A DNA stretch of 55,519 bases from a virus. Lineage: Duplodnaviria; Caudoviricetes. The notes under the pieces are model-generated. The model made no database searches. It was not told the DNA's origin and saw only the letters and a program-made list of their open reading frames with translations. The stretch's first letter is position 1; each line of letters starts with the position of its first letter. Shown piece by piece: positions 1 to 55,519 of this stretch. The stretch is taken from positions 1 to 55,519 of IMG/VR virus record IMGVR_UViG_3300010401_000041; one strand, 5' to 3'. The position numbers and the translations under genes are program-made.

Positions 1-129
1 AATATCAGAAGCTATTTTAGAAACGGTCAAAGTAGAAGCCAACTTAATTCAGCAAATGAACCAGACTGCTTCATTTGCTGAATTAAGTTGGCTTCTACTT
101 TGACCGTTTCTAAAATAGCTTCTGATATT
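1..129. repeat. Perfect 60-bp inverted repeat (1-60 / 70-129) with a 9-nt loop at the window edge
   Basis: 1-60 (aatatcag...caaatgaa) is the exact reverse complement of 70-129; the loop is ccagactgc. Confidence 0.97.
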
Positions 130-248
130 TGAACGATGGAACAGGCCTTCTCCGCTTCAAGTTGCTGAATTTCGGTTGTTTCGGCCTTAGAAATCCTATC
201 TAAAGCATCAAACAGGTGTTGGCGTAACGTTGTGATGTTGTTCGACAT
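27..248 (-). CDS. Small phage protein (MSNNITTLRQHLFDAL...); true C-terminus probably lost in the fold-back
   Basis: ATG at 248 lies within ORF 27..404. The LRxHLFxxL...AxxI.ETxKVE pattern resembles a common small phage family; the last ~11 codons come from the mirrored arm. Confidence 0.7.
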   Translation of the reverse strand: MSNNITTLRQHLFDALDRISKAETTEIQQLEAEKACSIVQISEAILETVKVEANLIQQMKQSGSFAELSWLLL

Positions 249-1266
249 ATCTTTTGTATTTGTATTTTTTGTTTTTAAAAGACTGGCATTCTCTGCATTG
301 AGACATTCTTTCTTTGGAGTTTCGATCTTTTTTCCAAAACTCTGATAAGTCTTTTTGTTCTCCGCAAGAGGTACACTCTTTTTTAACTCCAACAGGCTTT
401 CCATTGATTTTTGTTTTTAGTCGGTGTATAAGAATTTCAGCCTTTTTTATTTCAATCAATTCCGAAGTAATTTCACTCTCACTATATCCTTGCGTTTTTA
501 GTAAGTTTAACGCATATCTATCGCTTATTGAATCTCTGTTTTTTTCATGGTATTTTTTCTTACAAACTACCTCCTGTTCATATATTTTATTTTTGTTTTT
601 TTTGATATAAGCCTTCCTAGTTTGCCGTCCCTGTTCGCTATTTCTATATTCCTTAGCCTTTTCTACCATTTCGTCTCTTCGCCTGTGATACCTTTGGTTA
701 GCCCAATTATTATGCTTTTTTTTCCCCTCTTCAGTAGCTCTATCTCTCTTATGCTTATCCCTAGCATACTGACGATCACACGAAAGGCAAGTTGGATTTA
801 AATAATAAGTAGTCCCAGTTTTACCCTTTTGATGTCTGATTCTAAAATGTTGTTGTTGTTTATCTTTTTTACATTTTGTGCATTGCTTTGAAGTTGGCAA
901 TAGTTCTATTGGCCTGCAACTCATAGGGAGAACGCCATTTTGTCTATTTATTTCTAAAGATCGCTCCTTGCCACACTGTTTGCACATATACATCAATCGC
1001 GTTTTACCGTTAGTTGTATAGGTGTAGTATTCTGATTTTTGTTTTTCAATCTTGCACCGAGAACATATTCGGCTTTCTGGGATTATTGGGATAACATTTG
1101 GTTTTGGTAGAATGCCTTTCCTCCTGCGCCAAATAGTCTGTATCTCTCTGGAACAGTCTCGACAATATGAATTTAAATAGACCCTCCCGCTCCTCTTTTG
1201 TTTACCAAAAAGAGAAGAATCAAGTTCTAAATCACATCTTTTACAAATTTTTCTTATTTCCATCAA
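208..1266 (-). CDS. Multi-zinc-finger (repeated CxxC...CxxC) nucleic-acid-binding protein
   Basis: Four CxxC-x~20-CxxC units (CKRC/CRDC, CSRC/CKQC, CTKC/CLSC, CTSC/CREC) plus a basic helical region; no clear HNH catalytic motif. Confidence 0.7.
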   Translation of the reverse strand: MMEIRKICKRCDLELDSSLFGKQKRSGRVYLNSYCRDCSREIQTIWRRRKGILPKPNVIPIIPESRICSRCKIEKQKSEYYTYTTNGKTRLMYMCKQCGKERSLEINRQNGVLPMSCRPIELLPTSKQCTKCKKDKQQQHFRIRHQKGKTGTTYYLNPTCLSCDRQYARDKHKRDRATEEGKKKHNNWANQRYHRRRDEMVEKAKEYRNSEQGRQTRKAYIKKNKNKIYEQEVVCKKKYHEKNRDSISDRYALNLLKTQGYSESEITSELIEIKKAEILIHRLKTKINGKPVGVKKECTSCGEQKDLSEFWKKDRNSKERMSQCRECQSFKNKKYKYKRYVEQHHNVTPTPV

Positions 1267-1607
1267 AATTCAAAAGGTACTTTCATTTGTTTACATATAA
1301 ACTTTATATCTTTCTCGATACCCGATTTTTCATCGTACTCGTCTTTTGATATTTCCCCTGAATTTCTCTGTCTTAATAACCAATCCTTACCCCTTAACTG
1401 AGGAACGTGTTGCTGTATATATCTGAAGGCTCTATCAATATCGGCAGCTAACTTATAACTCACTATAATATCCTTTCCAAAGTCTTTACGATAATACTTT
1501 TCAATTATGTGTTTAATTGTGTCGTATCGCTCATCCCGGTAATCCGGCTCTTCTGTGAATAATTTAATTATTTGTGCTATAAGTTCTCTTTTAAAATACA
1601 TGGGCAT
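1263..1607 (-). CDS. Hypothetical protein
   Basis: 114-aa ORF coupled to the next gene by a 4-nt overlap. Confidence 0.75.
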   Translation of the reverse strand: MPMYFKRELIAQIIKLFTEEPDYRDERYDTIKHIIEKYYRKDFGKDIIVSYKLAADIDRAFRYIQQHVPQLRGKDWLLRQRNSGEISKDEYDEKSGIEKDIKFICKQMKVPFEF

Positions 1608-1612
1608 ATTAT

Positions 1613-3463
1613 TTAAAATGGTAATTCAGTTTGACTAAGCGATCTTTTATATTCATCAGTCACCAAGTTGGGGTCACAAAAAATTTCGTTTGTTATTGGA
1701 TTACAAAATCTTTTTCTACTCCAAATCATTTTCAATGCAAAGTTTCCTAACTGTCCTCCTGTTCTTCTCCTTTTCACTTTCTGCACATAAATTTCAACGT
1801 CAGGTGAAGTTTTGTCGGAGTGGTGATTTGGTCTGTGATAAGAAATGATATTATCCGCTTTGTTGCCCCACATAGCCCCTCCCGCTACATCATAAACGTC
1901 CACAGGGGGCAAAGATTTATCCTGATTTCTTTGAGGCTTTACAGGGTGTGAAATGATGTTGTAGCACACTGAATTTAGCAACGCAAATCTTTTAATGTTT
2001 TTCAGTACTTCGGACAGATATTGATCTTCTCTTTGATATGCTTTAAATGTATGGTCAAGTTGATTGAATGGATCAATCATTACCCCGTCAACCCCTTTTT
2101 TCATCACTAAGTATCTAAACTTTTCGTGAATAGAACTAACATCGTGTTCATCTTCTGGGTAAACATAAAAGAAATGGTTGCTGATAAAATAACAGGCATC
2201 CACATATTCCTTCTCTGTTAAGTCTGTCAACCATTTTCCGCAATACATCTCAACTATATCGTCGTAAAAATCATTCGCGGGATAATTCTCTGGGCTGAAT
2301 ATTGCCCACTTCCAGCCGTCAAAAATAGATTTAGTCAGCATTAATTGGATTGCAAACGTTGTTTTACCGTAGTTAGCATATCCCGTAAACAAATTTATTT
2401 CTCCTTTTTTCCATCTAAAATAATCGTCCATTATTCCAAAGTGTGTTGTTGGTGCTAATTCAACTCCCCTTTTAAAGTTATCAAACATGCCGGGAAAAAT
2501 ATCTTCCAGATAATAAACTCCGTCAACCGGGATTGATTCGGCATTTAAAACACAATTAATCAATACGTCTTTTCCCAAATACATTAAAATCTCATTGAAA
2601 TCTTTACATCTTCTTTTAGTGCTTGAAGCTAACGGTACTGCTTCCTCTATTGGATAAGAAACAATCTTGCATCTTTCAATACCTAATCGTCTTACCAACT
2701 CCTCTTTAAGCATTTTACCAGCATCATCATTATCGGTAGCAATAATAAATTCGTGAATACCAATAAGCCAATCGGAACAACTATCTAAGTATTCCATTCG
2801 TTGCTGTCCTTTGCTCGCACCATTTGGAACTGAAACAACTGCGTAATCGGCAAAAGGAATGTCTGAGTCAGTTATATTGTCATTCCCAAAACCGGCTTCA
2901 TAAGCACTCATGCAATCAATTTCGCCTTCCGTAATGATGACTTTCTTTTTTTCTCCAATAGTATTCAGATTGAAAAGGATTAACTCTGCGTCCTTAACTA
3001 ATTTAAAATTCTTTTTCCCGTCACGGTATTTAACGTTTACGAGTTCACCATCTCTAAAATATGGGAAACAGATTACGGCCTCATTCTTTGCTGTTTGCGG
3101 CATAAACTCATCCTTTCGGAAAATCATAAATTTATCCAGCGTCTCTTTTGATATAGACCGCTTACTAAACCAAGAAACCATTGTATCGGTCTGAATGATA
3201 CTGCGAATAATATTTGGATCAGGTCGTTCATATTTCTTTTTTGCCTCTTTTCTTTCAAAACTTCTAACATTACCCTTCCAGCCACAATTATGGCAATTAT
3301 ACTCTCCTGTATTGATGTTTACTGATAATGGCATATCGGCCTTATTTTTTCTTCCATCACTGCACTTTGGGCATTTTGTTTTTTCATTCCCACTACGCCG
3401 CTTCAGTTTAATTCCTAAGTCAAATAATTTATCGTAATACATTAGACTAAAATTTTGAATCAA
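1613..3463 (-). CDS. Bifunctional DNA primase-helicase (Twinkle/T7 gp4-like)
   Basis: N-terminal Zn finger (CPKC...CHNC), TOPRIM motifs (ITEGEID, SVPNGA, ATDND), SF4 helicase Walker A GYANYGKTT, IDPFN and GGAMWGNKAD. The start may be slightly downstream (MYYDK). Confidence 0.93.
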   Translation of the reverse strand: MIQNFSLMYYDKLFDLGIKLKRRSGNEKTKCPKCSDGRKNKADMPLSVNINTGEYNCHNCGWKGNVRSFERKEAKKKYERPDPNIIRSIIQTDTMVSWFSKRSISKETLDKFMIFRKDEFMPQTAKNEAVICFPYFRDGELVNVKYRDGKKNFKLVKDAELILFNLNTIGEKKKVIITEGEIDCMSAYEAGFGNDNITDSDIPFADYAVVSVPNGASKGQQRMEYLDSCSDWLIGIHEFIIATDNDDAGKMLKEELVRRLGIERCKIVSYPIEEAVPLASSTKRRCKDFNEILMYLGKDVLINCVLNAESIPVDGVYYLEDIFPGMFDNFKRGVELAPTTHFGIMDDYFRWKKGEINLFTGYANYGKTTFAIQLMLTKSIFDGWKWAIFSPENYPANDFYDDIVEMYCGKWLTDLTEKEYVDACYFISNHFFYVYPEDEHDVSSIHEKFRYLVMKKGVDGVMIDPFNQLDHTFKAYQREDQYLSEVLKNIKRFALLNSVCYNIISHPVKPQRNQDKSLPPVDVYDVAGGAMWGNKADNIISYHRPNHHSDKTSPDVEIYVQKVKRRRTGGQLGNFALKMIWSRKRFCNPITNEIFCDPNLVTDEYKRSLSQTELPF

Positions 3464-3999
3464 TATGATGATCCGTATGTGATTAAATGCGGTTTTAGCT
3501 TTCCTTGTAGAGCTAAAGCCCTTTGTTCTTCTCCCAATTCCTGAGTTGTTCCATCTTGAAAAATGACTGATCCCATATCAGGCGAAAAATTTAAACCTAC
3601 TTTCCTTTCCTTTCCTTTCCTTTCCTTTGCATTGGGGGGGCTATGGCCTCCCCATCTTTTTCTAGCACCCTCTGACCCGTTATCGGACAGTGTTTTTCTT
3701 AGTTTTTTATGCTCTAAAAGCCTCTTACTGAACAAGTAGTCTTCTTCTTCATAAAACAATTCCAGAACGATACAGAGCGAAATTATTTCTCTTAGCCTAT
3801 CTATAGCCACCCCATAGCCAAGCGATAGCCCCCCTATGTATGTTTTTTTTATTCCACCGTTGTCCGTCTCTGCCATTGTCTCAATAACCATCCAGAAAAT
3901 ACCGTAACCTTCTGCCCCATATTTTGCCCGTAATTCTAATATTCGTTCGTCATTTCTGGCGTTATAGTCGTGACTGAAATAGTATGAATCTTTAGCCAT
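3460..3999 (-). CDS. Phage replication initiator-like protein (DUF4373/Lin1244-type N-terminal domain)
   Basis: YYFSHDYNARNDERI..LRAKYGAEGYGIFW signature, later S.RL and GxxGAxKRW; adjacent to the primase-helicase. Confidence 0.82.
   Translation of the reverse strand: MAKDSYYFSHDYNARNDERILELRAKYGAEGYGIFWMVIETMAETDNGGIKKTYIGGLSLGYGVAIDRLREIISLCIVLELFYEEEDYLFSKRLLEHKKLRKTLSDNGSEGARKRWGGHSPPNAKERKGKERKVGLNFSPDMGSVIFQDGTTQELGEEQRALALQGKLKPHLITYGSSY
3601..3837. repeat. Candidate replication origin: (TTTCC)x5 tract plus iteron-like repeats inside the initiator gene
   Basis: TTTCC x5 at 3601-3625; ctatggcctccccat 3641-3655; ctatagccaccccat 3801-3815; cgatagcccccctat 3823-3837; inverted partial copy ggggggctat 3635-3644. 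Confidence 0.5.
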
Positions 4000-4390
4000 T
4001 CTGTTTTTGTTTCCGAGATTTGTAATAGGTGTCCATTTCTTTCTTCATGAATCCTCGCAACCTAACTACAAAATCTGGAACTTTTTCACTAAGGACACAT
4101 AGTTGAGCCACTAAATGAATTAGTGGTGGATTTTCTTTTATAAGATCAATCAAACATTCTCGAAGGGTATTCCCGATTAGATGTTCTGTGTTATGGCAGA
4201 TTTCGCAGTAAGTAATTAACGCTTCATCCTTGTAATCCCATAAAGGAGTGCCAGTAATATAAAAAATGTGATGTGCGTGAAGAGTTATATCCTTTGACCC
4301 ACAAGATTGACAAGTATGATTATCTCTTGCTAATATTTCAGCCTTTCTCTTTTGCCACAATGGGTGTAATAGCATTTCATCGTAAGTCAT
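3992..4390 (-). CDS. HNH endonuclease family protein
   Basis: WQKRKAEILARD..TCQSCG...LHAHH..Y...W.Y....LITYCEICHN pattern. Confidence 0.85.
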   Translation of the reverse strand: MTYDEMLLHPLWQKRKAEILARDNHTCQSCGSKDITLHAHHIFYITGTPLWDYKDEALITYCEICHNTEHLIGNTLRECLIDLIKENPPLIHLVAQLCVLSEKVPDFVVRLRGFMKKEMDTYYKSRKQKQNG

Positions 4391-4415
4391 CCTACAGTCT
4401 TTAATTGGATGGATA

Positions 4416-4450
4416 AAATAACAAAACCCGAGCGCGGTAAAGCGTCGGGT
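4416..4450 (-). terminator. Rho-independent terminator/attenuator upstream of the replication genes
   Basis: Stem ACCCGA (4426-4431) / TCGGGT (4445-4450), followed on the minus strand by TTTTGTTATTTT. Confidence 0.55.
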
Positions 4451-4641
4451 ATGTTAGCGTTTTGACGAAAAATTATATTCTATGGGAGTGCCAGAAGTTG
4501 GCAACAAAGAATAAGCAAATATAATGCAAATGTTTTGACCCATGAAAAAATATAAAATTTAATCGAACGCGAAACGAAGCTAATAATTAAAAATTAATAT
4601 AACAACACAGAGTACAGGATTTATTTTTCAACAGGGGTGAT

Positions 4642-4815
4642 TTAATCGCCAAAAAGCCACCCTAAGAGATAAGTTAGTCCCACAGTTAGTATCATACCTA
4701 TAAGCAAGATGGCAATACCTTCCACACCATCTGTATGATATACAGTACAAAAAGACAAGGTTCCTAACCCGACTAAGATTAACACGCCTAGTATCTTTTT
4801 TATCTTCTTTGCCAT
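4642..4815 (-). CDS. Small two-TM membrane protein (57 aa, not in the ORF track)
   Basis: Hand translation: MAKKIKKILGVLILVGLGTLSFCTVYHTDGVEGIAILLIGMILTVGLTYLLGWLFGD*; it fills the gap in the leftward operon. Confidence 0.7.
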   Translation of the reverse strand: MAKKIKKILGVLILVGLGTLSFCTVYHTDGVEGIAILLIGMILTVGLTYLLGWLFGD

Positions 4816-4828
4816 GTGGGTCTATTTT

Positions 4829-5152
4829 TTACCAAAACATTTTCATTATATCTTGCTGTGTTGCTTGTTCTTTTGCCAACTGATCTTTCATCCCCTGAAT
4901 CTCTTTTAAGCTCTCTACAAAATTAATCAGCAGGGTTAAAGACTCCGATTGCTTTCGGATGATTCTTGGCTTTAATGGATTGTAGAGAGGATTCAAGACC
5001 GCTGCCGAATCTTCAAAAGAGGCTTGTTTCCTGAATTCCTCTGCTACTTCTTTTGCATAATCCAAATCCATTGACAAAATAAAAGGCTTCATCATTTCTA
5101 TTACCATAGCTAGTTCTTCAGCCTTCCCGTAATCTTCAAGTTTATTGCTCAT
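4829..5152 (-). CDS. Hypothetical protein
   Basis: 107-aa helical ORF in the leftward operon. Confidence 0.7.
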   Translation of the reverse strand: MSNKLEDYGKAEELAMVIEMMKPFILSMDLDYAKEVAEEFRKQASFEDSAAVLNPLYNPLKPRIIRKQSESLTLLINFVESLKEIQGMKDQLAKEQATQQDIMKMFW

Positions 5153-5188
5153 GTAGGTCTATTTTATTTTAGTTACCAGAGGTTTGTC

Positions 5189-5884
5189 TTAAATGTTTAT
5201 TGTTAGAATAGCTGGATTTACAACCCCTTCTTTATCTTCAGAAACGCCATATTCTTTGTTGTGCCACTTCCTTAACTCTTCACCATGTTTCCAAAAACGG
5301 GCTAGGGCTTGAACTGCACATCCGTACATAAATCCGGTAATACCTAAGAAATTAAGTCCTTCCTGTGAAGAATCTGCAATGTCTTTTACGGAATGGCCTT
5401 TGGCGATTTCTATTTGCATCAACTTAGCCCAAAATTCTGCGTAATCAACAACACCGCGACTGTAACCATCATGACTGTTTTTTTCAACGTAGGCTTTATA
5501 CTCTTCTTCCATTCCGTGATTAATTTCAAGTACAATATCTTTAACCAAGGCTTCGCAAGCATCTCTTTCTATCTTATCAGCGGCTTCAATTTCCTTTCGT
5601 CTGTTTTCTGCTTTAAGTTCTTTTTCAGCGCGTCTTTTGTCTATTTCCTGCTGCAATTCGATGGGATAGGTTTCAACGCATTTTGGCCCGATTTCTTTCC
5701 AATCCATAATCCATGCAGTAGAGTAATCTCTACTAAGCCAATCAAGGTTTGTGGTTTCGTCAACAAAAACTTTAATGCCGTTAAATTCAAAATCTACTAT
5801 CTCAAATCTGTCTGTCATTCGTTTTGCCTGTTTACAGGTATCGGAAAGGGTGTCCCCGGCCCCGGTTCTAAGTGTTGTGTTCAT
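5189..5884 (-). CDS. Phage hypothetical protein
   Basis: 231 aa; C-terminal D.YS..VV.YAE.WA.LMQ...GITGFMYGCAV..L..FW.HGEELRKWHN block resembles a phage family of unknown function. Confidence 0.8.
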   Translation of the reverse strand: MNTTLRTGAGDTLSDTCKQAKRMTDRFEIVDFEFNGIKVFVDETTNLDWLSRDYSTAWIMDWKEIGPKCVETYPIELQQEIDKRRAEKELKAENRRKEIEAADKIERDACEALVKDIVLEINHGMEEEYKAYVEKNSHDGYSRGVVDYAEFWAKLMQIEIAKGHSVKDIADSSQEGLNFLGITGFMYGCAVQALARFWKHGEELRKWHNKEYGVSEDKEGVVNPAILTINI

Positions 5885-5889
5885 TATTA

Positions 5890-6390
5890 TTATTTTAATG
5901 TTGAATATACAAGGTCATTAAGCTTTCCATACAACTTGTGCTTTCTTTCTTCAAGGGATACAAGAGGCAAAACATTCAATAGCTTTTCCTTAATTATCTC
6001 CCATTCCTTACTGTCTTTTATAAACTCCCAAGTTATCATTCCGTTGTCAAAATTGGTATGGCACGAGTTATTATAAAAGCATAATTCAATTATACAGTCC
6101 GGATTTGTTGCCACACTCTTGAAAATTTTCTTAGGGAGCAAATGCGCTAATGAGAAATGAAACTTTTCGTCGTCTCCCTTCATTGTCGGCCCCCCACAAA
6201 ACAAACATTTATTTTTCATCCCCTTGCGTAAAGACCGAAAGAACAAGTCCATTTCACTATCGCCTCCCCTTTTCTTTCCCTCTTCTATCTCCCTTTGCTT
6301 TTTGGGGGAGACTTTGGGGATGCGATAGACCTTTTTCACCTTTGGTAATTTGGCTTGCTCCTTCATTCGTCTTATTTCTTCTAGACCCAT
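5890..6390 (-). CDS. HNH/NinG-like nuclease
   Basis: CLFCG...AHLLPK...N....ELC...CHTNFD metal-finger pattern. Confidence 0.65.
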   Translation of the reverse strand: MGLEEIRRMKEQAKLPKVKKVYRIPKVSPKKQREIEEGKKRGGDSEMDLFFRSLRKGMKNKCLFCGGPTMKGDDEKFHFSLAHLLPKKIFKSVATNPDCIIELCFYNNSCHTNFDNGMITWEFIKDSKEWEIIKEKLLNVLPLVSLEERKHKLYGKLNDLVYSTLK

Positions 6391-6394
6391 TTAT

Positions 6395-6688
6395 TTACTT
6401 TTTACCGTAATCCATTACATATTTCTTCGCCCCCTCCCTATCATTTGTCCAATCTTCACCACCCCAATCACCGGTAACGGGGCCGTTTACTTTATCAATC
6501 ATTATACAGATTAGTTCTTTTTGGCGTGGCGTGTCCTTTTGCATCATTGCGCTGAATGATGAACCTATTTTATCATACTCCTGCAAAGCTTCAAATGCTT
6601 CTGGACTATCTTCAAAACACCATCCCTTTAATGTCCCCCATTTCAACAATAGGAAATCTTTGCTGCCCTTTTTTGTTTTTTTGCTCAT
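6395..6688 (-). CDS. Hypothetical protein
   Basis: 97-aa ORF tightly packed in the operon (LKWGTLKGW motif). Confidence 0.75.
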   Translation of the reverse strand: MSKKTKKGSKDFLLLKWGTLKGWCFEDSPEAFEALQEYDKIGSSFSAMMQKDTPRQKELICIMIDKVNGPVTGDWGGEDWTNDREGAKKYVMDYGKK

Positions 6689-6691
6689 TAC

Positions 6692-7675
6692 TTAGTAGTT
6701 TAATCTGTCCTTAACTAATTGTTTTAAGCCTTTCGTTTCTACGATATAAAACTCAGCCCTGTTCCGGCTGCAATTATTTGAAGTGTTTGCAATTCTGGCC
6801 GAAACATCAGCATCTAATGACTTAACATCATTTACGCTAAGACACGGTTTATTCATTATCACGTAATCATTGGCTGCTTGTTCTGTACTGAAGTATAAAA
6901 AAGACGATTCGGGCTGTGGAGTAGATTTCCCGTCAGATACATTAACCCACGCAAGAGTTTCTTTTGGGACATAGGCATAACGATCACCCTCAAATATATT
7001 CTTCCTATCCTCGGTAATAAATCTCGGCTCTTTTTCTACTGTAGTAAGAGAAGATTTAATTTTTTTTCTTTTAAAGAGCCATTCTCTAATTTCGGCAGAT
7101 TCGGTTAACCACTCTTCGGGGATGTTTTTATGATATTCTACATATCTGCTCATTGCGGTATCAATTTCTTTTAACCTTTCCTCCTTCCATATCCACTCAG
7201 GCATAATACCTATGGGCGGCCGCTCTACACTAGGAGAAGGGGCTTTGATTAAGTAGGAAATGGATGCGGATGTTAATTCTCTGCCGGAAAATGGAATGAA
7301 TAAAGCGCAGATTGACCCACCCTTCATTTCCCATCCGTCTATTACAAATGTTCCTTTTTCTCCATGAACACTAACAACATCTTTGGTTGCCCATATAGTG
7401 CTATCACTAATACGTTTTACTGAATGAATATTGAAGTTTTTACAATTTAAAATATCTGGTAGTGTCCACGGATTTTTATTTGGATAATTCACTCCCCAAT
7501 AATAACAACCTCTCTTCTCGTCTAAATTTAAGAAAGAAATGTGGGTGTCGCTATGCTTATACTTAAAAGATATTATTTCCCAACCCCTCCCCTCACTAGA
7601 AGAAGAAACAGGGCTTTTAGGAACCAACTCATACTCCTTTCCGTCTATTGTTATTGTAGTGGGAAGATTGCTCAT
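6692..7675 (-). CDS. Hypothetical mosaic protein; first gene of the leftward operon
   Basis: 327 aa, containing an internal PPIGIMPEWIWKEERL..I..A..RY....IPEEW module. Confidence 0.75.
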   Translation of the reverse strand: MSNLPTTITIDGKEYELVPKSPVSSSSEGRGWEIISFKYKHSDTHISFLNLDEKRGCYYWGVNYPNKNPWTLPDILNCKNFNIHSVKRISDSTIWATKDVVSVHGEKGTFVIDGWEMKGGSICALFIPFSGRELTSASISYLIKAPSPSVERPPIGIMPEWIWKEERLKEIDTAMSRYVEYHKNIPEEWLTESAEIREWLFKRKKIKSSLTTVEKEPRFITEDRKNIFEGDRYAYVPKETLAWVNVSDGKSTPQPESSFLYFSTEQAANDYVIMNKPCLSVNDVKSLDADVSARIANTSNNCSRNRAEFYIVETKGLKQLVKDRLNY

Positions 7676-7680
7676 GGGAA

Positions 7681-7711
7681 CAAATGTAACGCTTTCGGTG
7701 ATACCGACAAA
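7681..7711 (-). promoter_or_regulatory. Bacteroidota sigma-70 promoter (leftward)
   Basis: Minus strand TTTG (7711-7708)-19 nt-TACATTTG (7688-7681) matches the -33/-7 consensus; the ATG is 5 nt downstream. Confidence 0.8.
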
Positions 7712-7748
7712 TATTTTTTGAAAAATTATTTTGAAATACGGTGATACC
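7695..7748. promoter_or_regulatory. Two operator-like sites CGGTGATACC, one in each promoter spacer
   Basis: Identical 10-mer at 7696-7705 and 7739-7748; the first lies in the palindrome TCGGT-GAT-ACCGA (7695-7707). Confidence 0.65.
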
Positions 7749-7760
7749 AGACTATTTTAG
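7730..7760 (+). promoter_or_regulatory. Bacteroidota sigma-70 promoter (rightward)
   Basis: TTTG (7730-7733)-19 nt-TATTTTAG (7753-7760), one mismatch to TAnnTTTG; ATG at 7765. Confidence 0.65.
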
Positions 7761-7764
7761 CGAA

Positions 7765-7932
7765 ATGATTTCAAAGAGGACTAAGAAAAAAGTATTACAA
7801 GGAAAGTATATAAAAGTCAATCCTGACGTATTGGATGAGATAAAGAAACAAGTGAAGAAGAAAAAATTCCCTTCGGAGAATAATGCCATCAACACCACTT
7901 TGGAAAAAGAATTTTTAAAACAAATTAATTGA
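7765..7932 (+). CDS. Small ribbon-helix-helix (Arc/CopG-like) DNA-binding protein
   Basis: Basic strand KYIKVN, helix PDVLDEIKKQV, turn, SENNAINTTL helix; directly downstream of the divergent promoters. Confidence 0.6.
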   Translation: MISKRTKKKVLQGKYIKVNPDVLDEIKKQVKKKKFPSENNAINTTLEKEFLKQIN

Positions 7933-8303
7933 CTAGTAAACTAATGGGAGAGATGCTAAATAAAATGTTGGAAGGGGCTTCGGAAGTTAAGAGGCGTTCG
8001 GCTTATTTGCGGGATAAATCTTCATTCTATCCAAAAATTTATTCAGAGAAGTTTGGCGATGAGTTGTATTTAAGCACAATAGTAAGAGTGAATAGAAACG
8101 GTATTTGGTATGATATTCACCATATCGAATGTACGACAGATTCAAATTATTCTAAAACCTACGAACGACTAATTGAATCGGTTTACTTTGCAATGTTGTT
8201 TTTTGTCCCAAGTGAAATATTTCATGAATCAAAAGTTCAAATATTGGAACAGGAAAGAGTTGAGAAAGATTATCCGTATCTAGCATCATTAAACAAACAA
8301 TAA
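7929..8303 (+). CDS. Hypothetical protein
   Basis: 124-aa ORF; TTG start overlaps the upstream stop. Confidence 0.65.
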   Translation: MTSKLMGEMLNKMLEGASEVKRRSAYLRDKSSFYPKIYSEKFGDELYLSTIVRVNRNGIWYDIHHIECTTDSNYSKTYERLIESVYFAMLFFVPSEIFHESKVQILEQERVEKDYPYLASLNKQ

Positions 8304-8322
8304 AGAGATGGGAGGCCATTAA

Positions 8323-8646
8323 ATGAAAAGAGGCAACTTTTTAAAACTTATTGCCACAATGGTTGTCGCTCCCACTTTAATGGGAGAAGTAGAACTTAAG
8401 CCTTTTGTAGAAGATGCGCCTATAAGTTCGTTTGATGGAGATAGGATAAGGATTCATACAGAGGAAACATTAAAATGTAGGATTGGCGATCTGATTAAAT
8501 CAGATATGGGAGATGCGGCAGTAATAATTTCAATAGTTCATAATGATAAATCTTTCCTTGAATGTAGACCTGTTTGTAAGGGGAGGTATCGATATAAAAA
8601 ATTAACGGAGTTCCATACGTTTGCAAGAGCGTTTATAGAAAATTAA
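8323..8646 (+). CDS. Hypothetical protein with a Tat-like N-terminus
   Basis: MKRGNFLK followed by a hydrophobic stretch. Confidence 0.65.
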   Translation: MKRGNFLKLIATMVVAPTLMGEVELKPFVEDAPISSFDGDRIRIHTEETLKCRIGDLIKSDMGDAAVIISIVHNDKSFLECRPVCKGRYRYKKLTEFHTFARAFIEN

Positions 8647-8663
8647 TTATTAAAAACAACATC

Positions 8664-8846
8664 ATGTCAAAAGAAAAGAAGCCTAAAACCCTCCAAGACA
8701 TATTCTCTGACTACAAGTCTCTTCCTTTATCGGATAGAATTAACTTTGTAATCGCAGCAAAAGAAGAACTAGACGCACAACTATCCGAAAGTCAAGCAAC
8801 AGTTGATTCGATTAAGTCTGCAAAAGAGAAACTTAATGGGAAATGA
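8664..8846 (+). CDS. Small coiled-coil hypothetical protein
   Basis: 60-aa ORF coupled to the next gene. Confidence 0.65.
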   Translation: MSKEKKPKTLQDIFSDYKSLPLSDRINFVIAAKEELDAQLSESQATVDSIKSAKEKLNGK

Positions 8847-9040
8847 TAACTTTCCCTCCCTATATGATCCCCGTAAAAACAGAACATGGAGAAGGGTTCA
8901 TTCTTTACGTATCAGAAGGTGGGGCATTTGAGAACGATTGCTTTTGTGTAGTACTGAAAGAAACCGGCAAATTGAAACATTACAAGACCCTTCAGATAAC
9001 CATAGAGCAGAATTTAACCTACGGGATTAAAAACACGTAA
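8843..9040 (+). CDS. Small phage hypothetical protein
   Basis: 65 aa; IPVKTEHGEG...ENDCFCVVL..TG.LKHY.T.QI pattern; ATGA-type coupling. Confidence 0.7.
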   Translation: MITFPPYMIPVKTEHGEGFILYVSEGGAFENDCFCVVLKETGKLKHYKTLQITIEQNLTYGIKNT

Positions 9041-9041
9041 G

Positions 9042-9383
9042 ATGAAACTTATTTTATCTTGTTTATTGCCACTGATGTTTTCTGCTTGTGTTTCCAGCAA
9101 GAAAATGGCTTCTACTATGGATTCATGGATGGGATCATACAAGTATGAATTGGTTCAGCAATGGGGTGCACCGGACAAGATAGTTCCCGATGAAAACGGC
9201 GGTGAAATCCTAATCTACTCAAACAGGGTGTATGCCCAACTAAGTTCAGGCGCAACCGTTGATTACTATCTTTACCGGATGTTATATGCAGACCCTAATG
9301 GGAAACTTTATCATTGGTTTTGGAAGAAAAGCCCCAATCCACCCGAACGAATTGATGTAAGAATGTTAGTAACGTATAAATAA
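9042..9383 (+). CDS. Lipoprotein (SmpA/BamE-like fold possible)
   Basis: Signal peptide ending FSA|C; M.SW.G....ELV.QWGAPD motif. Confidence 0.7.
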   Translation: MKLILSCLLPLMFSACVSSKKMASTMDSWMGSYKYELVQQWGAPDKIVPDENGGEILIYSNRVYAQLSSGATVDYYLYRMLYADPNGKLYHWFWKKSPNPPERIDVRMLVTYK

Positions 9384-9392
9384 ATCAATCGA

Positions 9393-9731
9393 ATGGCAAC
9401 AGTGAAAAACTTTTTCAATCCCTTAGAGGACAGAATTTTGTTAAGAGTAAAAAAAGAAACAGAACCCAAGAAAACAGAAACGGGGCTATACGATCTTTCT
9501 AAAAAAGAAACAGAGATGGCAACGGTTTATGCCGCTGGTATCGGTTGGTACGCAAGAGAAACAGGTAATTTTGTCCCTGCATATCTAAGCGCGGGAGATG
9601 TTGTCGTAATTGGCAAAGGTGCAGGTTTACCTATTGACATTGAATTGCCAGACGGATCAATGGAAGAAATGAAATTGCTAAGAGAAGGAGATGTGTTGAT
9701 ATTGGTAAGCAAAAAAGAATCAACAGATTAA
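9393..9731 (+). CDS. groES: Co-chaperonin GroES (Cpn10)
   Basis: PLEDRILLR, mobile loop KTETGLY, VYAAGIG, GDVVV and LLREGDVL. Confidence 0.88.
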   Translation: MATVKNFFNPLEDRILLRVKKETEPKKTETGLYDLSKKETEMATVYAAGIGWYARETGNFVPAYLSAGDVVVIGKGAGLPIDIELPDGSMEEMKLLREGDVLILVSKKESTD

Positions 9732-9767
9732 GAATTTTGTTATATTTTTATTGCCAAATATCCAACT

Positions 9768-10610
9768 TTGGCAAAGCCACGTCCTTTAAATCAGGTACTT
9801 CTAACAATCCCGCAAGCACTTACAGAGGAATTAATTACCGATTCCGGGCTTAATCTTTACATCGATGCTTCATACAACAAGCATTGGCAGTGCGCAGTTA
9901 CGGCAGTTATCGCCGATTTACCTCTTAAGGTTCCATCACAACACAAATACATTTTCGATAATCTAAAGGTCGGCGACGAAGTAGCAATCAGCTATCGAAT
10001 TGTCGCGGATTTTACTTTTGGCAGCGATTCAGGCCAATTCATTCAGGCGACTGAAGATAACCCCCATGTCAGGGAATTCGTAAACGGGCGAGGGGAGTGG
10101 GTGAAAGTTTACGCTCTCCCAAAAAGATCGGGGCTTCCGGGGATTATGTGGGTCGCGACGTACACAGATAGCAAACGTCAATTTATTGATGGGGTTCAGG
10201 GTGACGAAAGCGAAGTTGAGCGCTGGTTAAGCCAGTTCCCGTTTGGGAAAACAGATGTCTATAAATTCAACAATTACTTTGAGTTTGAGGGAAAGGATTA
10301 CTGGAAAGCCGACCTTGACGATATTTTTGCAAAAAAAGTAAAAGGGCATTGGGTTGCGGTGAGCGACCGAATTATTTGTAAGCCCATAGAAGAAAAGGTT
10401 CCTGATTCGATGTTAATTGGTGAACACAAAGGACATAATGTAAAAGTTCGCTATGAAGATCGCGGTCGGGTAATGACAGGTGGAAAATCAAAAGGAATAA
10501 AAAAAGATAACGTTGTGTCATTCGATCAAAGACATCTCGAAAAATATACATTCGACAATAAAGAATTTTTCCTTATCAATGAAAAACTTGTAAACGGCAC
10601 ATGGCAATAA
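9768..10610 (+). CDS. Tandem GroES-like domain protein
   Basis: N-terminal PLNQVLL...TDSGLNLY...LKVGDEV and C-terminal AVSDRIICKP...GRV...DNVVSF...FDNKEFFLINEKLV both follow the GroES pattern; TTG start. Confidence 0.6.
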   Translation: MAKPRPLNQVLLTIPQALTEELITDSGLNLYIDASYNKHWQCAVTAVIADLPLKVPSQHKYIFDNLKVGDEVAISYRIVADFTFGSDSGQFIQATEDNPHVREFVNGRGEWVKVYALPKRSGLPGIMWVATYTDSKRQFIDGVQGDESEVERWLSQFPFGKTDVYKFNNYFEFEGKDYWKADLDDIFAKKVKGHWVAVSDRIICKPIEEKVPDSMLIGEHKGHNVKVRYEDRGRVMTGGKSKGIKKDNVVSFDQRHLEKYTFDNKEFFLINEKLVNGTWQ

Positions 10611-11251
10611 GGAATATAAATAATCTTTATGATTTCTTTCGCGACTTGGTTCGCAAGGAACGCGGGGCATTTGTATCAATTCCACAATTCAATGCAAATC
10701 TTGATGCGGGGCAACTTGACGCAATCGAAGAGTGGTTCGCTCCCTACGGAGAAAATCAGCAATTGCACGACGCATTAAGGCTAATAAGGGTATATTACCA
10801 GTTCACGAGCGATCCCGCTGGTTTTGTGACACAGCCAGACGATTATCTTCATATACTTGGGCAACCGTTTACAGTAGCAGGAAGTTCGGTGAATCGAATA
10901 AACTTTTGTAATGAAGATGAAGTCCCGTTCGCATTGACAAGTCAATTAAGACCCGTTTCTGATTCATACCCGATTGCGATTGATACCTCAACCGGGTTTA
11001 GCATCTACCCGCAAAAAACACAAGTTGGATTCTTCAATTATCTAAGACGCCCGGCAACACCTAAACTTGCTTATACGCAAGTAGGTAGAGTGATTACTTA
11101 TGACGCAGCCAATAGTGTTCAGTTAGAATTTTCTGATGCGTATATAAATAATATTTTAGCGAAAGCATTAATTTATGCCGGGGTCTACATGAATGAAAAA
11201 GATATTACGCAGTACGCGGAAGTTTATAATCAACAAACAAAAGTGCCGTAA
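10601..11251 (+). CDS. Putative head-tail ring/adaptor (tail tubular) protein
   Basis: Position before the nozzle gene; KE.G...QFN..L..GQ and YLRRPATP...ELS...I motifs typical of crAss-like ring proteins. Confidence 0.55.
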   Translation: MAIRNINNLYDFFRDLVRKERGAFVSIPQFNANLDAGQLDAIEEWFAPYGENQQLHDALRLIRVYYQFTSDPAGFVTQPDDYLHILGQPFTVAGSSVNRINFCNEDEVPFALTSQLRPVSDSYPIAIDTSTGFSIYPQKTQVGFFNYLRRPATPKLAYTQVGRVITYDAANSVQLEFSDAYINNILAKALIYAGVYMNEKDITQYAEVYNQQTKVP

Positions 11252-11254
11252 TAA

Positions 11255-11914
11255 ATGCCACAAACCAGCAAAAAATTAATTAGCGACCAAGTTTTATACC
11301 GGCTAAGCGGCGGTCGGCCTGACTCTGGATTCCCAATAGACGAACGTGATATTTGGAAAGCGATTGACCAAAAGATTAATGCTCAATTTAAACTGCATTA
11401 TTTAGATACGACATTGCCTTCAGGGGAAACCATACCTGAAAACACAATGATTGCAACCTATGAAAACATCGAAGTAACAGCGACTATAAACGGCAAGTCA
11501 AAATCAATATTGCCCGTCATCCCCATTTCAATGCCAAAAAACATTGGCATTTATATGGTATATGATCCAGCTTACCCCGACAGACCATTTATCCCTTTGC
11601 AAAGAGGACAGGGGTCTTTGTTAAAAGCGGATAGTTTGCTAAGTAACATGATGGGGCAAATATCGTATGAGCCAAAAAATAATTATGTGGTTTATGGTAA
11701 CGACATTACTTTATTAGGCGTTACAAGTGTGACAATGGAACTTTGTGTGTTTGATATGTCTCAATACTCGGTAACCGATTATCTGCCAGTTCCAAGTGAT
11801 TATGAAGAAAGAATTGTGAAGGAATTATTGGCAGAATTTTCTGTTGTAACGCCAGAGACAGGCTTAATAAATAATTTCTCAACAGTTGGGCAAAATGTAC
11901 CGATTAAACAATGA
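11255..11914 (+). CDS. Putative ring/tail structural protein
   Basis: Position and size; IDERDI and YLPVPSDYE..IV motifs like crAss-like ring paralogues. Confidence 0.5.
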   Translation: MPQTSKKLISDQVLYRLSGGRPDSGFPIDERDIWKAIDQKINAQFKLHYLDTTLPSGETIPENTMIATYENIEVTATINGKSKSILPVIPISMPKNIGIYMVYDPAYPDRPFIPLQRGQGSLLKADSLLSNMMGQISYEPKNNYVVYGNDITLLGVTSVTMELCVFDMSQYSVTDYLPVPSDYEERIVKELLAEFSVVTPETGLINNFSTVGQNVPIKQ

Positions 11915-12687
11915 CAACTATAAGTCTTGATAGCATAGTTAAAAACATTTTAATGAAGCGGAAATATCCGTTCCATTACTATATAGAATTTCTTGTATCG
12001 GCAAAGGACTGTTTGCGTGAACTTACATTCGATAATTTTGAAATAGTACGATATAAAGTACTTACACTTAATAGCAACAACGCGCTGCCAATGCCTAACG
12101 ACTATCAGGATGTTACAGGCGTATATGTGAGAAATGGGCAGTATTTAATACCATTAGTAGAAGACGATAGTTTAGACCTTGTTCCTAATTACGATTCAAA
12201 TTTCGATATTCAACCGTACTCGCAAGGTGTTGCATCCACAACAGGAGAGGCTAACCAAATTGTATATTACAATGGACTCCTATCTCCGTACTGGTATTTG
12301 AACAACTGGAATGAATTTGGAGAAAACTTAGGTCGTCAATTTGGTGGCGTAGGTGCGTTGCCAGATACTTACCGTGTGAACAAAGCTAGGAATGAAATCA
12401 AGATAAACGAGAACCTTGCTAATCTTGAATATGTCCTCGAATATATTTCAAATGGTATGGATGCAGATTCAGCTACCCACATTGATGGGTACGCCCAAGC
12501 AACAATCGAAGCGTATTGTATGTGGCAATTCAAAGAAAATAACCGTACATACGGAGTAGGAGAAGCCAAGACAGCAGAGCAATCATATATCAAGGAAAGA
12601 CAAATATTGATAGCCAGATTGTCGGACTTGACAATAGATAGATTAAAACGAATCGTTCAGATAAACAGCATAGGTGTGAAATACTGA
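11911..12687 (+). CDS. Putative ring/tail structural protein
   Basis: LRELTFD, MPNDY, VLEYISNG and A.IEAY..W motifs typical of crAss-like tail tubular proteins. Confidence 0.55.
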   Translation: MTTISLDSIVKNILMKRKYPFHYYIEFLVSAKDCLRELTFDNFEIVRYKVLTLNSNNALPMPNDYQDVTGVYVRNGQYLIPLVEDDSLDLVPNYDSNFDIQPYSQGVASTTGEANQIVYYNGLLSPYWYLNNWNEFGENLGRQFGGVGALPDTYRVNKARNEIKINENLANLEYVLEYISNGMDADSATHIDGYAQATIEAYCMWQFKENNRTYGVGEAKTAEQSYIKERQILIARLSDLTIDRLKRIVQINSIGVKY

Positions 12688-12968
12688 TGCCTAACTTTTT
12701 TGGAAATACCAGCACAGCAGCGCAAAGCACAGCATACAACATTCCAAGTATGCTGATTTCGTTTAGCGTGGTGAATAAAACCGGAGGCGCAGTAACAATA
12801 AACGTTGGAATTTTATTCGGCAGTACTTATGATATTATTCCAATGAATAAATCTTTGGCAGCAGGGGAGGCATATATTTATAGTGGGGAACCGATTAAAA
12901 TACCAAAGAATCATCAAATTTCATTAACAGCAAGCGGAAGCGTTGATTATTACTTTACAATTGAATAA
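12687..12968 (+). CDS. Small beta-rich virion protein (putative)
   Basis: 93-aa beta-rich ORF in the tail module. Confidence 0.55.
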   Translation: MPNFFGNTSTAAQSTAYNIPSMLISFSVVNKTGGAVTINVGILFGSTYDIIPMNKSLAAGEAYIYSGEPIKIPKNHQISLTASGSVDYYFTIE

Positions 12969-13226
12969 ATGGCAGTCACGGATTTAACATTACCGAAACC
13001 AATGGTTGTAATCAGGCAAGTAGATAGCTTGCTGGGATTGCAGTATGCTGGGTCTAAAATGAAGTCTGCTATCATTGATAACATTTATGAAACATCTGAC
13101 TTGAACAGTGTTGGAGATATTGTAGTATTTAATTCAACACAAGGAGAAAAATTTCAATACGGCAGTACAAACTATATTTTAATTGACGAAAAATACATCT
13201 TTGGTAACGAAGGTGCGCCAACATGA
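12969..13226 (+). CDS. Small GroES-like protein
   Basis: P..MVVIR...SVGDIVVFN...GEKFQYGSTNYILIDEKYIFG parallels the GroES C-terminal pattern (VGD.V.F..Y.G.....G..Y.I..E.DI.G). Confidence 0.55.
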   Translation: MAVTDLTLPKPMVVIRQVDSLLGLQYAGSKMKSAIIDNIYETSDLNSVGDIVVFNSTQGEKFQYGSTNYILIDEKYIFGNEGAPT

Positions 13227-16200
13227 TAACAGAGAAAAGAAATTTTCTGGAAGGAATGAACGGAGACGTTTCCCAGCGATTATTAGGAATGGGGCAAAGC
13301 CTTAACCTAATGAATTGTCGCGTGGCCGTTACCGAACACGGACGGGATTACAGGGTGGAAAATGTTCCGGGGACATTGCTCGTTGAACAAAATGTATTTC
13401 CGCCATACGGGACAAACCAAAACATAGGGAGTACTGTGGATTTGGCGAGGAATAGACTTATTTATTTTAACTACAACACGGCAGGGGATCATGGTATTTA
13501 TTGCTACGTAAAAGATACCGGCATTACCTACGCCGTATTGTATGACAGTCAGGTTATTGGAGGGCTTAATTTCTCAAAGACTTCAAGAATAGACAGAAAC
13601 GCAAAAGTTATTGGAGATTTATTATATTGGACAGACAATAACAACGAACCAAGAAGAATAAATATTGAAGCAGGAATAAAGATGAATCATGCTTCATACG
13701 TTACCGACGTGCTTCCATATTCATATCCCATGAACCAGTCGGTAATAACTGTAATCAGAAGGCCTTTTGAGGTTTGCCCATCTGTTCAGCCTTTGTTGGA
13801 TGGCACAAGAGAAAATTTCTTAAACGATTTTTCGGGAGAATTTGCCGTTAGGTTCGTATATCGGGATAATGAGCGGTCTGTAATGACGACAAATAGTTCG
13901 TTTGTAAACTACCGCACAAATATTAACGACTTTAGCTTTATAACAACAGCCAACTTTATAAGAGTTGCATTGCCAAATTCGTTTGTGGGAATTGTAAGCG
14001 GAAACTATTTTATTGAACAAGATGTTCAGATCATCCAGATTGCGGTACGTTATAACAATACGCCCGGATATTTTGTAATAAAAGAATGGAATAAATCTAA
14101 CCCTGCCGACTTAGCAGAGATTATTGCTTATAACGCCGTAACGGGATCACTGTCTTATGATTTTTATAATGACGTTAGGGGCGTTCCCATAAGCGACGCA
14201 GATTCGGTAAAGCCAGCCGATAGTGTGCCAATAAAAGCAAAAACGGTAGAGCTTGGGATTGATAGATTGTTTTTCGCTAATTATATTAAAGGCTATGACG
14301 CACCAGCCATTACTTCTTTGACAGGAACAACTACTCAACAAACTTTTCCTGACGGGTTCCCAAGAACTATATTCAAATCCTACGCCACCTATCAAATAGG
14401 TATAAGGTTCAGGGATAATTATAAGAGGCAATCCACAGTCGTCACGAACGACAATCTTATTATTGAAATACCAGACAGGGGTGATTATAATGATAAGACC
14501 TTTACAACGGCGATTAATTGGGCGCTATCCAACGCAAACGCATTAAACGAAATCCCCGACTATGCCTACTACGCAGATTTAGTAATTACCAAGAATTTAA
14601 GGACAAGATTTTTTCTTCAGTCCTTAGCTAATGGGGTTCAATATGCCATAAAAGATGCTGATGGATCGATTACTTATCAGAACACCTACACAGGATCGGT
14701 ATTCGGGTTAGCTATCGGGTCAACGACTCTTTTATCTACGGGTATGTTCCCGTCCTTCGCTGAAGGTGATATGGTTAGAATATATCCAGACGGGGCAACG
14801 ACTTTCTATACGTTACGGGTTATTCAGATTGAACCAGATTATATCATTGTTCGTCCGGTGAATCTTGGTGACCTGACAAGTATTTCTTTTTTGTTTTATG
14901 AATATTTTACACCGTATAAAACGTCTGCCAGCGAATCTTTTTACACAGTTGGGCAAACAGTTCGGATAAACAATCCCGGAACAAATTCACGTCAATACAA
15001 CACATTGAGCGGATCGTTTACGGGAGATGTTACTTATGGCGTACGGGTAACGACGATATTTTCTATTTCTTATTTCACAGAGAATATGTCGCCCAATGAT
15101 GATCATTGGATGAACTGGTATGGAATTTACGGCGAAGCAAATATCGTGTCGCTACTTGGACAAGAGTTAAAAGAAAACTTTGTTCAATGGAGCAATACAA
15201 TCATCAAAGGAACCCAAACGAATGGGTTAAGCACTTTTGATGCGCTTGACGAAAAAGTTCTACCATTCTCAATGGGCGCTGTTAGCAAACTTCAGGTAGC
15301 GAGTAAGATACAGGAAGAAGGAAATATAATGCTTGCTATTGGCGAAAAATCAACGGTGTCTATGTATCTATCCGAAGTTCAGGTAGTCGGGGCATCTACA
15401 AACGCATTTCTTGCCTCTTCGCCGGGAGTTATCGGAACAGTTAATAACCTGAAAGGCAATTATGGTACGATAAATCCAGAAAGTGTTATTGAATATCTTG
15501 GACTTGTTTTCTGGTTCGATATGCTTAACGGAACCTTCGTTCAATATTCTGCCGAAGGTTTAGAGCCTGTTAGTAATTATGGAGAGATGAGATTTTTCCA
15601 AAACTATGCGCAAAAATATTTAGTCAGTTCAACGGCAGGAATAGATACAAGAAACGGGTTTCATCATATCCCTACCTGTATTGACCCTTTCCATAAAGAA
15701 GTCATCTGTAGCTTACCATCACTAGTGCAAGATGGGGTTGACCTTCCAAGCTATTCGGTTGTTCCCATTTACGCAGTGTCAGTACTCAACAGGTTTGATA
15801 TATCTGATTACTTAGCTAAGACAATGACTTTCCAGTTTGGTAAAAATAAATGGGGCAGTAATTTTGAATTTTTAGGAGAATGGTATGACTATATTCAGAC
15901 AACTATGTACGGGTTTAAAAACGGGGCATTGTATATTCATAACCACGAAGATGCAGATTACAATCAATTCTATGGCCCACATTATCCGGTAAGAATTTGC
16001 TGTACCGCCAACCTGAACCCATCCGCGTTAAAAGACCTGTTCAACATTGCAATAGAAAGCAACGCTGCACCTGATTTTACAGTAGCATACGCAGATTATC
16101 CCAACGTGCAAATAACAGACCTTACAGTAGATGACTATACAGATCAGCAGGGGCAATTTTATGCAGAGTTCTTTAAGGATAGGTTATCCCCGAACGTAAG

Positions 16201-16369
16201 CGGAACGCCAGATGAAAAATTATATATTGGCGATGGGATCACTGACATAGCCATTAAGATAATGCTTGAATTTCAACAATATTCAAATTTATTTTACTGT
16301 AACTTTGTTGACATAGGGTACGATATTTCAAAGGGGCAGCAAGTGATTGCAAGCCCGACTAACAAATAA
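13223..16369 (+). CDS. Tail stabilisation/nozzle (muzzle) protein, crAss-like / P22 gp10-like
   Basis: GMNGD...RLL..G...NLMNCRV, LLYWTDN.NEPRRINI, RLFFANY and YGT.NPES motifs; 1048 aa. Confidence 0.8.
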   Translation: MITEKRNFLEGMNGDVSQRLLGMGQSLNLMNCRVAVTEHGRDYRVENVPGTLLVEQNVFPPYGTNQNIGSTVDLARNRLIYFNYNTAGDHGIYCYVKDTGITYAVLYDSQVIGGLNFSKTSRIDRNAKVIGDLLYWTDNNNEPRRINIEAGIKMNHASYVTDVLPYSYPMNQSVITVIRRPFEVCPSVQPLLDGTRENFLNDFSGEFAVRFVYRDNERSVMTTNSSFVNYRTNINDFSFITTANFIRVALPNSFVGIVSGNYFIEQDVQIIQIAVRYNNTPGYFVIKEWNKSNPADLAEIIAYNAVTGSLSYDFYNDVRGVPISDADSVKPADSVPIKAKTVELGIDRLFFANYIKGYDAPAITSLTGTTTQQTFPDGFPRTIFKSYATYQIGIRFRDNYKRQSTVVTNDNLIIEIPDRGDYNDKTFTTAINWALSNANALNEIPDYAYYADLVITKNLRTRFFLQSLANGVQYAIKDADGSITYQNTYTGSVFGLAIGSTTLLSTGMFPSFAEGDMVRIYPDGATTFYTLRVIQIEPDYIIVRPVNLGDLTSISFLFYEYFTPYKTSASESFYTVGQTVRINNPGTNSRQYNTLSGSFTGDVTYGVRVTTIFSISYFTENMSPNDDHWMNWYGIYGEANIVSLLGQELKENFVQWSNTIIKGTQTNGLSTFDALDEKVLPFSMGAVSKLQVASKIQEEGNIMLAIGEKSTVSMYLSEVQVVGASTNAFLASSPGVIGTVNNLKGNYGTINPESVIEYLGLVFWFDMLNGTFVQYSAEGLEPVSNYGEMRFFQNYAQKYLVSSTAGIDTRNGFHHIPTCIDPFHKEVICSLPSLVQDGVDLPSYSVVPIYAVSVLNRFDISDYLAKTMTFQFGKNKWGSNFEFLGEWYDYIQTTMYGFKNGALYIHNHEDADYNQFYGPHYPVRICCTANLNPSALKDLFNIAIESNAAPDFTVAYADYPNVQITDLTVDDYTDQQGQFYAEFFKDRLSPNVSGTPDEKLYIGDGITDIAIKIMLEFQQYSNLFYCNFVDIGYDISKGQQVIASPTNK

Positions 16370-16380
16370 AATCTAATATT

Positions 16381-16974
16381 ATGTTTGGTCTTCTTCAAGG
16401 AATAGCAGGTGCTTTTAGCGCACATGGGGCTAACAAGAGTTTAAGTCGTCTTCAAAAATTAGACCCTACCTATATGGCTAATCCATTAGCCGCTCAATAT
16501 TTAAATCAGGTAAAGCAAGCCTATAGCGGTCGTATGCCGGGAGCCACGCAAGCCGAAAACAATATCTATACACAAAATGCAAACTTCAATGATACGGTAG
16601 GTAGAAATGCTACCGATGCGTCCCAAGCTATCGCAGCAGCAGCAGCGGGACAAGGGCAAACCGACCAACAACTACAAGACCTTTCTACCAAAGAAGCTCA
16701 ATCTAAATACGGTCTTTTGGACAACTTGAATTCGGCATACGGAGCAAATATTGCTGAAGGAGATAAGGTTTATAATGATAATGTAAGACGTTATGGAGAT
16801 TTGGTGGCAATACGAGGGGCGCAACAAAAAAACCGGCAGAACGCAGTTAACGGGGTGTTCAATGGGTTACAAACCGATTTCAATGATTTTATGGGGTTGG
16901 CCGGCGGCGGTGCTTTTGATGCAGGTGGAATTTTTGGTAAAAAACAAGGTGCAGGCACTCCACAACTTATTTAA
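16381..16974 (+). CDS. Putative internal virion/ejection (pilot) protein
   Basis: Gly/Ala/Gln-rich protein immediately after the nozzle gene, as in podoviruses. Confidence 0.6.
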   Translation: MFGLLQGIAGAFSAHGANKSLSRLQKLDPTYMANPLAAQYLNQVKQAYSGRMPGATQAENNIYTQNANFNDTVGRNATDASQAIAAAAAGQGQTDQQLQDLSTKEAQSKYGLLDNLNSAYGANIAEGDKVYNDNVRRYGDLVAIRGAQQKNRQNAVNGVFNGLQTDFNDFMGLAGGGAFDAGGIFGKKQGAGTPQLI

Positions 16975-16985
16975 AAGAGGTTAAA

Positions 16986-18440
16986 ATGATTAATGTTTCC
17001 GATTTTATCATCGATCCACAACAGGCAACAATGTCTGAAGGCATTAAACACTATGCTGCGACTGCCCAACACAATAAAGAAATTGCCTATCAAAGACACA
17101 AAGAGCAAGAAGCCGAACAATGGAGAAAGCTAAACCTCATTCAGGATTTAACCGATTTATCCAAGCACCAAACCAGCGACGATATTGCCAATGCCGTAGG
17201 TAATCAACACGCAAATGATATTTTTAAAAAGTATACCGCAGCCGCAGGGCAAATGTCGCCAGCAGAATTACAATACAATATTTCAAAAGACATGCAGTCG
17301 GTGACGAATGGACTGGATGCAATGAAGAACGAGTTAGCGCAATCAGATCAAATGATCGGGGCATTAAAAACGAAATTTCCAAGTTTAGATATTACCTCTT
17401 TAGCGAAAGATTCAAGGGCAGATATTTTGGGAAGAAGGTTAAAAAATGCGAACGAATTTGCGAACCCATTAGAAGTGCCACAAAGCACCATAAACTATGG
17501 CGATCCAGATTTTTTGAGTAGATACGTTACTGGAAATAAAGGCATCACCGAAGAAATAGTGAATCCTAAAGGCGCAGATGACGTAAGCGTTTATAAAGGT
17601 TCACCGAATCAATACACAAAGTATAGTGCCAAAATCCCATACTGGAAGAAACCAAGTTATGATCCGGCAAAGTTAAATAACGGGTTCATTACAGATAAGA
17701 GCGAACCGTCCTTGCAAATAAAAGCAACTACACTGCCAGCGGCATCTTTGCCATCTTCAAACGGAAAGCCATTTAAAATTGTTGACGAAGATGTTTATAA
17801 ACGATTCACCAACGATGAGGGGAAAAATATAGAATTAATAAAATCAACCAGAGACGAATATCCGGAGTACGACAAGTTCAATAGTCAGGAAAAAGAATAC
17901 GCCAAACGCAACGTTCTGTATAAACATTTGGAAGCGTTAGACCAAAGTAATTTTCACCCTACCGATGTACACGCGCCATCTGCCAGCCTTCTTAAATTAT
18001 ATGCCGGTGGTAGTGGAAGCGGAAGTTCTAAAGTAGAACCAGAGATCAGAGATATTTATAAAGAAGTAAGCGGTAAGGTTGGCGAAGAGGGAACGCCAAT
18101 GAATATCATGAGTGCAGGGGCGCAAAAGACAATATTGGAGTATGCTAATAAATTAACTGGCGAAGGAATGACACAGGGGGATGTGATGTTGAAAAAAGCT
18201 GCCGATGGGACAATAAATATTGTTAGGACAGATGATAATAAAGTTATTGCACCAATTGATTTCGGAGATTTAAATGTTCCGTCGCAACCAAGTGTAAAAG
18301 AAAAAAGGGCTGTTATCAATGAAACCAATAGGCAGTATAAGTACAATGGTAAAACATACACACACTCTCAAATTGAAAAAGCTGCGTCTCAATCAGGATT
18401 AAGTATTGAAGATTATATTAAAAAAGCTGGACTTAAATGA
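16986..18440 (+). CDS. Putative internal virion/ejection protein
   Basis: 484 aa, helical; second gene of the small-medium-large ejection triplet. Confidence 0.55.
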   Translation: MINVSDFIIDPQQATMSEGIKHYAATAQHNKEIAYQRHKEQEAEQWRKLNLIQDLTDLSKHQTSDDIANAVGNQHANDIFKKYTAAAGQMSPAELQYNISKDMQSVTNGLDAMKNELAQSDQMIGALKTKFPSLDITSLAKDSRADILGRRLKNANEFANPLEVPQSTINYGDPDFLSRYVTGNKGITEEIVNPKGADDVSVYKGSPNQYTKYSAKIPYWKKPSYDPAKLNNGFITDKSEPSLQIKATTLPAASLPSSNGKPFKIVDEDVYKRFTNDEGKNIELIKSTRDEYPEYDKFNSQEKEYAKRNVLYKHLEALDQSNFHPTDVHAPSASLLKLYAGGSGSGSSKVEPEIRDIYKEVSGKVGEEGTPMNIMSAGAQKTILEYANKLTGEGMTQGDVMLKKAADGTINIVRTDDNKVIAPIDFGDLNVPSQPSVKEKRAVINETNRQYKYNGKTYTHSQIEKAASQSGLSIEDYIKKAGLK

Positions 18441-21400
18441 CCACTCACACATATAAAAATGAGGAAGGGTTACCAATACTAAATAGTGGTAATGGCGATG
18501 ATATTGGCGAACTTCCGGTATTTAAAGATGATTCTGTAAAAAAAAAAGAAGCGCAAGAACACCTTGGTGGCGCATTGGCTACTACTGGCGAAAATATTGT
18601 AAAGAGTACCGTATCAAATTACAAGCCCCAATCAAAATTATCAAAAGACGACAAGGATAAGTTATCCCAATTTTTACTTGGCAGCAAGCCCGACGTTCGG
18701 GATAGAACAGCGGATGCGTTGAAGGCAGTTGAAAATACACATCCTGCGCAACAAGTTACAGTTAAGAAGTCTTCGGATATAGTAAAGCCACTGACAGAAA
18801 AAGTAGACAAGGAAGCCCGTAATACTATTAATGATATAATGTATAGCGAAGGGGACGCATGGAAAGACCCGGTTAAAGCTATTGATGACAAGGCTAAAGC
18901 GGCAACAAACATAGATGAATTTACCGCACTAAACCGGGCGGCAGACCTGACTACTCAAAGTCTTGCACCAACCGGGTACGATGCTATGAGGGTTCTAAAT
19001 AGTAGTTTGTGGGGGCAAGCTAAAGAGGATAATCAAACAGCTAATTTACTGAAAGCAAAAGCGAAGGAGTATAACGACGATGTTGCACCACTTCGTGAAA
19101 TCAATATTGAACAGCCAATCGGGGAACACAATCAATACGCAGCTAGTGTGTATTCCGATCAAATGAAAAACGCTTTTATAAAGGCGTACGCAAATAAAAA
19201 TACAGATTTCAAAAATCAATTGGAATCTGCCGGTATAGATATTAACGACCCTTTTTTGTATAAAAGAATTGGGGATGCTAAAGCCGGTCAAATTACGGAT
19301 GAGTATCTGCACAATAAAAATGTAGAAGATTTCCTTCAAAAAGAGAATAGTAATTTACTCCCAGCCTATCAACATGCTCAAAATAAATTACTGGAAGATC
19401 ATCCCGATTATGGAGTGCCAAAGATCGCAAATGATTTAAGCCGGGAATTGCAGAAAACCGGGTACAATAACAGGGATTTTATCTTCAATTTCGATACAGA
19501 AAGTTCAAGGGAGTTTGTCGATCACATGGCGCGTCAGCGGTACAAAGACAACCCGGAGTTATTAAAATTTTACGAAGATCACATAAGCGAAATCCATGAC
19601 AGTATGGATAAGCCATCCTTCTTTGAAGGTGTGGCATCTGGTATTAAAAATGTTTATAGCGGCATAGGTAATACGGCAAGCACTCTTTTTCAATCAAAAG
19701 CAGAAGATATAAAAGATGAATGGAACAAAGAAGCAACTAATGTAAGCGCAGACCCGGAAGGATTAATGAAACTCATTAGAAACTCTGGTCACGCGGTTGG
19801 ATTTGTTTCTGGTCTTATGGCTGGCGGTGAAGTAGCGCAAGGGACGAAGTTAGCAGGAACACCGGCAGGCGCACAGCGTTTAATGGTAGGCACAAGTGTT
19901 TTTGGCAATGAGTTGAAAGAAGCCGAAATGAAATATAAAAGCCCTGTTAAGGCATGGGTAAATGCGGGACTAAATACAACTGCATTTGTAATGCTGCAAG
20001 ATATATTCCCTGCTTCCAAAGTGTCTAAAGTTTTTAATGAAATAAAACCAGAATTAAATAAGATAGCCGAAAATCTTTCATCAGGTGCAATTACAAAAGA
20101 AGTTGCCAGAGAGAACGCAACTTCTGTGCTTTCTAAGGCTGTTGATTTTGGGAAGAAAGCGTTCAAGCAGAACGTAAAGACATCCGCTGAAATGACCGCC
20201 TTAACAGGTATGAAGCAGGGGATGGATACGATAATGGGACTGGATGAACAAACATATGATAAATACCATCCTGATGGCGAATTAGAAGATACGTTTAAGA
20301 CAATGTTTTTGAGTAACGCGCCTATTGCTGGATTGTCTGCTTATGGTGAAATTGGCGCAAAGAACAAAGAAATGGAGAACAGCGTTTTTGAGGCCGTTAA
20401 TAATCCAAAAAGATTTGAAACAGCCATAGAAAACTTAAAAGTAAAAGACCCTTCTGTAAATATAGATGAGATCAGGGGTAATTTTGAATTTGCAAAATCA
20501 CTGAAAGAAAAACTGGATGCTGAGGGGATTGACCCGATTAATCAAAAAAGATTCTTAGTAGAAGCGTTGAAAGAAAAAGTAAACAAAGAGAATCTGGCTA
20601 AACTTTCAGAATCAAACATAACTCGCAGAACACAAAAAGAAATAAGAGAAAGCCAAGATATTCAGGATAAGATATTGAACGGTGAAGATGTCGTGGGTGA
20701 AGAGCAGCGCAAAGAAATGCCGCCTGAAGAAAATGAAATAATTTCAAGGGTAAACAAGGTTGCCAGCGAAGGAATAGTTAACACGTTAAAGGTTGCCGAT
20801 ACGGAACAGGATAAGATTAAATTTTTGAAAGATCAATCTTTAGATGTTCCCTCTTCGTTGAAAGATCAATTAGGGGGCGACGAAAATCTGACTACTGATA
20901 TTATTTCTCAAAACGATAAATCTGATATTGAATCCAGCATATCTAAGTATGAAAAAGAGTTAAAGAACCCCGATTTGTCCGATCAGAGAACAGAGGAAAT
21001 TGACAGACACTTATCGCTTCTGCATAAGGGGTTGGATAAAATAAAAACAGATGAAACAGCCATAGAACCTGAAGCAAATACAGAAAGCAATGAACCGGCC
21101 AAAGCAAGTGAAGCGAATGAACCTACTCTTACAATTGATGAAGGAGCAGAAAAGCCGCCAACCAATCCAGAAGAAAAAGACCTCCCATTCGGGCGGCAAG
21201 AATTAACTGGTATTGCTCACGAATTACAACAAGGAAGGGCGTATGATATTGGAGCAGAAGCCCCGCAACGAGGCGAAGGGGTGTCTGTAGAAGAGTCTAT
21301 TGTACATGGTAATTCTTTGCTTGCAGACGGTGGAGATGCTTTTAAAGCAGCAGAAAAATTTAAAACCGATAAGAAGATTTCATACGATGACCTTGCATTG

Positions 21401-23962
21401 GTTCGTGCTCAATATGCAAAGATGTGGAAAGATACTAATGAGGCAACTGATAAATTTGGCATTGGAAGTCCCGAAGAGAAAGCGGCAAAAGAGCGTGAGG
21501 TAAAATGGAGAGATGAAGTAGTTAAACCAATGCAAACCGAATGGTCAAAGATTGGTGTTGCTCAACAAGGATTACAGGACATTGACACCGGGTCGTTTGC
21601 TTCATTGCGCAGATCATTAGAAAGTAGAACAAATGCGCCAGCAAAACCAGAGCAAGTTGAAAAACTTAAAAAATTCGCCACTGAGAATAAAAAATTAAAA
21701 GATGAAGTAGATAAACTTCAGGAGAAATTAATAAAGGCAAAAGAGGACACCACTGAAAAATCAGAGAAAAAAAATGCTACAAAATCTGCTAAAGATTTGG
21801 CAGAGCAAATAAGAAAAGGGAAACTGCATAAGCCCGGTTCTTTTTCTGCTGCCAGTCCTGCATCTGTTATTTGGGATAGCGCGGTAGAAATAGTCGCTAA
21901 ATCAGTGGAGGCCGGCGGTAAAATAGCTGATGCTATCTCGGAAGGACTAAAATATATAAAAGAATCCGATTGGTATAAATCATTAAGTCCCGATAAAAAA
22001 GAACAGGCAGAGAAAGAATTTTCCGACTATCACCTTGAAGATTTAGGAGGTAAAATTGATGATGCTAAAAGAATTTCCGAAAAATTAGTAGATAAAAAAG
22101 GCAATGAGTTTACGGCAGATGAAGCAAAAGAAATATGGGATTATGCAAAGCAACACTATTTAGAAACGGGTACACCATACACGGAAATGATTGGCAAAGT
22201 TGCCAATGATCTGGGGTTAACATGGAGACAAGTTGCAAATGCGATCACTACCCCAAAAACTAAACCCATCACTGATGAGATATGGAAAAAACAAAGTGAG
22301 TTAAGTAAAAGCAGGAACGCCACAAAAAATTATCTTGATAATAATGCTGGCGGTAAGGCTGGTAATGTTTTGAAAAAAGTTTCAGGTGTATTTCGTGGGG
22401 TATCCGTGTTTGGTCACGGAGGGATATTTGTAGGAACCCACGCAGCCCCAACTTTATTTCAGCCTACTACATGGAAATCAACTATACCGGCTTTCTTTAG
22501 AGGATGGAAATATGCTTATGGCAATACCGCTAAGTATGAGCAAGCGATGGCAGAACTAAAAAGCGAACCAAACTATATATTAGCGCAACGTGCAGGATTG
22601 AAGAATAATCCAGATCGTATAAATATTGAAGAGTTCCAAAAGTCTCAAAAATTCTTAGGTAAATTAGGAGATGCGGGAGAGAGAGGCTTTAATGCCATCA
22701 AAGTACTTCGTCAGGATTTATTCGACTATCATTTCAATAAATTATCCGAAGAAGATAAGAAGAACCCTGACGTTGCTAAATCTATTGCCCATCTTGTGAA
22801 CAATGCAACGGGAGCAACGAATTTAAATATACCAAACTGGATCAATGAAGTAACATTTGCCGGTGGAATGGAAGCGGCAAGGTGGGGCAAGTATACGCGT
22901 AACCCATTAAAAGCTACAGAAATCGCGCTTAAAGCCATTGCAAAACCAAGTTCGGTTAAGCCCGAAGAAAGAGTATTCGCAAAAGTTTGGGCAAGTCGGG
23001 TAGGTCAGCAGATTGGATTTTATGCGGGTTCCTTAGTTGCTAATGCGGCGATTCAAAATACAATAAATCCAAATAACCCGGTTAACCTTACCAATCCCAA
23101 TAAATCCGATTGGCTGAAGTTTAAGTTTGGAGATATGACGGTAGACCCGACTTCAGGAATGAGAGGGGTAGCAAGTTTTATTTACGGAATTGGTAAAATG
23201 CCGTTTCAAAGTCAGAAAGAATTGAAAGGTGACACAAGGTTAGAAGCTGCTGGCAAAAAAACATTTGGATATGCGAGAGGTAAACTATCTCCGTTTTATT
23301 CAACAGTTGTTGACTTTTTTACCGGGACTGATTTCAATGGTAATCCACTGCCAACTTCATCTGACGAACCAAAAGGCGCAAAACATAAGGTATCTTGGGG
23401 CGAGTACTTATGGCAGAAAGCACCGTTGCCAGTTGCCGAAGCAGTGCATAATATTTATGAATCAGCACATGAAAACGGATCGGATGACGTATCAACAAGC
23501 AACATCTTAAAAGGTATTATGACAGGGTTATTATCTGGAAGTACTGGTTTTAGGGTTGGAGAAACAAAAGAGAAGCCAGCGAAGTTTACAGATAATGAGC
23601 TTAACTCAAAAGAAATAAAATACTTTACAGATAAAGGGTTGGAAATGCCTAACACGTCTCCAACCTCGGAGACAATAAAAGATAAGGCGACAAAAACAAA
23701 AAGGAAACTTAGTGATTACCCGCAATCAGTGATTGATCAGTACAGCGAAACGCATAAAAAGTATTTGAGGAATGAATTGAGCCATATTGTATCACATAAA
23801 TATGTTTTTATGGATGACTACGGGGATATTTCACTTAGTCCGGGATCGGGAAAGAAAAGAAAAAATCTTGACGATCTTACCAAAGAACAGTTAGAACAAA
23901 TATTACATTTGGCTCAATCAAGTGCAACAGAAAAAACAAAGAAAAAACTTTTTAAACACTAA
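18437..23962 (+). CDS. Large internal virion/ejection protein (large polyvalent protein-like)
   Basis: 1841 aa, mostly helical; C-terminal GKLSP...TGTDFNGNP motif typical of large phage ejection proteins; no DxDGD RNA polymerase motif seen. Confidence 0.65.
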   Translation: MTTHTYKNEEGLPILNSGNGDDIGELPVFKDDSVKKKEAQEHLGGALATTGENIVKSTVSNYKPQSKLSKDDKDKLSQFLLGSKPDVRDRTADALKAVENTHPAQQVTVKKSSDIVKPLTEKVDKEARNTINDIMYSEGDAWKDPVKAIDDKAKAATNIDEFTALNRAADLTTQSLAPTGYDAMRVLNSSLWGQAKEDNQTANLLKAKAKEYNDDVAPLREINIEQPIGEHNQYAASVYSDQMKNAFIKAYANKNTDFKNQLESAGIDINDPFLYKRIGDAKAGQITDEYLHNKNVEDFLQKENSNLLPAYQHAQNKLLEDHPDYGVPKIANDLSRELQKTGYNNRDFIFNFDTESSREFVDHMARQRYKDNPELLKFYEDHISEIHDSMDKPSFFEGVASGIKNVYSGIGNTASTLFQSKAEDIKDEWNKEATNVSADPEGLMKLIRNSGHAVGFVSGLMAGGEVAQGTKLAGTPAGAQRLMVGTSVFGNELKEAEMKYKSPVKAWVNAGLNTTAFVMLQDIFPASKVSKVFNEIKPELNKIAENLSSGAITKEVARENATSVLSKAVDFGKKAFKQNVKTSAEMTALTGMKQGMDTIMGLDEQTYDKYHPDGELEDTFKTMFLSNAPIAGLSAYGEIGAKNKEMENSVFEAVNNPKRFETAIENLKVKDPSVNIDEIRGNFEFAKSLKEKLDAEGIDPINQKRFLVEALKEKVNKENLAKLSESNITRRTQKEIRESQDIQDKILNGEDVVGEEQRKEMPPEENEIISRVNKVASEGIVNTLKVADTEQDKIKFLKDQSLDVPSSLKDQLGGDENLTTDIISQNDKSDIESSISKYEKELKNPDLSDQRTEEIDRHLSLLHKGLDKIKTDETAIEPEANTESNEPAKASEANEPTLTIDEGAEKPPTNPEEKDLPFGRQELTGIAHELQQGRAYDIGAEAPQRGEGVSVEESIVHGNSLLADGGDAFKAAEKFKTDKKISYDDLALVRAQYAKMWKDTNEATDKFGIGSPEEKAAKEREVKWRDEVVKPMQTEWSKIGVAQQGLQDIDTGSFASLRRSLESRTNAPAKPEQVEKLKKFATENKKLKDEVDKLQEKLIKAKEDTTEKSEKKNATKSAKDLAEQIRKGKLHKPGSFSAASPASVIWDSAVEIVAKSVEAGGKIADAISEGLKYIKESDWYKSLSPDKKEQAEKEFSDYHLEDLGGKIDDAKRISEKLVDKKGNEFTADEAKEIWDYAKQHYLETGTPYTEMIGKVANDLGLTWRQVANAITTPKTKPITDEIWKKQSELSKSRNATKNYLDNNAGGKAGNVLKKVSGVFRGVSVFGHGGIFVGTHAAPTLFQPTTWKSTIPAFFRGWKYAYGNTAKYEQAMAELKSEPNYILAQRAGLKNNPDRINIEEFQKSQKFLGKLGDAGERGFNAIKVLRQDLFDYHFNKLSEEDKKNPDVAKSIAHLVNNATGATNLNIPNWINEVTFAGGMEAARWGKYTRNPLKATEIALKAIAKPSSVKPEERVFAKVWASRVGQQIGFYAGSLVANAAIQNTINPNNPVNLTNPNKSDWLKFKFGDMTVDPTSGMRGVASFIYGIGKMPFQSQKELKGDTRLEAAGKKTFGYARGKLSPFYSTVVDFFTGTDFNGNPLPTSSDEPKGAKHKVSWGEYLWQKAPLPVAEAVHNIYESAHENGSDDVSTSNILKGIMTGLLSGSTGFRVGETKEKPAKFTDNELNSKEIKYFTDKGLEMPNTSPTSETIKDKATKTKRKLSDYPQSVIDQYSETHKKYLRNELSHIVSHKYVFMDDYGDISLSPGSGKKRKNLDDLTKEQLEQILHLAQSSATEKTKKKLFKH

Positions 23963-23965
23963 ACC

Positions 23966-24667
23966 ATGATGGACACACCATTCCCCGGAGTTCCATTGCT
24001 AAACGCTGGACTTATTGGTTTGCCAAGAAGTGCTAACAACGGAGCTGCTCCACAACAAGATCAACCTGTCCCCGAAGAACCTAAAATTGGGATCAAGGAT
24101 TCGCAAGGATTAAAGTCTGGGCGTTATTCAAAAAAACATATTGAAGGGATTATAGCTGCCTCGAAAGCTGTGGGAGCAGACCCTTACCAAGCACTAGCAT
24201 TGGGATTGCAAGAGAGCGGACTTGGTACAGCAAAATTAAAAAGAAGATTGGGGAAGGTGGATGCGCCGTTAGCAATGGTTCATGACTTTGAACCAGCGCA
24301 GCAAAAGGAGTTAGAAGATACGGCGCAAAAAACTGGAATTGATCCAGAATATTTAAAACTTGCCATTGTCCTACGAGACAAAGTTAAATACGGAAAACAA
24401 CTAGGGTTTACTGATGAAGCCAGCCAACTTCAAGCATACAACGGTTACGGGACTATAAAAAAAGCTATTGGTGGGCCAACTAAAATGTATGGCGTTGATA
24501 TTGGCGATGGATTGGACATGAAAAAAAATCCATTGTACGGGAAACGACTTGTTGCATTGAAATATGATATTGCCAACAATCCCGAAATAAGAGAATTGAT
24601 TGAAGGAAAGCCCGATAAAAAAGTTGCAATGAATATGCCAGAACCAAACCCATTATCAGCACATTAA
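23966..24667 (+). CDS. Lytic transglycosylase/lysozyme-like virion-associated muralytic protein
   Basis: ALALGLQESG (catalytic Glu-Ser) and AYNGYG motifs of the SLT/lysozyme fold. Confidence 0.65.
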   Translation: MMDTPFPGVPLLNAGLIGLPRSANNGAAPQQDQPVPEEPKIGIKDSQGLKSGRYSKKHIEGIIAASKAVGADPYQALALGLQESGLGTAKLKRRLGKVDAPLAMVHDFEPAQQKELEDTAQKTGIDPEYLKLAIVLRDKVKYGKQLGFTDEASQLQAYNGYGTIKKAIGGPTKMYGVDIGDGLDMKKNPLYGKRLVALKYDIANNPEIRELIEGKPDKKVAMNMPEPNPLSAH

Positions 24668-24675
24668 ATAATACG

Positions 24676-25026
24676 ATGCCAGAAATTAATTACAAACAAT
24701 TATACGAAGCGGAAAAAGAAAAGGTAATAGCTTTTGAAAAAAAATGGGATGCTTTGGAATTGCAAGGCAAAGCAAAGTTGTATTATTCCCTTAATCGGAA
24801 TATGAGCGATCTTTCGGATATGCTTGATGGAATTGAATTGAAGAAGGTGAACATGGATGATCCGAAAGACAAAACAATGGAACGATTAAAAATGATATGG
24901 GCTTCCGTTAAGCCACTTGTTGAAACAATTAATTTAATAAGGGAAGCGTCTGGTATTACCGGAGATGAGAATAAGGACACTGAAAGAAAACCATTTGTCA
25001 ATACAATAGCACAAGATAGAAAGTAG
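24676..25026 (+). CDS. Hypothetical protein, candidate terminase small subunit
   Basis: 116-aa helical ORF whose TAG overlaps the GTG start of the large terminase; function inferred from position only. Confidence 0.5.
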   Translation: MPEINYKQLYEAEKEKVIAFEKKWDALELQGKAKLYYSLNRNMSDLSDMLDGIELKKVNMDDPKDKTMERLKMIWASVKPLVETINLIREASGITGDENKDTERKPFVNTIAQDRK

Positions 25027-27086
25027 TGTCATTAGCGGTAAACATATACGGAACGCTTGTAGATGTCCCTGAAAACGAGGGATTTTTTGATGTTGAAAAT
25101 TGGGGAACCGATAACCCAAAAGAACAGTTTTGGCGCAGGAAAGATTTGCCAAGTTTTTTTGAACAGGTTGAATATGATAAAGACGGGAATGTTTTATTAA
25201 CAAAAGAACAGGAAGTATACGCTAAAAGAGAAGTAGATAGGTGTAAAAATGGGTTTTATTTTCTTAGTAACGGTAAACTCACTTATATAACCGGGAAACA
25301 TTATTTTTATCTAGCGTGGTGGAAGTTGGAAGATGACATATACCCAGAGTATAGGGATTCCGATAGGAGATATTTTCTTTTTTTAAATCACTGGGAGTGC
25401 ATTTTATGGTGCTTAGGAATTTTAAGAGGAAAGAAGCGTCGTGAAGGTGCAAGTTCGCAGGCAACATCCAATCTTATATATGAATGTATTTTCTTCAGGA
25501 ATAGCGTATGCGGGTTAGTCAGTAAAACTCTACAAGACGGCAAAAAAACTTTCACTAACATGGTTGCCTTTGGATATAGGCAGTTGCCTGTTTTCCTAAA
25601 ACCAAAACAATTAAATAATAAAGATTCTGTTTCTGAATTAATTTTTGCCCATAAATCAGTTAATACAAAAGACGGGAAAGGTCAAACAATTGACACGGAT
25701 ACTGGTCACAGATCATCTGTAGACTTTCGTGCGCCCGGTAAGAATACATACGATTCTGGTAGACTAAGTCGCGGCCTTTTTGATGAAGGAGGAAAGTGGG
25801 ATAGCGAAAATCCATTCTCTGAATTTTTATCTATTGTCAGCAAAACAATGGTTAAAGGTGCGAAGCGTGTTGGGTTCATGGAGTGTCCGTCAACCTGTAA
25901 TGAAATGACTAAAGCAGGCGGCGCACAATACAAAATAGCATGGAACAACGCCAATCAATTTGAATTAAAAGATGGAAGAACGGTAAACCGTCTCGTAAGA
26001 TACTTCTCTCCTGCTTATGATGGATTCTATGGATTTATTGATAGATATGGAATGTCCGTCATTGACCCTCCCGACGAAGACCAATTTAATTATTTGGTTG
26101 AAAACTATGTCGGTGTGGGCGATCTTACCGAAGAAGATATACGGTTAGGCGCAAAAGCATATTTACTTAAAAAAAGAGAAGGACTAGAAGGGGCTTTGCT
26201 TGAAGAAGAAATCCGCATGAATCCATTTGACGAAAGAGAAATGTTTCTTTCAAAGAATGGGAATTGTCATTTTGATGCAGTGCTATTAGCTGAATTATAT
26301 GACAGGGCTAAGTCAATGGAAAAAGAAGTATTGGAGTGGGGTAATTGGGTTTGGAAAGATGGAATTCCTTTCTCAGAAGCTATTTGGGAGTCCTGCAATC
26401 CTGCGCACGCCCGTTGGACGCGCCCCAAACTTTTTAAAATTCCAGAAGGAGATAAAGTAGAAAAAATAGGTGAATTATATACGCCAATTAACCATATACA
26501 ATTTATAAGCGGGTGTGATCCATTTCAAAATTCAATACTAGAAAGCGGGGTGGGATCGAAGGCTAGTTCCGGCATCATAAACAGATATGTAGACCAAGAG
26601 AATGACGATATTTTTAATCGAATGATAGTTTCAAAATACCATGCACGCCCTAAAATGGCTGAATTACTTCACATGGATATGGCATTACAGTGCTTTGCTT
26701 ATGGTTGTCAGATTTTGATTGAAAGTAAAATGGATGGAGGTATGAGGAAGTTTTTTATAGATAATAATCTGGAAGCCTTTTTATTAAGACTTCCGGGGAA
26801 AGAAAACTATGGGATTGATCCAAACTCAGATAATAAAGCGTTGTTGGTAAATTTATGGGAATCTTATATTTTAAGAGAAGGTAAAGCTGGTAAAATGATA
26901 TATGCAGACGACGTGATTGATGGAGAGAAAGACGGGTTGGTTAAGTTTGATGTAAATGAAACAGAGCCTTCAGATAATGTCATGGGGTTGGGCTGGACGC
27001 TTGTAGCAGACTATTACAAGAAAGTAAACTTCAGAAAAAAAACAACCACATCCGTAGAGGATTATTTTCCGAGGTATCAAAATTGA
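25026..27086 (+). CDS. terL: Terminase large subunit (crAss-like)
   Basis: ITGKHYFYL, Walker A variant KKRREGAS, Walker B FDEGGKW, coupling motif ST, nuclease GCDPF. Confidence 0.92.
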   Translation: MSLAVNIYGTLVDVPENEGFFDVENWGTDNPKEQFWRRKDLPSFFEQVEYDKDGNVLLTKEQEVYAKREVDRCKNGFYFLSNGKLTYITGKHYFYLAWWKLEDDIYPEYRDSDRRYFLFLNHWECILWCLGILRGKKRREGASSQATSNLIYECIFFRNSVCGLVSKTLQDGKKTFTNMVAFGYRQLPVFLKPKQLNNKDSVSELIFAHKSVNTKDGKGQTIDTDTGHRSSVDFRAPGKNTYDSGRLSRGLFDEGGKWDSENPFSEFLSIVSKTMVKGAKRVGFMECPSTCNEMTKAGGAQYKIAWNNANQFELKDGRTVNRLVRYFSPAYDGFYGFIDRYGMSVIDPPDEDQFNYLVENYVGVGDLTEEDIRLGAKAYLLKKREGLEGALLEEEIRMNPFDEREMFLSKNGNCHFDAVLLAELYDRAKSMEKEVLEWGNWVWKDGIPFSEAIWESCNPAHARWTRPKLFKIPEGDKVEKIGELYTPINHIQFISGCDPFQNSILESGVGSKASSGIINRYVDQENDDIFNRMIVSKYHARPKMAELLHMDMALQCFAYGCQILIESKMDGGMRKFFIDNNLEAFLLRLPGKENYGIDPNSDNKALLVNLWESYILREGKAGKMIYADDVIDGEKDGLVKFDVNETEPSDNVMGLGWTLVADYYKKVNFRKKTTTSVEDYFPRYQN

Positions 27087-27092
27087 CTATAA

Positions 27093-27722
27093 ATGTGGAT
27101 TAATTTTTTTTCTAAAATATATCTCGTTAATTTAGCCAAGCGGCGCGATAGATTATTTGAAACCGCCGAACACCTAGAGAAATACGAAATCCCCTTTTCT
27201 TTATTTACAGCGATAGAAAAGCCGGACGGTGCAGAAGGATTGAGAGACACCATGAACCTCATATTTGATGAGGCAATTGAAAATAATTACCCTAATATAC
27301 TAGTACTAGAAGACGATTGTGAGTTTATAAAAGAAAAAATCTGGGTTGACGAGACAATGAATGGTGTAGTAGAACAACTACCAGAAAATTATCTTTTATG
27401 TTATTTGGGAGGACAGGCAACCGGCGGCTATAGTGGCTTCTATTCCGGCAATTTGCTACCTGTTACTAAATATTTTGCAACTCACGCAGTCATGTACTCA
27501 TTACAAGGGATAAAAGAAATAAAAGCAAGAAATCTAGGTTACCCAATTGATAACTGGCTTGTAGATAATATTCAAACACAAGGGAGATGTTATGGAATTC
27601 ACCCGTTATTAGCAAGCCAACGGGCTGGATATTCTGACATAGGGAAAGCGGAAATAAATTGGTTCCCGTTCATAGTCCCAAGACACGAGCAAAAAATAAA
27701 CGAGCTTAATGCAAGACAATAG
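27093..27722 (+). CDS. Glycosyltransferase family 25
   Basis: IYLVNLAKRRDR, F.AI, ILVLEDD, THA and PID motifs. Confidence 0.88.
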   Translation: MWINFFSKIYLVNLAKRRDRLFETAEHLEKYEIPFSLFTAIEKPDGAEGLRDTMNLIFDEAIENNYPNILVLEDDCEFIKEKIWVDETMNGVVEQLPENYLLCYLGGQATGGYSGFYSGNLLPVTKYFATHAVMYSLQGIKEIKARNLGYPIDNWLVDNIQTQGRCYGIHPLLASQRAGYSDIGKAEINWFPFIVPRHEQKINELNARQ

Positions 27723-28416
27723 GAAAATAAGTATTGTAATCCCAAACTACAACCGGACTGACTTATTGATTGAGTCATTTGAAAAGGTATATTCCGACGA
27801 TAGAGTTTCTGAAATAATTGTTTCGGATGACTTTTCCGAAAAATCAGTTTATTATGAATTGATGGATTTGTTTGAGTTAATGCCAAAGGTGAAGATGTTC
27901 CGGAATCAATTCAATCAGGATTGCTACATGAATAAGCACACGGCAATGGAGTTGGCTACTAACGAATTTTGTATCTTGGCCGACTCTGATAATATTTTCG
28001 AGCCAGATTATATAGACAGGGTATATAGTTTTCCTGTATGGGATAAAAATACAATCTACGCCCCGTCATTTGCGAAACCTACGTTTAATTACACAGAATA
28101 TAATGGAGAAGTTATAACAAAAGAAAACGTTTCTTCGTTTATTGATAAGCCAATGTTTGAAACGGCTTTGAATACAAGTAATTTCTTCATAAACAGAAGT
28201 CAGTACTTAAAAACATGGGACGGGGCGGTTGATCCTGTAACATCCGACAGTATATATTTTGTCTATTGTTGGTTAAATGCTGGCAATAAATTCCATATTG
28301 TAGATGGGATGGAATATTTTCACAGAGTCCACGACGACAGCCACTATAAAATAAATGTAGCCAGAACGCCAGAAGGGTTCCATGATTCAATTTTAAATAA
28401 ATTAAGGCAGTTATGA
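27709..28416 (+). CDS. Glycosyltransferase family 2 (GT-A)
   Basis: ISIVIPNYNR, EIIVSDDFS and the DxD motif ADSD. Confidence 0.9.
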   Translation: MQDNRKISIVIPNYNRTDLLIESFEKVYSDDRVSEIIVSDDFSEKSVYYELMDLFELMPKVKMFRNQFNQDCYMNKHTAMELATNEFCILADSDNIFEPDYIDRVYSFPVWDKNTIYAPSFAKPTFNYTEYNGEVITKENVSSFIDKPMFETALNTSNFFINRSQYLKTWDGAVDPVTSDSIYFVYCWLNAGNKFHIVDGMEYFHRVHDDSHYKINVARTPEGFHDSILNKLRQL

Positions 28417-29084
28417 TTTTACCATACTCAATAACCACATTTGATGCCAATAAGTTTGACTTTGTAAAAGTAGTGTCTGAAATATTTGCGCGTCATGATT
28501 TGAAAGACTTACAACAACTTTCTGATAATAAGTATAAAGAACAATTTCAGGTAGGCATGGATTCGTCAACGGTATTTCATGAAAAATTCTACGATAAATT
28601 CAGAGAAGGTTGGAGCGAGTTGAATGATATGTATATGGATTTTATTAAGGAAGTGGTTGCCCCGGGATATGATGAAGATTTTCTGTTTCAGGCATTTCCA
28701 ACTTTCCGCGTCCACTTGCCTAAAAACGTTGCCGTTGGAGCGTTTCATAATGATGCAGAATTTCACCATCCAAAAGGAGAGGTTAATTATATAATCCCTC
28801 TAACCAATTCCAGCAAAACAGCAAGCGTATGGGTTGAATCAGAACCGGGAAAAAAAGATTTCATTGATATAATTCTACAGGTAGGAGAACTTGTAAGGTT
28901 TAATGGGAATGAATTGACACATGGGAACAAGAAAAATGAAACCTCAAATACCCGCGTGTCTATGGATTTTCGCGTATTGCCATTATCTAAATACGATGAA
29001 AGTAATTCCGGTGAATCAATAACAAGAAACACCAAATTCAAGGAAGGCGAATATTATAAAAGATTCACTCATGGTAGGAACTAG
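28413..29084 (+). CDS. 2OG-Fe(II) oxygenase, StrG-like
   Basis: PTFRVHLP, H-x-D (FHND), N.IIPLT, distal His (HGN..N) and RVSMDFR. Confidence 0.8.
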   Translation: MILPYSITTFDANKFDFVKVVSEIFARHDLKDLQQLSDNKYKEQFQVGMDSSTVFHEKFYDKFREGWSELNDMYMDFIKEVVAPGYDEDFLFQAFPTFRVHLPKNVAVGAFHNDAEFHHPKGEVNYIIPLTNSSKTASVWVESEPGKKDFIDIILQVGELVRFNGNELTHGNKKNETSNTRVSMDFRVLPLSKYDESNSGESITRNTKFKEGEYYKRFTHGRN

Positions 29085-29823
29085 ATTTTACGGTAGACTT
29101 GGCAATGTTTTTTTTCAAGCGGCTCACTGTATTGCTTTTGCGATGAGGAATGGTACAGAATTTTCAATGCCTAATAGAACCACTGATCCGTATTGGAATC
29201 CGCTGTATCTTCAACATCTAGTCGATCCGTATTATATACAAGGTAAAGAGGATGTTCTTGTTAATGAAAAATATCATGAATTTCAAGAGGTACAATTTTT
29301 AGATGAATGGAGAGGAAAACAAGTTGTATTGAACGGCTATTGGCAATCAGAAAAATATTTCAAAGATTATAGGACACTGATTTTAGACTTGTTTAATTTT
29401 CCTTGGGAGCAAAAGAAATTCGTTTCTATACATATCAGGAGAGGTGATTATTTGAGATTGCCGGATAAACACCCGCCATTTTCAGAAGAATATATGAGGT
29501 GTGCGACAAGTAGGTTTTACATGAAGGGTCATGATTGCTTCAAGGTGTTTTCTGATGATATTGCTTGGTGTAAAGAGTATTTTAAAGACCCCCACTATGC
29601 GGCAATGAAGATTGAGTTTTCAACCAATACAAGCGAGGTTGATGATATAACAGAAATGAGTCATGCGGTTGGGCATATAAATTCTAGTAGCACTTTTTCT
29701 TGGTGGGGTGCTTGGCTAAACAGAAACCCTGATAAGATTGTTTTTACACCTAAACTTTGGTTCGTAGAAAATTATCCACTCAATACAAGCGATATAATCC
29801 CAGATAGCTGGATAAAAATATAA
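29071..29823 (+). CDS. Alpha-1,2-fucosyltransferase family (GT11)
   Basis: GRLGN..FQ, GYWQSEKYF, SIHIRRGDY and STFSWWGAWL signatures. Confidence 0.92.
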   Translation: MVGTRFYGRLGNVFFQAAHCIAFAMRNGTEFSMPNRTTDPYWNPLYLQHLVDPYYIQGKEDVLVNEKYHEFQEVQFLDEWRGKQVVLNGYWQSEKYFKDYRTLILDLFNFPWEQKKFVSIHIRRGDYLRLPDKHPPFSEEYMRCATSRFYMKGHDCFKVFSDDIAWCKEYFKDPHYAAMKIEFSTNTSEVDDITEMSHAVGHINSSSTFSWWGAWLNRNPDKIVFTPKLWFVENYPLNTSDIIPDSWIKI

Positions 29824-29827
29824 AATA

Positions 29828-30373
29828 ATGGAAATAAACAGCAGAGTTCAAGTAGTAGAGTTAATGAAGCATTTCCAGTTACCATTGGTAGCGGCAGAAG
29901 TTGGAGTGGCTGAAGGAAGATTAAGTAAAGAGCTATTAAATTGGGGCATTGAAAAATTATACCTTATTGATATTTGGGAAAAAGTTCCATTTATAAAAGG
30001 ATGCGGAAGTTTTGACCAAAGCTGGCACGAAAACAATTACAAGTCAGTGTTGGAGGCCATAAAAGGGAGGGAAGATGATGTGATCCTGTTGAAAGGATTT
30101 TCCTATAAGATGGCCGAATTTATACCAGACAATAGTTTGGGAATGGTTTACATTGACGGCGATCATACTTATGAAGGAGCAAGGGCAGACATTGATTCAT
30201 ATTGGCCTAAATTGGTAAATGGAGGATTAATGCTTTTTCATGATGCAGTTAACCCGACATACGGGATAATGGATGCGATGCACAATTTCACAAAGGGGAT
30301 TGGGATTAATTTATTAGAGGAAGATGGCAATATTGCCAATAAGGGCGCGTGGATTCAAAAATCAATGTTATGA
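29828..30373 (+). CDS. Class I SAM-dependent methyltransferase (Methyltransf_24-like)
   Basis: EVGVAEG motif I; YIDGDHTYE...D...W.KL..GG...FHD. Confidence 0.88.
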   Translation: MEINSRVQVVELMKHFQLPLVAAEVGVAEGRLSKELLNWGIEKLYLIDIWEKVPFIKGCGSFDQSWHENNYKSVLEAIKGREDDVILLKGFSYKMAEFIPDNSLGMVYIDGDHTYEGARADIDSYWPKLVNGGLMLFHDAVNPTYGIMDAMHNFTKGIGINLLEEDGNIANKGAWIQKSML

Positions 30374-30969
30374 CATTGCAGAAATTAGGAGAAAAGTACG
30401 GGGTAGATAAGAAATTCCATCCAAATCTTCTTTCTCAATACGAAGACCATCTTCCTATTCACTGTAAAAAGTTTTTGGAAATAGGTTGTTTATATGGTCA
30501 CAGCGCAAAAATGTTCAGGGAATGGTACGGAGAAAAAACAGAGTTTCATTTACTTGATTTATTCAGTGTAGTGTCCGAAGGAGAGTTGGAAGGGTTTAAA
30601 ACATATAAAGGGAAGCAATGTGATTTTGAGGTACTCGAAAAACTTCCTACCGATCTGGGAGTAATTAGCGAAGACGCGTCGCACCACTCGGATGAACAAA
30701 TAATAACATTTAAAAAACTATTCAAAGACAACTTGATTAGCGGTGGGCTGTATGTCGTTGAAGATTGCTATGGTCATTTTGATCCATATTGGAGAAGAAA
30801 TATTATTGAGAAGCCAGAAGATACAATGGTTCCGCTAATGAAAACGTGGCTAAACGGAGGTGATTTGACTAGTCAATTCTTCACGCCCGAAGAAAATGTA
30901 TATTTTAAAGCAAATATAGCAGACGTTAAAATATACGACGATGTAAACGTATTTATATGGAAAAAATAA
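30370..30969 (+). CDS. Class I SAM-dependent O-methyltransferase (sugar O-methyltransferase-like)
   Basis: KYGVDK, LEIG...G.S, EDASH and GGLYVVED; ATG at 30370 coupled to the upstream stop (ATGA). Confidence 0.82.
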   Translation: MTLQKLGEKYGVDKKFHPNLLSQYEDHLPIHCKKFLEIGCLYGHSAKMFREWYGEKTEFHLLDLFSVVSEGELEGFKTYKGKQCDFEVLEKLPTDLGVISEDASHHSDEQIITFKKLFKDNLISGGLYVVEDCYGHFDPYWRRNIIEKPEDTMVPLMKTWLNGGDLTSQFFTPEENVYFKANIADVKIYDDVNVFIWKK

Positions 30970-30973
30970 CAGC

Positions 30974-32209
30974 ATGTTAGACGACAACGAAAAGCAAATG
31001 ATAATTGGCCTGTTCCCCTTTCTTTCAAAGGAGCCAGTTGTCTTTGATATTGGGAGCAACAAGGGACATTTTGCAGACGTTTTTTTGGGCGAATATAAAG
31101 ACGACTGCATGTTATTTCTTTTTGAGCCAAATAGTAAGCTATTATCTTTTACGGAAATAAAATACGAGTATCAAAAAAATATCATTTACGAAAACTTGGC
31201 TGCTTATAAGTCAGAAGGTGAAGTTTCATTTCATTTCTTTGAGAATTTCAATAATGAATTGTCCTCTATATATCCAGATGAAAATAACTGGCAGGGATTG
31301 CCAATGCAGACCAAAAATGTGGCATCCATCTCTATGGATGCTTATTGCAAAAGACATCAAATAGACATTATTGATTATTTAAAGATAGATTGCGAAGGAG
31401 GCGACGTTGATGTTCTGGAAGGATGTAAAGAATTGATGAAATCTGGCAGTATTAAAGTTATTCAAATAGAATATTCCGATCATTACAAAAGAGCAGGGAA
31501 ATCAATGGCAGATGTATTTGATCTTGCCAAAGAAAGTGGATATACTGTATATAATTACAGGATGGGAAACTACTGGAAGATTGAGGATAATTGGTCGTCA
31601 ATGGCGACCGATAATTATATTCTCACCAAGGAAGAAATTCACAACTATTGTAAACCGGGATGGAACAATGAATTTATAATTAATACCTCTGAATTGCCGA
31701 GAGTTGACCTATGTTTGGAAATTGGAGTAATGGAAGGCATGACGACAAAATATATCTGCCAAAACCTATTAAGTGAAGGAGGACGCGTTATAGCGGTCGA
31801 TCCGTTGTTGGATCACTATGTTGAAGGCGATACCGAACACTCGTATTTCAAAGGCCAATATCCTAGATTCATAAGAAACACAAGAGGACTGCCAGTTGAA
31901 TTAAAACGCGGCAAAAGTCAGGACGAATTGCCTAAGTTAAACGCATTGAGATTTGATTTTATTTACATTGACGGCGATCATAGGCATGATGCAGTTTACC
32001 ATGATGCGGTATGGTCGTTTGCGATTTGTAAAAATGGAGGGATTATACTGATAGATGACTATGAATGGCGCGAAGAAACGAAAGCTGGCATTGATAAGTT
32101 TTTGGCCGAATTCGGATCATCTCTTCAGGTTTTAATTAAAGGGTATCAGGTATTAATACAGAAGATACATAATCAATACAACGAAATCACTTTTGATTAC
32201 TATAAATAA
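30974..32209 (+). CDS. Two-domain methyltransferase (FkbM family + Methyltransf_24)
   Basis: N-terminal FDIGSNKG, FEP and LKIDCEGGD; C-terminal LEIGVMEG, AVDP, FIYIDGDH and GGIILIDDY. Confidence 0.88.
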   Translation: MLDDNEKQMIIGLFPFLSKEPVVFDIGSNKGHFADVFLGEYKDDCMLFLFEPNSKLLSFTEIKYEYQKNIIYENLAAYKSEGEVSFHFFENFNNELSSIYPDENNWQGLPMQTKNVASISMDAYCKRHQIDIIDYLKIDCEGGDVDVLEGCKELMKSGSIKVIQIEYSDHYKRAGKSMADVFDLAKESGYTVYNYRMGNYWKIEDNWSSMATDNYILTKEEIHNYCKPGWNNEFIINTSELPRVDLCLEIGVMEGMTTKYICQNLLSEGGRVIAVDPLLDHYVEGDTEHSYFKGQYPRFIRNTRGLPVELKRGKSQDELPKLNALRFDFIYIDGDHRHDAVYHDAVWSFAICKNGGIILIDDYEWREETKAGIDKFLAEFGSSLQVLIKGYQVLIQKIHNQYNEITFDYYK

Positions 32210-32216
32210 ATTATCT

Positions 32217-32843
32217 ATGATGATAGATTTTGATTACTTATTCGACAAATACAACATAAAACCTAACGGGGTTTTACACTTAGGGGCAAACGAAGGGCAG
32301 GAGGCGGAAGATTATCAGAAACGAGGGATTGAAAATGTCATTTGGGTAGAAGCCAATGGTCATGTTTTCAAAAAACTGGAAAATCATGTAAAAGACATTC
32401 CCGGCAGCATTTGCATTCAGGCCTGCGTTTCGGATAGATATTCAGAAACTTTCTTTAATATATCAAATAATGATAGCCAATCCAGCAGCATTATGGAATT
32501 AGGACATCATTCGGTTATTCACCCGGAAGTACATTATGTAGATAAGATACCAATTACCACACATCGGATAGATGAATTACTTAAAGATTTCGATTTTGAA
32601 GGTGATTGGTTTTTAAATGCCGACCTGCAAGGTGCAGAGTTGTTAGCATTAAAAGGGATGGGGGAATTGCTAGATAAATTTAAATGGTGCTATTTAGAAG
32701 TAAATAAAAAAGAAACGTATAAAGGTTGTCCAGATATTGACGACGTAGATGTCTTTTTATTACAAAGAGGATTCGAGCGAGTCGAAACAGGCGAATGGGT
32801 TGCTGATACTTGGACTGATGCTCTTTATTTAAAAGTAAAATAA
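32217..32843 (+). CDS. FkbM family methyltransferase
   Basis: LHLGANEGQE, WVEAN, SSSI and LNADLQGAEL..LKG...YLEV motifs. Confidence 0.88.
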   Translation: MMIDFDYLFDKYNIKPNGVLHLGANEGQEAEDYQKRGIENVIWVEANGHVFKKLENHVKDIPGSICIQACVSDRYSETFFNISNNDSQSSSIMELGHHSVIHPEVHYVDKIPITTHRIDELLKDFDFEGDWFLNADLQGAELLALKGMGELLDKFKWCYLEVNKKETYKGCPDIDDVDVFLLQRGFERVETGEWVADTWTDALYLKVK

Positions 32844-33709
32844 TGTTTGACCTTTTGCCACATATAAACGTCGCCTACCCGCCAAATAATGAAATAATAT
32901 TTGAAGAATGGTTCCGGGAGGTATATAGAGGTTGTAAAACCGACAGGGGATTACTGCCAATTAACTTTACTTCTTATTGGGTAAATAACGATTATGGTAA
33001 CAATGAAGCTGCCAAAAAATATCTTCAGGAATTTGTAGACGGACTGGATAGGAATAAAAAGTATTTCTGCATTGTTCAATATGACGACGGAGTATTAATA
33101 GACTTTAAAGATTTGGATGTAGTGCAGTTTAATATGTCAAAAAAGGTTGGGATTGAAATTCCTCTTTTATGTCAGCCGCATCCGTATAAGTTTGATGGAG
33201 AAAAAAAATATTTAGCTTCATTTGTTGGTAGTAGGACGCATCCTATAAGAAATGAACTAGAAAAACTAAAAGGCAAAGAAGGGTATCATATTTCTTTTGA
33301 ACCGCATGAGATTGAAGATTATTGTAGAATAATTCACGAATCATATTTCGTTCTTTGCCCGCGCGGATATGGGGCATCTAGTTTCCGCATTTGCGAAAGT
33401 TTGCAGTATGGTGCAATTCCGGTTTATTTATCCGATGAGTTTATAGAGCCGTTTGGCGTGCCGTTTAATTATTACGGTGTAAGAGTAGATGACGGTAATA
33501 TACATAAACTAGAAGATTGGCTCAATCCAGATAATAGAAATGACGGGTATCTCCATAAGAACAAACAAATATTTTATGAAGAGATGTTCACTTACGAAGG
33601 TTGTAGTAAACAAATAATAAAGAATCTTGAAACTGAATATCGTACACGGCAGGACTCCATCTCGTTTTCAGCCAATGGTAGAGGAACTAAAGCGGCAGCA
33701 GATTTCTGA
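32843..33709 (+). CDS. Exostosin-like glycosyltransferase (GT47)
   Basis: ASFVGS.THPIR and FVLCPRGYGASSFRICESLQYGAIPVYLSD. Confidence 0.85.
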   Translation: MFDLLPHINVAYPPNNEIIFEEWFREVYRGCKTDRGLLPINFTSYWVNNDYGNNEAAKKYLQEFVDGLDRNKKYFCIVQYDDGVLIDFKDLDVVQFNMSKKVGIEIPLLCQPHPYKFDGEKKYLASFVGSRTHPIRNELEKLKGKEGYHISFEPHEIEDYCRIIHESYFVLCPRGYGASSFRICESLQYGAIPVYLSDEFIEPFGVPFNYYGVRVDDGNIHKLEDWLNPDNRNDGYLHKNKQIFYEEMFTYEGCSKQIIKNLETEYRTRQDSISFSANGRGTKAAADF

Positions 33710-34175
33710 TTATGAAATATGGGATAGCATCTATTTGAAAACAGTGAAAGCAAGTATAAATGCCGCCCATAAACAAATAGTAGAGTTTGCACAAGTTGCC
33801 AGATGGGATGAAGTATTAATAGCGGAAGATGATTTTGTCGGGACTCATGAAAACAGCTTTAAGTTCTTTCTAAGTAAAAAACCAACTGACTACGATATTT
33901 ATTTATCCATGATATACATGGGGGATATTGACGAAATGAATTGTGTAAAAGAATTTTCCGGGATGACTATGTACATGGTACATTCCAGATTCTACGATAC
34001 GTTTTTAAATACAGACCCGGAAGAACACATTGACCGGACGTTAAGCGGATTGGGCAAGTTTGTTGTATGCAACCCTTTTGCCTTTATTCAAAGAAATGGA
34101 TTTAGTTCAAACACAGGGAAGGAGGAAAAGTATGATACCCTGCTGGAAGGCAGGAATTTATATTTCGGAATTTGA
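33627..34175 (+). CDS. Second GT25-like glycosyltransferase
   Basis: SINAAHKQIV..A...VLIAEDD, P.DYDIYL, F..M..Y.V...FY and HID; TTG start. Confidence 0.72.
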   Translation: MKLNIVHGRTPSRFQPMVEELKRQQISDYEIWDSIYLKTVKASINAAHKQIVEFAQVARWDEVLIAEDDFVGTHENSFKFFLSKKPTDYDIYLSMIYMGDIDEMNCVKEFSGMTMYMVHSRFYDTFLNTDPEEHIDRTLSGLGKFVVCNPFAFIQRNGFSSNTGKEEKYDTLLEGRNLYFGI

Positions 34176-34219
34176 AATATTTATTATCTTTATCTGTCCC
34201 AACCAATATTTGAGAAACT

Positions 34220-36673
34220 TTGAGTACTATCACTGATACACAAATAGGAACTTACCCGAACGCTCAGGTTGATCCACGAGATAAGGGATTTGATTGGATT
34301 CTCCAATACTCCCGCGCCGCGTATAACGATAGCCGGGGCTATATGATTAACGGGCAACTGAATGTCGGAAATTTAAAAATGTCGGAAATTAAAATGTATG
34401 GACTCGGGAAACAGCCCGTTGATAAGTATAAAAAAATGTCATCCCCCGCCAACCCCTCTGATCCATCTTGGAGAGCCGTTGACTGGACGCCGCCGGCCTT
34501 CATGTGTAAATTCCGGGAAATAGAACTTTCCAAAATTCATCAAAAAAAATTCGACTTTCAAGCGTTCGCTATTGACCCTTTAGCCAAGAGCGAGGAAGAC
34601 GCGTATTTCAACCAGATGAAGGTGAAAATACTCATGCGCGAAGCGGCTATGCAACAGGGATCACAGTTAGCGGATAGCCCATTGCTTGCACAACAACCGG
34701 GAGAACCGGAAGACATGGAGCAATTGACCATGCAAAAAGATTTTGGCTATAAGCATGTCATGGCAATGGAAGCGGAAGAAGCTATAAGTCTCGTTTATCA
34801 GCAGAATAATATAGATGAAATCGAAAGTCAGTTAGGACAAAACTTATATGACTATGGGCTGGGTGCTGTTACCTCTGAAATTGACGAAAACGGAATGGTG
34901 AAACTCAGGGTTATCAACAACGAATATTTAGGAACATCATATTTTGAAAAGCCTGACGGATCGGACATGATTCACTGGTTTGAAATAATCCCTACTTATG
35001 TAGGTGATTTAGCCCCCTATTATACAAAAGAACAACTGGATGACATTTGTAAAAAATCGTTAACCATAAATGGCAATCCTAATTCCTACACACCTTTCAA
35101 TGGGTATTTCAATAAGGCGTGGAATAGGTTCAAGGTTATGGTAATGAAAATAAAATTCTATAGCTGGAACGATACTGTTTATAAAGAAGAGATTGATGGT
35201 AGGGATAACCTTAGATTTGGGAAGTCTTCTTACAAGAATAAACAGTTTTTATCCGTAAATCCATCTGGCGAATTACAACAGGAAGAACCAGAAGATAATG
35301 GGTATAACGCCTCTATTAATGATACTAATGACAGAGGCGGTGAGCCTACTCCAAAATATATTGGTAGCTGCAAAAAAGTAGTGTATAAAGCATCGTGGAT
35401 TATCAACACGGAGTATATGCACGATTGGGGGTTAAAGGAAAATCAAAATCGTAAACTATCTTCTTGGTGGGACACCGATTTGGATATTTACCTGTATGCT
35501 TGGAATTTTTATAAAATGCAATTCACGGGTATTACAGAAAGATTGATTCCGCTGGAAGATAGCGCGTGTATGACTTGGTTCAACCTACAAAATCTTTCAA
35601 ATAAACTCATCCCGTATATTATCAATATTGACATGAACTCCGTAGAGGGCGCGTTTCCGTACGGGAAGGGCGGAACTAAAGGTAAGCCGTCAGATGTCAT
35701 TGATTTTATATTCAGTAATTTCATTGCGCCATACAGAAGTACTGACTTACTAAGTCGTAACCCTAATTACAAACCAATTACAATTGAAGCAACCGGGCAG
35801 CTTGCTGCATTTGTTCAATTACACGATAAGTTGCAACGGGAGCTAGACTATATGAGATTGGTGTCTGGCTTAAATGAAGCGACTGATGCCAGCACAGTAA
35901 ATGCTAAAAATTTAAATTCAACAAATGAGGCAATGGTAGAAAGCACTAATAATGCTATCTACCCAATAGTAAATGCCAAGAAAAATATTCTTCGTCGTCT
36001 TGCTGATGGAGTAGTTCAGAAAGTTCAGATAGCCGTTAAGTTAGGAAAGGTTCAAGGGTACGCAAAAGCACTTGGCACAAACGCAGTTCAGTTTTTCAAT
36101 ATCAACCCGGATATTTCCCTTCACGAATTAGGAATATTTCTTGAAGAAGCTCCAACGCAAGCACAAAGAGATGCGTTATGGCAGGATGTTTCTATAAAAG
36201 AAAGTCAAGGTCTGTTAACTGTAGGGGATAAGGCTTTTATTATGACTTGCCGAAATCTGAAAGAAGCCTATATGGTTTTGGACTACAAGATTAAAAGAAG
36301 GAAAGAAGAGGCACAGCAATTTGAACTTCAAAAAATTCAAGAAAACAATCAGGGGCAAATGCAAATGCAAGCCCAAGCCGAACAAATGAAGCAGCAAACA
36401 ATGGCTATGCAGGGGCAAATAGATATGCAGGCTATAGTAACTGAAAAAATGTGGGATTTTGAAATTGAAAAAATGAAGAAAACCGCAGATGTTCAAGGCG
36501 AATCATTACAAGCGGATGCAAGAACAATTGGGCATCAAATTCAAGCTCACGCGAAAGTTGTTTCTTCTCAAATTGCAGCAGCAGCAAGCATCGGTAAGCA
36601 ACACATTGCGGGGGAATCAGCAAAAGAAAAGCAAGAGATTGCTAACAAGAAAAAACCAGCGAAAGCTAGTTAG
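34220..36673 (+). CDS. Portal protein (crAss-like)
   Basis: 817 aa; YGLGKQP..KYK, DWTP...KF, AIDP, SGLNEATDAS and a Gln/Met-rich C-terminal barrel helix; upstream of scaffold and capsid genes. Confidence 0.88.
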   Translation: MSTITDTQIGTYPNAQVDPRDKGFDWILQYSRAAYNDSRGYMINGQLNVGNLKMSEIKMYGLGKQPVDKYKKMSSPANPSDPSWRAVDWTPPAFMCKFREIELSKIHQKKFDFQAFAIDPLAKSEEDAYFNQMKVKILMREAAMQQGSQLADSPLLAQQPGEPEDMEQLTMQKDFGYKHVMAMEAEEAISLVYQQNNIDEIESQLGQNLYDYGLGAVTSEIDENGMVKLRVINNEYLGTSYFEKPDGSDMIHWFEIIPTYVGDLAPYYTKEQLDDICKKSLTINGNPNSYTPFNGYFNKAWNRFKVMVMKIKFYSWNDTVYKEEIDGRDNLRFGKSSYKNKQFLSVNPSGELQQEEPEDNGYNASINDTNDRGGEPTPKYIGSCKKVVYKASWIINTEYMHDWGLKENQNRKLSSWWDTDLDIYLYAWNFYKMQFTGITERLIPLEDSACMTWFNLQNLSNKLIPYIINIDMNSVEGAFPYGKGGTKGKPSDVIDFIFSNFIAPYRSTDLLSRNPNYKPITIEATGQLAAFVQLHDKLQRELDYMRLVSGLNEATDASTVNAKNLNSTNEAMVESTNNAIYPIVNAKKNILRRLADGVVQKVQIAVKLGKVQGYAKALGTNAVQFFNINPDISLHELGIFLEEAPTQAQRDALWQDVSIKESQGLLTVGDKAFIMTCRNLKEAYMVLDYKIKRRKEEAQQFELQKIQENNQGQMQMQAQAEQMKQQTMAMQGQIDMQAIVTEKMWDFEIEKMKKTADVQGESLQADARTIGHQIQAHAKVVSSQIAAAASIGKQHIAGESAKEKQEIANKKKPAKAS

Positions 36674-36713
36674 ATAAAAAATTATATATTTACATCGTCT
36701 AAACCAATATTCA

Positions 36714-37838
36714 ATGTCAGCGACACTATCTACTTTCTCACAAGTGCAGAATAATTTAGAGAGTTTTGAACAAAAACAAAACACCCCGGCAGTACCCGAA
36801 ACGCCGGTTGTTCCAGAAACTCCCGTCGCTACTCCTGAAATTCCAGTTAGCCCATCGGTTCCAGAAACACCGGCACAACCTGAAACCCCGGAAGCTCCTG
36901 TAGTCGATGAAAGTTCGTCTGATTTTTCTATTTCATTAGATGATAATAATCCCGTTGTTCCAGAAACGCCAGCAAAACCTTCTGTCCCCGCTGTATATAA
37001 TTGGAAAGAGGAATTAAAAAAAATTCCAAAGACAGAAGTTCTAAAGGAAATTGGCCTAAATGATTTTGCTATCGAATTGGACGAGCATATAGCAAAAGGT
37101 GGGAAACCAGTTGACTATCTTAACGCAAGAGCCGTTGATTATAATTCAATCAGCGACGAATCAATCATAAAAAGCAGCCTTCAGAAGCAATATCCAAATT
37201 TTACACCACAGCAAATTGATTTATTCTTTTCCAGAAAGTATGCGGTATCTCTTGAAGGTACAGATGAAGATAAAGAGTTTGCTGATCTGCAAATGAAAGC
37301 AGATGCACACTCAATCAGACAAAACGCAATTGCAGAACAATCAAAATATAAAGTTCCAGACGGAATTATTCCTCAAAAAGACGAGGCCTATGACGAATGG
37401 AAACAACAACAAGAGACGTTAGCCCAACGTTCTCAACAACTCACCGATTTTTATTTGAATAACCCGGCAACAAAAAACCTACATGAAAGTAAGAGAGTTA
37501 CTATAAGTTTAGGAGAAGGAGTTAAGCCGTACAATTGGGTTATCGACAAGCCAGAAGTTATCACCAACGCATTTACCGATGGAGGCCAAACATGGCAAAA
37601 GCTAACGCGCACAGCAACGGGAGAGCCGGACGTAGCGAAGCAGCAGTTAATAGCATTATTTGCTATTAACCCCACAAAGTTCATGCAGGACATTTTTAAC
37701 TATGGTAAAGGAATGGGCGTTCGCAAAGAGCTTGTAGAAGAAGGACAAAATGCTCAACGACCACAAGCTAAGATTATCAACGCTGATCCAAATGCAAAAC
37801 CAACGTATCGTACGGGTACGTATGCAGGAGGCAGCTAA
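36714..37838 (+). CDS. Putative capsid scaffolding/assembly protein
   Basis: Lies between portal and capsid genes; acidic, with N-terminal PETP low-complexity repeats. Confidence 0.6.
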   Translation: MSATLSTFSQVQNNLESFEQKQNTPAVPETPVVPETPVATPEIPVSPSVPETPAQPETPEAPVVDESSSDFSISLDDNNPVVPETPAKPSVPAVYNWKEELKKIPKTEVLKEIGLNDFAIELDEHIAKGGKPVDYLNARAVDYNSISDESIIKSSLQKQYPNFTPQQIDLFFSRKYAVSLEGTDEDKEFADLQMKADAHSIRQNAIAEQSKYKVPDGIIPQKDEAYDEWKQQQETLAQRSQQLTDFYLNNPATKNLHESKRVTISLGEGVKPYNWVIDKPEVITNAFTDGGQTWQKLTRTATGEPDVAKQQLIALFAINPTKFMQDIFNYGKGMGVRKELVEEGQNAQRPQAKIINADPNAKPTYRTGTYAGGS

Positions 37839-37866
37839 TTTCTAACTCTCCTAACTCTTAAACAAA

Positions 37867-39210
37867 ATGGCAGCAAGTACTGGTATTATAAATAAGTCGT
37901 ACGTATCGGCACTCGATCCGGTTCTCGACACACGTGAAATAAACAAACTCATCACCGACGTTCAAAATGAAGATGAATTAAGTGATATTTTGAATTATGG
38001 CAATAAAAAAATGTCAACAAAACAGCCCGTTTATTACACTTTCTACGATGACCCGCTGATTAAATCAGTAACAGTAACATCAAATACAGGAACAGGTTCA
38101 ACCCAAGTTACCCCTGCTTTAAGCGCGGCAACTTCCGGTTATACACGTAATGGTGATATGGTAATGTTTACCAACAACGTGGTTGGTATCGTTACAAACG
38201 TGGCAACATCTTCAGGTATTGATACTATTACAATTAAGGCGGTTGCTGGCGCAAACATTACGTTGGGCGCGACCGATACGCTTTCTTTGTTCTCTCGTGC
38301 GGTTGGTGAAAATTCATACACTGCAACCAATCTTCGTTATGGCTTAACACGTCAAACGAACAAGTATCAAATCTTTGACGGAACATCCCGCATCACTGAT
38401 GTTCAGAACGCATCAACAATTGAAGTTGATTTTCAGGGTCAACCGAAATATATCTTCAAAGACCATTGGGAAAAAACTATCAAGATGAAATCAGACATCA
38501 ATGCCGCCTTCTGGGGTGGTGATATGTCAGTGACTTCATATTCTGATGCAAACCCAATTCTTACCGATCCTGTTGTAGCGTCTGATGGCTTATCCGGTGG
38601 CGGCGCAGTTCAAACAACACGCGGAGTAAACAAATACATTGATTTGTATGGAACGGCTCTGGTGAACGGTACTTTGGGAACTTATCAAAAAGCAAACCTT
38701 GACGATCTGGTTGCAAATCTGGTTGCGGTTCGCGCTCCAAAAGACTATCTGGTAGTTGGTTCTACTCTGGCTAAAAAGACTACTGATGATTACTACAAAT
38801 CTCTTGGTTCTTCAGGTGTAAACTCAGTAAGAATCATTATCGATGGGCGCGAATTGGATATGACCGTAGATAAAGTTAGTGTTGGTAAATTCCAACTTAA
38901 CTATACAGTGATGCCAATTTTGGATCATCCTATTACGTTCGGTTTCTCAACAATTCCAAAGAACCTGTTCTATTTGCCACTCAACAACAAAGTAAAAGTT
39001 GAAGGTGGCGGTAGTGATGACCAAATCCGCGTTCGTTACGTTCCTAAGCAAACTGTTTACGGTAACGATATGACGAATGAGATTCACTACGGCGCATTGA
39101 ATCCTGTTAATCCAAACGGCCCCGGTATGTTTACTGGAACTGATTGGAAAACAGCGCAAGGACTTGAAGTGTTAGCACCGCAATTCCTTATCAAGCAAAG
39201 AGTGCTTTAA
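37867..39210 (+). CDS. Major capsid protein
   Basis: 447 aa, strong codon bias, followed by a terminator. HK97-like features (GE.S, N..QIF....IT, TTRG..K.I, G.E) with a Ser/Thr-rich inserted beta domain. Confidence 0.85.
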   Translation: MAASTGIINKSYVSALDPVLDTREINKLITDVQNEDELSDILNYGNKKMSTKQPVYYTFYDDPLIKSVTVTSNTGTGSTQVTPALSAATSGYTRNGDMVMFTNNVVGIVTNVATSSGIDTITIKAVAGANITLGATDTLSLFSRAVGENSYTATNLRYGLTRQTNKYQIFDGTSRITDVQNASTIEVDFQGQPKYIFKDHWEKTIKMKSDINAAFWGGDMSVTSYSDANPILTDPVVASDGLSGGGAVQTTRGVNKYIDLYGTALVNGTLGTYQKANLDDLVANLVAVRAPKDYLVVGSTLAKKTTDDYYKSLGSSGVNSVRIIIDGRELDMTVDKVSVGKFQLNYTVMPILDHPITFGFSTIPKNLFYLPLNNKVKVEGGGSDDQIRVRYVPKQTVYGNDMTNEIHYGALNPVNPNGPGMFTGTDWKTAQGLEVLAPQFLIKQRVL

Positions 39211-39220
39211 TATGTTATCT

Positions 39221-39248
39221 AGGGGAGGACTTACACTCCCCTCTTTTT
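39221..39248 (+). terminator. Rho-independent terminator after the major capsid gene
   Basis: AGGGGAG-gacttaca-CTCCCCT followed by a T-run. Confidence 0.75.
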
Positions 39249-39265
39249 AATATTAATTATTTTTT

Positions 39266-40171
39266 ATGAAGTCTACAAAAACATTCAACAACATTTCCCC
39301 TGAATTAAAAGCGCAAATACCTAAATTAAAACCGGGCGAAATTGTAACATTTCAAATGTTGCACGGCACTCCAAATCCAGAACCAGACGAAAAGGAAAGG
39401 AGTAAGTCCCCCATTTTATATGGTAAACGACAAGTGCTTACAATGTTCAGGATTTACGACGAGCATATAAAAGATGAATCCGGGAAAAAAGTTGGTGGAT
39501 ATGTAGATATGGGTTGTGTTGATGGATGGGTAGGCGATACTCCAAGTCGTTTCAGATGTTTCGTTCCGGGGCAGGGGCAATCCAGCCAGTTTCAAGGAAA
39601 ATTTTCCTTGTCAGCCGGTAACGTTCAGGATGAAGAATTGTATGAAATACTTTGGTTATCTCCTGAGAGAGAGGGATCACCTTGTTCTGATATTTCCGTT
39701 GAAAAATTATTCAAAATAATTGACCTTAAAGGGGATAGCAAACAAACCTTTAGTAAGGTTGCACTTCTAAGAAAATCACTGAAGTATGCTGATGAAATAA
39801 CAGTTGAAAAGGCTCGTCAGGTAATGGCAGCACTGAATCAGCCCAATTATCAGGATGAAGAAGTGCTAAAGGCAAAAGTTGCTGAAATAGCCAGAGACAA
39901 CTATGAGCAATTTATCAAGACTTATGAAAGTGAAGAAACAGTTCTTATTGCTCAATTAAAAGAGGCTGTTGATGGCGGTGTACTGAAACATTCAATGAAA
40001 GACGGTGCATTGACTTTAGGGGATGTAAAAGTCGCTACATTGAAAATAGATAGCCCAGAATTATTAATTCCAGCTATTGTGCAGTGGATAAATAGTGCTG
40101 AAAATGGTAAGGATGTTCTGTCTAATATTCAAAAACAATTAGCGACTAAAAAAGAATTAAAAGTTAGCTAA
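39266..40171 (+). CDS. Conserved crAss-like post-capsid protein of unknown function
   Basis: 301 aa directly after the capsid gene, matching crAss-like gene order. Confidence 0.6.
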   Translation: MKSTKTFNNISPELKAQIPKLKPGEIVTFQMLHGTPNPEPDEKERSKSPILYGKRQVLTMFRIYDEHIKDESGKKVGGYVDMGCVDGWVGDTPSRFRCFVPGQGQSSQFQGKFSLSAGNVQDEELYEILWLSPEREGSPCSDISVEKLFKIIDLKGDSKQTFSKVALLRKSLKYADEITVEKARQVMAALNQPNYQDEEVLKAKVAEIARDNYEQFIKTYESEETVLIAQLKEAVDGGVLKHSMKDGALTLGDVKVATLKIDSPELLIPAIVQWINSAENGKDVLSNIQKQLATKKELKVS

Positions 40172-40189
40172 CAATTTAAATTTACTATA

Positions 40190-40714
40190 GTGGCCTATAC
40201 CGTAAATTTCACTTACTCGCAAGCGTATGGAAATATTACGCTGGCTACACTTATTGACACAAGCACAGGAACCGATCCGGGAATAACGGGTCGGCTTGTG
40301 TATTTGCGCAAAGCAGACGGAACCTATCTGGTTCCTATGAATACTACTACAAGTTATATTTTTTGGCCGGTTGTTTCAGGAACTGGGGACACTATTAATA
40401 TTAATATCTTAGATCAAGATTACGCTCTGGACGTTACGGTTATTTGGTATACGGGATCAACAGAATATAATAGAGTAACTACACTTTGCTTATTCAGGGC
40501 GTATGCTGAAAGATTCTTAAGACAACTCACATTTGCACAGGCTGGCAGACCTAAATTATTGGATAACGACAATTACTGGACTGCGAAATGTAAACTAAGA
40601 ACTTTGGTCGATGACGCAGTTCAAGGGGTTGCTCTCATTAATGACCAGACAATTGCCCAATACGCATTGGAAGCTGCTAAAGAAATGATCGATAACCCAT
40701 CATTATTTTATTAA
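40190..40714 (+). CDS. Putative structural protein
   Basis: 174 aa with an Ig-like beta N-half and helical C-half; GTG start. Confidence 0.6.
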   Translation: MAYTVNFTYSQAYGNITLATLIDTSTGTDPGITGRLVYLRKADGTYLVPMNTTTSYIFWPVVSGTGDTININILDQDYALDVTVIWYTGSTEYNRVTTLCLFRAYAERFLRQLTFAQAGRPKLLDNDNYWTAKCKLRTLVDDAVQGVALINDQTIAQYALEAAKEMIDNPSLFY

Positions 40715-41280
40715 TGGCGTACTCAATTCCAAATATAATTTTATGGGCTAAGATTACGCAAGGGTTGGCGTCTCTCAATGAACCTAAAAAAAAGGCACTC
40801 ATTGGAGGAAGTGTAGACGTTAACTTGGATAATATCTTACGCATTGAACGAACAAGTCTTGAATGGCAGTACGCGCAAGACCCAACAGATGCAGACGGAT
40901 ATTTATTTCCAATGGGGAACTATGTTCTTGCACTCATTGGCGCGTACCTTTCGGATGCACAACAGGCAGCAGGCGGTGGTGGCGGAAGCGTTACGCCAAT
41001 TACTCCGGGTGTCACATTGCCAATACCTTATGATTTTGAAATTACGCCTTCTAGTTTCCCTATTGCAGACGGAGGAAATAATATTTTCTTAGATGGAACT
41101 AATGGGACACAAAATTTCATAGGTTATAATGTGATTTTTGTTAGAAATGGAATAACGCAATCAACAATAGGATTGTCTGTTGGAAGTTCTTACTTTGGGT
41201 GGAGTAGATTGGACGGCAAGTTTACGTGTATTCCAAATGCGTCGCTCGGGGAAATATTTACTATTATTCCCGTAGGGTAA
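40714..41280 (+). CDS. Putative structural (collar/fibre-attachment) protein
   Basis: Helical N-half, GGGGGS linker, beta C-domain (VRNGITQ). Confidence 0.55.
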   Translation: MAYSIPNIILWAKITQGLASLNEPKKKALIGGSVDVNLDNILRIERTSLEWQYAQDPTDADGYLFPMGNYVLALIGAYLSDAQQAAGGGGGSVTPITPGVTLPIPYDFEITPSSFPIADGGNNIFLDGTNGTQNFIGYNVIFVRNGITQSTIGLSVGSSYFGWSRLDGKFTCIPNASLGEIFTIIPVG

Positions 41281-41293
41281 CTCGTTAAAAAAA

Positions 41294-41539
41294 ATGGATA
41301 TTATACAAACGGTCGTAGGCGAAATAGGAGGCCCAATACCCGGACAGATGACTTATATAAATGATAAATTAAAAGGAGCAGTTGTCCAGTTTTTAATAGT
41401 AGATAATGTTCCAGAAAATTGTTTAGACCCAGACCCGGATTTTTTTAATAATCCCATAAAGGGAGAGATAAGAAGAAAAAATCAATGGGACTTAGGAAAC
41501 AAATTGATCGTTGTCTATTCACCAAATTGCAGTTGCTAA
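41294..41539 (+). CDS. Small putative structural protein
   Basis: 81 aa; resembles the C-domain of the preceding gene in character. Confidence 0.55.
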   Translation: MDIIQTVVGEIGGPIPGQMTYINDKLKGAVVQFLIVDNVPENCLDPDPDFFNNPIKGEIRRKNQWDLGNKLIVVYSPNCSC

Positions 41540-41547
41540 AAAATATC

Positions 41548-44500
41548 ATGAAACGAATACTGTTTATATTTTCTTTTTTGATTTGTGCGGTTACGTGCTT
41601 CTCTCAAACTATTCAAACACTTGGTGCGCCCGGAACAAATGTAGTAAGCAGGGGGATGTTGACGGCGGACACTGCATTAGGATTGAGAACAAACTATATT
41701 GATACTATAAATGCCAATAGAGGAAGCTATTTAAAAAATAATCCCGGCGCAATAATAAGAACTGGTAACGCTGTTTGGATAAGAGATTCACTAGCAAAAT
41801 CGTGGGTGCAGATGGGATCAGGTGGAACGATTGGAAATACAATTTATTCAGGAGATGGGAACATCGTAAGCGATAGAACATTAAGCGGATCAAATCTCTT
41901 TTCCCTAAATTTAGATAGTCTTTCAGAATTTAATGTTACTGCTCATAACTTTGCAGGAACTCGTTCAGGGTACATTCAAATAGCCCCCAACCTTTCAGGA
42001 TTCAGCACCCAAGATGAATTTGGCTACGAGAACAACATCTTTGGAGATGGAAGAAACGGAATCATAATTCAATCCGATAGTTCCAATGCTCACGGAATGG
42101 CTCTCACATTAGATGCCGATAGTTTTAAAATAGTTTATCAAAACCGTGACCCAAATATCTTATCCTCTCTCGGAGATTACAAACTTTTAGCCATTAGCCC
42201 TACAGGGGGATTGGTCAATTATACGGGAAGTGCAGGTGCGCCATTCATTGATTCATTACAGTTGGATTCTCTAATGAAGCGATTTGATTTAGCTGGGTGG
42301 GGAGATTCTTTTACAAGGGGTTTTGTCGATTTATTGGGTGGATATCCTGAATGGTTGGCAAATCAGGCCGGTAGGCAAATGACAAATAATGGGATCGGTG
42401 GAGCAACAAGTCAAGTCATTAGAACTGCATTTTTAGCAGATAGATCACAATGGTTAAGGGGTACAATTATCTGGTCGGGCTACAATAATCGCGATCAAGT
42501 TGCGGTTGTTACGGCTGATACCAAACAAATGGTGGATTCATTAATTGCTGCCGGTAATACCCGTTACCTTATTCTTACAATCCCTAATGGCCCCGGTGAT
42601 TCTCTTGTTGGTTCAACTTCTTACAACTATTACGATTCGATTATAAAAATACAGAACAATCTTACTGCACTATATCCGGGACACGTTGGAGATGTAAGAG
42701 CTTTTTTAGTTTCAAAATATAATCCCGCGTTACCAGCCGACGTTACAGCACACAATCAGCACCAAATTCCTCCTTCGTTAAGGAATGTTGATCTTGTTCA
42801 TTTAACCACACAAGGATATTATTATGTTGCAAGATTTATAGATAGTTTATACGGGAATATTGTTTATAATAGACAATATAGCAATTACGTCATAGATGCC
42901 AATAGAATCATAAACCTAACACAAGGGCTTTTGCCAAATATAGGGATTCAGGATTCAGGGTCTTTCTATATAGGAAATCTTCCTTTCGCTTATCGCCCCA
43001 ATAGATATACTTCTCCAAACACAATGATATTTGGTGATGGTGGTCGATTACTTACAACAGGACAAGATGAAACAGTATTGGGATATGGTGCAGGATTGGC
43101 ATTAACAAGTGGGAACGCTAACCATTTATTTGGGTATAACGTAGGAAAACTTCTTACTACTGGGTATTCAAATACTGCAATGGGAAGTAGTTCAATGACC
43201 AATAGTGCAACTGCGTTTGAGAATACGGCATTTGGTTTTCAGACGATGCTAGGTACAGGTGCATTCGCACGAAATGTTGCAGTTGGAGTATCAGCATTAA
43301 GAACAAACACAGATGGCACAGATAACACAGCAATTGGCGCGTCTGCTCTCGGTGCGAATGATGGAGGCAGTAACAATGCAGTGGTAGGACGGGCAGCAGC
43401 ATCGGCAGGAACGCCCGTAAATAGAACTTCTATTATTGGTACTGAAGGTTGTTATCCTTGTGCAGTCGCAGATAATAGTGGAATAGGCTATCAGGTGTTA
43501 CGTAATAACGTAGGCGGCACACGCAATTCAATAATGGGAGAGCAAGGATTTTTCAGCAATGAATCTGGCAACGATAATTCATCTGTGGGCTATAGAGCAG
43601 GGTTTGGTACAAATGGATTCAATACTTCATCATATAGGAATACTGCAATTGGAACATGGGCTATTACTCAAATAAGAAGTCAGGCAAATGATAACATAGC
43701 ATTGGGTTACAAAGCCATCATGGATTCTATTACAGGGTCAAACAACATTGCAATCTGTGATAGTTGTGATTTGCAATCCCGCACCGGAAGTGATCAAGGA
43801 ACAATTGGTAATGTTATATTTATCAATGGAGGTATGGGGCATGGAACAACGGTAGGAATAGGTAGAGTAAGTATAGGAACCGCAACAGCAAATGCTTCGG
43901 CCTTATTAGATATTTCAAGTACAACAAAAGGTATATTATGGTCTCGAATGACTAATGTTCAAATGAATGCAATAAGTAGTCCAGCTACTGGTTTGCACGT
44001 ATATAATACCGATTCTTTACAGGATTATCAATATAATGGAAGTGCATGGGTTAAGGTAGGTAGTACTGTAGCAGCAGGAAGCGTATCAAGTGTTTCAGGA
44101 ACGGCTAATAGAATTACTTCAAGCGGAGGCACTACTCCGGTTATTGATATTGCAGCAACATACGTTGGACAAACTTCTTTAACAACACTTGGAACCGTTA
44201 CGATCGGAACATTAAGTACGGGCGCGGTAATCGGTGGTGTAACAATGACACTTGGTAGCGATGCAGCCAATGATATTTATTATCGAAACGGATCAGGGGT
44301 TTTAACAAGATTGGCTAATGGAACTACTGGACAGTTTTTAGCAGCTACCACAGGTTCTGCGCCATCTTGGTCAACACCTTCTGCTGGCGGTAGCCCCGGA
44401 GGAAGTGATACATATGTTCAATTCAATAGGAATGGTGTATTTGCCGGTGTTGATTCATTAACGTGGACAGCAAACGGGCTAGATACTAAATACAGGTATC

Positions 44501-45924
44501 GTATAAATGGCGTTCAGGTTGCATGGCTTCCTAATCAAACTAGTTTTCCAAGTGTAATGTATATAGGCAATGGTACAGGTTCTGCATTAGCTGCCGGTGC
44601 TACCCTTAATACAGCAGTAGGGTTAGGTGGAGCTTTGGGTGCTAATACAACAGGTGCAAGCGTTACAGCAATAGGATCAAGAGCTTTTCAAGCTAATACA
44701 ACAGGAAGTAATAATACAGGTGTTGGAGATGCTCCCGGTTTTAGCAATACAACTGGTGCTGGTAATACCTACTTAGGTAAATCGGCAGGACAAAGTAATC
44801 AAACAGCTTCAAATATAGTTGCTGTTGGCGCATCTGCATTTTTAAATAATACTGCTGCGCAAGGGATAGCAATTGGTGCAACAGCGGGTAATGGAAATAC
44901 ATCCGGCCCGGATAACGTATTAATTGGATTTCAGGCAGCATTTCAAAATTCAACAGGAGGGGGCAATACAATAGTTGGAACACAGGCAGCGGTTGGTGTT
45001 TCTTCTAATAACTTTTCAAACAATACTTACATTGGGTATAAAGTAGCAAACGCAAATACAACAGGTAGCGGAAATATTGCCATAGGGGATAGTGCAGCCC
45101 GTACATTGACAACCGCGATACGATCTATTACTATCGGAACCAACTTAACAGAAAATGGCAACTTCTCTTTGAATATAGGAGGGGCTATTTTTGGAACTGG
45201 GATGACCGCAACGGGAACAAGCGCAGCTGGTAATATAGGTATTGGAATAACAACACCACGTGAAGTATTAGACGTTAACGGCATCTTAAGTATAAGAACA
45301 GTTAATGCAGGTGTTTCAGTTGATAGTGTATTGATATATGAAGATGGCCGCGTAAAATCTATTGCAGGAAATTTGCTTGGTGCTACCGCTTCAACTGGAT
45401 TAACTAATACAACAGGTACATGGACTGCTGATCTTTCTACAGGCGTTTCCGGTGGTCAAACATTAAGGGGCGGTACTGCTGCAAATAATCAATTAATTGT
45501 AAGAGGTAGTATTGCCGCTTCAGGAAGCACAGTAACAAATCCAGACGTTACATTTGTAGTTGGAGATGGTGCAGGAACGACAACTTTCCAACTTAGGAAA
45601 GACGCTTCTATTTTACATTATGGGTCAATGTGGACTCCGATTAGGACTGTCACTACAACAACTACAAGTACGGTGACGGATTATACTATATTAGTAGATG
45701 CAAGTGGTGGCGCGGTTACTATTAATCTTATTGCAGCAGCATCTTTCTTCAATACAAGTACGGGGGGCGTATTAATAATTAAGAAAATAGATGCCTCTGC
45801 AAATACTGTAACTATCGATGCAAATGGGTCTGAAACAATTGATGGGGCAACAACGCAAACGCTATTGACACAGTGGAGTAGTTATACAATTCAAGATAAT
45901 GGTACTGCTTGGTTCGTCCTTTAA
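41548..45924 (+). CDS. Tail fibre/spike-like protein with a signal peptide, SGNH hydrolase domain and beta-solenoid repeats
   Basis: ATG 41548 gives MKRILFIFSFLICAVTCFSQ. SGNH blocks: GDSFT, GIGG, GYNN, DLVH. Two arrays of N-T-A-x-G repeats, fibre motifs SALLDISSTTKG and IGIGITTP..LDVNG, and C-terminal IKKID...VTIDANGSETIDG. Confidence 0.8.
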   Translation: MKRILFIFSFLICAVTCFSQTIQTLGAPGTNVVSRGMLTADTALGLRTNYIDTINANRGSYLKNNPGAIIRTGNAVWIRDSLAKSWVQMGSGGTIGNTIYSGDGNIVSDRTLSGSNLFSLNLDSLSEFNVTAHNFAGTRSGYIQIAPNLSGFSTQDEFGYENNIFGDGRNGIIIQSDSSNAHGMALTLDADSFKIVYQNRDPNILSSLGDYKLLAISPTGGLVNYTGSAGAPFIDSLQLDSLMKRFDLAGWGDSFTRGFVDLLGGYPEWLANQAGRQMTNNGIGGATSQVIRTAFLADRSQWLRGTIIWSGYNNRDQVAVVTADTKQMVDSLIAAGNTRYLILTIPNGPGDSLVGSTSYNYYDSIIKIQNNLTALYPGHVGDVRAFLVSKYNPALPADVTAHNQHQIPPSLRNVDLVHLTTQGYYYVARFIDSLYGNIVYNRQYSNYVIDANRIINLTQGLLPNIGIQDSGSFYIGNLPFAYRPNRYTSPNTMIFGDGGRLLTTGQDETVLGYGAGLALTSGNANHLFGYNVGKLLTTGYSNTAMGSSSMTNSATAFENTAFGFQTMLGTGAFARNVAVGVSALRTNTDGTDNTAIGASALGANDGGSNNAVVGRAAASAGTPVNRTSIIGTEGCYPCAVADNSGIGYQVLRNNVGGTRNSIMGEQGFFSNESGNDNSSVGYRAGFGTNGFNTSSYRNTAIGTWAITQIRSQANDNIALGYKAIMDSITGSNNIAICDSCDLQSRTGSDQGTIGNVIFINGGMGHGTTVGIGRVSIGTATANASALLDISSTTKGILWSRMTNVQMNAISSPATGLHVYNTDSLQDYQYNGSAWVKVGSTVAAGSVSSVSGTANRITSSGGTTPVIDIAATYVGQTSLTTLGTVTIGTLSTGAVIGGVTMTLGSDAANDIYYRNGSGVLTRLANGTTGQFLAATTGSAPSWSTPSAGGSPGGSDTYVQFNRNGVFAGVDSLTWTANGLDTKYRYRINGVQVAWLPNQTSFPSVMYIGNGTGSALAAGATLNTAVGLGGALGANTTGASVTAIGSRAFQANTTGSNNTGVGDAPGFSNTTGAGNTYLGKSAGQSNQTASNIVAVGASAFLNNTAAQGIAIGATAGNGNTSGPDNVLIGFQAAFQNSTGGGNTIVGTQAAVGVSSNNFSNNTYIGYKVANANTTGSGNIAIGDSAARTLTTAIRSITIGTNLTENGNFSLNIGGAIFGTGMTATGTSAAGNIGIGITTPREVLDVNGILSIRTVNAGVSVDSVLIYEDGRVKSIAGNLLGATASTGLTNTTGTWTADLSTGVSGGQTLRGGTAANNQLIVRGSIAASGSTVTNPDVTFVVGDGAGTTTFQLRKDASILHYGSMWTPIRTVTTTTTSTVTDYTILVDASGGAVTINLIAAASFFNTSTGGVLIIKKIDASANTVTIDANGSETIDGATTQTLLTQWSSYTIQDNGTAWFVL

Positions 45925-45935
45925 AATATAAAACA

Positions 45936-46370
45936 ATGAAAACATCGCATTGGGTTGTACTTATTATTGGAGTTGCAATTTTATCAACTATTGCTGGTAA
46001 ATCTATTCCATCTCATTTACCTATTCGCGTTTTCAGGCATACAGGGGAAGTTGATTTAGGAGGCACAAGAATTTATGCAGATACTATAACGCCCACCACT
46101 GGCAACGGATTCTCTATTGATATTTCACCGGCAGGATTTTCATCTATCCCGCGCGTTCAGATAACCCCAATGAGAAACACAAATGTCGTTACAAGTGTCC
46201 CCAATATTGCTATCAAATCAGTTTCCACTACGACCATTGTGGTAAATATCACAGAGGGGAATTCGGCGACTGTTAACATCTTGGGGAATATAGTAACACT
46301 GGGATCGCCAACAATTTTCACCCCAACGCCCGGAACTATTTTACTAAATGTTCAAGCAGTCGGAAATTAA
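45936..46370 (+). CDS. Fibre-associated beta protein with an N-terminal signal/TM segment
   Basis: MKTSHWVVLIIGVAILSTIAG; GFSSIP.VQIT...SVSTTTI..N pattern like gp53/H-type-lectin fibre modules. Confidence 0.6.
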   Translation: MKTSHWVVLIIGVAILSTIAGKSIPSHLPIRVFRHTGEVDLGGTRIYADTITPTTGNGFSIDISPAGFSSIPRVQITPMRNTNVVTSVPNIAIKSVSTTTIVVNITEGNSATVNILGNIVTLGSPTIFTPTPGTILLNVQAVGN

Positions 46371-46393
46371 TATATCTTTGAAAAAACTAATTT

Positions 46394-47464
46394 ATGGCTA
46401 TTCTCTTCGCTCCAAAAAAACTATCAGACTTCAGATTAACAGGACATCAATATTGTTGCCCTGATTCTATTACCGATGGAACGTTGCCAGATGGTACACC
46501 TTGTGTGAAATATTTGCTGCGTCCTACAGATGCAAGGGTAAGTAGTTCTATAAGGGCTGAAGCGGAATATCCGGCCGGGGTGGATGTGGGCGAAGAAGAT
46601 GAAAGATGGTACGGGTTGACCTTCTTCTTTGAGCAATATGACAAAGACCCAACACCGGAAAGTATTTTTCAATTCCATGACAACGACGGCTCAACCCCTC
46701 CCGGCTCAATCCAAGTGAATAACGGAAGGCTTTTGTACATGAGAGCCACTAAGAAAGAAGGCAACACCCCCTATGATATTGGAGCATTAGAATTGAATAA
46801 AAACGTGAACATTGTCATTCATGTTAAATGGAGTATATCGGCAATTGGCATTGTAGAAGTATGGAAAGACGGAGTTAAAGTTGTATCTAAACAAAACGTT
46901 GTAACTAATTGTAGCAAAGGCAATTACGGTAAATGTGGAATTAATAAATGGAGTTGGGATAAAGATACTCTGTGGTCAACAATTAAAACACCGCGCAGAT
47001 ATTCTATTGGTAATCTTAAAATCGGTGATGCAAAAAGTTCTTACAACGAAGTTGCTCCCGGTGCTGTTGTAGTAGTTCCACCAGTTGTATTGCCAAATCA
47101 AGCACCTATTGCAAATGCAGGGGCAGATCAAACAATAAAACTCCCCTTGAATGATATTGTATTGGATGGAAGCGGTTCAACAGATAAAGACGGCAAGATT
47201 GTTTCCTATAGGTGGTCTGCGCAAAATGGCGTGACACTAGGAACGTCTGCATCTCTTCAATTGAATGATCTCACAGAGGGGAATTATAAATACATCCTAA
47301 CAGTTACAGATGACAAAGGCGCAACAGGAACCGACGATGTTTCAGTAACAGTATTAGCAGCCGATCCATTACCAGCACCAAAGATTATCTCTACCATTAC
47401 CACAGTTGAAATTGATTTCGATAATGGCGCAAAAGAGTTTTGGAAGAACGGAGTTAAACAATAA
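46394..47464 (+). CDS. Polysaccharide lyase-like jelly-roll protein with a PKD domain
   Basis: IRAE, WYG..F, IFQFH, G.VEVWKDG and Y.K.GI.K motifs; C-terminal NQAPIANAGADQ...LDGSGSTDKDG.I.SY.W...LTVTDDKGA PKD domain. Confidence 0.78.
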   Translation: MAILFAPKKLSDFRLTGHQYCCPDSITDGTLPDGTPCVKYLLRPTDARVSSSIRAEAEYPAGVDVGEEDERWYGLTFFFEQYDKDPTPESIFQFHDNDGSTPPGSIQVNNGRLLYMRATKKEGNTPYDIGALELNKNVNIVIHVKWSISAIGIVEVWKDGVKVVSKQNVVTNCSKGNYGKCGINKWSWDKDTLWSTIKTPRRYSIGNLKIGDAKSSYNEVAPGAVVVVPPVVLPNQAPIANAGADQTIKLPLNDIVLDGSGSTDKDGKIVSYRWSAQNGVTLGTSASLQLNDLTEGNYKYILTVTDDKGATGTDDVSVTVLAADPLPAPKIISTITTVEIDFDNGAKEFWKNGVKQ

Positions 47465-47485
47465 CGAACTAATAAAATATATCCA

Positions 47486-47881
47486 ATGCAAGAAGACTTT
47501 ATACTCATCCTATGCGGTATTGCGGGAGTGTTGTTTCAATGCTTATTGAAATTAAACGGACTGCTGAATGATGCCAGAACCGCAAACATAAACTTCAGTT
47601 GGAAGAAAGACTACGTAAAAAGAGATTTTGTCTCTATCATGATTTCGTTCCTTTCTGTTGCTATCTGGTATTTAATCTTTCGTGAAGTATCTGCAAAGTC
47701 TGAAGCAGTCGCCAATCTTAAAAGAGTTTCATTCGTAACAATGGGAGGCATTGGCTCATTTGTTATTCAGTACTTCATGGGAGGTGCAAAGAATTGGGTA
47801 CGACAAATTATTGACCATAAAACAGATTTGGCAGATGGCAAGAATCCTAAAACACCCTTGCCGCCTGACTTTAAACCATAA
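47486..47881 (+). CDS. Putative holin (about 3 TM segments)
   Basis: Three hydrophobic segments and a charged C-tail; first gene of the lysis region. Confidence 0.55.
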   Translation: MQEDFILILCGIAGVLFQCLLKLNGLLNDARTANINFSWKKDYVKRDFVSIMISFLSVAIWYLIFREVSAKSEAVANLKRVSFVTMGGIGSFVIQYFMGGAKNWVRQIIDHKTDLADGKNPKTPLPPDFKP

Positions 47882-47892
47882 AAATTAATACA

Positions 47893-48063
47893 ATGGCAGA
47901 CGTTACAAAGTTTACCAATAAGGAATTATCCGATGAAATGGTAAGCAATAATTTGGGATTAAAAGGAGATGCAAAAACAGAGCTTGATGCTAGAATGGTA
48001 GCAGCGGGAGTGGACAATAAGAAGGGATTCGATCACCCGACCCAACCACCACCAAATCCATGA
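47893..48063 (+). CDS. 56-aa peptide with a Pro-rich C-terminus (not in the ORF track)
   Basis: MADVTKFTNKELSDEMVSNNLGLKGDAKTELDARMVAAGVDNKKGFDHPTQPPPNP*; A-rich leader; its TGA overlaps the next ATG. Confidence 0.7.
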   Translation: MADVTKFTNKELSDEMVSNNLGLKGDAKTELDARMVAAGVDNKKGFDHPTQPPPNP

Positions 48064-48422
48064 TCAAAGTAGGTATTAGTCTGTTTTTATTGGGAATGTT
48101 TTGCGCCTAGCTCATGGCAGTTGATCATAATTCTACGTGGGCATGGGCTTACTATATTTGGGATAAATCGGCTGGCGGTGGGTGTTTGACGTGGTATTGC
48201 ATATATAAATTATACTACAGAAAAAATGTTGTTTTACCTGTAGTTGCCTTTAGTTTTATTCGTTTTATTTGGGAAATAATTTCTGCATGTACGGGAATAA
48301 CCGTAAATAATGAGATTGCAATTGCGGTATTATTTTTGGCCTTAGTCGTTGTAACGGGATATTTAACTCTTAACGAAAAGAGCCGCCCCAATATATGGCT
48401 ATCAAAACAATTGAAGATATAA
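48060..48422 (+). pseudogene. Multi-TM membrane protein with an in-frame TAG at codon 17 (pseudogene, read-through or sequencing error)
   Basis: ATG 48060 (ATGA coupling) reads MIKVGISLFLLGMFCA, then TAG (48108-48110), then LMAVDH..., in frame with ORF 48114..48422. Confidence 0.55.
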
Positions 48423-48772
48423 ACGAACGTATGCGTCAAGCGTTAATAAATGTACTTTTGTTGGATGAAACCAAACGGCGGCTAACAATGGCAGAAATTA
48501 CGGCAAAGGCTATATTCTTTTTCGGATTGTATTTACCCATGTACGTGTACACTATGGTCATTACTTTTGCCGACGTTAGATTTTGGATTCTTACCGCTTT
48601 CTCTATAATTGTTGGCTCATTCAGGTTTGTTAGATGGCTTCGCAGGGATGACAGAAAGAATGAAGCCTTACTAATAGATAATGAAATGAAACGATTATCA
48701 CAACGTGAAAAGGAAATAGAGTTAATGGAAAGAGAAGTTTCAATCATGGAGAGGCGCGCACGAATTGTATGA
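48395..48772 (+). CDS. Holin-like two-TM protein with a coiled-coil C-tail
   Basis: Two hydrophobic segments then a charged helix; just before the spanin; start uncertain. Confidence 0.55.
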   Translation: MAIKTIEDINERMRQALINVLLLDETKRRLTMAEITAKAIFFFGLYLPMYVYTMVITFADVRFWILTAFSIIVGSFRFVRWLRRDDRKNEALLIDNEMKRLSQREKEIELMEREVSIMERRARIV

Positions 48773-49359
48773 ATAGATCATTAATTATACTTTTAGCCTT
48801 CCTTACTTCCTGTCATGTAAGTAAGAACATCCAAACAGAAAAGGTAAACGTTGACAGCATTGTAAACACAGTAAGTAAGAAGTGGCAAAAGTCAATAGAC
48901 AGTCTGAATGTAGAATATAACAGGCATTTGTCAGAGCTTACAAATATCGGTGCAACATTTACGCCTTGTCCCCCTGCTGTGGTTCCTGATTCAGTAGTAA
49001 AGATGTTAGATAGTGCTGCACAATGGAGAATAATGCTATGGCAAAGAGATAATAAGATTCAGGCATTGAACACGAAACTAAAAGTAAATGCAGACGGATC
49101 ATTTGAAACAACACAACAAGTCACATCATTACAGATAGCAAAGAGCAGAACCGAAGACGAGAACATTGCCCTTCGTCATTCAAACACTGTATTGGCCGCT
49201 CAATTAGATAGCGCACAAACTGAATTAAAGAAAGAGCAGGAAAGCAAGTCTAAAGTAGTTGAGAAGAAAGTAATTCCTATCTGGGTATATGTGGTAATGG
49301 TGGTATTAGCTATTGGTGGATATGGAGTATCTTGGTGGCGGCATCATGGGAACGCATAA
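48769..49359 (+). CDS. Unimolecular spanin-like lipoprotein
   Basis: Lipobox LTS|C at residue 15 plus a C-terminal TM segment (IPIWVYVVMVVLAIGGYGV): the u-spanin topology. Confidence 0.7.
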   Translation: MNRSLIILLAFLTSCHVSKNIQTEKVNVDSIVNTVSKKWQKSIDSLNVEYNRHLSELTNIGATFTPCPPAVVPDSVVKMLDSAAQWRIMLWQRDNKIQALNTKLKVNADGSFETTQQVTSLQIAKSRTEDENIALRHSNTVLAAQLDSAQTELKKEQESKSKVVEKKVIPIWVYVVMVVLAIGGYGVSWWRHHGNA

Positions 49360-49383
49360 CAACAAAAGCCATCCGAAGATGGC
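49360..49383 (-). terminator. Minus-strand intrinsic terminator with a UUCG tetraloop
   Basis: Minus strand reads GCCATC-TTCG-GATGGC-TTTTGTT. Confidence 0.65.
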
Positions 49384-49454
49384 CGTTGCTGCTTTTTTTA
49401 ACATACCCATGAAAATGATCCCACTATGGAGTTCAAACACTAAAATACAAAAAT

Positions 49455-49661
49455 ATGAGTATCGGTAAAAAAAGATTTATTGAAATGGCGGTCGCGGCCT
49501 TCATTTCCTTTATCATGTTCGCCACTAGTCCTGACAGTGCATGGGCAGACGAACATCATTGTCATTGGCTCTACATGGTGATTGGTATAGTAACTGGCTT
49601 ATTCGCTATTTACAAATTATACCAGATAATGAAAGACGATTCAACCCCTCCAAGCCGTTGA
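49455..49661 (+). CDS. Small two-TM membrane protein
   Basis: 68 aa with two hydrophobic segments. Confidence 0.6.
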   Translation: MSIGKKRFIEMAVAAFISFIMFATSPDSAWADEHHCHWLYMVIGIVTGLFAIYKLYQIMKDDSTPPSR

Positions 49662-50065
49662 TCTGGTTAGCCGCAATATTATTCGCGCTTGCTCTTAGCT
49701 TTAATGTCTTTTATGATTTAAATATATGGCTGAAAGAGAAACGCAGGAACCATAACAAGGGATGGTTATTGAAAGCAGGGACAAGTTTACCGGCTGTATT
49801 TCTATTTGCAAGTTGTTCTAATTTTAAATGGTTGGTTGCGCTCATTGTATCGGGTGTCATGTGTATGTTCCTGTTCTGGTTATTATTCAATGTGTGGTAT
49901 AATATTATGCGCGGATTTCCTCCTTTCTATCAGGGAACAAATGATAAAGACGATGCAAAGACAGACGATTTTCTACAATCATTTCCCACATGGTTAGACG
50001 CAACTATTCAAATTGCATTAGCCGTTGGTGCAGTTTATTTATACATTATAGGACTATCAACTTAA
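49658..50065 (+). CDS. Multi-TM membrane protein
   Basis: TTG at 49658 overlaps the upstream stop; about 4 hydrophobic segments; N..RG...FY.G....A.TD motif. Confidence 0.65.
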   Translation: MIWLAAILFALALSFNVFYDLNIWLKEKRRNHNKGWLLKAGTSLPAVFLFASCSNFKWLVALIVSGVMCMFLFWLLFNVWYNIMRGFPPFYQGTNDKDDAKTDDFLQSFPTWLDATIQIALAVGAVYLYIIGLST

Positions 50066-50069
50066 TAAA

Positions 50070-50585
50070 ATGAAAGACTCAATCAGTATTATCCGGGTGA
50101 ATAGCCTTCATCCAAAAATCAGGCAAGAGGTTCATGATCTCATTGAAAAGGTAGAAGCAAAGATGCCGGGATGTGCAGTTAGAATAGTACAGGGATATAG
50201 AACATTCGCTGAACAAGACGCACTCTATGCACAAGGAAGAACAACAAAAGGGAATGTAGTGACAAATAGTAAAGCGGGACAGAGCTACCATAATTTTGGT
50301 CTGGCCATAGATTTCGCGCTGCTTTATGATAAAGACAATAATGGCACATACGAAACAATGTCGTGGGACTTGTTGAAAGATTTCGATAAAGACGGGGAAG
50401 CCGATTGGATGGAAGTAGTAGATACGTTTGAGGATGCTCATTATGATTGGGGCGGTCATTGGTCGTCATTTAAAGACAATCCGCATCTGGAAAAACGTTT
50501 TGGTCTTCACTGGAAACAATTACTTGCAAAGTATAACGCAAAAGATTTCATTCCCGGAACTAATTATATAAACATTGGTATGTAA
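50070..50585 (+). CDS. Endolysin, M15 family L-Ala-D-Glu peptidase
   Basis: GYRT..EQ..LYAQGRT, SYHNFGLAID, WGG.W and D.PHLE zinc-peptidase motifs. Confidence 0.92.
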   Translation: MKDSISIIRVNSLHPKIRQEVHDLIEKVEAKMPGCAVRIVQGYRTFAEQDALYAQGRTTKGNVVTNSKAGQSYHNFGLAIDFALLYDKDNNGTYETMSWDLLKDFDKDGEADWMEVVDTFEDAHYDWGGHWSSFKDNPHLEKRFGLHWKQLLAKYNAKDFIPGTNYINIGM

Positions 50586-50709
50586 AATAATTACTGGAAA
50601 ACCAGTTGTATAACCTAAGAAAGAGACTTTAAACTAGCCGATATTGGCGAATTATTACTATGGTTCTATGTCCTTAGTTCCTGAAATTCTTCTCCGATAC
50701 TAAAAGGCG

Positions 50710-50741
50710 AAGCCGGCGCAAATAAATGCCCGGCTTTCTTT
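50710..50741 (+). terminator. Terminator between convergent late and early operons
   Basis: AAGCCGG(C)GCA-aataaa-TGCCCGGCTT followed by TCTTT. Confidence 0.7.
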
Positions 50742-50771
50742 ATGTGCCTACCATTAACCTATAGAACCAAA

Positions 50772-50987
50772 TTAAAAATGCGTTGGGTCAACATCCCTTC
50801 CTTTCTGTTGTGCAGGATGCAGTACTCTTATTTTATCAGCAATAGGGAAGTATTGATAGAATTCATGTTTCTCAAACTCTACTCCGTTTAAAACATATAC
50901 TAGTTTTCCTTGTGGAGTAATTCTTGTTAAGGTGTATTTTCTCTTATCCATGTTACGGATATATTCAGAGGGGCGTTGTGTTGTCAT
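50772..50987 (-). CDS. Hypothetical protein
   Basis: 71-aa ORF coupled to the upstream gene. Confidence 0.65.
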   Translation of the reverse strand: MTTQRPSEYIRNMDKRKYTLTRITPQGKLVYVLNGVEFEKHEFYQYFPIADKIRVLHPAQQKGRDVDPTHF

Positions 50988-51184
50988 GGTTCAATAGGTT
51001 TACATTCTCCAATTTCATCACTTCCTATCTTAACGTTAGTGAATAATCCCTTAATAGTTCCTACTTCAATAAGGTCTTTTCCTGCATCAAATAAATCATT
51101 ACTTGACTGGCATACGTGGACTAATTGCCCAATATACTTTGCCTGTTCTAAGGGATCGAGGGCTAAAAATTTTTCACAATTCAT
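50984..51184 (-). CDS. Hypothetical protein
   Basis: 66-aa ORF. Confidence 0.65.
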   Translation of the reverse strand: MNCEKFLALDPLEQAKYIGQLVHVCQSSNDLFDAGKDLIEVGTIKGLFTNVKIGSDEIGECKPIEP

Positions 51185-51201
51185 ACAATCATTTTAAGGT
51201 T

Positions 51202-51238
51202 AAAAAACACCTCCCTACACTTTGACAAGTCCGGGAGG
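51202..51238 (-). terminator. Hairpin/terminator in the early region
   Basis: CCTCCC (51210-51215) / GGGAGG (51233-51238) stem with an inner actt/aagt stem; T-run follows on the minus strand. Confidence 0.5.
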
Positions 51239-51263
51239 TTCAATCACACTCACTTGAGAAAAG

Positions 51264-51473
51264 CTATATGTTAATGTCTTTTAAGTCGTCAGGATTAGCA
51301 GCGGGGACAGAATCACTTACTTTACATTCGCAGTAATGTAATTTGACTGCATACTTGAGGCTAACGAACTTTTCTAAATTGGTTCGGCTTTCGTCTCTGG
51401 AAATTTGATCAGTTTTTTCCATTAGCTTCTTCAATGATTTGCCGAAATCAATACGGTTGTCTGTTATATTCAT
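51264..51473 (-). CDS. Hypothetical protein
   Basis: 69-aa ORF. Confidence 0.55.
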   Translation of the reverse strand: MNITDNRIDFGKSLKKLMEKTDQISRDESRTNLEKFVSLKYAVKLHYCECKVSDSVPAANPDDLKDINI

Positions 51474-51832
51474 GGTTTAAGATTTGAAGTTTGATTTAAA
51501 TTTCCAGCCTGAAATGTACCAATAATAAGAGCAGGGTATAAGCTATCAGGTTCCATCATTTTTATAACTGGCTTATCAATTATTGATTGGTTAAGAATAT
51601 GATTTTGTGAATCTTTCACCTGCATTAAATAGGTAGTATCTAAAACCATTCCTTCCTCTGGGTAATCAATTTTATAGCCATGCAGGAACTCTACTGATTC
51701 AGGGGTAAGTAGCTCTTTTGGTTGTTCAGCTTTTGCGTTTACATACCCTAATTTATAGCTGAAGTAAATAAGAAACCCAAAAGCAACAAGCGCAAATATT
51801 ACGAAGCTGGTAATTAGTATTTTAAGTTTCAT
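51470..51832 (-). CDS. Membrane-anchored hypothetical protein
   Basis: N-terminal TM/signal segment. Confidence 0.65.
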   Translation of the reverse strand: MKLKILITSFVIFALVAFGFLIYFSYKLGYVNAKAEQPKELLTPESVEFLHGYKIDYPEEGMVLDTTYLMQVKDSQNHILNQSIIDKPVIKMMEPDSLYPALIIGTFQAGNLNQTSNLKP

Positions 51833-51836
51833 GGTA

Positions 51837-52331
51837 TTAAGGTTTAGTTGTTGCCTTTGTTAAGGTATCAGTTATTAGTTTCAGAATATGGTGCGCCCCG
51901 GTATCTTCCAAAGGTGGTTTACCATATATCCTGATATATTCTTTTGCTGTTTCAAGGGCTTTAACCAGATCATCAATAATAGGCTGTTGATATGCTGCTC
52001 CATCTAAGAACGTCCTGTAATAATGGCCGTACATTCTTCTTACTTCAATATCTTCATGGTTAGAAACGTAATGATCAGCCGCTTGTTCCAATGCAGTATC
52101 TTTTTTACCGCCTTTGCTTTTCATCCCTTCTTTACCTACTGAAGCAGCGGGAGCCGGAAGTGGGTTAGGGCGTTCATAAAAAACCCACATTTGCGCCTTT
52201 TCAATATCTCTTGCGAGAGCGTAGGCATTACTTCCATAGTAATTAAGGAAATGCGCATGCTTCTGGTCGTTATCAAGAGATTCCCACCATGCTAAGGCTT
52301 TATCTCTATCTGTTATCTGTGTATTGCTCAT
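51837..52331 (-). CDS. Hypothetical protein
   Basis: 164 aa; ALAWWESL N-terminal module. Confidence 0.7.
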   Translation of the reverse strand: MSNTQITDRDKALAWWESLDNDQKHAHFLNYYGSNAYALARDIEKAQMWVFYERPNPLPAPAASVGKEGMKSKGGKKDTALEQAADHYVSNHEDIEVRRMYGHYYRTFLDGAAYQQPIIDDLVKALETAKEYIRIYGKPPLEDTGAHHILKLITDTLTKATTKP

Positions 52332-52389
52332 GACGTTTGTATTGATTAGTTTAAGAGTTTATTTGTATTATTAATAAGAGAGAGTGTGA

Positions 52390-52581
52390 TTAGACGGTTA
52401 ATAGATTATTTTGTTTTAGAATTTTAATAGAGGCAGAATTAAGTTGATATATAGCGTTTTCAAATTCTTCTTTTGGAATTCTTTTCTCTCCATAGGCTAT
52501 ACAAACTTTGCCTACTCTGTCCTCAATATCCAAAAGTTCAGATTTCATCTTCTTATGCTTATTTATTTTTGATTTTTTCAT
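52390..52581 (-). CDS. Hypothetical protein
   Basis: 63-aa ORF with an AT-rich leader. Confidence 0.6.
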   Translation of the reverse strand: MKKSKINKHKKMKSELLDIEDRVGKVCIAYGEKRIPKEEFENAIYQLNSASIKILKQNNLLTV

Positions 52582-52670
52582 ATAGTATAATTATTGAGTG
52601 TGTATAGTTTACTTAGTTATTAAAATTGTTTTTATCTATGTGGGGGTGCTTATTGGGGGAGGGGTTAGGA

Positions 52671-52979
52671 CTATCCGTAATATAGTTTAGCGGCCTCGTA
52701 TAATTCGGTATCATCTATATAGTCGATGAGCGTAACTTCTCCGTCAACATCAAAATGTATTTGAGAGCCTTGGTTCTGCTTGAAGTCAGGACAAGTTTCA
52801 GCCTGTTTAAAAAAGTCATCATCATTCTCTGGGTTTTGTTCACTTTGCCTCCATGAATAACTTTCTTCAGTTGTTTCAAAATGCTTCTTCAAGCAAGATA
52901 TATCTGTCCCTTCTACCGTGTAGTTTGAATACCCTGTATCTTGCCGGGCGAAAAATTTACAATTATAGCAGCGGTTCAT
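52671..52979 (-). CDS. Cys-rich hypothetical protein
   Basis: CYNCKF...DTGYSNYTVEGT...C...CPDF. Confidence 0.7.
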   Translation of the reverse strand: MNRCYNCKFFARQDTGYSNYTVEGTDISCLKKHFETTEESYSWRQSEQNPENDDDFFKQAETCPDFKQNQGSQIHFDVDGEVTLIDYIDDTELYEAAKLYYG

Positions 52980-53028
52980 AACAAAATGTTTTTATTGTAC
53001 TATTATTTTTATTTTCCTCCCCCTTAAT

Positions 53029-53277
53029 TTAAAGTGCTATAGACTTTATTTCTTTTATCTTTTCAATGCAGTCTGGGCATGTTATTTTACCTTGTTTGCT
53101 TATATATTCGCAACGACTTTCACCAATTCCAAAATATTGACCAGTACAAAAAGAAGCATTGCCGCCGCAAATAACGTGAACATAGCACCACTTAGCATAA
53201 AGTATTTTACTTCCATCCTCATCTCTTATTATTTTTACTACGTATGGTTTCTTTTTTTTGACTTTTGGCCGTCTCAT
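53029..53277 (-). CDS. Small Zn-binding hypothetical protein
   Basis: WC...FCTG..FG.GES...ITCPDC. Confidence 0.7.
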   Translation of the reverse strand: MRRPKVKKKKPYVVKIIRDEDGSKILYAKWCYVHVICGGNASFCTGQYFGIGESRCEYISKQGKITCPDCIEKIKEIKSIAL

Positions 53278-53278
53278 G

Positions 53279-53407
53279 TTAACATATTTTATATAAATGA
53301 GAAGGGAAACGTTTTACACAAGTTGACTGATCTTTCAGGTACACCAAAAAGTAAGTTCCAGAAGACCTGTTTTTTAAAAAGAAAGGTTGAAGGCTTTTTG
53401 ATTTCAT
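53279..53407 (-). CDS. 42-aa hypothetical peptide (not in the ORF track)
   Basis: MKSKSLQPFFLKNRSSGTYFLVYLKDQSTCVKRFPSHLYKIC*; fills the gap and follows an AATCA-type leader. Confidence 0.45.
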   Translation of the reverse strand: MKSKSLQPFFLKNRSSGTYFLVYLKDQSTCVKRFPSHLYKIC

Positions 53408-53506
53408 AAAAAATAAGTTGTTTAAGTATGATTGATTAAAGAGGTGATAGTAATTGGCCTACTCTGCCAAAAGCCCGTGTCATTGCTAACTACGGGATGA
53501 GGGAGG

Positions 53507-53764
53507 TTAATAATCTTTTTTCCCCGCGTTCTCTTCGGATATAATGGTAAGCTTATCGCCAAAAAGAGAACCCAATACACTTCTTTTCGATGTGTGATTT
53601 TCGCAAACGCCTGAAGCTGCTACCTTGCTTCTCCCGTTAGACTCTCTTTCCGGGTCACCAAAATAACATTGGCCACCTTCTTGCCACCAACAGGATCGAC
53701 AAGTAATACCTTTGTTTTTTAGCGAATCAATAATTTGCTGTGTTGTCGGTGTAGTATCTGCCAT
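53507..53764 (-). CDS. Cys-rich hypothetical protein
   Basis: CRSCWWQEGG.CY...C..H. Confidence 0.65.
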   Translation of the reverse strand: MADTTPTTQQIIDSLKNKGITCRSCWWQEGGQCYFGDPERESNGRSKVAASGVCENHTSKRSVLGSLFGDKLTIISEENAGKKDY

Positions 53765-53784
53765 AACAAATAGTATTATTAGTG

Positions 53785-54015
53785 TTTAAAAGGTGATTAA
53801 GCTGTTTGGGATGGGTATGAAACAGGATAACTAATGTATTCGGCTGATTCAGGTATCATATTGCACTTAACCGGCCTAAACGGAGTGTTTAACCCAACAT
53901 TTTCAGCTTCATAGATATTCCCATCGGAAAGAGAAATGTAATACTCTCTGAACATTGTGAATGCTATCCAAACAAGATTATTTTTCATCGTAATAATTTT
54001 TAAAAGGTGATTAAG
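53785..54015. repeat. 17-nt exact direct repeat in early-gene leaders
   Basis: TTTAAAAGGTGATTAAG at 53785-53801 and 53999-54015, each just upstream of a minus-strand start codon. Confidence 0.8.
53797..53988 (-). CDS. Hypothetical protein
   Basis: 63-aa ORF bracketed by the 17-nt repeats. Confidence 0.6.
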   Translation of the reverse strand: MKNNLVWIAFTMFREYYISLSDGNIYEAENVGLNTPFRPVKCNMIPESAEYISYPVSYPSQTA

Positions 54016-54046
54016 TAAAACTCTGCCCGTTTCCGGGGAGAGGGGG

Positions 54047-54238
54047 TTAAGGATTCGGGAATTCGTCGTATGAAACCTTCATTTGATTTCTAATTGCATC
54101 GGCTTTTTCTTTAGTGAGGCTTTCAACTACAGTAATGAAGTCAGGCCCTACTACATACCTCTGCTCTACCACACTGTAAATATCTTTGCCAGTTACACTT
54201 TTAACCGCTGGCAATGCTATTACCTTATACTGTTTCAT
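54047..54238 (-). CDS. Hypothetical protein
   Basis: 63-aa ORF with an AT-rich leader. Confidence 0.6.
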   Translation of the reverse strand: MKQYKVIALPAVKSVTGKDIYSVVEQRYVVGPDFITVVESLTKEKADAIRNQMKVSYDEFPNP

Positions 54239-54322
54239 AATTTATAGTTTTATTAGTTTTAAGTATTTAATTCTCTCACCCACAATGCCCCGTTAGCTTG
54301 TGACTACGAGGCTGGATTTTTT

Positions 54323-54586
54323 TTAATCTAAGCAATTTTTCGGCTTCATGCTTCCAACGTCGTACATACCTGATTTAGCCAATAAGCTAACTTCCTTATC
54401 AACCATAGCATTGAATTTCTTATCTTTCCCGGTCAATGCTTTAAGATTAGCTAATTGTTGCAATAGTTCTTTTTCAGTTTTATTCTCGGCTTGGGAAATG
54501 AAATTATGCATATCACTACCATACCATTTTGAGTTAGGGTTAAGCGAACTTTTATATAGTTCAATAACTTGGTCTAATGTTGTCAT
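54323..54586 (-). CDS. 87-aa early protein, paralogue A
   Basis: 66/87 identical (hand alignment, no gaps) to 54940..55203. Confidence 0.85.
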   Translation of the reverse strand: MTTLDQVIELYKSSLNPNSKWYGSDMHNFISQAENKTEKELLQQLANLKALTGKDKKFNAMVDKEVSLLAKSGMYDVGSMKPKNCLD

Positions 54587-54641
54587 AATTGATAAGTTTT
54601 TAAAAGTGATTGATAAGAGATACTTCGTTCGTTTGATAAGT

Positions 54642-54709
54642 CAAAGATAATAACTATTAACACTACTTCCAAATTTATTTCAATGTTTATTTGTTAAATG
54701 TTTTTAACA
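54642..54709 (-). promoter_or_regulatory. Bacteroidota promoter with two operator-like palindromes
   Basis: TTTG (54673-54670)-20 nt-TATCTTTG (54649-54642); GATAA-N6-TTAACA at 54646-54662 and TGTTAA-N6-TTAACA at 54692-54709. Confidence 0.75.
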
Positions 54710-54940
54710 CTATGAATCAGGGATAACGAAGTTCATGCCTTTATAACACCTGATCTTATAGCCGGGATTGCTGCCTTTACCCGGATTACCTGCACCAGTG
54801 GTATAGCCGTCCGTGAATCTCTTGTACTTCATATACACTGTTCCAACCTTAATTGGTACGCTGGCTGCATATGCAGACACAGGAATAGCTTTAGTCGGTA
54901 ATTTGTCAATTTTGGGGTATAGTGTTCCGTTCTTTCGCAT
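54710..54940 (-). CDS. Small putative HTH/excisionase-like DNA-binding protein
   Basis: ATG 54940 overlaps the upstream stop (TAATG); VSAYAASVPIKVGTVYMKYKR resembles an HTH; basic overall. Confidence 0.5.
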   Translation of the reverse strand: MRKNGTLYPKIDKLPTKAIPVSAYAASVPIKVGTVYMKYKRFTDGYTTGAGNPGKGSNPGYKIRCYKGMNFVIPDS

Positions 54941-55203
54941 TAATCTAAACAATTTTCGGGTTTCATATTACGTACGTCATACATGCCAGCTTTTAACATT
55001 AATTTTTCTTCTTTTTCAACCATAGTATTAAATCTCTTATCATTTCCGGTTAAGGCTTTAAGGTTGGCCAATTGTTGCAATAACTCTCCCTCTGTCTTAT
55101 GCTCTACATTTGAGATGAAATTATGCAGGTCGCTACCATACCACTTAGAATCTATATTTAAGGTGCTTTTGTAGAGTTCAATTACCTGATCTAATGTTGA
55201 CAT
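54940..55203 (-). CDS. 87-aa early protein, paralogue B
   Basis: Paralogue of 54323..54586. Confidence 0.85.
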   Translation of the reverse strand: MSTLDQVIELYKSTLNIDSKWYGSDLHNFISNVEHKTEGELLQQLANLKALTGNDKRFNTMVEKEEKLMLKAGMYDVRNMKPENCLD

Positions 55204-55241
55204 AGACTATGAGTTTAATGATTGAATAACTAATAACACAA

Positions 55242-55308
55242 CAAAGTTAAGACGTCTTAACACTAAAAACAAGAGTAAAACTACTTAATTATTTAATAGT
55301 TATTAACA
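55242..55308 (-). promoter_or_regulatory. Bacteroidota promoter with two operator-like palindromes (duplicate of 54642-54709)
   Basis: CTTG (55273-55270)-20 nt-TAACTTTG (55249-55242); perfect palindrome GTTAAGACGTCTTAAC at 55246-55261; TTTAA-N6-TTAACA at 55292-55308. Confidence 0.75.
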
Positions 55309-55519
55309 TTGCAAAATTCCCCATCCCCTACATCCCATTGATCATTTCAACAACAGATCCCCCCCTCCTTCCCCATCCCCATACCAATGAATCACCTAAA
55401 CATCAATACCCAATAGACCATCCTAAACAGCTTCATCCCAGCACCACATTACACTATGCGTGATCAATCCAGCTGCCATTTCCCCCCTGAACCGCATTGC
55501 GAATCGTACATAACTAATT

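Follow-up and report, generated by a model that had tools for sequence, protein, structure and literature searches.

Tail fibres and tailspikes that carry an esterase domain of the SGNH/GDSL type are the closest described counterparts of the fibre reported here. In the tail spike structures 9sij/9sim, the tail fibre of Escherichia phage Ptacy1537 and the tail spike of Erwinia phage Gungnir39, a homologous esterase domain lies inside the fibre or spike, as in the present case, and phages of E. coli, Erwinia, Klebsiella, Salmonella, Arthrobacter and Rhodococcus have SGNH domains as part of their tail fibres, spikes or minor tail proteins. Judged from the enzyme family, the role of the present domain may be likened to that of SGNH tailspikes, deacylation of surface polysaccharide at adsorption. 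The proteins of Ptacy1537 and Gungnir39, whose two N-termini make up the comparison, have no signal peptide and contain O-glycosylation sequons (D-(S/T)-(A/I/L/V/M/T)) at the expected frequency; the fibre described here is unlike both in that its esterase stands near the N-terminus, behind a predicted cleavable signal.

Virion proteins with Sec signals that are assembled outside the cytoplasm are well known from the Ff filamentous phages (pIII and pVIII). These phages, however, are extruded through the envelope and make no cytoplasmic capsid, whereas the phage in our window (the whole 55,519-nt stretch of DNA analysed) has capsid and tail genes of the ordinary tailed-phage kind, with a portal, an SU10-type capsid protein and a terminase. 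We know of no tailed phage in which export of a virion protein has been described. Spanins and exported lysis proteins are the accepted tailed-phage users of host export signals, and the window has a sequon-rich protein of this layout (48769-49359); as a class, such proteins serve in lysis and have no part in the virion or in receptor binding. In mycobacteriophages, exposed virion proteins bear glycans, which phage glycosyltransferases add to Ser/Thr-rich tails in the cytoplasm. The window resembles these phages in having glycosyltransferase genes among its structural genes (island 27093-33709), and differs from them in that the sites in the fibre conform to the motif of periplasmic O-glycosylation by the host and stand in a protein with a signal peptide.

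Certain prophage proteins of Porphyromonas gingivalis are likewise of the Sec/SPI type with Gln at +1, which the consulted sections of PMC10367356 read as an adaptation to Bacteroidota secretion; the genes, of function not known, are treated there as host-modifying (the example is of 144 aa), and the word stem 'glycosylat' is absent from the text of that paper. The present gene is unlike these in encoding a 1458-aa fibre homologue inside a structural gene string. Neither tail fibres with a signal nor the use of Bacteroidota O-glycosylation by phages was found to be described in the literature consulted, including parts of PMC6199706, PMC5723332 and PMC12386605.

Gene context of the fibre

The fibre gene lies within the structural module, after portal, capsid and neck-region genes and before the lysis genes. 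The ORF preceding it stops at 41539, so that the gap to the fibre ATG at 41548 is 8 nt; the next gene follows after 11 nt, with no terminator-like site between. The fibre ORF itself occupies 41485-45924 (+), and its 1458-aa product, counted from ATG 41548, begins MKRILFIFSFLICAVTCFSQTIQTL. Two in-frame upstream starts, ATG 41485 and TTG 41527, extend the n-region only, and the signal is retained either way. Other features of the window that bear on the argument are as follows.

27093..33709, + strand: glycosyltransferase/methyltransferase island between terminase and portal (Pfam/PHROG matches)
45936..46370, + strand: 144-aa protein whose N-terminus is hydrophobic, as in a signal or signal anchor (sequence, 15-member family)
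46394..47464, + strand: polysaccharide lyase and PKD-domain protein (Pfam Polysacc_lyase, 4.9e-21; K319L-like PKD, 1e-21)
47486..47881, + strand: holin-like membrane protein, first of the lysis cassette (hydrophobic segments)
48769..49359, + strand: lipoprotein (L-T-S-C lipobox) with a C-terminal TM helix (sequence, lipobox/TM scan)
50070..50585, + strand: endolysin, M15 peptidase, no signal peptide (Pfam Peptidase_M15_4, 1.3e-14; PHROG endolysin, 1.1e-33)

An earlier note on this DNA had described the gene after the fibre as also starting in a signal-like manner. Its 144-aa product begins MKTSHWVVLIIGVAILSTIAGKS, and a hydrophobic N-terminal segment is indeed conserved in kind in all 15 members of its family; it may be cleaved off as a signal or stay as a signal anchor. 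Gln is found at a +1 position in 0/15 members, and D49-T50 is invariant and followed in most members by an aliphatic residue. An identical copy of this small protein is encoded on a 60.9-kb contig. The plural "fibre-like proteins" was nevertheless an overstatement, as the product appears to be a small exported or membrane-anchored protein with no match in Pfam or PHROG. The lyase-PKD protein has no signal peptide, is neutral in sequons (2 vs 1.6 expected) and is a cytoplasmic candidate for a virion enzyme. The holin-like protein is 41% identical to the product of the gene directly 3' of the signal-bearing SGNH gene in another phage contig, L003. The lipoprotein at 48769-49359, by its layout and position a putative unimolecular spanin, starts a sequon at 5 of its 8 Asp (5 vs 0.5 expected; 0/2000 and 0/3000 shuffles) and provides an internal control for sequon excess in exported proteins. 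A tRNA scan of the window returned none.

The island encodes GT25, GT2, GT11 and GT47-like enzymes, two FkbM domains, two Methyltransf_24 domains and one further methyltransferase matched in PHROG only. The idea that it might remodel the lipid-linked glycan gained one hint: the otherwise unrelated phage contig L006 has in common with the window only the signal-bearing fibre, GT2, GT11 and one methyltransferase. Here n=2, and a common host explains this equally well.

Signal peptide and sequon excess

The Bacteroidetes Q-rule (Gln at +1 after the cut by signal peptidase I) and the O-glycosylation motif are described in the consulted parts of PMC5837995, PMC10653852 and PMC12871550. As marks of a Sec/SPI signal obeying this rule we took an uncharged hydrophobic h-region of about 10-15 residues, a basic n-region and a length of about 18-25 residues; all signal-peptide calls were made with our own hydrophobicity and -3/-1 rule script, by sequence reading and by conservation. 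In what follows, a slash marks the predicted cut.

41548..41604, + strand: signal peptide, residues 1-19 (sequence, rule-based scan, equivalent N-termini in relatives)

The basic n-region of the fibre, MKR, is followed by ILFIFSFLICAVTCF, which was flagged by the script and provides an uncharged h-region of 15 residues; the c-region is C-F-S, in which positions -3 and -1 are small, and Gln (Gln20) stands at +1, so that a 19-residue signal of the Sec/SPI type ends CFS/Q. The earlier identification of a Bacteroidota signal peptide with Gln at +1, which was to fall if homologues lacked signal peptides, is upheld by sequence, rule scan and conservation: the full-length homologues P0002, P0003 and P0004 all carry a signal ending small-x-small/Q (3/3), its layout being kept although the signal sequence itself diverges. 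In the seven relatives with such an ending (these three and L003, L005, L009 and L016), the cut sites read ATA/Q, GFG/Q, SFA/Q, AAA/Q, TQA/Q, VIG/Q and VFG/Q. Signals are also present in related proteins of three other phage contigs, one sipho-like, one myo-like and one untyped, which brings the phage contexts available for comparison to four in all; in L003 (sipho-like) and L009 (myo-like) it is the SGNH-bearing last gene of the tail module that carries the signal. A signal-like start, judged by eye, is seen at 17 of the 18 related loci with a readable N-terminus, three more loci being cut or broken and so outside this count. More widely, 85 of 151 representative homologues of shaft and tip have a small-x-small/Q signal and 66 have none. 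Fibres of the related podoviruses phi38:1 and elemoF start MARIKNT/MARIKTY, with no signal, and the signal is absent from fibres of the Flavobacteriia phage isolates PTm1, immuto and pT24.

Megablast of 34220-46370 against GenBank phages gave no match, viral-contig scans with the N-terminal 481 aa of the fibre, with the tip-domain alignment or with the alignment of the 144-aa small protein returned no relative, and the N-terminus of P0043, which bears a signal, matched among phage isolates by tblastn only a cyanophage and two uncultured megaphage records, with no Bacteroidota phage. Other readings of the N-terminus and of the export route were rejected: a lipoprotein, as the Cys residues before the cut vary among homologues; a dual product from an internal start, as no Met after the signal is conserved (the first internal Met is residue 37 in the fibre, ~82 in P0003 and ~270 in P0004); and a T9SS cargo, as the T9SS C-terminal domain family was found in 0/40 homologues scanned.

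According to the consulted parts of PMC12871550, sites in noncytoplasmic proteins are occupied almost fully, engineered motifs become glycosylated, and Leu is the commonest third residue of the sequon. The fibre contains 67 Asp and 15 D[ST][AILVMT] sequons, 9 of them DSL, and the 1048-aa protein of the window contains 2, exactly as counted by hand in the earlier note. Shuffles of the fibre's composition give 6.1 +/- 2.3 sequons, and the observed 15 were reached in 0/2000 shuffles and, in a second run, in 3/5000. Control motifs are flat (D[ST][not aliphatic], 8 vs 8.1 expected; E[ST][aliphatic], 2 vs 1.2), and the reversed motif occurs 2 times vs 6.1 expected; a slight surplus of N[ST][aliphatic] (18 vs 11.5) we ascribe to the NT(A/I) turns in the repeats of the shaft. 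The sequon excess falls in residues 21-470 (10 vs 1.8 expected), shaft and tip being neutral (5 vs about 4).

In a composition-corrected test across ORFs and homologues, as the earlier note had proposed, the excess survives, recurs in homologues, in part at other positions, and tracks the signal: it is linked to export signals across the 151 homologues and the ORFs of the window. Seven export-class ORFs of the window hold 23 sequons vs 7.9 expected, and the other 55 are neutral (43 vs 38.5). The 85 homologues with signal and Gln hold 583 vs 415.8 expected (1.40x), with 18/85 individually enriched at p<0.01 and 10/85 sequon-poor, so that enrichment is not universal and, given the common ancestry of close homologues, not independent among them; the 66 homologues without signal hold 610 vs 600.1 (1.02x), with 2/66 enriched. 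The L003 protein has the signal without the excess (2 vs 4.3). The L009 protein is enriched (13 vs 3.9) and has only one sequon position in common with the fibre of the window, which points to selection for sites as such. SGNH relatives without signal are neutral (L018, 2 vs 1.7; Ptacy1537, 3 vs 2.9; Gungnir39, 3 vs 2.5), as are the signal-less Flavobacteriia phage fibres (PTm1, 5/4.4 and 5/3.1; immuto, 2/2.5 and 4/3.7; pT24, 9/12.0). A need of the esterase fold for these residues was rejected, since the aligned positions in signal-less relatives are without sequons.

Domain architecture of the fibre

From its N-terminus the fibre consists of the signal peptide, a conserved N-module, an SGNH esterase, a fibre shaft and a tip of the receptor-binding protein type.

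41605..42243, + strand: post-signal N-terminal modules, residues 20-232 (4 sequons; motif in text)
42244..42957, + strand: SGNH/GDSL-type esterase domain, residues 233-470 (alignment, profile, AF2 model)
42958..45264, + strand: fibre shaft, beta-helix-like repeats, residues 471-1239 (PHROGs, tblastn)
45265..45921, + strand: C-terminal tip domain, residues 1240-1458 (identity to relatives' tips)

The first N-module (~80 aa), with the motif Y-x-D-T-x-x-A-N ... W-x-R ... W ... G-S-G, was present in 9/152 proteins compared, all nine of which have a signal ending in /Q, and is combined with enzyme domains and tips of different kinds, much like the anchor domains of fibres. A word-based search with residues 21-135 returned the query alone, and the AF2 model of residues 1-480 (mean pLDDT 51.7) is of low confidence over the N-terminal modules and gives no fold for the putative anchor module.

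The diagnostic SGNH blocks, namely GDS with the Ser nucleophile, the block II Gly, GxN and the His of DxxH, can be followed in an alignment of 10 sequences, where G252, S254, G285, N313 and H418 are invariant and D253 nearly so; the Asp of DxxH (D415 in the fibre) is replaced in P0002 and P0003. The profile of these 10 sequences matches the 'Tail spike protein' 9sij/9sim (E 5e-14) and the SGNH esterase 9otv (5.6e-7) in the PDB, and structure comparison of the AF2 model, over the region modelled with confidence (about residues 270-430), gave GDSL/SGNH esterases and sialate O-acetylesterase as matches (E 4e-6, TM up to 0.75). Searched as a whole, the 1458-aa fibre matched 0 Pfam families at E<=0.01 and, with phmmer, nothing among PDB sequences. 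Among signal-bearing homologues of shaft and tip, Lipase_GDSL_2 passes in P0146 (38.4 vs 32.9 bits) and falls just under in P0018 (30.8), and ESM Atlas look-alikes, all <0.9 and to be taken as leads only, are mostly viral clusters, one with Lipase_GDSL_2. We read the esterase domain from its sequence as a divergent SGNH/GDSL member; it holds 6 sequons vs 0.87 expected.

Homology to known virion fibres is seen in the shaft, which matches the virion structural protein phrog_23837 (2.4e-35), the tail spike phrog_4636 (2e-19) and, by tblastn, tail fibres of Pelagibacter, Roseobacter and Prochlorococcus phages; the fibre also matches phrog_6002, and 51049 proteins of the representative library match at E<=0.001. 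With those of P0003, P0018 and P0022 the tip shares 60-68% identity, and its last ~80-100 residues are 40-46% identical to proteins of Thermocrinis, Microcystis and Halorubrum viruses annotated as T7 tail fiber, baseplate wedge or hypothetical. Cys residues of the fibre are at 13, 17, 635, 638 (CYPC), 737 and 740 (CDSC), both CxxC pairs being in the shaft. The suggestion that disulfides could form there is weak: CYPC is common to 3/4 family members, and CDSC is unique to the fibre.

Probable export and glycosylation, and possible place on the virion

From the signal peptide, together with the link between signals and sequons, we infer a noncytoplasmic location of the fibre. These sequence features lend good support to export and to exposure to host O-glycosylation, both of which are probable, and glycosylation, once export is granted, would be still more to be expected. 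By means of the 19-residue signal peptide the chain would cross the inner membrane, and signal peptidase I would cut before Gln20, where the host's glutaminyl cyclase could make pyroglutamate, and the host's general O-glycosylation would add glycans to the D-S/T-aliphatic sites of the N-modules and SGNH domain. The trimeric fibre would wait in the periplasm, separate from fibreless particles, until the holin opened the inner membrane and the two met, either ahead of the opening of wall and outer membrane by endolysin and spanin-like protein or along with it. On the virion, the esterase would remove acyl (probably acetyl) groups from surface polysaccharide and the tip would bind the receptor.

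This reading, a receptor-binding fibre of the tailspike-esterase type made as a Sec precursor and joining virions after export, is the one we favour, tentatively. It follows the earlier interpretation, in which the conserved signal with Gln at +1 and the sequon excess stand and the plural "proteins" does not. Given export, the chances that the fibre joins virions are evenly balanced. The signal-less tail-docking N-domain of related podoviruses is absent from the fibre, its place being taken by a signal and an unrelated module, and the short interval around lysis in which fibres would have to find particles counts against joining. In favour of this reading, the window contains no fibre with the MARIKNT-type N-terminus of related podoviruses; against it, the source contig, from an uncultured virus, is estimated to be 79% complete, so that a conventional fibre could sit in the missing part, and the lyase-PKD protein nearby is a candidate virion enzyme made in the cytoplasm.

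It is also quite conceivable, if somewhat short of probable, that the fibre-derived protein is exported and glycosylated and never found on virions, its esterase and binding domains modifying or masking the phage's receptor polysaccharide from the periplasm. Such a protein would exclude superinfecting phages and prevent progeny from being trapped on debris or, in a variant, would be freed at lysis as a soluble enzyme conditioning neighbouring cells. All the evidence for export fits equally, the gene adjoins the lysis cassette, and T5 Llp sets a precedent for a receptor-blocking protein in a lytic phage. The slot between tail and lysis genes is a usual place for accessory genes, and in L003 and L009 the signal-bearing gene comes after other fibre candidates and may therefore be accessory there. 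The P. gingivalis prophage Q-rule proteins, too, are read as host-envelope modifiers in the consulted sections of PMC10367356, and are small (e.g. 144 aa). Some 1000 aa of shaft and receptor-binding-type tip are, however, of no evident use to a periplasmic enzyme, and the Peptidase_S74 fibre-chaperone domain is kept in 12/36 signal-bearing homologues scanned. An exclusion factor derived from a fibre should moreover adjoin its parent gene, whose product has no signal, yet the fibre protein is encoded only once in the window; the gene stands within the late structural string, at gaps of 8 and 11 nt.

Rather improbable is a fibre that is not exported at all, its N-terminus being unused as a Sec signal through early folding or trimerisation, or through a downstream start, with assembly in the cytoplasm and another cause of the sequon excess. 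To our knowledge, all characterised tailed-phage fibres are assembled in the cytoplasm, those of the related isolates phi38:1, elemoF, PTm1, immuto and pT24 have no signal, the signal call is rule-based only, and the many sequons in AF2-predicted helices of the esterase domain make a structural cause conceivable. Yet 8/8 Bacteroidota-style relatives retain Gln at the predicted +1, and small residues at -3/-1, amid sequence that is not conserved, which is hard to explain unless cleavage occurs; homologues have no conserved Met downstream of the signal, the SGNH fold without signal shows no sequon excess, and basic N-terminal residues favour translocation of the protein body (the positive-inside rule).

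Tailed-phage morphogenesis is taught as purely cytoplasmic, and export of a receptor-binding protein, if true, would add an unlooked-for step to it. Phage host range would be tied to the secretion and glycosylation machinery of the host, and phages of a phylum that is prominent in gut, soil and sea could carry host glycans on the virion surface, with a bearing on phage stability, immune recognition and adsorption. Should the protein act off the virion, it would nonetheless be an exported enzyme of fibre descent that modifies the receptor, a type for which these Bacteroidota-type phages offer no described example. The signal-bearing class is not rare (85/151 representative homologues), and annotation pipelines and host-range predictors that take every fibre homologue as a cytoplasmic part of the virion would mislabel it. 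It is tempting, if doubtful, to see here a class of some size among the phages and prophages of Bacteroidota, one whose receptor-binding fibres are Sec-routed, pyroglutamate-capped, coated with host O-glycans and attached after holin action, the glycosyltransferase/methyltransferase island perhaps retouching the lipid-linked glycan; if so, these phages would have protease-hardened fibres bearing the host's own glycan, and a two-compartment assembly for a tailed phage.

The esterase fibre and its glycosylation motifs

Starting at ATG 41548, 8 nt past the stop of the preceding gene, the fibre gene (41548-45924, +) encodes 1458 aa with the N-terminus MKRILFIFSFLICAVTCFS|QTIQTL; two in-frame starts further upstream would add only a longer basic n-region. 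The tally by hand in the earlier note proved exact for this protein, with 67 Asp, 15 copies of the Bacteroidota O-glycosylation motif D[ST][AILVMT] (sequon), 9 of them DSL, and CYPC and CDSC at residues 635-638 and 737-740, as did its figure of 2 sequons in the 1048-aa tail protein. Against composition-preserving shuffles, 15 sequons compare with 6.1 +/- 2.3 expected, a number reached in 0/2000 and 3/5000 shuffles. Only the complete motif is in excess: D[ST] with a non-aliphatic third residue occurs 8 times (8.1 expected), E[ST][aliphatic] twice (1.2 expected) and the reversed motif twice (6.1 expected). The earlier observation is confirmed, beyond chance. The excess is localised, with 10 sequons against 1.8 expected in residues 21-470 and 5 against about 4 in shaft and tip.

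Directly after the signal lies a module of ~80 aa (Y-x-D-T-x-x-A-N ... W-x-R ... W ... G-S-G), present in 9 of 152 proteins compared, all nine with a signal ending in |Q. Residues 233-470 form an SGNH esterase domain. Residues G252, S254, G285, N313 and H418 are invariant across ten esterase relatives. Their profile finds the PDB 'Tail spike protein' 9sij/9sim at E 5e-14, along with SGNH esterases. Where an AF2 model is confident, it resembles GDSL/SGNH esterases and sialate O-acetylesterases; a Pfam scan of the fibre gave no family match. The repeat shaft (residues 471-1239) has homologues among phage virion fibres and spikes. The tip, the last ~220 residues, is common to the homologues P0003, P0018 and P0022 and distantly resembles proteins of other viruses whose annotation is T7-type fibre or baseplate. 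Third-position G+C of the gene is 0.25 (0.22-0.24 in shaft and tip) versus 0.32-0.385 in other late genes, which hints at a different origin or an effect of repeat composition.

The next gene (45936-46370) had also been credited with a signal-like start. Its hydrophobic start is conserved, and there is no Gln at +1. The body of the 144-aa product is beta-rich. All 15 members keep an Asp-Thr pair, which in most of them precedes Ile or Val. The protein appears to be exported or membrane-anchored, and is possibly a fibre helper.

Signal and sequons among relatives

Signal calls rest on conservation, reading by eye and rule-based detectors. The three full-length homologues found all start basic and then hydrophobic, and their signals end in ATA|Q, GFG|Q and SFA|Q, the residues themselves being unconserved. 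The sole related viral contig found, L003, has a sipho-like gene set that includes a major tail protein and a tape-measure-like gene. It carries a 937-aa protein with a homologous esterase and the N-terminus MKKYILLLLIITGFTQA|Q, and the next gene is holin-like and 41% identical to window 47486-47881. Three of 21 more loci from metagenomes and genomes are cut or broken; a signal-like start was seen by eye in 17 of the other 18. The one without (L018) is on a phage-like contig with proteins unlike Bacteroidota ones. In the myovirus contig L009 (sheath, tape measure, baseplate hub), another of these loci, a 788-aa ORF includes MKKNIMTALMLIGCLSVIG|Q at its presumed start Met (785 aa from that Met). 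Gln also follows the predicted cut in some Verrucomicrobia genome loci, so that Gln at +1 by itself is no proof of a Bacteroidota host.

Sequon counts differ with the signal. The 7 window ORFs with a signal, lipobox or N-anchor hold 23 sequons versus 7.9 expected, and the 55 without hold 43 versus 38.5; neither class includes the multi-pass holin-like proteins or some of the short ORFs from the list of 73. Observed and expected counts are 14 and 4.3 in P0002, 16 and 5.0 in P0003, 11 and 5.0 in P0004, 10 and 1.6 in locus L005, and 13 and 3.9 in L009. Six positions, in the esterase domain or right ahead of it (residues 235-432), are common to the close clade; the L009 set is distinct, sharing one of the clade's positions, and at none of the aligned close-clade or L009 positions do distant esterase relatives have the motif. 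Signal-less relatives are at expectation (L018, 2 versus 1.7; Escherichia phage Ptacy1537 tail fibre, 3 versus 2.9; Erwinia phage Gungnir39 tail spike, 3 versus 2.5), as are the signal-less, sequon-neutral fibres of the Flavobacteriia phage isolates PTm1, immuto and pT24. Fibres of the related podoviruses phi38:1 and elemoF begin MARIKNT/MARIKTY, without a signal. The L003 protein has a signal, yet only 2 sequons versus 4.3.

A search of 1.84 billion representative proteins with fibre residues 481-1458 gave 51,049 matches at E<=0.001. Among 151 proteins, namely the best hits listed and P0004, a wider detector found a signal ending in a small residue and |Q in 85 and none such in 66, and a stricter one found 86 signal-like starts, 73 with Q; these tallies are rough, because the stricter detector visibly missed some. 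The 85 hold 583 sequons versus 415.8 (ratio 1.40; p<0.01 individually in 18/85), and the 66 hold 610 versus 600.1 (ratio 1.02; p<0.01 in 2/66). Against the reading that sequons track export, as with the L003 protein, ten of the 85 are sequon-poor, most having none where 3-6 are expected. The proteins with none seem to avoid glycosylation sites instead of being neutral; exposure to the glycosylation system would fit both enrichment and avoidance. In a Pfam scan of 40 homologues (36 signal-bearing, 4 signal-less), Peptidase_S74, a fibre intramolecular chaperone, was found in 12 of the 36, other domains were Lipase_GDSL_2, SASA esterase, K1-lyase_C and BppL_N, and a T9SS C-terminal domain was found in none of the 40. 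The zero-sequon proteins are P0016, P0021, P0042, P0079, P0087, P0108, P0137 and P0148; of the five scanned with Pfam, P0016, P0042, P0079 and P0087 carry Peptidase_S74 and P0021 does not.

Phage, host and other exported proteins

Features of the window (coordinates, strand where recorded, description)
8323-8646 (+), 9042-9383 (+), 51470-51832 (-): small proteins with lipobox, signal-like start or N-anchor
25026-27086: large terminase
27093-33709 (+): glycosyltransferase (GT)/methyltransferase island in the terminase-portal interval (GT25, GT2, GT11, GT47-like, FkbM and other methyltransferases)
34220-36673: portal
37867-39210: SU10-type capsid protein
48769-49359 (+): lipoprotein (L-T-S-C) with C-terminal TM helix, between holin-like genes and endolysin
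50070-50585: M15 endolysin
Further products: 1048-aa tail protein, large internal proteins, primase-helicase

Isolate-phage relatives of portal and terminase are distant only (about 24-33% identity), and all those named infect Flavobacterium, Cellulophaga, Tenacibaculum or Maribacter. Because of these relatives and the 38% G+C of the window, the working assumption is that the host is probably one of the Bacteroidota, likely Flavobacteriia-like. The window, an entire IMG/VR viral contig of 55,519 bases, is linear by class, with a completeness estimate of 79%. P0153, identical to the 144-aa protein, occurs on three contigs of up to 60,924 bases, and a fuller genome of this phage is probably in public data. 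The C-terminal half of 5189-5884 (-) matches Tad4, a type I Thoeris inhibitor (Pfam, E 1.6e-32); the gene is a likely anti-defence gene. A GroES-like co-chaperonin (9393-9731, +; Pfam Cpn10, E 2e-9) is encoded upstream of the tail genes, and related elemo phages also have GroES/GroEL genes.

The layout of 48769-49359 suggests a unimolecular spanin. Five of its 8 Asp begin a sequon (Ser plus aliphatic), where 0.5 are expected (0/2000 and 0/3000 shuffles), the strongest excess in the window besides the fibre. As a presumed periplasmic phage protein it provides a positive control within the window, and it looks like a spanin built for O-glycosylation. The small protein 51470-51832 has 2 sequons versus 0.2. 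Directly after the fibre region, a polysaccharide-lyase and PKD fusion (46394-47464, +), signal-less and sequon-neutral, is possibly a second glycan-degrading protein, made in the cytoplasm.

The island comprises four glycosyltransferases and several sugar-type methyltransferases. In an all-against-all BLASTP of window ORFs with ten related loci, the otherwise unrelated phage contig L006 shares only the fibre (52% identity), GT2, GT11 and one methyltransferase (34-38%), the island counterparts lying at 800-4345 (-). With two genomes, this fits a functional tie between island and fibre and a shared host equally well. PMC8698959 reports 2-O-methyl-rhamnose in the B. fragilis O-glycan and a predicted fucosyltransferase gene at the end of its locus.

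Export and destination of the fibre

The earlier note had the phage export its fibre, the host glycosylate it, and the fibre join virions only at lysis. Export is well supported by comparison. The conserved signal and the sequon pattern are together best read as Sec export of the fibre with cleavage before Gln20, which is quite likely; a fibre that is not exported is unlikely. The Q-rule and its stabilising effect are described in PMC5837995 and PMC10653852. Given export in a Bacteroidota host, several sites would very likely be glycosylated, since PMC12871550 states that motif sites in noncytoplasmic proteins are almost fully occupied; it adds that Leu is the commonest third residue and that engineered motifs get glycosylated.

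The exported fibre may then be attached to virions, a reading favoured tentatively and at somewhat under even chances. Its shaft and tip are complete, a common N-module precedes variable enzyme and tip domains, the gene lies among the late genes, where no terminator-like site separates neck genes from lysis genes, and the window holds neither a second copy nor a MARIKNT-type fibre. Against attachment stand the little time for it, the other fibre candidates of L003 and L009, the fact that 21% of the genome is missing, the adjoining cytoplasmic lyase-PKD protein and the lack of a known precedent; the literature searched, mostly without subscription journals, held no report of signal-bearing tail fibres or of phage use of Bacteroidota O-glycosylation. 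Alternatively, and almost as probably, the protein is an exported non-virion factor that modifies the receptor. PMC10367356 describes five Q-rule proteins of unknown function in P. gingivalis prophages, read as envelope modifiers, one of which has 144 aa.

Two-compartment assembly, as proposed, is plausible. The fibre itself is a tailspike-type esterase fibre bearing a predicted Sec signal and host-type glycosylation sites, and, given the share of homologues with signal and Gln and the Pfam fibre domains found among them, phage-fibre-like proteins bearing signals appear to be numerous.
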